A DNA stretch of 58,775 bases, the filler included, from Stramenopiles sp. TOSAG23-2 (taxonomy: Eukaryota): the NCBI GenBank assembly GCA_900128395.1. It is 4 parts of 4 records of this genome, joined end to end, with 100 filler letters (N's around TTAATTAATTAA, not from the genome) between each part and the next. Parts side by side here need not be neighbours in the genome. Positions count along the whole stretch, not along the records: positions 1 to 14,666 come from LT649750.1; 3 more parts are not named here. One strand, 5' to 3'. The translations under genes were made by a program, and so were the position numbers. The first letter of the stretch is position 1. Each line of letters opens with the position of its first letter. The notes beneath the pieces were generated by a model, which worked only from the letters and a program-made list of their open reading frames with translations, was not told where the DNA came from and did no database searches. Positions 1 through 58,775 of the stretch are shown piece by piece.

Positions 1-2
1 AT

Positions 3-83
3 ACGGATATTAATGATGATACTCCGCCACTACCACCAAAAACAAAATCGGCATCCATTAGGCGTAGAAAAAGTTCGTCGTAG
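3..83 (+). CDS. 3' end of a CDS entering the window (partial)
   Basis: Open frame TDINDDTPPLPPKTKSASIRRRKSSS followed by TAG TAG, then (GA)n and AT-rich non-coding sequence. Confidence 0.5.
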   Translation, partial: TDINDDTPPLPPKTKSASIRRRKSSS

Positions 84-612
84 TAGAGAGGGTAAAGAGT
101 ATATATAGAGAGAGAGGAGAGAGGGAGAGATATATTGCAAACATAGAAAGAAGAGAGTGTACAGTGTACAAGATAGTACAACATAAAAAATTACGAACGG
201 TTCGTAAAATTTTTGAGATTAAAAAAAATTGGGATATATTTCATATATATCTACGTTCGTATGATATCTCATATAACCTACGACTCCTTTGTATCATACG
301 TATAACTTTAGATTTTAACCACATCATATGATAATCATATATATATCATATGATATATAAAAAATTCTCTTATTTTTATTATTATTTGTTAATTTTTATG
401 ATATATAATATTTAAAAATATCAAATACGTACATTTGTATTTTTTGCAGAATTTTTGCAAATATTTTCGTGTTTCGTTTCGTCTCGTGTGTCTCGTACGC
501 GAGCTTCGTATGATATAATTTTCAATTTTCTTTGAATCCGGCTGGGTTTTTAATCCTTTTTACCCTCTCTTCTTTCTCTCTGCTCTCCGTATTTTCCCGT
601 GCTTATACGTTT

Positions 613-2485
613 TCATTTGTTGCTTTCCCATCTCCGCAACCCTGACTTCCCAGTCACCGCTAATACACCGCTACTAATTAATAAGCCGATGCCAACATAT
701 TTGGGTAACAGCTGCTTGTAATCTCTTTTCGGTTTTGTTTTTAAAGCCTTCGGCAAATTATTACCAAATAAAAATGATGGAAAATATTGTATTTTGTTCA
801 ACCTAGCACAACTTTCACGATCCATATTATCATAATGATGAGCTAAATTTAATATTTCAAATTGAAATGCAAAAGACATTTTCGTATTTTCTTGGATATA
901 TTTATATGCATTTTTAGCTATCGTCAATTTTGTTTCATTGCTATCATTACTTTCATGATAATAAAATTTCAAATTACGATTTACATTAGTTGTATTGATT
1001 ATATCTAAATCAATATTTTCTTTATTTGTATCAGTTTTTTTATTTATTTCCAATTCATAAATTTCATCAAGTTGTTCTTTTTGATACATGTCGAAATTAA
1101 TAAATTGTGAAAAATAATAAAAGCTATACAATTTATTGAGTGACGTAAACAAGTCTCTTGGTATATATTTTCCAGATTTAAGAAAATCACGTATCGTTTT
1201 ACAGCATTTTCCATATTCTCCATTACTATCATTTTGTTTATTTAGTTGTTTCCGTTGTTGTTGTTGTTGTTTTTGTTTAAATTCTTTATTAATTTTATCT
1301 GTATAAAAACCACCACCTTCATTATAAGATGTGTTGTTTGAAATTGTACAGCTTGTTAATGTCGCTGAACCACCATCACCGATATAAAAACCACCACCAG
1401 AATAAAAATCAGCATTAGAAGAAAAGCCGTTCTTGATCGTCAAATTTGTTAATATCAATTTAGTATCAGAATTCTGAACTACGAATAATTTATGACCAAA
1501 ACAATTGCTTTGACAGCCTGGGGTAGCACCACCATCAATTGCTGGCCGTGTACCATCTACACCAACAATGCCAGTAATTTCCAATGTACCACTATCAACC
1601 TTAACAGTACTTGTTATTTTCACATCATGTAATAGTATATACGTTCCATTTGTTAGATTCTCATTCCATTCACCTATCAAAGATCTACCAATATCATTTC
1701 TAAGTTTTTTTACCTCCAAATCACGCCCCTGATCATTTATAATACTGTTTCGATTACCAAATACAACATTCTTCTCATCCAAATGAAGAACATCGTTTGA
1801 AACACGTTCACCATTTACATTACGTACGTCATTATTTAATTTCAAAATACGTTTAGAATTTACTTCATCAGCAACGTCGTTATGATCATTATATCGTTGG
1901 TAAAAAGTATCTTTCTTCTTTTTAACGTTATTCATCTCTTTACTATTATAATTATCACCATCATCAAAATCTACATCTTCATTCGTAACATGACGATGTA
2001 TCGATTCTTGATTATTCGTATTCTTATTATAATAATTATGCACTTTAACATTATCATCAACATCATTTTCTTCGTCTCCATCTCTAGCTACTATTATCCT
2101 ATCCTTTTCTTTCATTCGTAACATGACGATGTATCGATTCTTGATTATTCGTATTCTTATTATAATAATTATGCACTTTAACATTATCATCAACATCATT
2201 TTCTTCGTCTCCATCTCTAGCTACTATTATCCTATCCTTTTCTTTATAATTATACAACGTACATGTTGGATATTTTTCATGAAACCATTGTGATAACACA
2301 TGATTATTTTGTAAAAATCCATCCATTGTTAAGGATTGTATCATATCGATACGTACATTACAAATCGTATCCATACCAACATTTATATGGATAAATGTTA
2401 TGAAAAGAAAAAGTATAAATATATTTTCTCTCCTCCATGTTGTTTTAATACCTTTATTTCTTAATTTTGCCGTAGTTTTCATCAT
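613..2485 (-). CDS. Putative membrane/secreted protein with a short parallel beta-helix (Pmp-like GGGFY) repeat segment; split by a 133-bp duplication
   Basis: ORFs 2099-2485 and 613-2214 join into one 579-aa frame when one copy of the 1978-2112/2111-2245 duplication is removed. It has an N-terminal hydrophobic segment, LTNLTIKNG...GGGFYIGDGGSATLTSCTISNNTSYNEGGGFY, and a C-terminal hydrophobic segment. Confidence 0.6.
1978..2245. repeat. Exact tandem duplication, period 133 bp (frameshifting)
   Basis: ttcattcgtaacatgacg...atccttttcttt starts at both 1978 and 2111. Confidence 0.95.
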
Positions 2486-3122
2486 TTTTTAATTTTGAAT
2501 AAAAAATTATTTTATTTTTTCTGTAATCGACAATAAACATATCTACAAAGACAAACACAAATACTTTTTTTTTATTCTTGTATATCTCTTGTTATCTGTA
2601 TATATACATAGACCAATATATGTTTATGTATATATTTACATCTATCCTATCTCTTCTCCCATCACCCATCATCTATAATATATTTATTCATTCAATTTCA
2701 TCAATTTTTACGTGCATTTTTTAATTTTTTATATTAAAATTTCAAATATTATTAAGTACAACTAATTAGTATACTCTTACAAAACACCCTATATAATCGA
2801 AGCAAAAAACCCAAACGGGATTTGTAAGATTATTTCACATTTCACCTCTCATCTCTCTTGTCACTTTTTACATTTAAATTTATGTATATATATTTATCAT
2901 CTTGTTTGAACAACATGATAAGAGATGATATACGTACAACAAAGTAAATAAAAACATCCATTCCATCCATTCATTACATACATACACATATTACCAATAA
3001 ACAATTACACCATTACAACACACCATACATATACACAAAAAGAAGAAACCTACGAAAATGTATTTATCATATATATATAATATTTACCAAAACGTATTTT
3101 CACGATACTACAATACCATAGT

Positions 3123-3291
3123 ACCTCTTATAATATCCCCACCAACTACAAAAATCCAAATTGGAAAAACAGGAAAAATGACATTTCTCAACAACTACAT
3201 CGATTCACCTCTTATAATATCCCCACCAACTACAAAAATCCAAATTGGAAAAACAGGAAAAATGACATTTCTCAACAACTACATCGATTCA
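3123..3291. repeat. Exact tandem duplication, period 84 bp
   Basis: acctcttataatatcccc...catcgattca starts at both 3123 and 3207. Confidence 0.95.
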
Positions 3292-4020
3292 TATCAAATA
3301 AATTACATCATTTCACTTAGAAATCATTAACACAACGAAAAAATGTTATCATCAGCATGATATATAATAAGAACATTGTTTTTCGTCATATCGTCACTGC
3401 ACAAAACACAAATGCAATCACTTCAAAGTATGGACTACTGTTTTCATAATCTCACAATTTATAGGTAAATAGCACTATTTCACACAACTCACAAACAGAA
3501 ACAAAACTTCGGATAATTCATCTATATGCATATATACTCCTAAAAACATCTTTATCATCCAAATGAATTTGTCCGGATGGCTTTAAATCTTTTTAATAAT
3601 GATAATAAACGATTGTAGAAATTTATACCACTTGAAATAAACAAAAACATATTTTTTAAGACTATTTTCGACATTATACCCACTACCAAGTATTTTCTAA
3701 CATTTTCTGTCAAATCGTCTCGAAAAAACTTTGTACAAAGTTTATATGTTTTTTCCTCCAAATTCAAAATTCACCATAAAAAAGATATTAATCGATTTCA
3801 ATTGTCATATAAACGTTAGGATATCATTATCACCTATATTAAAATGTATGTGCAAAAAAGTACGACGTATAATAATCTACAACTTTTTATTTTTTGTATT
3901 TTCTAACGTACATGAATTTTGCTTTCGAATGATTTTATCTTGTTAAAATTCCAAAGGTCTAATTTATAAAATTTTAAATATTTTTTTAGAAATATTACAA
4001 ATTGACAAATGGAACTTGTT

Positions 4021-4159
4021 TTCTATTTAAATCTTATGAACTCGTAGTATAACTTTGCATGTCATCTTATACATAAGTAATTGATCGAATTCTATTTAAA
4101 TCTTATGAACTCGTAGTATAACTTTGCATGTCATCTTATACATAAGTAATTGATCGAAT
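4021..4159. repeat. Exact tandem duplication, period 69 bp
   Basis: ttctatttaaatcttatgaac...ttgatcgaat starts at both 4021 and 4090. Confidence 0.95.
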
Positions 4160-4632
4160 ACAATCCATTATATATATTAATGTTTGTTTTATCTGATATA
4201 TTTTTATAATCTGATGTCGCTTTAGTTCTGTCATTATCATTTGGTCTCTATCCTTGTTTTATAAAATTCTATGTTTATAGATAGATAGTCATATTGTGTG
4301 TTATGAAATATTGTTTAGAATTTTAGCAGGGGAATACCATTACGATTAAGATTATACTATCAAAATATAGATATTGTACTTAAAATGGATATTAGAATAC
4401 CAAACTATACACTCGATCACTCGATCCACCATCATAAAAAACATAAAAATCCCCGTCTCTCTTATAGACACAGAGGCCGTCGTCTAATAATTTTACTCCC
4501 ATGATCTCAAAAATATAAGAAGAATGGTTAAAAATAAATTTTTATAATCTCAGCTCCTCTCGCACATCAATATAGTAAACCAGAGTGCAATATGTATATA
4601 TACACTCGTCCCCCCGATACACACACTTGTAT

Positions 4633-4856
4633 TCACTTCTTACCACCATCAAATTCTAAACTTTCCAATGTCGTTGCCCAACTCAACAATTCATTATTAA
4701 AACTACCTAATAATTCCACATCTAAACTTAAACGTTTTAATGTCGTTAAATTTTCATATTCATCTGGTAATGCTTTCAAAAATGTAAATTACCTTCGATA
4801 GTCAATTCCAATTCCGTTGGTAAACCATGTAAACTATTTACATGTAACGATAATGA
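4633..4856 (-). pseudogene. Degenerate leucine-rich-repeat gene fragment
   Basis: Manual translation gives SLSLHVNSLHGLPTEL..., a frameshift, then FLKALPDEYENLTTLKRLSLDVE...ATTLESLEFDGGKK*, fitting the LxxLPxxxxxLxxLxxLxL LRR pattern. No start codon was found. Confidence 0.55.
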
Positions 4857-5027
4857 GTACATAAATACATTATACTCAATAATTTTACCTATCAAAATAA
4901 CAGGATTTTTTATTTGAAAAATTTCACTCATCAAAAAGTCTCAAAAATTTCAAACAAGAAAACAAAAACCGACGCCCCTTTACCTTCCTTGCCGTCTTCT
5001 TGGTACATCAACAAAATCTCACATCCA

Positions 5028-6020
5028 TCACACATCTTTACTACGTTTACTCTTCTTTTCTTTCTTTTTTTTCTTCGTTTTCTTTGTTTGTTTTTTCCTA
5101 TTTGCATCTTTACGTTGTGTATTATCATTATGACGTTTTAATCGTTCCGTTAAATTTCTAGCATTTGTAATGGTATCATGATGTCCAACATATTTATCAC
5201 CAATTTCATTTTCATATTTAATATTTAATTCAATATCATTAATACCATACATTGTATCGTTTTGATATTGTTGTTGTTGTTGTTGATCAAAACGATTTGA
5301 TTTATTTGCATTATTATTACCTCCATCTTTTATTTTCTTATTATTATTTGCTGCTTCTTCACGTCTAGCAGTTAATACACCTTGTTTTACATATTCAATT
5401 TCATCTTTTTCTAAACTTAATAACATTTTTAATGGTGGTCCACCATCAATACCATTATCCCATGCATCTTCACCATACATTTTCCGTCCTTTTTGATCTG
5501 CAGATGATAATATTTCAATTTCACGACTTGTTTGCCTTTCTCTATGTTCTCTACTTGTATTTAAACGTGATGTCAATTGTATTTTTTGTTCACGTGCTGT
5601 ATTTAATTGTGTTTCATATTGATTTAATTGTTTTTTAATACGTCTAACTTTTTTATTTAAATTAGTTTCTTTTTCCTCTGCATTACGTTGTTGTTTGACT
5701 AAACGTGCTTCTTCTGGATCCCATACATGATATTGTTCTTCCCAATCATCATCATCGTCTGTGCTACTATTACTACTATCATCGCTATTATTTTTCCGTT
5801 TTTTACTTTTTTTATCTCTTAATCCAACTGGTAAATAACGTTGTCGTGCAATATCACTTCTACTTCTACGTCTATTCATACAAAATAAACGTATAAAATA
5901 ATTAATAGATGCACAAAAAAATGCAACTGAAAATATAAATACAATAATTAATAATGGTACAAAAAATGGTCCATGTCGATTACCTTCTTTAATTGCATGG
6001 TTGATATGTTTTATCGGCAT
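5028..6020 (-). CDS. Hypothetical single-pass membrane protein with coiled coil and basic C-terminus
   Basis: 330-aa ATG ORF with a TM segment (FFVPLLIIVFIFSVAFFCASINYFI) and a heptad-rich central region. Confidence 0.75.
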   Translation of the reverse strand: MPIKHINHAIKEGNRHGPFFVPLLIIVFIFSVAFFCASINYFIRLFCMNRRRSRSDIARQRYLPVGLRDKKSKKRKNNSDDSSNSSTDDDDDWEEQYHVWDPEEARLVKQQRNAEEKETNLNKKVRRIKKQLNQYETQLNTAREQKIQLTSRLNTSREHRERQTSREIEILSSADQKGRKMYGEDAWDNGIDGGPPLKMLLSLEKDEIEYVKQGVLTARREEAANNNKKIKDGGNNNANKSNRFDQQQQQQYQNDTMYGINDIELNIKYENEIGDKYVGHHDTITNARNLTERLKRHNDNTQRKDANRKKQTKKTKKKKKEKKSKRSKDV

Positions 6021-7027
6021 GTTGTTTTGTTATTTCTATATGGTTGTTGTTGATATGATGAGTGATTTTTTGTGTTATTGTATAAATATATATATATATA
6101 TTTACGTATATATTGTGTTCTTCAATTATTTAACTATTCACGTCAAAGTAAACGTATTATATAATACAATAATTCAATAAAATTATTTCAAAATTATTAA
6201 ATTATTTATTTATAAATATTTTTTTTCCCTACAATATATATATATATATCTTTACAAATTTACAATGACATAGAAGGGGGAAAGCGGCAACCAATCTTAT
6301 TGTATTGAATATTTTCTATATATACAATCCCACAAACGTAATGACCAATATATCAATATTCGTGATACTCATCTCCATCTTGTTTATTTCTTTTTGTTTT
6401 TTGAAAAAAAAATCAACAAATTTTATATAAAAATGATGATTTTTATATAAAAACGTGTTATAATATCCAGATGGACAGAAGTATGTAATTGGATTGGTAA
6501 TAATGGTAAATTAATAATATTATATACAGTTATTTAACATTAATATTAATGTATGCTAATTTATAAATGGTGCTATGAGAAAAATACCCGCTTCTTCTTC
6601 TTCACTGGTTCTTTCCATTTACCATCATGATAAAAAATTGATATTTATTTCTATTGAAGTACTAAATATAAAACATGCCTATCAAACTCGGGATAAAAAT
6701 TGGAAAAATAAAACGAGTAAATAGCATGTAAATAATAGGTAAATAAAATATCAATATGCAAATAAAAAGTTTCACACCACTCTTCACATTTATACTTAAT
6801 CCATTATTTAGACTACCAACATATGCAGAAATTAATGAGCTGAGAGCTGTAAAATGCTGATATGATGAGAGAGAGAGAGGAGAGAGGTGAACGTTTGATT
6901 ATTGATACAGTAGCCGTTATTTATATATGTAAATATGTAATAATAATAACGATTTGAACACATTTGACAGACTGTGATGAACATGAACATGAGCATGAGG
7001 TGGATCAAGAGAAGATTGAATGCATCC

Positions 7028-7403
7028 CTACTCTACTCTAAGATCATCTATATTTATATCAAAGAGTGAAGGATATATATATATATACAATACAATACAT
7101 ATCGTAAGAGAAGATCCACCACCATATTGATCCTTAGTACGCCGTGGTGTAGTTGTTGTAATTTTCAATGTTTCAAAACATGTTTTACCATGTCCACGTT
7201 TACATTCTTGATTTAATATATCTAATTTTTTCCATTTATATGTTAAATCGCAATTTTGTAATTCTTTAGTTTTTTGATTGATACAATTTTCATTTGATAA
7301 ATTTTGATTTGCATTATAAAATTCCATTAAATTTTTCATTAATTGCATATCTGAATTAAAACGTCTACGTGCGTTTACACATGATACAGTTAATAAATCA
7401 TTT

Positions 7404-7435
<32 letters not shown>

Positions 7436-7660
7436 GGTTAATGTTTTATGATTAATATCATTCATTGATGGTATAGAATACATCGCTGCTGTTGATTGTT
7501 GTTGTTGACCATTATTTGTATCATCTTTCATATTGTTTAATAACGTATTCATTCCTTGTATTGGTGGTGATGATTTTGTTGATTTAATGTTTAATAATAA
7601 TAATAATATATTCATATATAAAATTACTACTACTACTCTTCTACATTTATATTTCATCAT
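7028..7660 (-). CDS. Hypothetical secreted/surface Cys-containing protein (3' end possibly spliced)
   Basis: 210-aa ORF with an N-terminal hydrophobic stretch, poly-N/Q and spaced cysteines. The last codons (VLYIYIY) look like intron read-through. Confidence 0.6.
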
Positions 7661-7741
7661 AAACTATTATCTTTTATTTTTTCGCTAAGACCTAAGTCCA
7701 GAGGTTCTTTTACAACAATCGTATCAAACACACAAACGCAC

Positions 7742-7780
<39 letters not shown>

Positions 7781-7782
7781 GA
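7742..7782. repeat. (GA)n microsatellite
   Basis: agagagagagagagagagagagaaagagagagagaaagaga. Confidence 0.9.
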
Positions 7783-8637
7783 TACGTACCAATGGTCGAC
7801 AACACAATTAGATATCTCTCTGTGATTATATTAATAGATTGTTCGTTCGTTCTATAGTAGCTATCTTCTATCCTTGCGGTGTCATCATCACATGTGTGAT
7901 CACATCTGTGTCTATCTTACACATATACATGTACATATATATATATATGTATGTTTATAATAAAACCATTTACGGGAGATCGAGAAGAAGTGCCGGGCGG
8001 GGGCGGCTGTTACCATATGAATATCATTAGTATCCATTTGTCACACCTTCTATCATTTGCACATTTTTATGAATTTAATGCTGTCTATAATGCATTTTAT
8101 TTATCAATATTTTATTATTTTTTTTTGTATTTATTCCTATATATTTATACTACTAGTATATACACTGAATATGAATATAAAATCGGATATTTATTTTCTT
8201 ATGCCGTAGACCAGAAATAAAAGTTGGATTTTATTTATGCAACTTATGCAAATATGCCACTAATATTTTGTATTTTTTTTTTGATATTCTAATTTACCAT
8301 TCAAGTATAAATTATATAGGTCTTTTCGGAGGATGGATATACTGGGTACATACCATTACATCATGATACATGGATTTATAGCATATTATAAAATAACAAT
8401 TATTATTATTATTAGACTATTTTTACTCGCAATATCACACATCACACACACCATTTACCTCATATCACACACACCACACGTCACGGCATTACATATATAC
8501 ATGCACATAGTCTATGCAAAACGCCGTCGATGTGAAAATTACAAGCTAAAAAGTCAGTATATAAAAATATACGACCGCGTTCATAAAATATAATTACATC
8601 TCTCGTACCAATAAATACCATGGATACTAAAAAGAGC

Positions 8638-11600
8638 CTACAACCTACAATCACCTTTACGACGATCTTGTAACAGTCGTCTTCGTTTATCTCCAGAACT
8701 TTTCACTACGTAATGTGTTCCTGTCAATTCCACATCTTTTGAATACTTGTTCTTATGTATATCTTTCAATGGCTTGACATTATCATGCGTACAACCGTTT
8801 ACTGCTATACATTTACCATAGTCTTTCAAACCATCGCAACACTCATTATCATCAACATATGCTTTTACCTTTATGTAGGAACCAATTAAATAATTTCTAT
8901 TTTTGCAATATGGAAGCTCATCTTGCAAATAACTATTTTCATCCTCTGTATTTAAATGAATTACAGCGACCCATTCTTTCGTTCTTGTGCTATTTGGATC
9001 CATTGCTACTTGTTGTAAAGATATGTCTTCGGCGGTAAAGAGCGGTGCTGCAGGACAGTTTTTATCTTCCACATCAAACCGCAATTTACGTTTCAAATTT
9101 AACATTGTATCTTTATCATATGAAATCTCCTTGTTTAAATAATGAATCGCGATATTTTTAATATCTGTATTTGATAAATCAATATGATTATAACCTTTGC
9201 AAAATTTTTTTTTGTGTTTAATTAACTCTGTTGACGTCCACTTTGAACCAATTTTGCAATGTTGTTCTGCTTTTGGTGTTGTAGGAACAGCTTTTGCTTT
9301 CATGACTTGTTGCATATTATTTATTTTTTCTATACGTTTCTTCTCTGAACGTTTGCGTAGAGATGCCTCCATCGTTTCTACAAATGATGTTAATGTTGCC
9401 TGGCTTGCAATTGAGTGCATGTACAGGCTTTCAATTAGATTGTAAAATTGTGACATGGCATGTTTGTATGGAACAAATAACTCGCATAATTGTGTTTTCT
9501 TTTTGGAATCAGTAGCATCAATAACACGTGGGCCGCATAATGAAATATCTTCAAAAAATGCAGTAACTGCCTTGTTTATTTTCTTCGTCTGGGATACACT
9601 TTTTTTAAGCGATTGCAATAATGCTGTCATACCTTTATGCAAATAACCATTTTGTTTAATCGCATTGGTTACTTCAACATACAAATTATGTTGACTATAA
9701 TCACCACCTTGGGATAAGGCGTATGGTATGATGTCTGTACGATTCACTCGATTAGTGGGATCTTTACAAACTGCTAATGTTTTATCTCTACGTTCTTTAC
9801 AACATATATTTGGCCAAAACGTCTTTGCCTCTTTATCAATGTTTTGTATTTGAAATAAATTATCTAAATCAGATGTAAAAGAACAAAATGATTTTAATAA
9901 TTCATCACGATTTGTATCAATACATGTTGTATCTTCAATTTTTTCAATTTCATTTGATATTTCAATGGCAGGGAAAATAACCGTACCTTTTAAACGTTGT
10001 TTTTCACATGATTTTTTTTCACTTGCATCGTCGTCTGGTTTACGTTCTTTCATGTATTTGTCATGATGTAAACGTATTTGTTCTTTTTGCCATAACCGTG
10101 AGTTTTTGATGGATAAATCGTTGGTTTTTTCTTTTTGTTCCTCTAAAATTTTGAAAATATTTTTAATATCGTTTGCATTGTTACGTTCTGCTAGCTGTGC
10201 TTCTTCATCTAAACATTTTGTACGGTCTTTGCTTGGTGCTAATGGCAATTTACATTGTATACACACTTTATTGATACCTTCTTCGTCGTTAAATGTATCT
10301 TCTGGGCATTTGTTGCATCTTGTTTTTGTTTTGCATATACATTTAACACCATGACTACATTTATATGTTGATTTTGTGTTGGGATTCCAATAATATTTAT
10401 TAAGATCAATCCAATAAAAAATACATCCAGGTGGAGCATACGACAAACTCGTTCGGCCTCCATATCCTCCATTTTTATCAATATTATTCTTTCTATTATA
10501 TTCAGCTGCTAATTCACATTCTGCTTCTGTTGTTATTTTAGATATCCCACTACATTGTGATGCATACCCAGATGTAAATATTTTTCCACTTGGAACACCA
10601 TAACCAGCTTCACATTTAAGTGCATCTTTTTTACTCGTACATGAATCTTCCGAATCTTGTTTACTATTTAAAAACGTATATGGTCTATCATTTGGACATG
10701 GTGTACATGTTGGATTGGTACCACCTTCACTATATGTATTGATTGGGCATTTGATACATGTTTTTGGTTTGCATATACATTTATAACTAGTACTACATTG
10801 TTTTGTTGATTTTGTGTAGCCATTCCAATAATATTTATTATCATAAACATTATAAAAACATCCAGGTGGATAATAATACGACTCACTCAATCGGCCTCCA
10901 AATCCTCCATTTTTATCAATATTATTCTTACTATTATATTCAGCTGCTAATTTACATTCTGCTTCTGTTGTTATTTTAGATAGACCACTACATTGTGATG
11001 CTAAACCAGATGTATACATAGGTGCACTGTACCCTTCCCCAGGTTTACAAGTAACTGCATATTCATCTTTTGTACAAGAATCAATCGAAGTTTGTGGTCG
11101 ATCTAAAAATGTATTCGGTTTATCTTTTGCGCATCGTGTACATTTAACATCATCACCACCTGCACTATAATAACCATTTTCACAACGTACACATTCTTTT
11201 GGTTTCGTAATACCGTCGTTGATAAAACCATGTTCAGGTTCACATTTTATTGTTGGTACAGGTATACATGCATTGATGGATGTTTGTCCCGTTTTAAAAT
11301 TTGTAGTTGGTCTATCTTTTGGACATGCTGTACATGTTGGATTGATACCACCTTCACTATATGTATTGATTGGGCATTTGATACATGTTTTTGTTTTGCA
11401 TATACATTTACCAATAGTACTACATTTTCCTCTTGATTTTGTGATGTCATTAAAATAATATTTATTATAACCACCAGGGGTATAAAAACATCCAGGTGGT
11501 TCATACGACAAACTCCTTCGGCCTCCATATCCTACATTTTTATCAATATTATTCTTACTATTATATTCAGCTGCTAATTTACATTCTGCTTCTGTTATTT

Positions 11601-11742
11601 TAGATATACCACTACATTGTGAACCAGATGTACGAATATCTGTTGGTTGAATAGCATAACCAGCTTCACAAGTTAGATCTTCTTCACCACTAACAATAGA
11701 TATTAGCAATAAACATATTACGAATAAACTTATTTCTTTCAT
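8638..11742 (-). CDS. Secreted Cys-rich repeat protein (three C..I.TEAEC.LAA...PPGC...CIC modules alternating with GCC2/GCC3/ephrin-receptor-like CxxCPxxTY repeats) with coiled coil and unrecognised C-terminal domain
   Basis: 1034-aa ORF with signal peptide MKEISLFVICLLLISIVSG. Repeats CIKCPINTYSEGG (x2), CVRCENGYYS and CNKCPEDTFN are present. It ends KRRRLLQDRRKGDCRL. Confidence 0.9.
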   Translation of the reverse strand: MKEISLFVICLLLISIVSGEEDLTCEAGYAIQPTDIRTSGSQCSGISKITEAECKLAAEYNSKNNIDKNVGYGGRRSLSYEPPGCFYTPGGYNKYYFNDITKSRGKCSTIGKCICKTKTCIKCPINTYSEGGINPTCTACPKDRPTTNFKTGQTSINACIPVPTIKCEPEHGFINDGITKPKECVRCENGYYSAGGDDVKCTRCAKDKPNTFLDRPQTSIDSCTKDEYAVTCKPGEGYSAPMYTSGLASQCSGLSKITTEAECKLAAEYNSKNNIDKNGGFGGRLSESYYYPPGCFYNVYDNKYYWNGYTKSTKQCSTSYKCICKPKTCIKCPINTYSEGGTNPTCTPCPNDRPYTFLNSKQDSEDSCTSKKDALKCEAGYGVPSGKIFTSGYASQCSGISKITTEAECELAAEYNRKNNIDKNGGYGGRTSLSYAPPGCIFYWIDLNKYYWNPNTKSTYKCSHGVKCICKTKTRCNKCPEDTFNDEEGINKVCIQCKLPLAPSKDRTKCLDEEAQLAERNNANDIKNIFKILEEQKEKTNDLSIKNSRLWQKEQIRLHHDKYMKERKPDDDASEKKSCEKQRLKGTVIFPAIEISNEIEKIEDTTCIDTNRDELLKSFCSFTSDLDNLFQIQNIDKEAKTFWPNICCKERRDKTLAVCKDPTNRVNRTDIIPYALSQGGDYSQHNLYVEVTNAIKQNGYLHKGMTALLQSLKKSVSQTKKINKAVTAFFEDISLCGPRVIDATDSKKKTQLCELFVPYKHAMSQFYNLIESLYMHSIASQATLTSFVETMEASLRKRSEKKRIEKINNMQQVMKAKAVPTTPKAEQHCKIGSKWTSTELIKHKKKFCKGYNHIDLSNTDIKNIAIHYLNKEISYDKDTMLNLKRKLRFDVEDKNCPAAPLFTAEDISLQQVAMDPNSTRTKEWVAVIHLNTEDENSYLQDELPYCKNRNYLIGSYIKVKAYVDDNECCDGLKDYGKCIAVNGCTHDNVKPLKDIHKNKYSKDVELTGTHYVVKSSGDKRRRLLQDRRKGDCRL

Positions 11743-13029
11743 TATTATTTAAACTTGTAAACAATCAGTTAAATATTCTTTCAACAAGCTTCGAAATAAC
11801 TTGTATATTTTCAAACCTATTAAAAACAATATATCTTCGTGGTATATCTTGTTTTAATATATCGTTCCCTTTTGTAAGTTTCAGGCAAGCTATCCTGTTC
11901 ACTGGGAATACATAAATATATTTGTAGATATGTTAATGTCACTATTTGTTGCTTATTTGATTGCAGTCTTATTATTAATATCTGGCCTTTTCCAGCCTTT
12001 TCCCCCTTCTTTTTTTTTTTTCAGCCTTCTGGCCTCCAGCCTGCCCAGGTTCCTCATTTCCCTATGATAAAATGCAAAAGACTGTATTATCGATATTATA
12101 CGTACTATATTATAACCTGAACTGCAAACAGCTAGAAATTGCACACACCACACGCCATCATACTGTATCATACAGCGCACAGCAGCGTTTTAGTATTACA
12201 TCAGAGCACGAGGCACAAAGCAACACAAGGCACAAGAAGTCAAAGAGACAAATTAATAGTATTTTGATGCTTGATGCATTGATGCATATTTCATATTATG
12301 ATAGACTATGATGATTGATGATGACATCATCGTATTCTTGTTTCTGTTCATGGCAATGGGTGCAATGCTATTTCGATCTATATTATTATACACGGCACGG
12401 TCATATCTCGCTGTGTCAGCTGATACAATTTGTTTTTGTCCCCTTGTAGAACACTATTAAATATTAGTTGCATTATTATGGCTCTATGATCTATGATGGA
12501 CTATGGACATAAGGACTTCAACAGTTACTATATTGATTTTACAGACTTTTTTAGTATAAAAAAGGTTTTATAAAAAGGCTCCATTGATAGAACCTGTGAC
12601 TTCTTACAGTACTGGAACTATACGAACAAATAATATCAAAACACACACAACACACACACATAATATATCCGATAATCGCCAATTATAGGTTTAAAAAATA
12701 AATAATTCATCTATATTTTTTTAAAAAACAAAGTTCAATTAATAGAATTAAAGCAATTTACAACAAAAAAATTTCAAAACATATTAAATTTTCTATAATC
12801 AACTAATAATTACCATCATTGCATATATAGATAAACATAGTAATAGCAATATTAATATTATATAATAATAACAACAATAATAATAATAATAAATGATTAA
12901 CGAGTTAGTAATAATAAATAATCTTATTTTTTAAAATATAGATAGGGTAGGTTGTATAGAATAGAAGCCACTATCAACTGATATAAATAGACAAATAGTG
13001 ATAAAACAATAATATAAAGTAAATAAAAG

Positions 13030-14418
13030 ATGGGATGCGCTGCTAGTATACAACCACAAGATAATTATGTTTTTAGATTTGCAGATGAAAGTGATAAAAA
13101 ACAAAATAATAATAGTGGAATGAAAGGTGGTGATAGCGTCAATTTGGATAAAAAGAAAAGGATAAAAGAAAAATATAAAGCAGAATTATTAGAGAAAAGG
13201 CAAAATGGTGGTAATAAAGTTCAACGTAGTAAAACTGTATCAGCTGGTTCAAATAAACATGGTACAGGTGCTTCTGGTGGTGTTTCCGATATGCAACCAG
13301 GGCGACGTAATTCTAGTCCACATGATAATAGACTTAGACGAGAAAATGCTCGAAAAAAATTTAAACGTGCTGGAACTATTGTCAAAGCAGCTGTACGATT
13401 TAAACGTGGTAGAGATCCAAAAAATTGGATTGGGGAAGGGATTAGTATACGTGGTGGTAAATTTAAATTAGATGATTTTACAGTAGAGAGGAAACCATTA
13501 GGAAAAGGTTCTGCTGGTTTTGTTAAATTAGCAAAACATAATGGGGATAAATGTTATTATGCATTGAAATTAGTCAGTAAAGAAAAAGTTGTAAAACATA
13601 AAAATGGTCCAAAACATTTACAAAATGAGAAACGAATTTTAGAAATGCTCGATAACCCTTTCTTCATTAAATGTTTTGGAACATTTCAAGATCCACGGTT
13701 TGTTTACTTTGTTTTAAATTACATAGTTGGGGGTGAATTGCATCGTTTATTGTTTGTCCAAAAACGTTTTTCAAATGACATGGCAATGTTTTATTCCACT
13801 GAATTATTATGTGCAATTAAACATTTACATTCATTAAATATAATGTATCGCGATTTAAAACCAGAAAATATTTTAATAGATATGGATGGGCATGTAGTAT
13901 TATGCGATTTGGGTTTTTCTGCTGAAATGGATGATGACGGGCGTTGCCATACAAAAGTCGGCACACCGCATTATTTAGCACCAGAAATTTTAGACATGCA
14001 TTCCAATGCAGGCTATACGAAAGCAATTGATATATGGTCATGGGCACTAGTTACATATGAAATGTTACGTGGCAGACCCGCATTTGGAACAGCACATGAT
14101 ACAGCATACCAAGTCTATTTACGTGTAATGAAAGCAAAATATAAAATGCCAAATGATATAACATCGACTGCAAAGTCATTAATACGAAAATTATTAACAG
14201 CAAAAATTGGCAATCGTTTAACAGAAATCGATGAGATAAAAGAACATCGATGGTTTGAAAATGTTGATTGGAAAGGTGTCGAGCAAAGACGTTTACAACC
14301 ACCCCATTTTCCAGACATTAAAGGGTCCGGCGATAGGCAAGCATATGAAATACGTTTAAAAGTTCCAAATTATCGAAAAGTCACTTTACAAGAAGATGTA
14401 CATTTTGTCGGCTTTTAA
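13030..14418 (+). CDS. AGC-family Ser/Thr kinase, PKA catalytic-subunit-like
   Basis: GKGSAG loop, YALK, YRDLKPEN, DLG, GTPHYLAPE and a C-terminal FxxF (FVGF) motif. The N-terminal MGCAAS fits dual acylation. Confidence 0.93.
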   Translation: MGCAASIQPQDNYVFRFADESDKKQNNNSGMKGGDSVNLDKKKRIKEKYKAELLEKRQNGGNKVQRSKTVSAGSNKHGTGASGGVSDMQPGRRNSSPHDNRLRRENARKKFKRAGTIVKAAVRFKRGRDPKNWIGEGISIRGGKFKLDDFTVERKPLGKGSAGFVKLAKHNGDKCYYALKLVSKEKVVKHKNGPKHLQNEKRILEMLDNPFFIKCFGTFQDPRFVYFVLNYIVGGELHRLLFVQKRFSNDMAMFYSTELLCAIKHLHSLNIMYRDLKPENILIDMDGHVVLCDLGFSAEMDDDGRCHTKVGTPHYLAPEILDMHSNAGYTKAIDIWSWALVTYEMLRGRPAFGTAHDTAYQVYLRVMKAKYKMPNDITSTAKSLIRKLLTAKIGNRLTEIDEIKEHRWFENVDWKGVEQRRLQPPHFPDIKGSGDRQAYEIRLKVPNYRKVTLQEDVHFVGF

Positions 14419-14666
14419 AAACACGCTCATTTTGAAAAATTTAATCTTTCAGCGTGTACATATGAAGTAGAGGAAAAGGTTAGCTTTACATATGGACAGA
14501 AGGCAACAAAAGGTTTGAAATATGAAAGAAGGATTGTAAGGAGAGGTGCAGAGAGTTGTTTGTTTCCAATTAAAAAAGTTTTAAAAATATTATTATAAAA
14601 TATTAATAATAAATAATAGAGTTATCTACATTAAAGATGGCGAAAATTTTTTTTTTTTTTTTTTTT

Positions 14667-14766
14667 NNNNNNNNNNNNNNNNNNNNNNNNNNNNNNNNNN
14701 NNNNNNNNNNTTAATTAATTAANNNNNNNNNNNNNNNNNNNNNNNNNNNNNNNNNNNNNNNNNNNN
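14667..14766. other. Artificial contig linker (44 N + TTAATTAATTAA + 44 N)
   Basis: 100-nt spacer with stop codons in all six frames; identical structure at 29417 and 44099. Confidence 0.97.
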
Positions 14767-15816
14767 GATATAATACAACAACCACCCCCTCCACCTGGAG
14801 CAACAACAGCATCTTCTACTTTTTCTTCGCTGATCCTACCATCATTTTATGATTCAACTTTTATTGACAATAGTGAATATTTTCAAATAAAAAAAATCGA
14901 AGGTAAAGGTAGAGGTATAATAGCATCGAAAAACATTGAAGCGAATACAATTTTGTTTGTTGAAAAACCAATAGTGTCATTTAGAAATCTCAGTTTTCAT
15001 TCTGAGTTGTTGGACGAATATTGTCCAAACTGTTTTCATAAAATTTCTTTATCATCAAGAGCTTCAAGCCACGAATATTGTTGCAAACGTTGTAAAGATG
15101 AAGCTTTTGATCAATATCGAAAGTTGACAGATAAATTAAATTTAGACCCTATATTAGAATACAGTGCAAGATCTGAAAGAAAATTTGTGTTAATCATCAT
15201 ACGCATGATTGCAATGTCTTTGCTATCTGGTAAAAATTTTCAAAAGTACTGGTATAAAGTTAATAACTTATGTTTCGCTGGAACACCAACAAATAATGAG
15301 ATTCCAAGTGATTGGGAAAAAGAATATGAAATGGTAAAAAAAGCATATATGAGCATTTTAGGGGATGACTCTGGCAACAAAATTTTTAAAGTATTAAATA
15401 CAGAGTGGTATGCACGTTTAATTGGGACAATGCACTTAAATATGATGTCTATTGATCCTGACATTGCTATTGGTTGTTCATCTAGTATTTTATTTTATAA
15501 TGGGTCCCTATTTAATCATTCCTGCCACCCCAATGTTGAAATTGGATTAAAATCTCTTACTAATGATCATGATAGAGATGTGTTAAAAAATGTAAGAAAG
15601 GAGATAGAGTCTAATGATTTCGAGAACGATAACGAGGAAGTTGAAGGAGAAGAATTGCTTGATTCGAATAGTCTTGGATATTTCAAAACCAATCGCGATG
15701 TTAAAATAGGGGAAGAATTGGTTATAACTTATATCGACAATAATAAAGATTGTGTTGGAAAAAAAAGTGATTTAGCATTTGCGTATAATATATTATGCAA
15801 TGAATGTGGCAAATAA
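14767..15816 (+). CDS. SET/MYND (SMYD-like) lysine methyltransferase, 5' partial
   Basis: The frame is open back to the gap: KIEGKGRGIIASKNIEANTILFVEKP, CPNC...YCCKRC (MYND), FNHSCHPN, GEELVITY and post-SET CNEC. Confidence 0.9.
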   Translation, partial: DIIQQPPPPPGATTASSTFSSLILPSFYDSTFIDNSEYFQIKKIEGKGRGIIASKNIEANTILFVEKPIVSFRNLSFHSELLDEYCPNCFHKISLSSRASSHEYCCKRCKDEAFDQYRKLTDKLNLDPILEYSARSERKFVLIIIRMIAMSLLSGKNFQKYWYKVNNLCFAGTPTNNEIPSDWEKEYEMVKKAYMSILGDDSGNKIFKVLNTEWYARLIGTMHLNMMSIDPDIAIGCSSSILFYNGSLFNHSCHPNVEIGLKSLTNDHDRDVLKNVRKEIESNDFENDNEEVEGEELLDSNSLGYFKTNRDVKIGEELVITYIDNNKDCVGKKSDLAFAYNILCNECGK

Positions 15817-15874
15817 CTTTAGTACTAAATTGAGATGGATGGGGGATTATAAAATTCATTCTTGATTAAATTAT

Positions 15875-15901
15875 TGTGTGTGTGTGTGTGTGTGTGTGTG
15901 T
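15875..15901. repeat. (GT)n microsatellite
   Basis: tgtgtgtg tract. Confidence 0.9.
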
Positions 15902-16378
15902 TAACATTTTGACTTCCAACTATTTTTTTTGGTATAGTACGTGTATTGTTGGTGTGATGGTATTTCTGTATTACGCAGCACTCAGCAAACTAAATTTTGT
16001 TGTATCCATACTTGTTAGATTACGTTTTCAAATTGGAGACTATATTGTATTAATGGAATTAAGGAAACAGAAATCGTAAAAATTTAATAAGAGTGTACAC
16101 AGTATTATACTGGATTAGATTATAAGATTTAGATAACAGCAGTGAGAAGTGATTACAGGTATATAGTTGTTTCAAATAATATAATAAAAAAAAAAACTAA
16201 GCACCTAATCCCTATGGTTATTAACTCAATAATACCTATTATAGTTATTACTAGTATATTAATAATATATATAAAGGGTACGTTTGATATTATAAGTGTT
16301 TGTGTATTTGTTTTTATTAATCAGGTAATATTGTTATATTGTAATTATTTTGTCTAGTAATAAGTTAAGTTAAAGACC

Positions 16379-19339
16379 ATGGATGAATCGATTGGTAAAA
16401 ATTGTTTCGTTATATTTTTTCTACGTAATGCGAACATGCAGTTACTGTATAAGGTTTTCGCCATCAGCTATGTCACCTTCTGTTTTTTAATACAGACAAT
16501 ACATGGTAGAGATCCAAAGCCGTACACTGCATGTACTAAATATATTTTCGCAGATCCATCATCAGATGATCCTGCTAAACGTGTAGCCGGAGTTTGCTCT
16601 GATTATATGAAGTCTAGAAACGATACGCATTTTCAAGCACCGTTATTACATGTAAAACAAATACACGATAAAGCGTATGATGAATATTATACAGAAGTAG
16701 AGCCAAATATACAAGCCAAAATGGAAGACGCAGTGCTAGCTGGAATAGCTACTATTAAAGAATTCCCATTCTATGAAATCCAATGCCAAAACTCCATATT
16801 AGGTGCCTTTTGCGCATCATATCTCCCTATTTGTGACTCAGCACTTAATCCAAATATAGGAACAAGAGGCTGTCCAAATGATGGAGACCTTTTTTCCGAT
16901 CATTTTCCACAATGTGCACAAGGCACCCCACAAAGTTTTTTAACTGATAAACCATCGCCAAAGTATGATGGAGTCAATTTTGACAATTACTTTCCTTTAC
17001 ACCCAGGAGTAAATGCTTCATCAAAATGCTTGCCTAAAACATTAGGATCATGTGGCTTAATTAGGAAATATTGCCCATTACTAAAGATAAATCCAAAGAA
17101 AAAACAATTACCGCCTTTAAATATGACAACACAAACAATTGATTTAATAAAGTTATACCAGTGGAGAACGACGCGAACAGTACCATTACCGGAAAATGCG
17201 CGGTCAGTCAAAATACCAGCTGGAAGTATTCCGGTGATGATATTACCAGATTGTTATTATGGGTATTATGACGAATGTTTTGATCCATATAAAAGCAATC
17301 AAAGTGTTATAAATGCTTTAAAAAAAATAAAGTACCCAGTTGACATGCTAACCCCACCAAAATCATCAATTTGTAATAAATATGTCGACATTATAGATGT
17401 AGTAAATGCACCTACATGGACACAAACGGTGCAAAATGGGTATAAACACATTGCATCCAGAATAGCGGAAGCAAGTTTTCCAGAATGGCTCCCGTACAAT
17501 TGTTCATCGGCTTTAAAACAACTGATATGTGCCTCACCATTCGGTGGGAAATCGAAAGGATATTTTATTCCCAATTTTGAAGCAGATGAAAATCAATGCT
17601 CTGATATATGTATGGCAGTAGAAAAATATTGTAAAAATATCTTTAATGTAAAACCAACAATTTTTCAAAATGTTACGAATAATTTTTCATTATATGTCAT
17701 AAATAATGACATTACACCACGCTTACATAAGGGAGGTGTTCCAGTAACATTCCAAAAGGAATTCGAAGTGTTTGAATTTGCAGAATACGATGGTTGCAAA
17801 AGTGTTTTAAATGGCTATATCCCTAATTTTATTGGGTATCCGGATGGAATCGACTTTTCAGAAATTACGAATACGTTTAACGATTTATTAACAATGTTAC
17901 GAAAGAAAAACAGGACACATGCGTTAGGATTCTCGAAGAACTCAATGTCATGCAATGATGCTTTTGCCCAAACTAATTGTACTACATGTCGAGTTAAATG
18001 TCCTATTGAAACTTTCAAACATGATGTTGAAGACATCTCTGCAACATATATGGTTTTGAGTAGTGCGTGTGCAATGCCTTGCCCATTTAATACAAAAAAA
18101 CGCAATGAATACGAAGAATCTATTATGACCAGATTTGCTGGAGGCACCGTTGGAGGGATTAGTGCTTTGTTTTTGATGTGGTTGTGGTTTGCAGAAGAGG
18201 ATAAGAAACAACAGCGCACGCTAAATATGCTGTTTTTCTCTGCAGTTATTATTTCTACTGCTATGGTTATCGGCCCGAATTTCCTACCGTTTAAATACTT
18301 TTGCGAATCAAATGTACGTGTTACCACACAACATCCTGATGGTGGTATTGATACTTGTATTTTTGAAGCCGGTGTAATCATTTTTGGAATTAATTTGTTT
18401 TCTCTCCTATGGTTTTGTTTGGTCATCGAAGTTTTGACAATAGAAATTTTACAAAAGCCTGGTGCATTAGAAGCAACACCTATAACTTTTATGGAAAAAG
18501 TCAAGCATAAAATTAGAAAATTATTTTATCGGTTTGTAGTTTTCCCTACCCCTGAACGAAGTGATGCTAGACGATGCCCTATATATTTTTGGGGAAGTGC
18601 AATTGTAAGCGCAGGAATCGTTAGTGCTGCATATGGTTATCAATTGTTAGGCTATGATGGTGTCAGTTCATGGTGTTCATGGGTTCATGTTACGCATACT
18701 GCCAAAAATTACGTATACAGCGCAACAGGATTACATTATGTACCACTTGCGATTCTTTATCAAGTGGGTTTAGGATTGCTTTTTTTCCGATTTATTCATC
18801 ATTTGAAAGATGGCGGTTTTAAACACGCTGTTCAGAAAGCAATTCTCAATCGTATGAGCATATTCTTAATTTGGTTTGGCATGATGTGGTGTTTTATGAT
18901 TTACAAAAAGATGACTTCAGATATTCAAGGAATTTTCGAAAGGCAGGAAAGTCGATCAAAATGGCATAAGTGTTTATTATTAAATGTGTCATATCCATTA
19001 TTATTGAGTAATCTCAATAATACAGACATTAAACCATCAATATGCCCGAAATTACCAGAACTTCGTTTATCTCCTGGTTTATCTCTAGGTATCGAAACTT
19101 TAGTTAGTACAGGCGGATATTTGCTTTTAATAGCTTGGGGTACAAGTTTGACTCACGTTAGTTGGATAGCACAAGAATTTGGATTTACGCGCGCTGGATT
19201 AACATGGGAAGAGGATGTGGAAATAGAACAACAAGTAATCACAGAGGAAATTGCTGCGAAAAGTAGGGAAAAAGAGGAAGAACAAATGCAATTAAACAAG
19301 AATAGTCCCAAAAAAAGTCGAAAATCACAGAAGAGATAG
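16379..19339 (+). CDS. Frizzled/Smoothened-like (class F) 7TM receptor with multiple cysteine-rich domains
   Basis: Signal peptide from Met at 16436. Fz-CRD-like motifs CQNSILGAFCASYLPIC and CSSALKQLICASPF...CSDICMAVEKYC, a linker CAMPCP, then about 7 hydrophobic helices including CIFEAGVIIFG..SLLWFCL and GVSSWCSW. Confidence 0.8.
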   Translation: MDESIGKNCFVIFFLRNANMQLLYKVFAISYVTFCFLIQTIHGRDPKPYTACTKYIFADPSSDDPAKRVAGVCSDYMKSRNDTHFQAPLLHVKQIHDKAYDEYYTEVEPNIQAKMEDAVLAGIATIKEFPFYEIQCQNSILGAFCASYLPICDSALNPNIGTRGCPNDGDLFSDHFPQCAQGTPQSFLTDKPSPKYDGVNFDNYFPLHPGVNASSKCLPKTLGSCGLIRKYCPLLKINPKKKQLPPLNMTTQTIDLIKLYQWRTTRTVPLPENARSVKIPAGSIPVMILPDCYYGYYDECFDPYKSNQSVINALKKIKYPVDMLTPPKSSICNKYVDIIDVVNAPTWTQTVQNGYKHIASRIAEASFPEWLPYNCSSALKQLICASPFGGKSKGYFIPNFEADENQCSDICMAVEKYCKNIFNVKPTIFQNVTNNFSLYVINNDITPRLHKGGVPVTFQKEFEVFEFAEYDGCKSVLNGYIPNFIGYPDGIDFSEITNTFNDLLTMLRKKNRTHALGFSKNSMSCNDAFAQTNCTTCRVKCPIETFKHDVEDISATYMVLSSACAMPCPFNTKKRNEYEESIMTRFAGGTVGGISALFLMWLWFAEEDKKQQRTLNMLFFSAVIISTAMVIGPNFLPFKYFCESNVRVTTQHPDGGIDTCIFEAGVIIFGINLFSLLWFCLVIEVLTIEILQKPGALEATPITFMEKVKHKIRKLFYRFVVFPTPERSDARRCPIYFWGSAIVSAGIVSAAYGYQLLGYDGVSSWCSWVHVTHTAKNYVYSATGLHYVPLAILYQVGLGLLFFRFIHHLKDGGFKHAVQKAILNRMSIFLIWFGMMWCFMIYKKMTSDIQGIFERQESRSKWHKCLLLNVSYPLLLSNLNNTDIKPSICPKLPELRLSPGLSLGIETLVSTGGYLLLIAWGTSLTHVSWIAQEFGFTRAGLTWEEDVEIEQQVITEEIAAKSREKEEEQMQLNKNSPKKSRKSQKR

Positions 19340-19788
19340 CTATTTTTATACTTTGTATTACAAGTATATGTATATATATATTATATTATACTTATATATA
19401 TATGATGTATATGATTATCATTAAGTTGTATAAATGAAATAAAGATATTATATAGTACATAGTTACGAGGAATTAGAATAGTACTATTTATATTATTATA
19501 CCTGGTACTATATAATACAATATATTAATACAAAACCGTGATGGTATATGGTTCTATGTTCATGCTATATACCGCTTGCAGTAGTAATATACTGTTAATA
19601 ATACGTGGTATGCTCAACAACGATTCTTCCCTTTTTATCACCTCTTCTTCAACAACAACAACAACAAAACAAAAACTACATAGAATATTTAGATATCCAT
19701 AAGTAGCTATAAAATGTAATACTCAGTGTTATATGCAATAATAATAATAAATACATAACAAGATTACTATTTAAATACGCAAACAAAA

Positions 19789-20253
19789 ATGCCAAGCTTT
19801 CACAAAGCATTTAGAATGCTGATGGTCGGCTTAGGGCTGTTTGAATTTTTTTCTGCATCACAGTGGTATATGAATGCTCATAAAGAGCAATCAGCAACTA
19901 CAATATTACCAGTTGATATTGTTGCAACAAATAGCCATTTCGTTACGCCATGGATTATGTTCCTAATCGCCCTTGGGTGTGTGCGCATTATTTACGGCGC
20001 ATCTCCAGAGTCATGGGTTACGTGGTTGATGACGCTAATTACGCATATATTTGAAGAGTTATTTTGGCTAATTTATGCAAAAGAGTCATCAGCAAATCAA
20101 AATGCTTCGTATTTATCACTAATAATAGATGCAGCAACTTTTAAAGATAAAATATTTCACAATGTTTTAGTTTTAATAGGACCACTTATATTAATCTTAT
20201 TTTTACTTATCGATATACCGTCGACATCTGAAAGAAAGGTTAAGGAACAATGA
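19789..20253 (+). CDS. Small 4-TM membrane protein, weakly Erg28-like
   Basis: 154-aa ATG ORF with four hydrophobic segments. W..FL..LG.VR..Y and TL.TH..E patterns resemble Erg28; the family call is tentative. Confidence 0.6.
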   Translation: MPSFHKAFRMLMVGLGLFEFFSASQWYMNAHKEQSATTILPVDIVATNSHFVTPWIMFLIALGCVRIIYGASPESWVTWLMTLITHIFEELFWLIYAKESSANQNASYLSLIIDAATFKDKIFHNVLVLIGPLILILFLLIDIPSTSERKVKEQ

Positions 20254-20543
20254 TTTTGAGGGTAAAATACCGTACCGTACGAGGATTTGTTGTGAGAATA
20301 GTATATTATATATTATATGATATACGTATCATTATATTATAATATATTATTAATATACAATTTATATATATATTAACACACAAGTGTGAGATTGATATTA
20401 TTGCCTCAGTTTCTTTTGAAGAGTACGAATTATCACGTGAGGCAACTGTGCTGAGTAGTAGTACTCCGTAAATTAAAAAAAATTAAAAAAATATTAGTGT
20501 ATATTCATTGAAATCATACTTTAATATTTTAATCACACGCACT

Positions 20544-21959
20544 TTAAAATCGATTTTTAATACTGAATGTTTTGCTTATCCAAACAAGATATGGATTTAT
20601 TTTTTTCTCTACCAATAATATAATCTTTGAAACCCTTGTGTTTAATTTAAAATACAATACGATGTATTTTTCAAAATATGAATGGACATATGTCGCAGCA
20701 ATACTAAAATGTGCAAGACCAAAACTTAATAAAATGGGCCATGGAACTGAATTTAGTGATATCATTAGCAAAAAACTACGACACAACGTACCAAACGGCA
20801 AATATGACCATGACCAAATTTGCCGATATAACAGTATTAATGTCAATTGTAGAAATGATATGGCATAATATACATTATAGCTATTTTCTTTTTCTAACCA
20901 TTTCAAAAATGAATTAGACCATTTATTTGGTATTATCATCCCCATAAATCTTAAAAAATACGAAATTATAACACCAACAACTCCAAAATATAGCCTAAAT
21001 CCGATTAAACTAAGAGTTGGAAAAAAGATGTATACAGTGAAAATTAGTGTTATGGTCTCATTCCACGAGTATAAGGCTAATATGCCATGATTGACAATAG
21101 CAAAAACTACACGTAAAGTTTTGAATGATTTCGGATCTGATGATGATAATAATAATAATCCGAACGGTGCAAAAGTTTGAAGGCAACAAAAACTCATTGT
21201 ATAATAAATTCCATATTGAAATTTCAGCATGATCACAAATGTTGCAACTATGGAATTTATATTCGCTTCAACCTTCCAACTAACAGGGTAATTACTACTA
21301 AATTTATGTATACACAAATCGTTACATTTTCTGACGTACCATTTACGAAACATTACGCATTCATTCAAATCTGAAATTGATATATATATTAAACAAGGAA
21401 TTAATACGACAGATACCGCTATATGTGTCATATAAAAAATTAAAAAAAGAAGCATATAAAATAGTGTATACGATGCAGTACGGCAAGTATCCCATAAAAC
21501 CAATCTATCTGCAAATGCACCAAAAATGAAAATGTTATTCACTGATGGATCTGGTGGTAATTCTACTTTTCCACGGTCATCTTCCACCATATAAATAGGT
21601 GCCATAGCTTGTATAAAAGCTGCTTGATAAATACGCAATTCTTCTTCATCTGGTGTTTTTACCATTTTAATAGAATTACCAACTTCCATTTCTATAGCTC
21701 GTTTGATATCATCTTTACTGATATTGATTAAATCATATTGTTCTTGTTTGGACAACGAGTCCCATGTCGAAACACAGCTTCTTTTGCCTCGCGTAAAATC
21801 ATAAAAATCACCTAATCCAGCTATTCTCGTTGTTCCATCTAGTTTTGGACCTGCTCCTCTTCCTCTATTTTTATCTCTTCTTTGTTCCTTCGTACTTTTT
21901 GAAGTTTTACTTTTATTGGCATTCTTTTCCTTCTTCCTTCTTCGATCTTTTTTCCCCAT
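20544..21959 (-). CDS. Hypothetical multi-pass membrane protein with basic N-terminus
   Basis: Long ORF, first ATG at 21959 (MGKKDRRRK), with many hydrophobic segments in the C-terminal two-thirds. Confidence 0.8.
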   Translation of the reverse strand: MGKKDRRRKKEKNANKSKTSKSTKEQRRDKNRGRGAGPKLDGTTRIAGLGDFYDFTRGKRSCVSTWDSLSKQEQYDLINISKDDIKRAIEMEVGNSIKMVKTPDEEELRIYQAAFIQAMAPIYMVEDDRGKVELPPDPSVNNIFIFGAFADRLVLWDTCRTASYTLFYMLLFLIFYMTHIAVSVVLIPCLIYISISDLNECVMFRKWYVRKCNDLCIHKFSSNYPVSWKVEANINSIVATFVIMLKFQYGIYYTMSFCCLQTFAPFGLLLLSSSDPKSFKTLRVVFAIVNHGILALYSWNETITLIFTVYIFFPTLSLIGFRLYFGVVGVIISYFLRFMGMIIPNKWSNSFLKWLEKENSYNVYYAISFLQLTLILLYRQIWSWSYLPFGTLCRSFLLMISLNSVPWPILLSFGLAHFSIAATYVHSYFEKYIVLYFKLNTRVSKIILLVEKKINPYLVWISKTFSIKNRF

Positions 21960-22600
21960 ATTTTTACTAGACAACTATATATTATTATTCTAACTGTAAT
22001 TTCATGTATATCAAATAAAAGAAGTTAGCTCTCTACATTACATATACAATATAAAACAAAATAATATAAATTATTATACATACTACCTTTTCCAGAAGAA
22101 AGAATACTTGTATTTCAATAATTTCAATAATAATTATAATATTTGAATAATCCATCCATGCAACCATCATGCACCCATCATCATCATCAATTATTTTTTG
22201 TGTCCTAAATAATGTATGTATGATGTAGCTAATACAAGCATTATCCCGATAACTAGAGACTAGAGCTATAAGCCTGTTTCAGCTTGGAAAGTTTCCATTG
22301 TGTTTTTTTAGTGCTGTTGCATGCTGGAGGCACTAAAATAAAAAATAATAATAATGAAGATTTTTTTTTTTTTTTGAATAAATTAAAATAATAACAAAAA
22401 AATAGTTATTTATTTATTAATATACATATACACATATACAAGGTATAATGATAACATTCCATATGATCTTTTTGATGCATTTACTGTTTAAATGTTACTG
22501 ATTATATTTATATAGAAATAAGCATATACATAACTAACTACATTTTTGAATAATAGAATTAATTGACAAATTGAATATATATAGAAATAGACTATTGACC

Positions 22601-25600
22601 ATGAGTAGCACTAGTCTAAAAGCAAGACGGTTAACAGCAACAAGCAATAATAATAATAATGATAATAATAGTGATAAAAATGATAACAGCAATAATAATA
22701 ATAACAAGTACCATGATAAGAAAAAGAGGATTATGCAATCTAGTGCAACGCCATCTAAAACAATGAAAGTGAAAAAAGATAATAGAAATAAATCTGGATT
22801 TCGTTGTACACCAGTAAAAATATTATTATGTTTCCTTTGTGGTTGGATTTCACTAGGTACGCTTGGTGTATTACTTTATGCAAAACAACATACAGCAGAA
22901 GTTCAAACTATGATAAATACCAATTTTCCAGGCTATCATTTTTCATTTAGGAAAGAACCTTTGCGCAAGCAATTAATGAATGTGCAACGATCATTGAAGA
23001 GAGAAAGGGAAAAAAGATTATCGTTGTTTAAAAACGCAAAAATGCTACTATCGGCAGAACAAGCAAAAGTATTAAAACTAAAAAAACAATTAAAAACTGC
23101 TGGTGTTGCAATACTTGGTGGTGGCGACGATGACGATGGTGCAGATAGTGATAAATCTGTTGATAATCAAATTAATCAATTTTTTACGTTGGTAAAACAA
23201 CAAAGTGTCAGCCAAATTAACGATGTTGTTGATACGGCAGAGGAAGAAAAAATGGATCAAACACTTTATAATTTACACAATAGCATGTCAGAAAATGATA
23301 TGTCTTTCTTTTTGTTTGGACCTACATTGCAACGTTATTTAGGTGGTCAAATCCCACTTGAAGCTGGAGGTGGCAGTGGCATCGCTAAATATGTCCGTGG
23401 TCTTCATATTGGCGTGTGGTTTCATGATAGTTACAATACAATTAATAAACTAAAATCCATTTTTGAAAATATAGGATACGTGATGCCATCTGGTAAACGA
23501 AATGCAGTACCTGGAATGCCTGGCGATTTGATTTTTGTAGAAAAAAAGAGAAAACGACATCAAATATTAACGCCTGTATATGTTTCTCCATTTTACAGAG
23601 GCCAGACGTTTGTGTGGCATGGTGGTAAAACTGGTCCCAAAGTATCATACAATAATTTTTTAACTACAGCTACAGAAGCTAGTTTATTGAATAACGATGA
23701 TGAGCAAACTACTTTATTCATACCGACAAACCCACAAGAAATTTTTAAAGAGCAGCGTGGAGATACATTAGCTTTTGGCGGTCATAATCAAAGAATTTCA
23801 TCACCGACAATGTCTCAACCAGCTAATTTACTTGTCTCCTGTTTAGATAGCGCTCCTTATGATGGGTACAACGATTATGACGACGAAGGCGACGATGTTA
23901 AGACAGGAAAGGAGGACGGTGTTAGTTCTGTGAAAACTAGCGATGGTAATAGTGATGGAGGAAAGATAGAGGAAAAAAATAATGGCAAAAGTAATAGCGA
24001 AAATAGCGAAATCAAGAAAAAGAAACAAGACTCCAAAACTAGCAAAAATTCGCAGCAGTATATTAAACCAACAAAAGATGTGATAGAGATAGTTGATGGC
24101 AATAAATTTGTGTTTCATAAAACTATCGCAACCGACTCTGTTTCAAGCGTCATTAATAAATATCACATATCTGAAGCAGATTTTAGAACTTGGAATGAGT
24201 TAACTGGTGATATGAAAGTTGGAGAAGAATACATTGTCCAATTGTCTTTGCACGGTAAAGCAAAAAGTGGTGAAGGTAATAGGAGAAGAAGGCGACTGTT
24301 ACGATCGGATGACGAACTTTTAGGCATCGTCCGACAATTTTCCAAGTCGAGTGTTTCTAAACGACAAGAAATTTGGAAAACTGAAATCTTAAAATTATCT
24401 AAATCGGACCAAGAACGTATATTGGGACTTTTGGAGAATATGCCTCAGGAAGAAGCAGATCATTCACCCGCTAAACCAGCAAAAGAAAAAGAAAAAAAAT
24501 CAAAAGTAAAGACTTTAAAAAATGTAGTGAAAAAAATTCAGAAAAAGAAATCACAGAAACAAGCAAACTCGTACAAAAAGAGAGGAAAGCGGGGTGAAGA
24601 ACCTGCTCCTAAAAAGGAAGTCAAGAAAGTTGCTTCTAAGAAGGAGGCTAAAATGCATGTTTCGGAAAAAGAGGTCAAGACAGTTGCTTCTAATAAGGAG
24701 GCTGAAAAGCCTGTTACGAAAAAGGAGGCAAAGAAAGCTACTCCAAAAAATGAGGCAACAAAAACCCAAAGTAAACAGCGGAAACAAAGCGAGATTGTGA
24801 AAACGAATCAAGTTAGCAATATCAATAACAATAACAAAAAGCATCAAAATGATGATGGGGACCTTTTTAACAAGGACAAAATAAACCAAATTTTAAGAAA
24901 ACACAAAGAGGAGGAAGAGCTCGATAAGAAGCGACAAACTACTATGAAAGAAGCAGAAGAAAGTAAGCCGAAAGACACACAGAAAAATAGTAAATATACT
25001 GAGCCAAAAAAGAAACAATCGAGTCAAAAAGAAGCTGAAGAAACATTACCTCATTCTAGTACAGTCTATGTGGCCAAAGATGGCGATACAATAGAAACAG
25101 TATCTAAAAACTTTGGTATTTCAGCCAATACATTAAGGGCTTTAAACGGGTTAGATCCAAACAACAAGGAAGATATAATTGAGTCTGGTGAATCATATAT
25201 TATAAGTGTCCCAGGTGTAAAGCCAGTTGCTTACAGTGATAATGATGATGCGCCATCATCTAATTTAATGAACAAACATAAGCAAGAAGATTCCACTCCA
25301 ACTGATAGTAGCAAAAAGCAAAATGAAGCAAACCAAGCAACTAGTACCAGCGATAACAAAGACGGAAAGTGTGAAAATTCCTGCCCGTATGCAAATGATG
25401 GATCGTGTGATGATGGTGGAGAAGGTGCTGAATATTCCTCGTGTGAGCTTGGTACTGATTGCGCGGATTGCGGTGTTCGTAAAAGCAAAGGAGGATCATC
25501 GCCGTCAGCAGCAAAAGCTGTTGCGAAAGGGGAGAATCAGCAACAACAACAGCAGCAATCCCGCGTAGCGGACCATGTTAATAACCGTCCAGTCAATAGT

Positions 25601-27493
25601 GAAATGCCAAATACAAATGACAATGCAATTGGGGCCCATGAGCTGACGGTCCCCAAACAGGATGCGTTTGTTGATGATGGAAAAGAGGATTTATTATCCG
25701 ATTCTTGGGAAGATGATGCGAAGCAATTTGACTACATTAAAGATACTGATAGTGATGATGATCTTATTGATAAATATTGTAGTAATAATTGCCAGTATGC
25801 TAGTGATGGCATTTGTGATGATGGTGGTAGTGGTTCGAAGAGCCAAGTTTGTAAATATGGAAGTGACTGTAATGATTGCGGCAGCCGCGCACCATCAAAA
25901 AGTGGCGATGCAAAAGCAAGTGAAAAGCCAAAAGTTGAAGGGAAAAAAAAACTATATTATCCAATTAGTATTACAAAGAAATTATCAAATGGCGACACCA
26001 GTGAAGTATTCTTAGACAATACTTTTATATACCACACTTCGAAGAAAAGCGATACTATTGAGACATTAGCCAAGCTTTACAACGTCAATGACAATATGTT
26101 ACGTCATTGGAATCATTTGGTAACGTCGGAGGATATTGTTGAAGGTACTGAATATCTTGTATGGCGTGGTGATCCATCAGATCAAAAAGTCACAACATTA
26201 AATGAAGAAACAAACGATAAAAGTAGCAGTAGTGGAAGCAGTGGCACTGAGAAAGCTGCAGACAGTTCCTCCAGCTCTTTAACTAATACGAAGGACAACA
26301 GTAAAAAATCTAATACACCTACCCCATTGTACATAGGTGGGCAATTTTATGCCGACTTAGAAGCTTTAAAGAAAGGTGCATTTGCCCCGGCAACGCTTAC
26401 TAGCCTAAATGTTGGCCAAAAAGTTTTTGTTAGATCTGGTTCAAGCGTGCATAGCAATTTTTGGTTTCGTGCACATATTATAGCCCAAGTGACTGGAAAA
26501 GGGAAAAATGGCCAAGAGACTACCATGTACAAAGTCGAACCAGTTAATGATAATGATCCAAATGCAAAAGTGCATGTTGGTGAAAAAATTTCCCGTGAAG
26601 ATATTGTAGTAGATGAAGTAGCTAAAACATCCGAATTATATGATGTAATACAAAATATTGGAAGAAAAGGCAGTCGGCAAGGACATGTAATTATTTTCGG
26701 AAGAATTTCTGGTATAGTCGGTGGATGGGATAGTATATTGATCTCACCCACAAACGACGGAAGATTTACAGCTCAAACGGAGAGTCTTAAAGGCTTAAAA
26801 CGAAATAGTTTAAGTCCCCAGTTTTTCCGCATATATGACAATAATGGCCACGCCCGTGTTGGTAAAGGTGGAAGCAGAAGCGGGGGGAAAGAATTTGCAA
26901 AATTTGTCAGAATGGCAAGTACCCAAACATTATATTTAGCTGAACATGTATTGCGCACAAAGAAAATAGTTTTTTGGCTCTCAGGATCCACTGTAAGTGC
27001 TTGGAGGCAAACGTGTACGATTGTACCTGATACTATAAGTAAATATGGCAAGCATGATGTCAATCTTGCCGTGCACTTTTTGGATTGGGAAAGAAGTGTT
27101 AAGAAAGATTTGATGCGATACGGATTTGAATTATTGTCGGTCAATGGAGCGGAATTAAAAAAAGAGACAGACGATGCGACAATGTTTCAAGGGCTTCAAT
27201 ATATTTTTTCACGACCAGTATATTGTAATTCAAAGCAAAAAAAAAGTCTCGCGCATGCTAAACCAGAAACTTTAGCAATGTGCGATGGTGCTGGCATGAC
27301 AAAATATGTGAATAATTTTCAAGTACGTTTGGTAATTGATGTATACCATACAAAACATAACCCGAAAAAAGAAACCGAGTTATTTGCAGGTAAATTTGAT
27401 GATGAAGGTGTATTGACAGGTCTGGTAAAAGAACCATTATTTGAATTGAAGTGGGCCGAGTATCTTGGGAGAAGGTTCCGAATTCCATTGTAG
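22601..27493 (+). CDS. Large type II membrane protein with three LysM domains and two CDDGG/DCxDCG Cys modules
   Basis: First ATG at 22601; one TM (ILLCFLCGWISLGTLGVLLY). LysM-like segments are DSVSSVINKYHISEADFRTWNEL, VAKDGDTIETVSKNFGISANTLRALNGL and SDTIETLAKLYNVNDNMLRHWNHL. The motif CxxxCxYAxDGxCDDGG...CxxGxDCxDCG occurs twice. Confidence 0.88.
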   Translation: MSSTSLKARRLTATSNNNNNDNNSDKNDNSNNNNNKYHDKKKRIMQSSATPSKTMKVKKDNRNKSGFRCTPVKILLCFLCGWISLGTLGVLLYAKQHTAEVQTMINTNFPGYHFSFRKEPLRKQLMNVQRSLKREREKRLSLFKNAKMLLSAEQAKVLKLKKQLKTAGVAILGGGDDDDGADSDKSVDNQINQFFTLVKQQSVSQINDVVDTAEEEKMDQTLYNLHNSMSENDMSFFLFGPTLQRYLGGQIPLEAGGGSGIAKYVRGLHIGVWFHDSYNTINKLKSIFENIGYVMPSGKRNAVPGMPGDLIFVEKKRKRHQILTPVYVSPFYRGQTFVWHGGKTGPKVSYNNFLTTATEASLLNNDDEQTTLFIPTNPQEIFKEQRGDTLAFGGHNQRISSPTMSQPANLLVSCLDSAPYDGYNDYDDEGDDVKTGKEDGVSSVKTSDGNSDGGKIEEKNNGKSNSENSEIKKKKQDSKTSKNSQQYIKPTKDVIEIVDGNKFVFHKTIATDSVSSVINKYHISEADFRTWNELTGDMKVGEEYIVQLSLHGKAKSGEGNRRRRRLLRSDDELLGIVRQFSKSSVSKRQEIWKTEILKLSKSDQERILGLLENMPQEEADHSPAKPAKEKEKKSKVKTLKNVVKKIQKKKSQKQANSYKKRGKRGEEPAPKKEVKKVASKKEAKMHVSEKEVKTVASNKEAEKPVTKKEAKKATPKNEATKTQSKQRKQSEIVKTNQVSNINNNNKKHQNDDGDLFNKDKINQILRKHKEEEELDKKRQTTMKEAEESKPKDTQKNSKYTEPKKKQSSQKEAEETLPHSSTVYVAKDGDTIETVSKNFGISANTLRALNGLDPNNKEDIIESGESYIISVPGVKPVAYSDNDDAPSSNLMNKHKQEDSTPTDSSKKQNEANQATSTSDNKDGKCENSCPYANDGSCDDGGEGAEYSSCELGTDCADCGVRKSKGGSSPSAAKAVAKGENQQQQQQQSRVADHVNNRPVNSEMPNTNDNAIGAHELTVPKQDAFVDDGKEDLLSDSWEDDAKQFDYIKDTDSDDDLIDKYCSNNCQYASDGICDDGGSGSKSQVCKYGSDCNDCGSRAPSKSGDAKASEKPKVEGKKKLYYPISITKKLSNGDTSEVFLDNTFIYHTSKKSDTIETLAKLYNVNDNMLRHWNHLVTSEDIVEGTEYLVWRGDPSDQKVTTLNEETNDKSSSSGSSGTEKAADSSSSSLTNTKDNSKKSNTPTPLYIGGQFYADLEALKKGAFAPATLTSLNVGQKVFVRSGSSVHSNFWFRAHIIAQVTGKGKNGQETTMYKVEPVNDNDPNAKVHVGEKISREDIVVDEVAKTSELYDVIQNIGRKGSRQGHVIIFGRISGIVGGWDSILISPTNDGRFTAQTESLKGLKRNSLSPQFFRIYDNNGHARVGKGGSRSGGKEFAKFVRMASTQTLYLAEHVLRTKKIVFWLSGSTVSAWRQTCTIVPDTISKYGKHDVNLAVHFLDWERSVKKDLMRYGFELLSVNGAELKKETDDATMFQGLQYIFSRPVYCNSKQKKSLAHAKPETLAMCDGAGMTKYVNNFQVRLVIDVYHTKHNPKKETELFAGKFDDEGVLTGLVKEPLFELKWAEYLGRRFRIPL

Positions 27494-28117
27494 CATGTGA
27501 TATTAGAGGACGAATATATAAAAATTTTCTATCTGACGAATATATATTACACGATTTTATGATAGTAGATCCTATATATCATACGAACCGTATGTAAAAA
27601 AAGGTTTTGAACACCAGTCATATTTTTGATTAATATATATATCTGGTATATTAACATATGCTAAAATGTCCTGATTTTGGACATTTTACGTCCACCAGTT
27701 ATGACATACGAAAAAAGAGTATAAACCTATGATATGATATAAATATGTTAGATACGATATAATCTCGTATAATATACGAACGTACACAAGAAATTTATAT
27801 AATATATATGAGTAAGAGAACATTTTATATATAATATACATATGAGTAAGAGAAAATTTTTAATATTTTATATTAATATAATAATCTTCCAGACCAATTT
27901 TATCCATTAAATGATGATAATAATGAATTATCAAATAATGATTTAGGAGGAAATCGTCCAGGTGAATATTCTTCAGAATTAGACTTTGGATTATATAATG
28001 GTCAAATACTATGTTATTAATTTTTACTGAATTAGTTACGAATTCGTAAGATGTATATTTTATAATACTTGCACACTCAAAAAACAATGTCATGAGTGCG
28101 TATCTTTGTACGATTCG

Positions 28118-28479
28118 TAACTTAATACGAAGTATATGCATATGTGGGACATACAACATACACAGATTTCTTTTTTTTTTTTTGTTTTAAATAAAAATAC
28201 TCTGAAAATATATAAAACATAGACACGTACCAATACATTAGTCACCATAGCTCCACACACAAATTTTAAAATTTATTAATAATATATAAATAAGTCATAT
28301 TGTTGTTGTATTCTTTTGAAGAGTAGGAATTATCACATGAGTAAATTAAAATATTAAATTTTAACTTAATACGAAGTATATGCATATGTGGGACATACAA
28401 CATACACAGATTTCTTTTTTTTTTTTTTAAATAAAAATACTCTGAAAATATATAAAACATAGACACGTACCAATACATT
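28118..28479. repeat. Near-identical ~120-bp direct repeat (28118-28239 and 28362-28479)
   Basis: taacttaatacgaagtatatgcatatgtgggac...gtaccaatacatt occurs twice, differing only in the poly-T tract. The second copy abuts the PC4 stop codon. Confidence 0.9.
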
Positions 28480-28480
28480 T

Positions 28481-29023
28481 TTAAAAATTTTCAAGCGCCT
28501 TATCAATTCCTTCCATGTGTGATTTAAGTTTTTGATATTGCTCAACTGTTAAAGAAATGCCTTTTCTACCAGGAGCCAATTCACCACCGTCTTTGGTATA
28601 ATACTCGCGTATGTCAATCAATGCTTTTCCCCTAAATTCACGTACAACAACTTTTCTTTTGTTGGAAAGTTGGAACTCAGTTGGAACTTCTTCTTCTTCT
28701 TCTCGTGCAGACGACGCAGCATTTTTTGAAGCCGCCTCCAATTGTCTTTTTAATGCTTCAATTTCCAATCGTTGTTTTCTTTCAGTTTCTGATTCACCTT
28801 GAGGTTTAAGAGCACCTTTTGAGGCATTGCTGCTGCCGTTACTACTGCTACCGTTCTCAAGTTTCGATTTTTTATTATTATTATTATTATCATTGTTATT
28901 ATTCACACTACTAGCTTTTTGAAAACCACCATCGAAATCTTTTCGTTTCTTGATGTTTGTTTTTTTTGGTTCTTGGATTTCTTGTTCTTCTTCATCAAAA
29001 TCATCAATCCATTCAGAAGACAT
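28481..29023 (-). CDS. SUB1: Transcriptional coactivator PC4/Sub1 (ssDNA-binding)
   Basis: FQLSNKRKVVVREFRGKALIDIREYY...PGRKGISLTVEQYQKL is the PC4 domain. Likely start is MSSEWIDD at 29023. Confidence 0.95.
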   Translation of the reverse strand: MSSEWIDDFDEEEQEIQEPKKTNIKKRKDFDGGFQKASSVNNNNDNNNNNKKSKLENGSSSNGSSNASKGALKPQGESETERKQRLEIEALKRQLEAASKNAASSAREEEEEVPTEFQLSNKRKVVVREFRGKALIDIREYYTKDGGELAPGRKGISLTVEQYQKLKSHMEGIDKALENF

Positions 29024-29416
29024 TTTTAAATTGATGCAATGTGTATATCGTTTATCCCTGTACCTAAATGTTTTTATATGTTCCTTGTTGTTTTGCAAAT
29101 GTATTTTAAAGGTTGCTACGGGTTGGTCGTTTATACAAATAAATAAAATACAAATCAATTTTTAAAAAAAATTCATTAACACATTAATTAATTTGATCAG
29201 AGTATAATAAGATGTGTGCTGGTGTGCCAGTGTTATTAATAGTGGGCACCTTCCATTATGATTAGTTTTATTTTTTTCATGATTTTGTTTATTCCATACA
29301 TTTTGCATAAGTACTACTTAGCACAGCCCTAGTTAATTGCTCCTTTTTTGAAAAAAAATTATTTTGCACCTTTTTATGGATATTTTTATGTTGATAAATA
29401 TATAAATTGATATTTC

Positions 29417-29516
29417 NNNNNNNNNNNNNNNNNNNNNNNNNNNNNNNNNNNNNNNNNNNNTTAATTAATTAANNNNNNNNNNNNNNNNNNNNNNNNNNNN
29501 NNNNNNNNNNNNNNNN
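29417..29516. other. Artificial contig linker
   Basis: 44 N + TTAATTAATTAA + 44 N. Confidence 0.97.
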
Positions 29517-30079
29517 TATTCCAGGTTACCTGTGGTAAATATAGATAAAAGATAATACAAAGAAGATAAAAAAAAGAAGAGCTTTTTTTTGCCCGCCGCT
29601 TGTCATTTTTTGAGTGTTGTGGTTCGCAAATGTTGTTCAAAAACCTGGTGCATCGTATTCCCCTGCTATAGAGATTACACACTACATAGCATTGTAATGG
29701 TATTATTTATTTGCCGGTGGTCCATTTCGTACTTATTATATACTAAATACAATAATATACCTATCAAATATACAATGGTTGTGGTATATTGGCCATTTTA
29801 TGATTATTTTTCTTACATTAAATCCATTTTATCATTGAAATCATTCCATACGTGAATTTATTTACAACATAAATAATATTAATTATGAATGACCAAAATA
29901 TCCAAAATATTATGTATCTAAATAGAAATATACGATTTATCGATTCATATTCACATCAACACCACACCACTTCGAACTTCGAAATATTGTATGATTGTAA
30001 AATGTGCTATAATTAATAATATTAAAAATATGACAAATTAAAACATCAACGACAAATCAAGTGCTCAATATTTTTAGGC

Positions 30080-31087
30080 TTGATGTGTCAAAGTATTTTG
30101 TCGCTTTGTGATGCGTCATGTCAACAAACCAAAATTAGTTCAAATCTATGCAACGAAAATTACAATCCTCAATGTCTTGACGCTAGAACGATTAAAGATA
30201 TGGATATTGCGTTGACTTCAATTACATTTTTACCTGACGCCAACGATAATACGATAATGTCAGAGTTGGTACAGGCAACATTGACAGATTGGAGGAATGG
30301 CACTGAAATACAAACACAGGCAGATATGTGTGAGAACAAAAGGCTGTTTGTAAATACATCACAAAACAATGCAACAATATTTGATTGCGCAAAAAAAGAA
30401 TTTATTCCTGGTTCAAACATCATAACTTCAGGCGAAATTCTTATTTTTCAAATAGTATTTTCCTGTTTTAGTGTTGTAATTTTTACGTGGCTATCAACAT
30501 ATAGATCCGCATATGGTAAAGATAGACAGTTGTATACACTATGGGAAATTGTAGAAATTATAGGATGTATAATATTTATGCTAGTTTTGTTCACAAGTTT
30601 AATATTCAATTTAGTTGAATTGTTGAATAGTAACGACCTAATAGCAACATTTGTTTACCATATGTTTGGGATTTTATCAGCAGGGATTGTTTTTTTGTCA
30701 ATAAACATTGCTTTTACTCTTATTGGAAAGAAGCCTATGCACACAAATACGGAAGAGAGGAATATATTTAAACGATATCATACGTTGTTTGAAGCACTAA
30801 CTAATGTCCGCGATGGAAAATATTACTTCCAATACATTATCATGTTTGAAATCTTTGAAATTGGATTACAATTTATAACTTTTGATGCGATGATTCGTCA
30901 TAATGATGTAGAATATGTCTTCTTAGCATCGTTGATAATTAGTCTAAATCTAATTTTTACACCAATTGGATTTTTAGCTATTGTATACAATGAGAATCTA
31001 GGCCGTAAAGTTACCTACATAAGTGATACGGTATTATTGGTAATAATAAATTTGGACCTTTATTACCGGAATCGATTGGGAAATTAA
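30080..31087 (+). CDS. Multi-pass membrane protein fragment with Cys-containing N-terminal region; probably truncated or chimeric near 31035
   Basis: 335-aa ORF with about 5 TM segments. The frame ends just after entering the duplicated LRR block, which is read in a different frame. Confidence 0.65.
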   Translation: MMCQSILSLCDASCQQTKISSNLCNENYNPQCLDARTIKDMDIALTSITFLPDANDNTIMSELVQATLTDWRNGTEIQTQADMCENKRLFVNTSQNNATIFDCAKKEFIPGSNIITSGEILIFQIVFSCFSVVIFTWLSTYRSAYGKDRQLYTLWEIVEIIGCIIFMLVLFTSLIFNLVELLNSNDLIATFVYHMFGILSAGIVFLSINIAFTLIGKKPMHTNTEERNIFKRYHTLFEALTNVRDGKYYFQYIIMFEIFEIGLQFITFDAMIRHNDVEYVFLASLIISLNLIFTPIGFLAIVYNENLGRKVTYISDTVLLVIINLDLYYRNRLGN

Positions 31088-31716
31088 AACGCTTAACTGT
31101 TTTACGTGTTAATGATAACGAATTGGTAGGTTTTTTTAATATTGCACAAGTACATATTGGTAATAATAAATTTGGACCTTTATTACCGGAATCGATTGGG
31201 AAATTAAAACGCTTAACTGTTTTACGTGTTAATGATAACGAATTGGTAGGTTTTTTTAATATTGCACAAGTACAAAAACTTACATTATTGGAAGAAATCA
31301 GTTTTAAAAACAATGAATATTTAGATGATATGTGTTTAGAAAATATACGGGAATGGGCACGTAATCGTGGTGTTAGTTTACAACGAAGGGATAACTTTCA
31401 TAGCTTGGAAATAAAACCAGCTGATCCAGTTACAGAAAGTAGCAGTAGTGAAAGTGAGGATGATGATGGGACATATGTTCGTAAAAAGAGGAAGAAAGAT
31501 GATGATGATGACGACAACGATGAAGAAGGTGAAGAAGCAAGTGATGATGATAGCAATTCATCGGATGATGATGGAAGTACATCGTCTTCAAGTGATGATG
31601 ATGGTGATGATGAAGAAAGTGATGATGATGGTGAAGAATCATCATCATCCAATGAAGAGGAGGAAGAATCCACTAGTAGAGACGAAGAAGAAGAGGAATC
31701 ATCAACAAGTTCATAA
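31027..31716 (+). CDS. LRR protein C-terminal part with acidic Ser/Asp/Glu tail (5' partial)
   Basis: IGNNKFGPLLPESIGKLKRLTVLRVNDNELVG is a plant-type LRR. It is followed by a KKRKK basic motif and a long D/E/S tract. There is no ATG start ahead of the LRR. Confidence 0.75.
   Translation, partial: YGIIGNNKFGPLLPESIGKLKRLTVLRVNDNELVGFFNIAQVHIGNNKFGPLLPESIGKLKRLTVLRVNDNELVGFFNIAQVQKLTLLEEISFKNNEYLDDMCLENIREWARNRGVSLQRRDNFHSLEIKPADPVTESSSSESEDDDGTYVRKKRKKDDDDDDNDEEGEEASDDDSNSSDDDGSTSSSSDDDGDDEESDDDGEESSSSNEEEEESTSRDEEEEESSTSS
31035..31274. repeat. Exact tandem duplication, period 120 bp (in frame)
   Basis: tattggtaataataaatttggacc...gcacaagtaca starts at both 31035 and 31155. Confidence 0.95.
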
Positions 31717-31949
31717 TTATATTTATAAAAATACAGTATGATTATATTGTGATAAGATGTTGGCCTTCCAGCCTTCTAATAATAAAATGATTATCTTGAT
31801 AATAATATCCATCCAAATAATCAAATTACTCTTACTCTCAAGTTTTGCATTTTCTCTCAAAAATTAAAAAATATATTTTTAATGATGCACGAATATTTTA
31901 CATTAACACATTACTGTCATAAAATTTAAATGTACATAAAAATGATTCA

Positions 31950-32429
31950 CTATTTATGTTTCCCCTCGTAATTATTGATATCCTTATTATTAACATGACG
32001 AGTAGAAGTATCACTATTATTACTATTATCGCTTTCTTCACCATCATCATCATCTTCTTCATCTAATTTTGCTTCTTCTCGTTTCCTTGCAGCTTTTTGT
32101 ATCATCAATTTAACAAATTTTTCAAAATCTAGAGCAGCTAATAAAGTATTTAAATACAATGATGATCTATCTGAATTTATTACAGCATCTCTCATATCCT
32201 TTGCTAAGCCCCGCATGGAAGAATAACCTTCATCTTTTACAAACTCTTTCATCTTTTCTTCCACCACTTCAGAAAATTCAGTATACAATTGTGTATAAAT
32301 TAATTTCATTTCATTCTCTTGGTCAAAATGGTGACAATTTTTTTGCATCCATTGGTCTAAATCTGTTTTCATTAAATTAAATACAAATGATGTACATCGA
32401 CGTACTAACATATCGGATGACGACGACAT
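31950..32429 (-). CDS. ARL2/ARL3-binding BART-domain protein (CFAP36/ARL2BP-like)
   Basis: WMQKNCHHFDQENEMKLIYTQLYTEFSEVVEEKM...LLAALDFEKFVKLM matches the BART-domain pattern. Start MSSSSD at 32429. Confidence 0.85.
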   Translation of the reverse strand: MSSSSDMLVRRCTSFVFNLMKTDLDQWMQKNCHHFDQENEMKLIYTQLYTEFSEVVEEKMKEFVKDEGYSSMRGLAKDMRDAVINSDRSSLYLNTLLAALDFEKFVKLMIQKAARKREEAKLDEEDDDDGEESDNSNNSDTSTRHVNNKDINNYEGKHK

Positions 32430-32978
32430 CTCTATTTTCAAATGTTATTTTATATTAATAGATATAAGCTTATATACAATTATCACATATACACAAAAAT
32501 ACACAAAAATGTCAAAACAGAAAAGACACAAAGACAAATTATTATTAATTTAAAATAATTAATAAAAAATATAATTTATTATTTTATTTTTTTTTTGGTG
32601 ATTATCCTAATTTATATATATTATATTTTATTTGTTTTTTCTAAGATATTTTTTTACATTCTATGATGAAAGTATATATATATATAGAGAGAATAAAAGT
32701 CAATAGTCTATGTAATATCTATCTATATTACTTTTATAATTTAAATTATCAAAGATATATATATATATATATTTTCACTATGATTTATGACTATTTTATT
32801 ATTTTCAATTATAGTGAATAAAGTTGAAAAAAAAATTGCATGATGATATATTTATATAATATGTAATAATAGAAGAAGAATATAGACAAGACGGGTAAAA
32901 AAAAATACAAAAAACACACACATATATTATGTGTATAAATGACGACATTAGGAGTAGCTACCATATATGATGCACTCT

Positions 32979-35260
32979 CTACTTCCGTTGTTTATATAAC
33001 TCTTCAAATCGTAATAATTGTTTCGAAGTGACATTGAACTCATTTGCTTTATTAAACAATTCTTTTGGTGTTGGATATTCTTTGCTGATTTTACTACGAC
33101 TATTTTGTAAAAATTTTACCATGCTTTCAAAATCCCTTGATAATAACATACGTTCCAATGCACATAAAATAGCTAAGGAAACTTTAAATAATATTGGCCA
33201 ACCGAATAGAAAAAAGTGTTTTAATACTTGTAAGCTCAATGTTGGGCTTAGCACATCATTGCGAGTAAACAATGTCATAAACCATCCTGACGCATACATC
33301 ATGGTATCAACATTTTCTTCCACAAAATGTTCATGTAAGACTGGTAAATTCAATCGAATTAAGCTTTCCAATTGAAACAAACATACTTTCAAACGTCCTA
33401 AATCATTAGCAGCAATTTCATCGTATCCATAAAATTCAAACAATGATAATAAAAAAGCAAATGCTTTGCTTTCATTGTTATTCGACATTTTTAAGAACGA
33501 TCTTACAATAAAATTCATACCTTGTACATATGAAACACGTTCATTTGCCAATACAAATACTCTAAGAACATTTTTTGTACGTTCTTTTGCAGCTAGAATT
33601 TCACTGTCTTTTTTCAATAATCCATCGTCTTCCGATGCACGGCGAATTTTTAATGTATTTTTATTATTATTATTACCAGTGCTATTATTATTATTATCGT
33701 CCAAATTAATATCACCCAATGCTGCGCTAACCATTTGCTCAACATTTAATGTAGATCCTACAAGATTGTCATCATCTATAGAAAAATTTTGTTGCTGCCA
33801 AAAGGATACCTCATCTTCATCATCGTGAACTATAATTTGCTTTCCAGTTTTCCCATATGTACGATCTACATCTCGATCAATAGTTGCAAATAATGAAATC
33901 AATCGATCCTCTACTGAATCAGATATACTTTTTTGTAATTTTTCTTTTAATTTTATATATGCATCTTCAATTTGTTGCATTTGATTGTATTTCTTTATCA
34001 CACGCAACTCACTACCTGGTGGATAAACTATATTTAATAATTTTTCAACAGATGAAACTTTTGATGTTGATTCCAACATTGGTAACCATGAGTTACGTAC
34101 AAATGAATGTAATGATTTTGAGTATGATAATGACAACACAATTTCATATGGTACAATATTATTATTATTATTTTGTAAATTCCCATCATTGTTATTATTG
34201 TAAACCATTGTAGCTGTTGATTTGAGTATGATAATGACAACACAATTTCATATGGTACAATATTATTATTATTATTTTGTAAATTCCCATCATTGTTATT
34301 ATTGTAAACCATTGTAGCTGTTGATAAACTTTGAAATACTTTGTATCGCCATTGACTGGATACAAATGATGCATTATGATATAATTCATTTACTGGTAAA
34401 TATGAAAAGATGGTATTTGGAAATATGAGAATGTTGTTCGTATTATTATTATTATTATTATTTGAGGAGGAGGAGCTTTCAATCAATGCTCTCCCACTCG
34501 CAACAAACCAATGTTTTTGTATATATTGAAAATTAATAAATATTGTGCGTAAATATTTAAATCGTTTATCATATGTATTTTTCATTTTAATCATAATTTG
34601 ATTAGCTTGTGAATTAAGTTCAATTTGTACTAAACGCTCATCAACTTCAGATAATTTATTTTTCTCAGACAATAACTTATTATTAACATTTTCATACCAC
34701 GATAAAACTTCATTCAGTTGAACTATATTTGTATGCAAGTGTTTATTTATTTTATCGAGAACTTTTTTTTTCAAATTCATTTCAAATTTACCACGCACCG
34801 TATTTGCAACCTTTGCAGACCGTCGATAATGCTCATGTATATCTTCATTATTATCTGATCGATTAAAAATCGTTTCAAACCCTTGTGATAAAATAATTTG
34901 ATGGAAACAAATATCTTGTACCATATTTTTAAATTTTTCAACATCTTTTTTTAAGTTTTTCAAAGTATTATCAAATACTATTAATTTTTTTATAGCGTTT
35001 CCAAGTTCAGGTTCAAGTTCTAAAACTCGCCTGTTAATTTTATGTATCTGTTCAAAAACAGACGGTGCCTTACTATTGCTTTTTTTCATATTAAATGGTG
35101 TTGAATTTATTATTTTCCCGTTATTATTATTATTGTTGTTGTTGTTGTTATTATTAGATGATGATGTTGGGCTTTCACGGCCATTATTATTATTAGTCAT
35201 AGCTGCTGTAAATGACGTGCGCCGCATTTTTTCACCAAATTCTTGAAATTTCTGAAACAT
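32979..35260 (-). CDS. Rab-GAP TBC-domain protein with N-terminal helical (BAR-like) and F-box-like segments; split by a 104-bp duplication
   Basis: ORFs 34034-35260 and 32979-34208 fuse to 725 aa on removing one duplicate copy. TBC motifs are IDRDVDRT (R-finger), YVQGMNF (Q-finger) and YASGWFMTLF. Confidence 0.88.
34117..34325. repeat. Exact tandem duplication, period 104 bp (frameshifting)
   Basis: tttgagtatgataatgac...tagctgttgat starts at both 34117 and 34221. Confidence 0.95.
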
Positions 35261-35614
35261 TATTGTTGTATTGTTTCTTTTTTTTTATTTGTATTCTATA
35301 TTCTTTTAAATAACAAAGGTGGTATATATAGTATATATATGTATGTATATATGTATGTATGTATTTATATAGATAACAAATGATTATATTAATATATATG
35401 GAAGAAGAACAATGTTGCCAAATTAACACAATCACAATTCAATTTATCCCATTTTTTAATTTAAAAAAATAAAAAATAGCATCGACACAGCACTGAATAA
35501 AATAGATTGCATTTTTAAAAAATGTAAATATAAATGGCATAAAAAAAAATTTTTATTTCAAATTTCGCTACATCGTATATACGAGGATATATTAATACAT
35601 CAAACACATGCATT

Positions 35615-35639
35615 TGTGTGTGTGTGTGTGTGTGTGTGT
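35615..35639. repeat. (GT)n microsatellite
   Basis: tgtgtgtg tract. Confidence 0.9.
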
Positions 35640-36657
35640 CGTCTGCCCCCGGTGTTAGATACCAAAGGGAAAAAAGAAAACAAACAAAACACAATAATTT
35701 TAGAGAAAAAAAAAAAGCAATTGAAAATATATAAAAATATTTCTTCATATATATATTGCAATTTTATAAAGTATGTCAATGGCTGCCTAGTTATTACTTT
35801 ATTAAAAACAAAAAAAAATAATACTTGCTTGGTTCTCATAGTGTTTTGATCGGAGATATAAATATCGGGTTGATAATGATCGAAAAATAAACATACCAAA
35901 CATGCATCGAAGTATGGAAATTGAAGCAGGCGTTGTTCTCTAAGATATCTAAAGTAATCATATTGGTGATTATTTTTTTTTTTATTTTAAATTATTTTTT
36001 GAATTTGGCGTTTTATTTCATGCATGATAATGTAAGAAGTACCATGTCCTATTTGTATTATTCAACCTCCTTAAAACTAAGGTTTTTGACGGAAAAGTTT
36101 TAAAGGTTGCACTCGAGGGTATTGTAAGTGAAGTAGGATACCTATCGATAAAGTGCCATTTATGAAAATGATAGGCTTTTTTCGAAATTTAAGTACAAAG
36201 AATAGTATTGTTAAGGAGGAGCCTTGGACACACAATGTATTTTTTTAGTTGTTTATTTAGTAGTTGGATGGTAATATAATAAGCAAGTAATTATAATGGT
36301 GGTTGATTTTACCTGTTTAGCATGGAGATAGGCTTAAAAGGAGTGATAATATGTATTAGCAGAAGGATAGCAGGTAAAATAGAACCCTATTTTATACATG
36401 AATATCAGAAATATTAGAGGGCCACTTTTTTATGCTTTGTGATATTTTTTTGGCACAGGATCTACTGCTGTGTTGTTTCCTACAAGAAATTTAATTGCCT
36501 TAAATACTTCCAACCACCATTTCTTCAATGTTTTGAAACAGATGTGGCTTTCCTTTTTCTTGCAAGTTGTTGTTTGAACAGATTTAATTGCTTGTAGTTT
36601 CTTTTGTAATGTGGTGTACATTTTGGCGAACATAATACCAACATTTACAAGTTTCCA

Positions 36658-36990
36658 TTGCCCAGTCAATACAGAGTTACTCATCAAGTTAGAGGTGTTA
36701 TGTCACGTTCTACATCTTGGGAACCCAAGGGATGTTCTATATATACACAAACACACGGCAACAATGCCAATGTGTTTTTTAATTCAGATACAACAACGAC
36801 GGAATCTTGTTCGAACTGGACACCATGTATATGTGCATCGACAGAACCTGATCGTCATATTAGTGGTTTACAAACTGTTACTGTTGGCAAGTGTATAAAG
36901 TACATAGACAATAAAGAGGATTGTGAATTAGCCGCTAAATTTCTCTTTAATGTGCAAGATGCAACTGCTTATGATGGTACCGGCAATTAA
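36658..36990 (+). pseudogene. Isolated fragment of the same Cys-repeat module family as 8638-11742
   Basis: SWEPKGCSIY...VFFNS......CSNWTPCIC followed by KC..YIDNKEDCELAAK. There is no ATG start or signal peptide, and the frame stops mid-module. Confidence 0.65.
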
Positions 36991-37328
36991 TTTGTTGACA
37001 TATAAAAATATAGGACTTAATATTATTCGTACACTAATCTGTGGCACATCGTCATCATCATCAACTATAATTCACTTGTATTCTACCATAACATACCTGG
37101 TATAATAATTTATATGAATACAGAATACATGATTGAATTAGTAGGTTAAGGTAGAATAATAATATCAGAAAACAACATATAATAATATTTGAAATTACTA
37201 TATCACTAAAAATTAAACCAAATGAATGAAATGAATAAAGAAGATAGAAAAATGAAAACATAGAAGAAGAATATAATAAAAAGATAATATATATATATAT
37301 ATATATATGAATAGAGATACACAACAAT

Positions 37329-40300
37329 ATGGATCAAGAATTATCAGATTTATTGGATAAATTGAAACGGGCGAACAAAGGTAAAAAGAAACGAAAGAAT
37401 AAAAAGGTAGTATCAGGAAATAATGATGAAGATGATGTAGGAAATAAGTATAATAATAATAATAACTCAGAAGAAGAAGGTAGTGCGTTTCTAAAAGCAA
37501 AAGCAAGAGTTGAGCAAGATAGGATTGAAAAAATGTTTCCAACTATTTTAACTGGGTCATGGCTATATAAATATCCTAGTGAAGGTAGCAAAGCATCTGC
37601 TGCGTCAAGTGTGGAAACCTATCCTAGAAAATGTCTGTATTGTTCTACATGGTTATCAAGTAAAACTTCATATGAACAACATTTATTAAAAGCTCATAGT
37701 AATAAAAGTAATAATAATATCTACAATAATAATAATAACAACAATACGTCGTCAACGGGTACATCCAATAAAAATGGAAACAATAACAAGAATAATGAAC
37801 ATGTCCAACAATTAGGTATTCCACGAAAATATTTTTTCAAATTAGATACGAAAAATAATCAAATCAATTGGTATTTTAATGAAATAAAATACAAAAAGGA
37901 TGAAAAAAATAGTGATCCACAAATTAAAATAGCTGGTAGTTTAGCATTAGATTCTGTGATTAAAATATCTGTTGGCGTCGCTACGCCTGGTGTAGAAATG
38001 CCAAAACCAGAATTTATAAATGATTACTTTACCTTACAAGCAAAAGGTCGTTATGTAGTATTGCGTGCAAGCAATGCACCAAATGCACATTCGTGGGTCC
38101 GTGAATTACGTGTTGCAGTGTTCGAATTAGGACAACCACCACCTGGTGATGATGCATCTGAAACATTATTTTCATTAATTAATAATAAAGGTAATAATTT
38201 AAAAAATGATGAAAGTGTAACTGGAATGGCGATTGAAAGACTTGTATCGAATAATCCAGATATGTTAAATATCCCAAATGAAGATGGTGATACCCCGTTA
38301 ATTGTTGCAGTTCGATTGAATTTATCACATGTAGTACAGATTTTATTATCATTAGGTGCTAATTTAAGTTTATTAGGTAAACGGAATAATAGTGTCTTGC
38401 ATGTTGCCTGTAAAAATGCAGGAATGATGATGAAAAAAACGGAAATGAATAATATGAATCATAAAGATGATGCAGTGGATGATGATAATCATAAAAACAT
38501 AGATGGTATTGAAACATATAAGATTGCAATGAAAATTATAGAAATATTGCTTGATATACCATTTGTAGAGAAAATATTAGATGTAAGACGTGAAGGTGGT
38601 GCAACATGTGTGCATGATATAGCTAGTGCTGGTAATGTACATATATTGCAATTATTATTGGAGAAAAATGCAAATCCATATAGTTGCGATGATTACGACC
38701 GTACTGCATTGCATATTGCATGTTCTCAACAAGAAACTGCATATAATACACAAGTAGTATCATTATTATGTGAATTAATTGAAGATACGTTAGATTGGCA
38801 AGATTTTGAAGGAAATACGGCATTGCATTTAGCAGCAAGGATTGGAAATTTTAATGCGGTGCAACAATTATTACAAACTGCTGCAAATCCATCTATTAAA
38901 AACAAAGCTGGTGCAACACCATATGATATATCCCTTGCAAGCAATTACGAAGAAATTGCTAGTATTATTGAAGAGTACAATATAATCGATGAACAAAGCA
39001 ATGCTGAAGAGGATGATGAAGCATATGAAGAGGAAGATGATGACATATTAGAAAATGCAAAAGGAAATAAACAACATTATAATGATATGTATTATAATAA
39101 TAATAACAATATGATGATGACGATGGAACAACAATCACATCAATATAATAATCAAATGTATAATGTTGAAAATACAAGTCCTTACAATAATAATATCAAT
39201 AATAATTCTAATAATAATGAAAAAGGTCCTGCAAATACATTATCATATATACATCCACACGCATCATCATCATATTATCATCATTCACATCAATATCATC
39301 AACAACAACGACAACAAGCGTGGGTACATCAAGTAAATATTAATAATAACAAGAATTTATCTGACACATCTGCCTCTGGATATTCGATGTCGGAAAGGGA
39401 ATGGGGAGAAGCAATAACTGAAGATGGTCGTCGATATTATTTCAATACTGTAACAGGACATACACAATGGGAAGTACCAATCGGTTGGCAACAACAACTT
39501 GGAGGAATGCAACAACAACAACAACAACAACCATCAACAGCAATTATAAATAATAGTGCTAACAATAATAATAATAGTAACAACAGCAATAACAATATCT
39601 CCCCAAATCATATACAACAACAACCAATGCAAATGCAGCAACCTCGAGTACGCTATCAACAACAAACTATAAATACTACTGTAAATGTTGGAAATAATAT
39701 TAATGATTTGAAGACGATGAGTACGAATAATCGACAAATGGCAAATCGCCTTTCACACCCTTCGCCACCACCTGCAATCAATACATCCCCACAACAACAA
39801 CAACCATTAAGACCATCACAACAACAACATCATCACCAGCAACAACATCGATCACCATCACCAATACAACATTCTCCACAACAACAACAACGAGTCCAAA
39901 ATAACACTAATAATCATGCAAACATGGGTGGTTATTCACCGCAATCGACTTCATCCAATTCGTCTTATTTGACATCGCCACGAGGAACACCAAATGCATC
40001 CCCTCATGTATCACCTCAACAGCAAGGTCGACAATTTCGATCAAGATATGATCAGCGAATGATGAGTAATTTAGTACGTGAAGGTGGTTTATTTGCACAG
40101 CAGCAACAACAGCAACGTTTGGCACAACAACAAAGTAGTCGTCGCGGCGGCGGTGGTGGTATTATTAATCATAATAACATGATGTCACAACCACCTTTAA
40201 TAAATCAACAATATCAACAACAACAACAAACACCATCACCAATCGTTAATAATAATAATAATAACAACAACAATGTCCCTACTACTAGTAGTAATAATAA

Positions 40301-40487
40301 TAATCGGGGAGCTTTTGATCATAATAAAGCACGGTTTATGAAAGCTGCTATGCAAAATTTAGCACATGTTATATCTCCAATGAATTTAGACAACCCAGCA
40401 TTAAATAAACGTTTAATTGAAGAAAGACGAAGGGCTAGAGAAGAACGAAGGAAGAAAATACGAAAATCAAGAAGAAATAGAAGGTGA
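37329..40487 (+). CDS. PH (with inserted C2H2 zinc finger) - ankyrin repeats - WW domain protein with Q/N-rich tail
   Basis: TGSWLYKY...KYFFKL...INWY...LRASNAPNAHSWVRELR (PH); CLYC-x12-H-x4-H; DGDTPLIVA, DRTALHIA and GNTALHLAA (ankyrin); WGEAITEDGRRYYFNTVTGHTQWEVP (WW). Confidence 0.92.
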   Translation: MDQELSDLLDKLKRANKGKKKRKNKKVVSGNNDEDDVGNKYNNNNNSEEEGSAFLKAKARVEQDRIEKMFPTILTGSWLYKYPSEGSKASAASSVETYPRKCLYCSTWLSSKTSYEQHLLKAHSNKSNNNIYNNNNNNNTSSTGTSNKNGNNNKNNEHVQQLGIPRKYFFKLDTKNNQINWYFNEIKYKKDEKNSDPQIKIAGSLALDSVIKISVGVATPGVEMPKPEFINDYFTLQAKGRYVVLRASNAPNAHSWVRELRVAVFELGQPPPGDDASETLFSLINNKGNNLKNDESVTGMAIERLVSNNPDMLNIPNEDGDTPLIVAVRLNLSHVVQILLSLGANLSLLGKRNNSVLHVACKNAGMMMKKTEMNNMNHKDDAVDDDNHKNIDGIETYKIAMKIIEILLDIPFVEKILDVRREGGATCVHDIASAGNVHILQLLLEKNANPYSCDDYDRTALHIACSQQETAYNTQVVSLLCELIEDTLDWQDFEGNTALHLAARIGNFNAVQQLLQTAANPSIKNKAGATPYDISLASNYEEIASIIEEYNIIDEQSNAEEDDEAYEEEDDDILENAKGNKQHYNDMYYNNNNNMMMTMEQQSHQYNNQMYNVENTSPYNNNINNNSNNNEKGPANTLSYIHPHASSSYYHHSHQYHQQQRQQAWVHQVNINNNKNLSDTSASGYSMSEREWGEAITEDGRRYYFNTVTGHTQWEVPIGWQQQLGGMQQQQQQQPSTAIINNSANNNNNSNNSNNNISPNHIQQQPMQMQQPRVRYQQQTINTTVNVGNNINDLKTMSTNNRQMANRLSHPSPPPAINTSPQQQQPLRPSQQQHHHQQQHRSPSPIQHSPQQQQRVQNNTNNHANMGGYSPQSTSSNSSYLTSPRGTPNASPHVSPQQQGRQFRSRYDQRMMSNLVREGGLFAQQQQQQRLAQQQSSRRGGGGGIINHNNMMSQPPLINQQYQQQQQTPSPIVNNNNNNNNNVPTTSSNNNNRGAFDHNKARFMKAAMQNLAHVISPMNLDNPALNKRLIEERRRAREERRKKIRKSRRNRR

Positions 40488-40615
40488 AAAAATTTGTTGT
40501 ACACAGCAAGTGTATAAGATTTTTAATATTTTTTTAGTAAAAATATAATATATATTTTTTATAAAATTAATATATAAATATTAAATATACGTATATACGA
40601 GTGTATAATATTTTC

Positions 40616-41200
40616 TTAGACACATGCTTCTTTCATACCGTGTATCCAACCACAATAATACATTGAAAACAAAACTACAGTAAGATTAAAAGGATAATCA
40701 TTTCTAAAAGCAACTGTTAAAAGAACAGCTACTGCATATAAGCCTTGATGCCAAAGTGTTAAATTAAGAAAAGCTTGTGGAAATTTCATGTTATTATTAT
40801 TAATATTATGCATTACTTGGAATGCACCAATTGCAAATAAATGAATTGCTTGCATAAAATATACTTTTTCCACCCAAGAAACTGTTTTTGCAGCTTGTAA
40901 TAATAATATTGCATCTTTTGGATCCTGACGTTCGTTATCAACATTATCATGTCTATACCTTGGAGATGACGTTTTTGACGGCGGTGTACCTGCGATACGA
41001 ATTTCTTTGACAATACTATCTCTCATCTGTTTCAATTGCAAGCCAAGAAGGTTATCGCTTGATTCATATTCCTCACCATCAATATTATTCGTCGCTTGTT
41101 GCTTTTTATTTAAACAGAAACATATGGACATTATTCTAAAACTAACTAAAACTGGTAAAAATGTATAATGCAATAAAGTACGTGTACAAGACGCGATCAT
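40616..41200 (-). CDS. Small membrane protein with partial Bax-inhibitor/TMBIM-like resemblance; start uncertain
   Basis: WVEKVYFMQAIHL and FRNDYPFNLTVVLF resemble TMBIM/LFG motifs (RKVY..L..QL; R..YP.N), but only about 3 TM segments follow. Confidence 0.55.
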   Translation of the reverse strand: MIASCTRTLLHYTFLPVLVSFRIMSICFCLNKKQQATNNIDGEEYESSDNLLGLQLKQMRDSIVKEIRIAGTPPSKTSSPRYRHDNVDNERQDPKDAILLLQAAKTVSWVEKVYFMQAIHLFAIGAFQVMHNINNNNMKFPQAFLNLTLWHQGLYAVAVLLTVAFRNDYPFNLTVVLFSMYYCGWIHGMKEACV

Positions 41201-41883
41201 CTTTCTTGATTTATTTGTATATCTTACGTTTTTATGGATAGAGGTGAAAAATGATAGTGGTGACAAATGATGATATGGACTGGTTTTTGTTGTAGTAGTA
41301 GTTGTTGTTTTCTGTCTAGATAGATAGTCGTCTCGTCTATATATTTGAATATATTCTTTCTTGTGTGTTTTTAACTGTCTTTTATTGAAATTAGCACTTC
41401 TTCTTCTTTGTGTTTATTGTGGTGGTGTGTGCGTGTGCACGTGTGGTGGAAAAAATTTAAATATTTTTGTCATTTCACATTATACAATTATTGGATTACG
41501 GACCTTAAATTGAGATATAATAACAACCCTAATCCTAACATCTGCGCTTGCCCAGCTTGCCAGATGAGGATCCCTTCTACACTAAAAAAAAACAAAAATA
41601 AAGATATTATCTTATTTCAGCACAACTTCAACACGCACACACCATTGATGCCAGATTGCATGCATCACCATTCATCTCACATATGCACACATAGGTACTG
41701 TACGTTCACAAATACTTTTCTTTTCACTATATATATATATATTGCACTCTGTATATTTTTATGGCATTTAGTTTAAGCACACATCGTATTCGTATCAACA
41801 CTCTCTATTATATCATTTACGTACTATTTTTTTAAATAGCACTTTTACTTACGCACTATTTTTTTTTTTTAAACAGCACCACC

Positions 41884-43455
41884 ATGGCAAAAAAGCCCAC
41901 TAAAACCCAAGAATGTATTGGGATAACATTAATAGTAACATCTGCACTCGTTTTTATTGCAACTCTACTATGTATATTTATTATAGTATTGCCATCAAAA
42001 CCATTTGTATATGATATCAAAGACTTATCAGCAAATGAAAGGCATGAAGTTGTTGAGGCACTTTTAAAAATGAAAGAGACCCCATCAGCATATGATAAAA
42101 ATTACAACGCTTATGATTACTTCGTTGAATTACATTATCGCGCTACCGTACCAAAGACAGAAATTCATGGCAGTGGATATTTATTCTTTCCATGGCACCG
42201 TGAAATGCAAAGTCGTTTGCATAAAGAACTTCAACGAGTTTCTGAAAACCCAAGAATCACGCTTCCATATTGGAATTGGGAGGACGAAGCGAGTACAGAT
42301 GCAATCATGTTACCAAGTTACCTTGGTGCAAAAGGTACTTATCCTGATTATGTAATCCAGGATGGTCCCTTTGGAGCAAAAAATAAAAGATGGAAAATCC
42401 ACGAGAAGTTAAGGCTACCAACGTCAGGAGATTGGATGCGATCTGCACCGGGAAATGGATTGCAAATGTGTTTGGATGGTAGTGGTAAAAATTACTTCTT
42501 GGATACACCGTTTAATCCGCCTAGTGTTGATCACTTTGAATCTGTTGGTCCATTTCTTTATCTTCCATTGTATGCACCACCTGGTAAAGATGGTCCACCG
42601 AAAGTGTTGGTTAATTTTCAACCAAGAGCAGATAATTTGAAATGTAGTTGGGAAGATTTAGATTGCGTACGTTATTATGATGGTAAAGACACAGATGGAA
42701 CGATGGTTACTTTAAAATGTAAACATTTTGCACCAACTCCTCAACCAGTTGAACAGTGTGAAAAAGCGAAACAATTCTTACCAAGTGACCCAAAGAAAGT
42801 TTTTTTCGACAATCAGAATCCATTTCATGTTGCTCCTGCATACGATGCAACAAGTGACGAGAACTGGGCGGTTTGCATTGAGGGAAATAATCCTAAAGAC
42901 AAATATGCTGCTGGTCTTGAACGTCTTGGTGCATCCTTGCATAATCATGGTAGTGTTCACACTAGTGTTGGGGGTAGCTTAGCAACTCCATTTTCTCCAA
43001 ACAATCCACTATTTGGTCATTTACATGGTAACATTGATCGCATTTGGGCTTTACATCAAGAAGTAAAGAATCCTGCATCTAAATATGTAAATGGCTGGTG
43101 GGAAACAGGGCCAGGAAAAGACAAGTTAAAAACTGAAATGCCACTGTTTGAAAATCCGAAAGTAACTGTTGAAGAAGCTTTAATGATGGATAAAGTACCA
43201 TTTCGTTACGCACAGCCTGGATTACGTTCGCATGCACGAGAAATAGCAAATGGTATATGGATATGGTTATGTTTAATATTTGTGAATCTCGCTTGGATTT
43301 CGTGTTTTTATCGTAAACATTACATGGCTAACAAGGACCAAACTGAAATTAGCCGCAAACTTAGTGTGCCATTAATGACTCAACCTGATAATAACGTAGA
43401 AGATGGGTTAGCAAAAACTGATGGTGATGACAAAAATCGCAATAGCTGGAAATAA
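41884..43455 (+). CDS. Tyrosinase (type-3 copper protein) with N- and C-terminal TM segments
   Basis: CuA: FVELH...EIHGSGYLFFPWHR, followed by LPYWNW. CuB: HGSVHTSVGG...SPNNPLFGHLHGNIDRIW. Confidence 0.93.
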   Translation: MAKKPTKTQECIGITLIVTSALVFIATLLCIFIIVLPSKPFVYDIKDLSANERHEVVEALLKMKETPSAYDKNYNAYDYFVELHYRATVPKTEIHGSGYLFFPWHREMQSRLHKELQRVSENPRITLPYWNWEDEASTDAIMLPSYLGAKGTYPDYVIQDGPFGAKNKRWKIHEKLRLPTSGDWMRSAPGNGLQMCLDGSGKNYFLDTPFNPPSVDHFESVGPFLYLPLYAPPGKDGPPKVLVNFQPRADNLKCSWEDLDCVRYYDGKDTDGTMVTLKCKHFAPTPQPVEQCEKAKQFLPSDPKKVFFDNQNPFHVAPAYDATSDENWAVCIEGNNPKDKYAAGLERLGASLHNHGSVHTSVGGSLATPFSPNNPLFGHLHGNIDRIWALHQEVKNPASKYVNGWWETGPGKDKLKTEMPLFENPKVTVEEALMMDKVPFRYAQPGLRSHAREIANGIWIWLCLIFVNLAWISCFYRKHYMANKDQTEISRKLSVPLMTQPDNNVEDGLAKTDGDDKNRNSWK

Positions 43456-43663
43456 TCCCAGTAATTTTATAGGGTATATATATATATGTGTTAAAATTAT
43501 ATGTTTTACGTTTTATGGGTAGAGGTGACTTTTTGTTGCTTTTGCACTTTTGTGGTAAAAAAATGCCAGAATGAGTGCGTCACAACTGCAACTGGGAACT
43601 CTATAGAAAGGTGCAAAGAAAGATCCTCTTTGATCAAACAAAAAAACTTGGATATTTGATATT

Positions 43664-43993
43664 TATAGTGATGGCCACGGCAAGAAAAACAATTCACGCC
43701 CGACCACGGCATCTGGGAAAAATCCACAACCGACCACGGATTGACGGCGTTTTTGACGCCGTCACTATAACTGTTTACTATTGGAAAAATTATCAAGCCT
43801 ATTTAGTGCTAATTGGTGATAAAGTATTATTATCACTAGTAAGTATAGTGATGGCCACGGCAAGAAAAACAATTCACGCCCGACCACGGCATCTGGGAAA
43901 AATCCACAACCGACCACGGATTGACGGCGTTTTTGACGCCGTCACTATAACTGTTTACTATTGGAAAAATTATCAAGCCTATTTAGTGCTAAT
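43664..43993. mobile_element. Two identical 150-bp units, each containing a ~102-bp TIR-bounded MITE-like element
   Basis: Units are 43664-43813 and 43844-43993 with a 30-bp spacer. Each contains TA-TAGTGATGGC...GCCGTCACTA-TA, internal CCACGG repeats and a TGACGGCGT/ACGCCGTCA hairpin. Confidence 0.5.
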
Positions 43994-44098
43994 ATATGAC
44001 AAAATTATTAGGAACCTTTAAATAGATTAAATTTCATGCCAATTTACATGATTTTTTTCATATTGTTTTTTATGATTTGAGTATACCATTCCTATATT

Positions 44099-44198
44099 NN
44101 NNNNNNNNNNNNNNNNNNNNNNNNNNNNNNNNNNNNNNNNNNTTAATTAATTAANNNNNNNNNNNNNNNNNNNNNNNNNNNNNNNNNNNNNNNNNNNN
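44099..44198. other. Artificial contig linker
   Basis: 44 N + TTAATTAATTAA + 44 N. Confidence 0.97.
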
Positions 44199-44309
44199 GT
44201 AGAAGAAATCATGCAATATGATTGGATTACTAGTAGTTCAAAAGCGTCTGATGATGTCTTCATTGATTATAAAAAAGTGCCATTACAACTGGAAAATGAT
44301 GAATTGTAA
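44199..44309 (+). CDS. 3' end of a CDS at contig start (partial), ending NDEL
   Basis: VEEIMQYDWITSSSKASDDVFIDYKKVPLQLENDEL*, open from the gap. EEIMQYDW is reminiscent of a kinase-domain end. Confidence 0.45.
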   Translation, partial: VEEIMQYDWITSSSKASDDVFIDYKKVPLQLENDEL

Positions 44310-44798
44310 TTCATGTAAAATGTATATAGAGAGAGAACGAAAGGTTTTCTTTGACGAACGTTAAAGTGTGTAATTTTTTGTGTGAAAGTGTCCAATTTTC
44401 GTGTGCTACACGTATTAAAATCTGTATAAATAAGGAGATCTATTGTATGATGTGAGATATTATTTTTAATTGGGAACACAGCGTAAACTTTAAATATAGG
44501 TTTTTATAAAATATCAATTAATCATTTTACAAATGATATACGATCCGGTTCGTACATACTTTAATTTAATATTTATATATATAACGTATTGATATATCAT
44601 ATTCGTATTTAAATACGACTCTCGTACTGATCTACCACCCCAGGTGGTATGTCATTTTTTAAAGGGGAAGAAAGAATAAAAAATATATGCACAGACACAC
44701 ACACACACATTATCATCATCATCACTTATTTTATAATACCATATTAATTTCATCAAAACAACCTTTCTCCTTTCTTTCATGCGTACGATACTCCAGTA

Positions 44799-45584
44799 TT
44801 AAAATAAGAGATCTTCATCTGCTTCGTCGTTATCACCATAACTATCCAAAATGCTTGGTCCTAGATTACTAGATTCAAGACTTTCTGCTTGATACTTATT
44901 ACCCTCACCGTTTTCCATATCTTCACTATTTTCATTCTCATTTTTCTTCTCTACAACTTTTTTCAATCTCGTAAAATCTTCACGTTCTAACTCATCCAAT
45001 TCTTGTTTAACATATGCTACCGTATTTTCTAATCTCGGAACAACTACATTATCAAGCGCATTTACACGACGACTTGTTACCTTCAATGCTTCATCCAATG
45101 TTTTAAAAGCTGTTTGTAAGGACGCAAGTTGAATCAATTTTTCCAATAAGTTAGCAAATTCTTCCTTTGCCTTGTTGATTTGTGCTCCACCACCTGATAA
45201 CCCATACATTTCTGTCATTTTAGACGAATCCACATCAACATCATCCGTAGATGCAAATTTTGCTATTTTGACACCAGCAACATTTTCAACTTTCCCATCT
45301 ATGCGTATAGTTGCTCTGTGTTCGTTTTCCAAGACACGTTTTATAAAACCACCACCACCAGCTGCATATGTAGCTTTTGCTAAAGCTAAATGTGCCATTT
45401 TAACATCATGCCCAATACTTAATTTAAGAGTATGGATAGCCCTAATCATTTTTTGTATACGTGCTTTAAGAGCATCTGCTTTTTTCTTCAATAGATCAAA
45501 ACCTTTTTTCGCACCTTTGGATTTTTGTTTGTAAGTTTGCAGCACCATTCGCGTTGCAAATACTTGGTCACGTTCACCTGCCAT
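44799..45584 (-). CDS. ATP6V1D: V-type H+-ATPase subunit D
   Basis: VFATRMVL...GAKKGFDLLKKKADAL, ENVAGVKI, and LASLQTAFKTLDEALKVTSRRVNALDNVVVPRLENT...ELDELEREDFTRLKK. Start MAGERDQV at 45584. Confidence 0.97.
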   Translation of the reverse strand: MAGERDQVFATRMVLQTYKQKSKGAKKGFDLLKKKADALKARIQKMIRAIHTLKLSIGHDVKMAHLALAKATYAAGGGGFIKRVLENEHRATIRIDGKVENVAGVKIAKFASTDDVDVDSSKMTEMYGLSGGGAQINKAKEEFANLLEKLIQLASLQTAFKTLDEALKVTSRRVNALDNVVVPRLENTVAYVKQELDELEREDFTRLKKVVEKKNENENSEDMENGEGNKYQAESLESSNLGPSILDSYGDNDEADEDLLF

Positions 45585-46369
45585 CTTTTTATACTGATAT
45601 TTAATGAAAGAATAATATATAAATAAAACTACAATTATTACACAAATAACCAAAAAAAAAAAAACAGTATTAATATCGCGGTATTTCTTTTCCGTTGTAT
45701 ATGCTGATACACACTATACTTTCAAAATCAAAAAGAACCGTAACTAAACTATTGAGGCAATAATAATAATAATAATAACTATGCAGGTGTGTTTCACGTT
45801 CACTAATAAATATTGCACACACACACACATAAATATACACATACACACACAAACATATTATAATTACACCCATTGTTCCATTTTATATTCATCGAAGCTT
45901 CTTCTTTGTTATTAAAAAAAAAAAAAAAGATATTAATATTATTATATACTTGGCACCTTAATATAGAGAGGATCCTCTCGATATTAATATTAGTATGACA
46001 TTATCAAAATTATCAAAACGATGTTTAATTTAAGTATAATATAAGAATACTAATTTAGTATTCTACCCGACAGCACACCAGGCACACCAGCACACCACAC
46101 AGAGGAGATTTACAGTATACAGTAATAATATCATTTATCTTCTGATGCTGGTTTTAAAATAAATAATTAATATTTCATAATTCCACCAAAAAAATATAAT
46201 AATAATAATTACATGTATAAACACTAAAACTAAGATAATAATAATAATATATTTTTATTTATTTTTACGTAAAATAGACAATTAGTATAGAATTATGGTA
46301 TAACATATATACTTTTGACTGTGCTTATTAAAAAACATTGTATATACGTAGTATAGATATAGATAGAAC

Positions 46370-49300
46370 ATGGGGGATCGGAAAAATAAACTCCAAGAAA
46401 AGAATAAATTGGCAGCGTTGGATAAAGAGTTAAATGAGTTAGAGACGGAGTTTAATTTATTATTTTCTAGAGTAGAAGAATTAGAAGAAGATGTTAAAAA
46501 TACTAATGGAGATATCAAAAATAGGGTAGAACAAATTGATCGTAAAACTGAAGAATTGATGTCCCAGAATGAAAAAATAAAGGCATTAGATGATGAAAAA
46601 GAGGAACTAAAACTTAAATTATCTGGGGAAATAACTGATAACTCCGGTGAACAGTTAAACGACTTAATGAACCAGTTGCAAGGTGCACGTCAATACGGGA
46701 CAAGGCCAAAAAATACATCAGAGGCTGTTATGGGAGACCTTGCTAAAATGGCACAGCTTATGGGTCGAATGCACCTGCGTGCTGAAACTATGAAAACGAC
46801 GGACGATATGATGATGGCAGAAGAGGCAGTTATGTTAAACGATACCGATACAAAACGAAATGAAGGTGTTTTAAACCAAGTACGTGTATGGTTTGGCCAT
46901 ACTTCTTGTTTGTTCAAAATAACAGATAACCATACGTTTAAAATGTTACTGGACGAAGTGTTGACGTATTGGAGTCTAGAGCCGTCAAAAAATGTGCTTG
47001 TCAATGAAAGCAACTTTGTGTGGCCGTTGAATGCAACGATACGCGAAGTATTAGCTGGCAATTCCAATGCAAAAATTAAAGTTCGAAATAGGGAGGCAGA
47101 AGCAGAGGCTAAATTCAGTTGGATTAGCCACGCCGCGAAAATGGAAACGGACCGTAAAGTCGATGAAGATGCTGAAGAGGCAGAAAAATTAGTTTTAGAT
47201 CTATTGCAAAGCGAAGAGAAGGAAGCCGAAGAAACAATTGCTGGATTTTTAGAAGGCGATAAAGCTTTATTGAAAAATAATAATAATCCAGACATTTCAA
47301 AACAAGGACATTTGCCTGGAATGGATATATCAAGATCCGTAAATACACAAAAATTAAAAATTGAGGAATCCATCCGTATACATCCTACTCAAGTTGATAT
47401 TGTCCGCTACGTGCGCTTGTTAGCTTTCTTGGCATTTATTGTTTTAGCATCGAATACGCTTTTCATGAGACGAGCTGTATTCAAAGCAAATATGTTGCAT
47501 AATGCCTTGTCTAGTGTATTTTTCGGTGATTTTCTAGTAGCAAAGCGAGCAGATCGTGCTACTGTCATGTCCGGTGGTGCCCATGCTGGTACACAAGGTT
47601 TTAGTCGCGTGGATGGTAAGGAAGCAAAGGTGACAATTAATTTTAATGATATTGATAATTTTAATGATGTTTGGAATTGGATTGAAGGTCCTTTCCGTGA
47701 TGCTATGGTTGGGATGCGAAATGGCTCAGCAAGCGAAACTTCTAACTCTGCGATGTTTTGGGTACCAAAAGCTAAAGTGGGTAGTACTATTTTACGTCAC
47801 AATACCATCATTGGCCGTCCTCGCTTACATCAAATACGTTCTCGAACTGCAGGTTGTAACAAACCATCTAAACTGGATGTTTTTCAAGCGGATTGCATAA
47901 CGCTGTACGATGCATCGGAAAATCAGGAGAAAGGTATACGTACGACTGCTGAATGCATTAAAAGTGGTAAAGAGGAGTTTGAATGCAAAGTCGCTTTGGA
48001 TGATAATGCTGAGATTACGTATACAGTTGATGCCATTGAAAAAAATGGATTTTACACTTTAAGTGCTCAAGGCAATACTTTATCAAATGTTCCGCGTTAT
48101 CGTATTTCAAATTCTTCCTTTCCACAAATAGCATCTTCGTCTGTTGCTAGCCGCTTTTCATTATATGGAGAAACGTCTGGCTTTACATTTAATGAGGAAT
48201 TGCAAAAGATATTTGATGAACGTACATATTATTCAATGGCATTGAGTTATTTCGCAGAGTATAAAGGTGGTGGATTTAGTACTGATTTACCACTCGATAT
48301 TAAAGGGTATGATCGAAATGTTGGAACATTGAAGAATTATTTATGGCTTGATTCGCGTACGAGGGCGCTGCGAATTACTGTGAATACGTATAATCCAAGC
48401 TACGATATGATAGCAATTGTTGAAGCTTTGATAGAATTTCCACCAAGTGGTGGTGTGAAGCCTAGTTACTCCATTAAAACATTTCGTGCAACGGATAATT
48501 GGACTATAGAGGATAAAAGTCGTGCCTCTATGGAAACTGGTTTGACGTTTTTAATTGCAGTCCTTGCATTTGATTTAATATACAATTGGTTTTTAGAATT
48601 TAGTATGCCTGTTGATGAATACGCAATGACTGTTAAAGATTTTTATGATACTGATGCAAGGCGTAAGATGGAGAGGCGTGAAAGAAGAAAAATGAAGACA
48701 CAAGAGGAAACCTTAAATTCTATATCAGAATCGTTGCCTAAGCGAATATTTCAAGCTACGGCAGCTACTATCACTCCTTGGAAAATGGTAGATTTGCTGA
48801 TAGTAGGTTTATTTATAACACAATATGCTGTACGTGAAGGTTACCTGGTTAATAATAGTGACACTTTAACGAAAAAGGCGTTTGAAGGTAATGAATTTAC
48901 AGATTTTCAACGAGACATGTTACAATATAAGGTTACGATTAATATTGATGTAATATTGATATTTTTGTCGACTACTAAGACATTTAAATTTTTCTCATAC
49001 AATCCAAATATTTCAATGATTTGGGGTGTATTGCAGAAAGCTGCAATTACATTTTTACATTCATTTTACGTATATTTCATATATGTATCTGCATTTACTT
49101 TTGCTGGATACATTGTATTTGGAATCGAAAACGATAAATATATAGCATATGATGTTGCCTATAATCAAGTATTATCAATGCTTTCTGGTAAATTTGACTA
49201 TGATGAAATGGCAAAGACAAATCCATGGTTAGCCCCATTTTATTACATTATTATTTGTACATTTGGCTATTTATTCTTAAAGAACATATTCGTTGCAATT

Positions 49301-49498
49301 GTGAATGATGAATATCAAAGAAAAGCTGCTGATGTGAGATTGAATGGATATTATTGGATTCGTACTGAAGCTGATTTTTTAGCTGATGAAAATCGCAAGA
49401 AAGCAAAAGAGATAGAAATCTATATGCAAAGAAAGGCAAAAACGGCTGGTCTTGGACAAGCAAAAAATGCTGTTATTGGTGATAACAGGATTAAATAA
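46370..49498 (+). CDS. Polycystin-2/TRPP (PKD2-like) cation channel with N-terminal coiled coil
   Basis: F.DI....DVWNWIEGP, IGRPRLHQIR, YKGGGF..DL, WLDSRTRAL..T.NTYNP, IEFPPSGGV and FAGYIVFG...GKFDYDEM...PFYY...NIFVAIVNDEY match the polycystin TOP domain and S1-S6. Confidence 0.92.
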   Translation: MGDRKNKLQEKNKLAALDKELNELETEFNLLFSRVEELEEDVKNTNGDIKNRVEQIDRKTEELMSQNEKIKALDDEKEELKLKLSGEITDNSGEQLNDLMNQLQGARQYGTRPKNTSEAVMGDLAKMAQLMGRMHLRAETMKTTDDMMMAEEAVMLNDTDTKRNEGVLNQVRVWFGHTSCLFKITDNHTFKMLLDEVLTYWSLEPSKNVLVNESNFVWPLNATIREVLAGNSNAKIKVRNREAEAEAKFSWISHAAKMETDRKVDEDAEEAEKLVLDLLQSEEKEAEETIAGFLEGDKALLKNNNNPDISKQGHLPGMDISRSVNTQKLKIEESIRIHPTQVDIVRYVRLLAFLAFIVLASNTLFMRRAVFKANMLHNALSSVFFGDFLVAKRADRATVMSGGAHAGTQGFSRVDGKEAKVTINFNDIDNFNDVWNWIEGPFRDAMVGMRNGSASETSNSAMFWVPKAKVGSTILRHNTIIGRPRLHQIRSRTAGCNKPSKLDVFQADCITLYDASENQEKGIRTTAECIKSGKEEFECKVALDDNAEITYTVDAIEKNGFYTLSAQGNTLSNVPRYRISNSSFPQIASSSVASRFSLYGETSGFTFNEELQKIFDERTYYSMALSYFAEYKGGGFSTDLPLDIKGYDRNVGTLKNYLWLDSRTRALRITVNTYNPSYDMIAIVEALIEFPPSGGVKPSYSIKTFRATDNWTIEDKSRASMETGLTFLIAVLAFDLIYNWFLEFSMPVDEYAMTVKDFYDTDARRKMERRERRKMKTQEETLNSISESLPKRIFQATAATITPWKMVDLLIVGLFITQYAVREGYLVNNSDTLTKKAFEGNEFTDFQRDMLQYKVTINIDVILIFLSTTKTFKFFSYNPNISMIWGVLQKAAITFLHSFYVYFIYVSAFTFAGYIVFGIENDKYIAYDVAYNQVLSMLSGKFDYDEMAKTNPWLAPFYYIIICTFGYLFLKNIFVAIVNDEYQRKAADVRLNGYYWIRTEADFLADENRKKAKEIEIYMQRKAKTAGLGQAKNAVIGDNRIK

Positions 49499-49574
49499 AA
49501 AAGAAAAAGAAGAGAGAAAATGAAAAAGAGATGTGTGCGCGTTTTAAAACACTACAAAATATTATTCCTTCTCT

Positions 49575-49622
49575 NNNNNNNNNNNNNNNNNNNNNNNNNN
49601 NNNNNNNNNNNNNNNNNNNNNN
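49575..49622. other. Within-scaffold gap (48 N)
   Basis: Run of N without linker sequence. Confidence 0.95.
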
Positions 49623-49673
49623 CTTTTTACAAAACGTTCTCGCGTATATTTTTGCATATATATTTTGGCGTGT

Positions 49674-50789
49674 TTAAAGCTCCTCTTCTTTTATCTTTTC
49701 TTCTTTTCCTCTTCCTCTGCTTATAGCAAAATGTAAACTATTTGCAGGAGCATTTCCCTTACATGTTTCAATATGTACATTACCATTCTTTTCTTTTAAT
49801 TCTTTTATCCTACAGTCTTGTCCTATTTCCCAGATCATTACTCCACCAATTCTCTTCTTAATTGCATATTTTGTTTTCTCCTCAATAGTTACAACTGAAT
49901 TGAAACCAATATCTAAAACTTTATCAACATTCATTTCCTTATTGTTTCCTTTAATTTTATCATAATGTTTACTTAAAATATCTTCATATGTTGTCCAATG
50001 GCCTGTGTGATCACGTCCGTAAAATGGTAAGCCTAAAGTTAATTTTTTTGATGGAAGCCCTATATCAATGGCCTGTTCGACTGATTTAATTGCGAATTCA
50101 TATGATGAATGCTGGTTACCATGTTGATCATATGTCATCATATGCATGTAATCAACATATTGATCGATTTTATATTTCAAAAATAATTTTTCTTGCCTAC
50201 CATCTGGATAATATGCCAGGGTAATTCCCAATCTTTTTTTGCCATTTTTAGATTTTTCACTAAATTTATCAAATGCCTCTCGCGTTTCTTTTACAAGATT
50301 GTACAGACCTTTGTAATCATTGTTGACAACTTGGTCATTGGAATATCCATGTTGAAAAGAATAGCCAGGATACTCCCAATTATAATCAACCCCATCAAAC
50401 TCGTATTGATTCATTAAAGATATTAACTGTGTTAGAAAAACTTGACGTTTATTTTTATTTAAGACGAGTTTAAAACCATCTGATCGTCCATTTCCACCAA
50501 AACAAATATATAATTTCGCCCTGTTTTTGGCTCTTTTAGCCCTTTGCAACGTTTCCTCATTTGGCAAACGATCCATTGCAGTAATCATTCCCGTTTTTGG
50601 ATCCATCTCAAGTGAAAAAAATATTATATGCGTCACGTGTTCTGAGACACTTTCAAAACTCAAAGCATGATATCGCCATTCAGGTAGGTATCCAAAAACA
50701 ACAGAGTTGGCCACTACCACTTGTTTGAAACCGATGGAAAAAAATAGTGTTATTAATATCAAAGTTAAAAATGAGGAGGATTTCATCAT
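49674..50789 (-). CDS. Glycoside hydrolase family 18 (chitinase-like) protein
   Basis: Signal peptide, VFGYLPEW, CFGG, FDGVDYNWEYP, HMMTYD, LGLPFYGR and GGVMIWEIGQD. C-terminus is EEEL. Confidence 0.93.
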   Translation of the reverse strand: MMKSSSFLTLILITLFFSIGFKQVVVANSVVFGYLPEWRYHALSFESVSEHVTHIIFFSLEMDPKTGMITAMDRLPNEETLQRAKRAKNRAKLYICFGGNGRSDGFKLVLNKNKRQVFLTQLISLMNQYEFDGVDYNWEYPGYSFQHGYSNDQVVNNDYKGLYNLVKETREAFDKFSEKSKNGKKRLGITLAYYPDGRQEKLFLKYKIDQYVDYMHMMTYDQHGNQHSSYEFAIKSVEQAIDIGLPSKKLTLGLPFYGRDHTGHWTTYEDILSKHYDKIKGNNKEMNVDKVLDIGFNSVVTIEEKTKYAIKKRIGGVMIWEIGQDCRIKELKEKNGNVHIETCKGNAPANSLHFAISRGRGKEEKIKEEEL

Positions 50790-51286
50790 CGTCGTTTCCT
50801 ATTATATGATGATTTATTCAACTGTCGATAAAGAAATGTGTAGTCGTCATATGTATAAGTAGTATGATACTCTTTTTTTATTTTTATAATTATTGTATGA
50901 TGTATAGCACATCATACCTGGCATAATAAATAATAATAATAATAAATAATGCAACAACGTAGCTACTGGTATTATTATACTAATACTACAGTATTATACT
51001 ATTAATAGACTACAGTAGCAGTATTAATACCTGGTACAACAAATAATAATAACTGTTGTATGTGGGTAATCGGTGCCAGGGGTGGTAATAATAATAAATA
51101 ATGTAAAAAAAAATAATATAGACGAAAAAAATATTAATATCTATAATAGCCGGAATATTTCAATATACATGTATATGTACTCTAACAGAACAACATTTTT
51201 CATTATCGATATAGGTATACAGTATAATAAGCTATCCTTGTAAAACACACTGTTTGCAAACATTTTTGAACTGCACTACTGCAATA

Positions 51287-51950
51287 ATGGAAACAATATC
51301 CTTCATAACTTCTGCAATATCAACTGTTGTTACACTTTTGATTGGTATTTTAATTGGTCGTTGCTTCAATAACAATATTAATTATTATAACAATTCAAAA
51401 CATCATGTCAAGACTCAACTAAATAATCCTGTAAAAAAAAAAAAAACGCTCAAAAAAGGAACGTAGAAAACAAAAAACTGATTCTACAGAATGGATAACT
51501 TGTGATATCATAGTAGCAAAAGAAGAAAGTACTTATAGAAAGGCTGTTATAAACCATGTAAAGGAGACTGACTCATTTCTTGAGATTGGATGCCATGTTG
51601 GAGTAACAACCGCTTTAATTTCAAAATATGCGAAGTCTTCTTTTGGTATAGACTCTTCTGAATTTAGTATCCAAGCAGCAAAAAAACGATTTTCGCATGA
51701 TGAGAAATTGAAAAATCTAAATTTTTTTTGTGCTGATGCGTCAGATAAACGCTCAGTTGTTAAATGTCTAAGCAATGATAAACATAAAGAAAAGATTACT
51801 GTTATTTTCATAGATGTTTCAGGAAATAGAGACCCAGGTTTTGTCTTAAATTTAATGGAAAGTTATGACAGGATATTTCATCCTCGATTATTTGTAATAA
51901 AAAATTTTAAATTACAAAATTTTGTTGAGAGAAGTAGTATTAGTTATTAG
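51287..51950 (+). CDS. Class I SAM-dependent methyltransferase with N-terminal TM anchor; frameshift at a 14-A run
   Basis: METISF...TM. After A14 (51433-51446) another frame reads YRKAVINHVKETDSFLEIGCHVGVTT...FGIDSS...FFCADA...VIFIDVSGNR to the stop at 51950. Confidence 0.8.
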
Positions 51951-52052
51951 ACGATTAAAGAGCACACAAAACACAGTTTTCCATAGTATTAAAGAACATA
52001 AAAACTTTTGTTGTGTGTATAAACTGTCATATAAATAATTTTAAAAAATGTT

Positions 52053-55000
52053 TTATAATCCAGTTGGGCGATGAAATCGCCCATTATCACCTATTGTTAA
52101 TCCATCGCTTTTTGATTTATTGCTATCATCACCATTAATTTTCATCCCTTCGACATTGTTCGCCAATGTATTAACTGCATTATTACTATTGCTATCTTCA
52201 ACATATCCGCCACTGCTATTTGTTTTGCTCAGCAAGAGGTTAGGTAATGCATCTAATGTAACTTCTGTTTGTTCATTTGCTTGTACATCTTTTAGTTGGC
52301 AAACATTTCTGGCAACTTCATCTTCGCCAAGTACAACCATGTATGGTATACCTTTCTCAAGCGCCATTTGTAATTGTCGCCTAAATGGTACATCAGTCTT
52401 GTAAACAAATTCAGCAGATACGCCAACTTTCCACAATGTTGAACATACTTTCATACGTTCCTTAATGAATGAGCCACCAGTACATGCAACTAATACATCC
52501 ACTGGTTTAGAACCTAACGTATTTAAAGCACGAGCTTTTCTTTCCATAATTGCAAAAACTCTTTCAATACCAATACTAACGCCAACACATGGTGTTTTCT
52601 TTCCTGAAAACATACCAACTAAATTGTCATACCTACCTCCAGCAGCAATAGAACCAACCCTTTCGCCTTTTTCAGTTATGACAGCTTCGTAAATTAATCC
52701 AGTGTAATAATCTAAACCACGTGCTAGACTTAAATCAAACGATATGTTGCCTAAGACACCACAGGCGTCTAAGTATTCAAATAAAATTTTCAATTCATCC
52801 ATGGCTTTTTTAGCTCTTGGATGTGTATTGAAACCCGTCCATTCAGTAGCAATCAATTTTGCATGAAGATCCAACGGATTGTCCATAGTACGAACTTCGC
52901 TGTCTTCATTTACATATCTGCCAATGCGATCAGCTACTACTGGATCCAAACCTTTTACCTCGATCATTTCGCAACGTACGGCACTCCAAGGTTCTTTGTC
53001 TAGCTTATCAACGGCACTGCATATAGGACGAAATTTTTCTTCCGGCACACCACAAATATCAAGCATCGCATCTAATAATACACGATGATTTAATTTAATA
53101 GCAAAATCACCAACAGGCAATGCACGTAAAATCTCAATCGCTACTGATAAAACCTCGGTTTCCGGTATCATAGAATCGTAATCTCCAGCAACATCATAAT
53201 CGCATTGGTAAAATTCACGAAATCGACCTTTTGCAATATTCGGATTATCACGCCTGTAAACTTTTCCAATGTGAAAGCGTTTTATATTACCGACGCTGTG
53301 TAATGCTAAAAAACGTGCGAATGGGACGGTTAAATCATATCGCAGTGCCAATAGCTCACCACCTTGGTCTGCCAATTCATATATTAATTTTGAATCTTCC
53401 CCATATTTACCAGTCAACGTTTCTTTTAATTCAAACACTGGCGTATCGATTTCAACGGCACCATGACGTCTAAAGACACCACGAATAATTTCAAATGCTT
53501 CTTGCCTTACTGCCATTTGATCTGGTTCAAAATCTCTAGCACCTTTTGCTATCTTAGGTACGCGCTGAGCACCACCACTACCAATTCGTTCTAATGTAAT
53601 GCGCAATGATGAATTTGTGATCAATCCTTTTTTTTGCGGATGAATTGTTGTGCTGATAAAATCACCATCATCCGTACCGGCTGCTTTTTCATCTTTTAAA
53701 AGTTTTAAAAACCAATTTGTCCCACTACCTAAACCAAGGCCACCAGCTTGTTTACTTTTATTTTTATTCTTTGCTGCCTTTTTTGCAGCTTTTGCCGCTT
53801 TTTTTGCTGCCTTTGCTGCACGTTTAGCTGCTGCTTTGTCATCCTCTGGTGGTTTTTGTGCATTATTATTATCTGTATTAGCTGCTGCTTTGGCTGCCAT
53901 TTTTTTTTCATATTCTTCTTTTTTACGTTTTGCTTCTTCTTCTTTTGCTTTTGCTTTTACTATTATTTCCTCCTCACGCTTTAAAAGAATATCCATTCCA
54001 AGCTTACACTCTTGGCATAAATTTTCAATCCACTCATTTGTTGTTACGGACGTTGGTGTCAACATTGTTTTTTGTACTTGTGGTGCCAATGGAATATTTT
54101 GCATTTGATTTGCACGCTGTTGAAATTGTTGAAGTATATTCAATCGATCTTGCGATGCTTTGTGCAAATCATATAAATGTACTTTTAATGTCTGGCTAAG
54201 TGGCTTTACTGAATTAGAGGTATATTGAGCTCTAGATCCAAACGATGGTGCCCCATTTAGCTCTGTGCGCAAAGTTCGTGATATTGTAGGTAATAATAGC
54301 CTGCTTGGGCCATGAAGCTGTGGTGTTAATTCAATTGCATCGAAAGATCGTTTTTTCATTTTTTTCTTCTTTTTCCCACCACCACTATCAGATATTAAAT
54401 TGCGTGAATTTAACAACAAGGTTCTTAAATTTTCTGCAGATTCAACACAGCCACGATGTGGACGACAAACGTATTCATTTTCGTCAAAACATGAAGCGGA
54501 ATGCTGTACAACTTCACAACTAAATGCAGCGACTAAATCGGACACATCTAATAAATTTTGTGTGACAAAAGCTTCTAAACATACAATTGCACTTTCCATT
54601 ACTTGATCACGAGTAAATGCAAATGTTTCAAATCCTGTTAATTCACCCAGTGCTTGTACATTAGCAGATGAAAATGTTTTTCCATCAAAAACTTGAATTT
54701 TTCCACTTGTTTCGTCTCCTTTTGAAAGAAATTCCATCAATGTGGAAACATAAGTTGAGCTGCGTGGTAATTTTGGTATAATATCTTCGTTCAATAATTG
54801 GGTCAATAATTCGACTAGTTCTGGTCTAACGTCAGACCTACCAGCCATAAACCATACAAGATGAAAAAGTATCGTCGCACGAGCCTGTTCCTTCGTAGTA
54901 GCTATTACAAAGCTTCTCTCCTCCTCTGCATCGTCGTTATTGTCCTCCACGTTATGTGCCTCAGGAGCCTTCTGTGATTTTGCTAAACCAGCTGATTTTT

Positions 55001-55109
55001 TAATTCCTGCACTTGCTGCTGTATCTAATTGTACACCTGCCTGAAGACATGAGACTTTGTAAAACTCTTCTAACGTTACCGTACGATTTCCTACTAATAC
55101 AGATTCCAT
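52053..55109 (-). CDS. HARS: Cytosolic histidyl-tRNA synthetase with N-terminal histidine-ammonia-lyase-like domain
   Basis: KGARDF, IDTPVFELKETL, LRYDLTVPFAR, YRRDNP..KGRFREFYQCD, LARGLDYYTG, GVSIGIER and the anticodon-binding domain are present. The N-terminus carries GRSDVRPEL, RPHRG and PQLHG. Confidence 0.96.
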   Translation of the reverse strand: MESVLVGNRTVTLEEFYKVSCLQAGVQLDTAASAGIKKSAGLAKSQKAPEAHNVEDNNDDAEEERSFVIATTKEQARATILFHLVWFMAGRSDVRPELVELLTQLLNEDIIPKLPRSSTYVSTLMEFLSKGDETSGKIQVFDGKTFSSANVQALGELTGFETFAFTRDQVMESAIVCLEAFVTQNLLDVSDLVAAFSCEVVQHSASCFDENEYVCRPHRGCVESAENLRTLLLNSRNLISDSGGGKKKKKMKKRSFDAIELTPQLHGPSRLLLPTISRTLRTELNGAPSFGSRAQYTSNSVKPLSQTLKVHLYDLHKASQDRLNILQQFQQRANQMQNIPLAPQVQKTMLTPTSVTTNEWIENLCQECKLGMDILLKREEEIIVKAKAKEEEAKRKKEEYEKKMAAKAAANTDNNNAQKPPEDDKAAAKRAAKAAKKAAKAAKKAAKNKNKSKQAGGLGLGSGTNWFLKLLKDEKAAGTDDGDFISTTIHPQKKGLITNSSLRITLERIGSGGAQRVPKIAKGARDFEPDQMAVRQEAFEIIRGVFRRHGAVEIDTPVFELKETLTGKYGEDSKLIYELADQGGELLALRYDLTVPFARFLALHSVGNIKRFHIGKVYRRDNPNIAKGRFREFYQCDYDVAGDYDSMIPETEVLSVAIEILRALPVGDFAIKLNHRVLLDAMLDICGVPEEKFRPICSAVDKLDKEPWSAVRCEMIEVKGLDPVVADRIGRYVNEDSEVRTMDNPLDLHAKLIATEWTGFNTHPRAKKAMDELKILFEYLDACGVLGNISFDLSLARGLDYYTGLIYEAVITEKGERVGSIAAGGRYDNLVGMFSGKKTPCVGVSIGIERVFAIMERKARALNTLGSKPVDVLVACTGGSFIKERMKVCSTLWKVGVSAEFVYKTDVPFRRQLQMALEKGIPYMVVLGEDEVARNVCQLKDVQANEQTEVTLDALPNLLLSKTNSSGGYVEDSNSNNAVNTLANNVEGMKINGDDSNKSKSDGLTIGDNGRFHRPTGL

Positions 55110-55615
55110 ATTTGATATTATATTCGAGTATATGTATGTATGTATATATATATGTATATGTATTACTATTTTGTTTCTTCTTTGATCTCTACAATATCTT
55201 AAGCGTATGTTTTTCTCTCTCTCTATTTTATCATTGTTATTAATAATACAGTCTAGTAGTGTTTATATTTAAATTAAATTATTGATTCAATATCTATATT
55301 TATTAATAAATAATACATTTTTTTAATGGTCATTATTCGTTCTTCTCGCAAAATCCGGTATATTTGCACGCTGGCACGCTGGCACGTAATGCTATTCCAA
55401 TATATATAATAACAATTTTAATCTCTTGTTTGCGAAGAATAATAAATTTACTATAACAAACCAGCTAACTATACTACTACAGTATTTATGATTTTTATAT
55501 AAAAATTAAAAATTAGAATCAAAATATATAAATTGTCAGAGATAAGATAGACAAAACAAACAATGGATGTATATATATGTAGGAGTATGTGAAGAATAAC
55601 AAAGGATCAACAATC

Positions 55616-56512
55616 ATGATAACAATCGATTTAACAAATGATAAAACTGAAAACCACAAGTTGATTAAAACTGCATTCTTAAATTCTATATCCCCAGTCT
55701 TTAAATTGAAACTATCAAAGGAATTTCAAGAGACAACGAAAGATTGTATTGAAAAAGTTAAAAAGTTTTATAAGCTAACTAGCAATTTATCAAATGACAG
55801 TGTAAATTCATCCAATGACATAGAATCATGTAAATCGTGCTATCTTACCCCAGAGTTAGAGCCGTGCACAACTAACATTCGTAATGAATTTAAACATGTA
55901 ACAAAAGAAATATTAAGTATTATGTTTGATAATAATGAATTTAACATTGATGAATATATAAAAACAGAGCAGAAACAAATTGATGGTAATTTAATTGTTC
56001 GATATTATGCTAAAGGTGGAGCAGGATATTTAGGTTCACATGTTGATGGTAATTTTATGACTTTCTTATATTCAAATGGAGAAGGACTACAAATTCCAAA
56101 TGAAAATTTATCAATTGACCCTCAAAATATAAAGGAATTTGGCGTCCCAAGTTTGACCCCAACATTTCGTAAGTATATTCTCGTGTATAACTTGGAGCCA
56201 ATAAAATTCTCTAACAAAACATCATCATAACAAATATATATACATGTATACTCTCAATATCATCATATACGATGCTCTTCATTCACAGTTACAATAAATG
56301 AGTCAGAATGGAATACGATTCAACAAGATGATACATGTTTAATAGTTACTGTTGGCAATGGGTTTTTCCAAGAAAAATTTGTACAAAATTCTGCTTTTTC
56401 TGATGTAAAATGTCCTACGCTACATCGTGTTCAACGAAAAGCAAATTTCGATCGGTTTTCTATACCATTTTTGTTTAATTTTGTAAATATTGATGATGAG
56501 GAAGAAGATTGA
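55616..56512 (+). CDS. 2-oxoglutarate/Fe(II)-dependent oxygenase; two exons (55616-56168, 56289-56512)
   Basis: Exon 1 has VRYY and GSHVDGNFMTFL (HxD). A GTAAGT...CAG 120-nt intron lies at 56169-56288. Exon 2 is in frame and gives LIVTVG, PTLHRV and RFSIPF. Confidence 0.88.
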
Positions 56513-56675
56513 TTAATTTTTATGTACGTACGTCGTACGTTCGTACAAAGTTCGTATTTTTTTATAAAAATTAATACGGACGGTTCGTATATATAATATT
56601 TTATTACAAATATTTCTTTTACATCGCGTGTATTACAACTCTTCTCGCTCTCTACTATACATGTAACCCGTTGGT

Positions 56676-58310
56676 CTACTTCCATAATTTAATTTCTCCA
56701 TCCCAACCACACGTAGCAACTGTACTTGCTTCTACTGGATGCCATATCGCACCAATACAAGGATTATTTCTATGGGATTGTAATTTTCGAAACATTTTTC
56801 CGCTTTTAAAATCCCAAAACCATATTTGACCTCTACCATCTCCAGACATGATAAACTGTCCATTTGGGGAAAAACCGATTTGACATGCATAACCAGCTAT
56901 AACATGGCCTCTAAACGAACGTTTTTTTATCATACTAAATTTATTCCTAGTATCAAAAAGTACAATTTTATTATCTAACGATTGTCCAGCGAAATACCTT
57001 CCACTTGGATGTGAAGTTACAGCTGCAATTGTATGCATATCCGGCTCAGCAATGTATTTAATGGGTGTAGGGACACCATATTCCCAACATAAAACACGCT
57101 TATCATCACCACATGTCATAAATTTACGTCCTTCATCATACCATGTCAATGTATTCACAGCTCCAAAATGATGATCATACTCTTGGATAATTTCTTTTGT
57201 TCGAATATCATATTGTATTATTTTCTTATCTTTACATGCAGCTAAAACAACATGTGGCTCTGTTGGACTATATTTGCAGCTATATGGTACCTTTCCATTT
57301 CCTAGTGTGTGTTTACATTTACCACTTTCAACATCCCATATTTTTATTTTTGTATCAAATGAAAACGACAGAAAATCAACGCCATCGTTTGGTTTGAAAT
57401 GTGCACCACGCACCGCTTCTTTATGACCATGATAACTACGCATACAACGTTTATCATTTACTGTATCCCATATACGAACTGTGCCATCCATACTACTACT
57501 AAGTAATAAATGTCCATATTTAGGGAAAAATTCAATAGACTGTACACCAATATTTTTTCCATTTTTTTTGTATCCTTTGTATACGTGTACAATTTTTTTA
57601 GGTATAAAACATTCAATTTCATCCATAGTTCTCGATGTATCAATGTACGAGGGTGGAGTTGTCCATGGTCTTCCTTGATAATCACGCTCTTCTTTTCCAT
57701 AAAAAATACTTTCCTCACTAGCCTCTTGTCGCTCTGATTCGTTTAATAATGCAGAGGAAGATGAATTTAATTTAGACGCTACTTTTTGTTTTTCGATCTT
57801 TTCCGATCGTAATGCTTCCTTTTCACGCGCATTTCTTTCCGCTTGTGTTAATTTCTTAATAGATACATCATCCTCTTCATCATAATAAAATGTCGCTGTG
57901 TTATTATTATTATTATTATTATTTGTTGGTGCCCACGGTCCGTCATCTATTTCATCTCCTAAAATATTGTTATTATTTTTCTTACGTCGTTTCGGTGGCG
58001 GTGGTTTTCTATCATCAAATATCCCAGGCAATGTTTGTGAGTTTACTGTAGAAAAATGTGTTAATTGTACAAAAGTTTGTTGTTGATGCGGTAATAACGG
58101 TGCAGTTTGTTGCGAATGTTGCTGTGCTTGGTATCCTGCGGTCAACGTCATTGCCATATTATTATTATTGTTATAATTGTTATTCATAATAATTGGCGCA
58201 GTCGATATGTTGGTATTTATTACAGCCATTTGTTTCAATGGGTGTGTTGAGGGATTAGTATCATTATTTGTATCTTCATCATCGGATGAATCAGATGGTA
58301 AAAATTCCAT
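56676..58310 (-). CDS. CDC40: Pre-mRNA splicing factor CDC40/PRP17 (WD40)
   Basis: RDYQGR.W, CFIPKK.VH, FFPKYGHLLLS.SMD, QEYDHH.GAVN, IKYIAEP.MH and F.GH..AGYACQ..FSPNGQF. Confidence 0.95.
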   Translation of the reverse strand: MEFLPSDSSDDEDTNNDTNPSTHPLKQMAVINTNISTAPIIMNNNYNNNNNMAMTLTAGYQAQQHSQQTAPLLPHQQQTFVQLTHFSTVNSQTLPGIFDDRKPPPPKRRKKNNNNILGDEIDDGPWAPTNNNNNNNNTATFYYDEEDDVSIKKLTQAERNAREKEALRSEKIEKQKVASKLNSSSSALLNESERQEASEESIFYGKEERDYQGRPWTTPPSYIDTSRTMDEIECFIPKKIVHVYKGYKKNGKNIGVQSIEFFPKYGHLLLSSSMDGTVRIWDTVNDKRCMRSYHGHKEAVRGAHFKPNDGVDFLSFSFDTKIKIWDVESGKCKHTLGNGKVPYSCKYSPTEPHVVLAACKDKKIIQYDIRTKEIIQEYDHHFGAVNTLTWYDEGRKFMTCGDDKRVLCWEYGVPTPIKYIAEPDMHTIAAVTSHPSGRYFAGQSLDNKIVLFDTRNKFSMIKKRSFRGHVIAGYACQIGFSPNGQFIMSGDGRGQIWFWDFKSGKMFRKLQSHRNNPCIGAIWHPVEASTVATCGWDGEIKLWK

Positions 58311-58775
58311 GTTAATCTGTCTCTATATATATATATGTCTATATATTCTATCTCTCTCTACTACTAGTACTCATGATTACTATGTTTATTCTGATTGTAT
58401 TTTTATTATTATATTTTTTGTGATGGTAATTTTGTGGCGGCAGTTCCGATAAATTCAATAAAGGGGCGCGAACCCTGGCGAACCAAAAATATTTCGATCC
58501 TCAAGTACAAAAAATACCTAATATGGCCTATCAAATATATCATACACTACAAATCTACTGAGTATATGAAAAGGACTATATTAAGTATAAATATGATAGG
58601 AAATGAAAAACAGAAAACAGAGCAGAAAAACACAATTTTCACAAGTAAAATGTTGGAAGGCGTCTGTCGATGCTAATTTCTAAATGCTATTTCGATATAT
58701 TAAAAAAACTTCATAGGAAAAATTATCATTACTATATAAAATACCAAAAAATCTCCATACTATAGTTTTAAGTAC

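Follow-up and report, generated by a model that had tools for sequence, protein, structure and literature searches.

The cysteine-rich modules of a multigene family found in Stramenopiles sp. TOSAG23-2 combine scaffold codons that are nearly identical from copy to copy with hypervariable loops, and this codon-level observation was confirmed as real and lies far above chance. Exchange of modules among genes, acting together with strong selection for new, presumably binding, surfaces, explains the pattern best and is in our judgement its probable cause. The window, i.e. the whole stretch of DNA that was analyzed, comprises 58,775 nt in four joined records of assembly GCA_900128395.1, with positions 1-14,666 derived from LT649750.1. 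Its gene content (polycystin, WD40, HisRS, tyrosinase, and kinase genes) and its GC content of ~31% agree with a eukaryotic microbe, the type of organism named in a preliminary description of this DNA.

The three module copies lie where that description had placed them, all inside one minus-strand ORF (P0001, 8638-11742), which is complete, has no introns, and encodes 1034 aa ending in RRRLLQDRRKGDCRL. The protein begins with a hydrophobic 24-aa leader, MKEISLFVICLLLISIVSGEEDLT (11671-11742, minus strand), which resembles a signal peptide in sequence character only; it continues with three Cys-rich modules interleaved with ephrin-receptor-like Cys-rich repeats, and ends with a conserved C-terminal region of ~500 aa, a build similar to that of 27 homologous proteins. 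On the same strand, module copy 1 (aa 25-118, 11389-11670), delimited by HMM (168.6 bits) and codon alignment, is followed by a spacer of CxxC-rich ephrin-receptor-like/TNFR-like repeats (aa 119-231, 11050-11388; Pfam PF07699, repeat family D4), module copy 2 (aa 232-327, 10762-11049; HMM, AlphaFold2 model with a mean pLDDT of 80.3), an ephrin-receptor-like repeat (aa 328-376, 10615-10761), with the best Pfam stretch at aa 327-360, and module copy 3 (aa 377-473, 10324-10614; HMM 186.7 bits, codon alignment). The P0001 spacers match PF07699 (Ephrin_rec_like) in three stretches with 46 bits, versus a gathering cutoff of 23.1 (E 4.7e-12), and more distant module-bearing proteins also match this family above the curated cutoff.

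Similar signal-like leaders are found in all 22 family genes with the 5′ end present, with a leader codon heterozygosity of 0.28 over 8 columns, and the upstream non-coding DNA has no similarity among paralogues. A search of a 1.84-billion-protein library yielded 446 representative proteins with the module at E <= 0.001. The family appears to be a large set of secreted, modular, Cys-rich proteins in an AT-rich, intron-poor marine protist. Seawater metagenome contigs match the unique 5′ end of the P0001 gene exactly. Short Logan contigs accumulate on the conserved blocks of the family, and the shares of 0.19-0.32 seen in other runs probably represent these blocks. A giant-virus origin is without support, because the collection of viral contigs gave no relative.

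The codon test on the three window copies was applied to the gap-free HMM columns 19-94, and the conserved set took in those where one degenerate amino acid is shared by the three copies. The codon is identical at 50 of these 51 columns, compared with 16.6 expected from window codon usage under independent draws, and none of 200,000 codon-usage simulations reached 50 identical columns, the maximum being 31. The scaffold codons originally quoted (gga ggc cga; cca cct gga tgt; aat aaa tat tat; aca aaa tca; aaa tgt ata tgc) are indeed the same in all copies of the codon alignment, which also reproduces the whole-codon indels. Most of the reported variable triplets (agg/ttg/acg, gac/ggc/ccc, atc/tac/aac, att/agt/ggt, and ggt/tat/gtt) were recovered as well, but tat/gat/ctt hinges on how the loop is aligned. 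The third base tends to be retained at replaced codons: it is the same in all three copies at 18 of 24 variable columns, with a chance of 0.11 per column (binomial p = 7e-13). Additional synonymous changes (ggt/ggg, att/ata) occur in the N-terminal arm, beyond the GG-to-CIC range of the preliminary description. For each window copy the closest modules belong to other genes, with sibling modules at rank 5th-18th of 51, and the three are not one another's closest relatives.

Gathering further copies had been proposed as a check; the family set included 49 further modules from 28 metagenome loci, on contigs of six contig-name groups, plus the window. In these 49 modules the scaffold codons are fixed position by position: the Gly at column 53 is ggc in 34/36 and the Arg at column 54 is cga in 27/29; the Lys at column 42 is aag in 42/43, with aaa at other Lys columns, and the Cys at column 93 is tgc in 47/49, with tgt at other Cys columns. 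The 51 canonical modules use the consensus codon at 78-100% of consensus-residue columns, whereas in 8 divergent modules of the same genes the figure is 58-75%, versus 56-63% predicted by codon usage. The codon agreement is therefore a property of one module clade and not of the fold; with the divergent modules at background agreement, and the C-terminal domain of the same genes saturated at synonymous sites, the canonical ones form a clade that is young or homogenised and has been exchanged between genes that are old. Genes carry from 1 to 5 modules, and the top nucleotide identity between any two modules is 88.5%. Loops 1 and 2 are distinct in 49/49 canonical modules, and Ser, Asn, Gly, Lys, Tyr and Asp are abundant in the loops.

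The conserved C-terminal domain of P0001 (aa 537-1034, 8641-10134, minus strand) and its counterparts provided an internal neutral-rate control for module comparisons. Over 16 genes and 473 columns this domain has a median pS of 0.596 and pN of 0.253, being saturated at synonymous sites, and the median pairwise pS of the module is 0.205. The codon mismatch probability at conserved amino-acid columns is 0.05-0.08 in the module versus 0.355 in the C-terminal domain, and even the closest gene pair (L007/L011) combines a module pS of 0.03 with a C-terminal pS of 0.35. Around the repeat array, codon mismatch rises from the module through the ephrin-like repeat (0.158, given as codon heterozygosity at 16 conserved columns in 49 repeats) and the proximal C-terminal blocks (0.19-0.37) to the distal ones (0.36-0.59). 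With a C-terminal pS of 0.60, the genes themselves are old, and youth or homogenisation is confined to the canonical modules.

Strong diversifying selection, suspected from the three copies, is upheld in the larger set. The maximum-likelihood GY94 estimate of omega is 6.18 for 30 loop columns (2dlnL = 140 against omega = 1), a value inflated by the loop/scaffold split having been set by amino-acid variability; it is 1.00 for 26 intermediate columns and 0.27 for 40 scaffold columns. Over all 96 module columns, without any column choice, it is still 1.29 (2dlnL = 10.0), compared with 0.16 for the C-terminal domain, although the codon models use a single tree and modules recombine. Parsimony counts of N/S per site (1.99 in loops, 0.46 in the scaffold) are crude and agree in direction. 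The proposed check of codon-position spectra points the same way: in the most variable columns, diversity at positions 1/2/3 is 0.66/0.65/0.46 in the module versus 0.62/0.55/0.63 in the C-terminal domain. When sequences agree in the residue, their synonymous mismatch at hypervariable columns (0.098) barely exceeds that of the scaffold (0.070); the excess change in loops is specifically non-synonymous. A loop omega of ~6 ranks among the stronger signatures of diversifying selection, and the internal control in the same genes makes it possible to tell this signature apart from an effect of family age.

Recombination or gene conversion between modules, the other process originally invoked, is evidenced by four-gamete mosaics and by synonymous divergence ~5-fold below that of the C-terminal domain of the same genes. 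All four combinations of aca-gat-att-cgt or gga-aag-ata-ttt (columns 10-13) with gaa-gca or tgg-caa (columns 30-31) are present, and a four-gamete pattern is likewise seen with a 2-codon indel at columns 17-18. One locus (L016) contains a truncated module remnant. Modules of the same gene are no closer (pS 0.201) than those of different genes (0.205). The longest run of identical codons between modules is 31, versus 28 in column-shuffled controls (means 9.0 vs 7.4), a marginal excess, and no module pair has a long identical tract spanning the loops, so that no recent conversion or duplication event is captured in the set. Some of the conserved blocks that separate the loops measure just 1-7 codons, which is too short for separate conversion, and a model based on exchange therefore needs turnover of whole modules followed by very fast change of the loops.

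Under such a model, canonical modules would be duplicated, lost, and swapped within and between paralogous genes through unequal crossing-over or short-tract gene conversion, and module DNA would thus trace back to a far more recent common ancestor than other parts of these genes do. Such recent shared ancestry would leave little difference between copies in the framework codons or even in the third bases of the loop codons, and strong diversifying selection would quickly fix non-synonymous substitutions and in-frame indels within the loops, giving each module a unique surface. The loops may well form a ligand-binding surface.

We also considered that canonical modules could be ancient, with no exchange between genes, and that their synonymous sites could be under nucleotide-level purifying selection, due to mRNA structure, to translation kinetics suited to oxidative folding, or to another overlapping signal, with the loops free to vary or pushed to do so. 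Several observations fit this scenario: third bases are kept even within hypervariable codons, long shared tracts are not in excess, and module pS and C-terminal pS show a weak positive correlation (r = 0.26-0.33). Codon agreement is, furthermore, no higher within assemblies (mismatch 0.113) than between them (0.095), which also argues against within-genome homogenisation if the assemblies represent different species. However, the eight divergent modules reside in the same genes at background codon agreement, indicating that the fold does not require these codons; codon conservation falls off by degrees across the flanking repeat and the proximal part of the C-terminal domain, as recombination tracts predict; and the four-gamete mosaics involve multi-nucleotide haplotypes. 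We know of no function for such synonymous-site constraint in the module, and overall we regard this scenario as unlikely, if still the strongest competitor of module exchange.

Diversity-generating retroelements (DGRs) of bacteria, archaea and phages produce hypervariable NNC/NNT codons on an invariant protein scaffold presenting a binding surface. The window modules share the NNC/NNT-type hypervariable codons and the invariant scaffold, but they belong to germline eukaryotic paralogues, and a classical DGR, already disfavored in the preliminary description, is rejected for lack of adenine bias, reverse transcriptase and non-coding template. Whichever copy serves as the template, A is the base affected in 12-16 of 45-49 differences, although it accounts for ~39% of bases, and many adenines are invariant, the consensus being A at 50/118 near-invariant nucleotide columns. 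The 58.8-kb window has 28 ORFs that reach 150 aa or more; Pfam scans covered 25 of them and revealed no RVT family, the other three being antisense ORFs nested in longer ORFs. In 230,263 bases no module-like DNA, and hence no template repeat, was detected outside in-frame modules, with 186/189 blastn HSPs inside them.

The broader suggestion of an undescribed targeted mechanism did not gain support. Such a programmed process, whether retroelement-like, deaminase/polymerase-based or template-directed, would rewrite chosen loop codons and use the invariant flanks as recognition or homology anchors. It could account for the confinement of change to positions 1-2 of ~24-30 codons with the third base kept, for loops that are unique in every module, for the 88.5% ceiling on identity between any two modules, and for a conserved core that is nucleotide-invariant, as expected of a recognition site; moreover, a similar pattern in conotoxins once led to mutator proposals, as cited in PMC3823881. 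The absence of adenine bias, of a reverse transcriptase in the ORFs scanned, and of a non-coding module copy in 230 kb nevertheless weighs against it as it does against a DGR. A mutator would strike third positions too, yet synonymous change in the loops is hardly raised over that in the scaffold (0.098 vs 0.070), and the differences lie between germline paralogues, with a signal-like leader in each of the 22 genes whose 5′ end is present. We consider such a mechanism very improbable; if true, it would make the family a protist counterpart of programmed receptor diversification, beyond selection on ordinary mutations. Finally, an artefact of chance, of codon bias, or of repeats collapsed during assembly is hardly credible as the source of the pattern: codon usage is biased in this AT-rich genome, the assemblies that supplied the loci are of the short-read metagenome or single-cell type, and contigs heap up on conserved blocks, but 50/51 identical columns far exceed the 16.6 predicted by codon usage, the conserved codons vary by position (tgc/tgt, aag/aaa, ggc/gga/ggt, tcg/tct/tca/agt) in a way beyond the reach of codon bias, the pattern recurs in loci of six contig-name groups in addition to the window, and repeat collapse would not erase synonymous differences yet spare unique loops a few bases away.

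The canonical module is ~95 aa long, with a framework of 7 invariant Cys and ~30 hypervariable positions. The predicted structure is that of a small alpha/beta domain, rich in disulfides, with one long helix and a beta-sheet, and in the secondary structure of the AlphaFold2 model of copy 2 the variable positions map to the N-terminal arm and three inter-strand loops. The likeness of the protein to PF07699 ephrin-receptor-like/TNFR-like repeats lies in the spacers and does not extend to the hypervariable module, which stays without a Pfam match even when the limit is relaxed to E <= 1. Foldseek comparison of the module model with the PDB gave nothing at E <= 0.001. With VIA-align wide, nine chains were matched at Z >= 2, the best being MGAT5 (Z 3.3); with regard to a C-type lectin-like/Link module fold, they include a C-type lectin (Z 2.1) and the aggrecan G1 Link region (Z 2.5, rmsd 3.2, 58 aligned). 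Neither structure search yielded an assignable fold. With regard to a PAN/Apple domain, a PDB-sequence profile search matched solely AMA1 chimeras (E 0.73-0.87), there is no PAN entry among the nine chains, and Pfam gave no match. The module is thus best described as a putative extracellular domain that is unannotated, with neither a Pfam model nor a convincing solved-fold match. For the C-terminal domain, the AlphaFold2 model is unusable (pLDDT 49.5), and the ESM Atlas gave no usable match. No description of the family was found in the open-access literature searched.

In the Borrelia vlsE/vls and Neisseria pilE/pilS systems, antigenic variation proceeds via segmental gene conversion, and an invariant framework is interleaved with short variable segments. 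Mosaics arising from short-tract recombination between copies are a shared trait, but no silent promoter-less cassettes were seen in the family described here, where 64/64 module matches in 230 kb are in frame in long ORFs and 22 genes have their own leader, and the loops are not taken from a shared cassette set, being distinct in 49/49 modules.

Conotoxins and other venom-peptide superfamilies display position-specific codons at the disulfide scaffold and hypervariable, positively selected loops between cysteines, both of which are found here, together with leaders conserved across the family. For conotoxins, a mutator has been debated against retention of ancestral codons plus selection, as set out in PMC3823881 with reference to Conticello et al. 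2000 and 2001. Unlike a short venom peptide, however, the module is a ~95-aa domain repeated 1-5 times in ~700-1400-aa proteins of a unicellular eukaryote, codon identity spans all scaffold residues and not Cys alone, and the internal C-terminal control (pS 0.60) dates the genes as old and the modules as young or homogenised. P0001, a 1034-aa multi-domain protein of a unicellular eukaryote, is not an animal signal-pro-mature venom peptide precursor, and the likeness is one of evolutionary mode only. The family is well suited to a clean test of the old conotoxin question, whether a mutator or selection is at work, and the module, as a natural scaffold with ~30 tolerant positions, may be of interest for binder engineering.

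In one lineage of uncultured marine protists, a domain has apparently become a germline repertoire of hypervariable modules, which would presumably serve in recognition of prey, bacteria, viruses, or mating/self partners. The family is thereby a candidate for how heterotrophic or mixotrophic protists may recognize prey, symbionts, viruses or mates.

The modules lie in a single uninterrupted ORF of 1034 aa on the minus strand (window 8638-11742). Its first 24 aa form a hydrophobic, signal-like leader, followed by three Cys-rich modules of about 95 aa on the same strand: module 1 (aa 25-118; window 11389-11670), module 2 (aa 232-327; window 10762-11049) and module 3 (aa 377-473; window 10324-10614). 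The spacers between them match Pfam Ephrin_rec_like (PF07699; 46 bits vs a cutoff of 23.1), and the C-terminal region, conserved over about 500 aa, closes with a polybasic RRRLLQ motif and a Cys close to the terminus. In most family proteins inspected, this end (window 8638-8700) reads RRR(R)LLQ, then 5-12 residues, with Cys at or near the terminus; in the homologous proteins P0017 and P0025 the motif occurs twice, each copy after a separate domain block. The motif points to a dibasic site for processing or sorting. Similarity to the metagenome locus L011 (4602-4951 vs window 8300-8637) extends about 340 nt beyond the stop codon, in one blastn HSP of 74.9% identity also covering the C-terminal region; upstream of the gene, no similarity to any paralogue was found.

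A search of 5.8 billion proteins returned 27 homologues of the same build, and an HMM made from the window's three modules detected 52 modules in 28 proteins. Scanning of metagenome contigs yielded 29 loci with DNA, none of them in viral_contigs, and six-frame HMM searching of these loci, together with the window, produced 64 module matches (between 1 and 5 in each gene); 52 of the 64, non-redundant and near full-length, were codon-aligned over 96 match columns. Because 446 of 1.84 billion representative proteins match its profile at E <= 0.001 (102 at E <= 1e-10) without any Pfam family matching it, even at E <= 1, the module is a widespread, unannotated extracellular domain. Some of these proteins contain up to 18 module copies, with ephrin-like, EGF or FG-GAP repeats, and we found no published description of the family in the open-access literature searched. 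AlphaFold2, given a 26-sequence alignment, confidently predicts module 2 as a small alpha/beta domain (mean pLDDT 80.3) with a helix at residues 29-41 and strands at 50-54, 63-67, 72-76 and 89-95; the variable positions fall in a low-confidence N-terminal arm and three inter-strand connections (residues 54-60, 67-71 and 77-89). Comparison of the model with solved folds gave nothing convincing: Foldseek had no match at E <= 0.001, VIA-align reached at best Z 3.3 (Link module 2.5, C-type lectin 2.1), and a PDB profile search returned AMA1 alone (E 0.73). The second half of the module recurs as a distant, partial copy (HMM 24.6 bits) that keeps the GC, FFN and C..CIC anchors, on the plus strand at window 36610-36987, inside a 126-aa open frame directly upstream of an ankyrin/WW-domain ORF (37329-40487). 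This copy may represent an upstream exon or a small gene of its own; the family relative P0028 likewise joins modules to a WW domain.

The window is intron-poor, with a GC content of about 31%, and encodes typical eukaryotic proteins (polycystin channel, WD40, histidyl-tRNA synthetase, tyrosinase, AGC-type kinase, V-ATPase subunit D, RabGAP, GH18 chitinase). A 1018-aa minus-strand ORF (52053-55109) joins a Lyase_aromatic match (Pfam, aa 72-287) to the full core of histidyl-tRNA synthetase with its anticodon-binding domain, an unusual fusion of two enzyme families whose N-terminal part is aromatic amino-acid (histidine/phenylalanine) ammonia-lyase-like. N runs lie between ORFs, as three pairs of 44 bases with a 12-base gap (14667-14766, 29417-29516, 44099-44198) and as a further 48 bases (49575-49622), and presumably represent masked stretches. 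Contigs from the seawater metagenome X2 cover the 5′ end of the gene and continue into its upstream flank with zero differences, and the poly-A metatranscriptomes X3 and X5 contain pieces identical to the window, including 189 nt (9569-9757) inside the C-terminal domain, so that the RNA libraries contain the gene or a near-identical copy, DNA carry-over being possible. Since the environmental runs matching the gene are labelled marine, we take the organism to be marine. In X1, a small DNA run, summed word depth is 1500-5700 on conserved blocks (window 9777-10204 and the module cores) vs 9-29 on unique parts of the gene, which is compatible with very many copies having common identical 31-mers, although the depth figure is not a copy number.

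The preliminary description, which had one codon per conserved residue in all three copies and replacement of interspersed codons with the third base retained, was reproduced by the codon alignment. Over the gap-free HMM columns 19-94, the codon is identical in 50 of the 51 columns with one degenerate residue common to all three copies, the expectation for independent draws from window codon usage being 16.6; none of 200,000 simulations reached 50 (maximum 31). The third base is kept across all copies in 18/24 variable columns (chance 0.11 per column, p = 7e-13). Nei-Gojobori proportions for the three pairs are pS 0.10-0.11 and pN 0.18-0.19 over all columns, 0.15-0.22 and 0.44-0.50 in the hypervariable loop columns, and 0.04-0.12 and 0 in the conserved scaffold columns; the differences comprise 31 transitions and 111 transversions. 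Simple recent duplication within the gene is ruled out, as modules of other genes are closer (up to 88.5% nucleotide identity) than the siblings, whose mutual identity is 82.6-83.9% and which come 5th to 18th among 51.

The pattern runs through the family but is restricted to one part of genes that are old. Among the 49 modules found at loci other than the window, each scaffold position keeps its own codon: Gly-53 is ggc in 34/36, Arg-54 cga in 27/29 and Ser-58 tcg in 23/23; Lys-42 is aag in 42/43 (other Lys columns aaa), Cys-93 tgc in 47/49 (other Cys columns tgt), Asp-77 gac in 19/22 (Asp-46 gat) and Asn-78 aac in 22/23 (Asn columns 40, 43, 44, 48 and 76 aat). The probability that two sequences differ in codon at a conserved residue is 0.05-0.08 in the module and 0.355 in the C-terminal domain, and median pairwise pS is 0.205 (1288 different-gene pairs) against 0.596 (120 pairs, 473 columns), with median pN of 0.281 and 0.253, respectively. 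Synonymous sites of the C-terminal domain are near saturation, and the genes are therefore old; by their silent sites the modules look young, and the replacement sites of their loops are saturated. In the most variable columns, nucleotide diversity at codon positions 1/2/3 is 0.66/0.65/0.46 for the module and 0.62/0.55/0.63 for the C-terminal domain. Each of the 49 canonical modules, as we term the codon-conserved clade, has loops 1 and 2 of its own, and two of the five loops are common to only 6/1176 module pairs, more than two to none.

The excess of loop change is specifically non-synonymous: the codon mismatch between sequences with a common residue is 0.098 at hypervariable columns vs 0.070 in the scaffold. 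A maximum-likelihood codon model (GY94, FastTree topology fixed) on the 49 canonical modules gave omega 6.18 for 30 loop columns (2dlnL = 140 vs omega = 1), a value inflated by the column partition and obtained under a single-tree assumption that recombination violates, 1.00 for 26 intermediate columns and 0.27 for 40 scaffold columns. Without column choice, omega is 1.29 over all 96 columns (2dlnL = 10.0 vs omega = 1), and it is 0.16 for the C-terminal domain (473 columns, 16 genes); a parsimony count pointed in the same direction. The strong diversifying selection proposed from three copies is supported in the larger set, in omega and in the codon-position spectrum alike.

Multi-nucleotide haplotypes occur in four-gamete configurations (TDIR/GKIF at columns 10-13, EA/WQ at columns 30-31 and a 2-codon indel at columns 17-18), demonstrating, at the level of sequence, exchange between modules, in line with the gene conversion suggested earlier. 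Further support comes from same-gene pairs being no closer than different-gene pairs, from differing module numbers between genes, and from locus L016 (2072-2119), where the N-terminal arm of a truncated module (CKAGEG..PTDIRASG) is joined straight to an ephrin-like repeat, apparently after unequal exchange deleted the rest. No recent conversion tract was caught, the longest identical-codon run between two modules being 31 vs 28 in column-shuffled data. The upstream flanks of L001 (1-693) and L003 (1830-2513), loci from different contig-name groups, are 97.7% identical; nearer to and within the family gene identity drops to 78-85%, and the first-module loops are quite different, so that exchange may have a breakpoint or hotspot here. 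One 28-kb contig bears at its two ends, L008 and L009, copies of a family gene that face in opposite directions and are 99.8-100% identical over 2-3 kb.

The explanation we favour, with moderate confidence, is that the canonical module has been turned over and exchanged among old paralogues under strong diversifying selection on some 30 loop codons; the outcome would be a repertoire, encoded in the germline, of modules that differ from one another and probably bind ligands. A rival reading, synonymous, nucleotide-level constraint intrinsic to the domain, seems unlikely: whereas the 51 canonical modules match the consensus codon at 78-100% of consensus-residue columns, eight divergent ones carried by the same genes do so at 58-75%, as expected from codon usage (56-63%), and codon mismatch rises outward from the module, from 0.158 in the adjacent ephrin-like repeat to 0.19-0.37 in the proximal blocks of the C-terminal domain and 0.36-0.59 in its distal blocks. 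Codon agreement is, however, equally high between and within assemblies, which would favour constraint if the assemblies differ in species and is neutral if they represent one.

The nearest described phenomenon is in conotoxins, for which a published account (PMC3823881) describes position-specific codon conservation in scaffolds beside hypervariable loops, attributed to a mutator or, alternatively, to ancestral codons retained under selection. Fixed scaffold codons next to hypervariable loops are found here too, but the present unit is a repeated 95-aa domain of large protist proteins, not a conotoxin-family member, and these genes contain an internal control, which shows that youth or homogenisation is confined to the DNA of the modules. 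A mutator targeted to the loop codons is, in our view, very improbable here. A diversity-generating retroelement, already doubted in the preliminary description, is ruled out by lack of adenine bias (12-16 of 45-49 differences among window copies fall on adenines, and A is the consensus in 50/118 near-invariant nucleotide columns), of a reverse transcriptase in the 25 of 28 window ORFs of at least 150 aa that were scanned, and of any non-coding module copy in 230,263 bases. The vls and pil systems recombine a framework and variable segments, and the present family resembles them in this respect, but is without silent cassettes. With the original observation upheld and extended to the whole family, the case bears on protist recognition biology and on the question of mutator versus selection.
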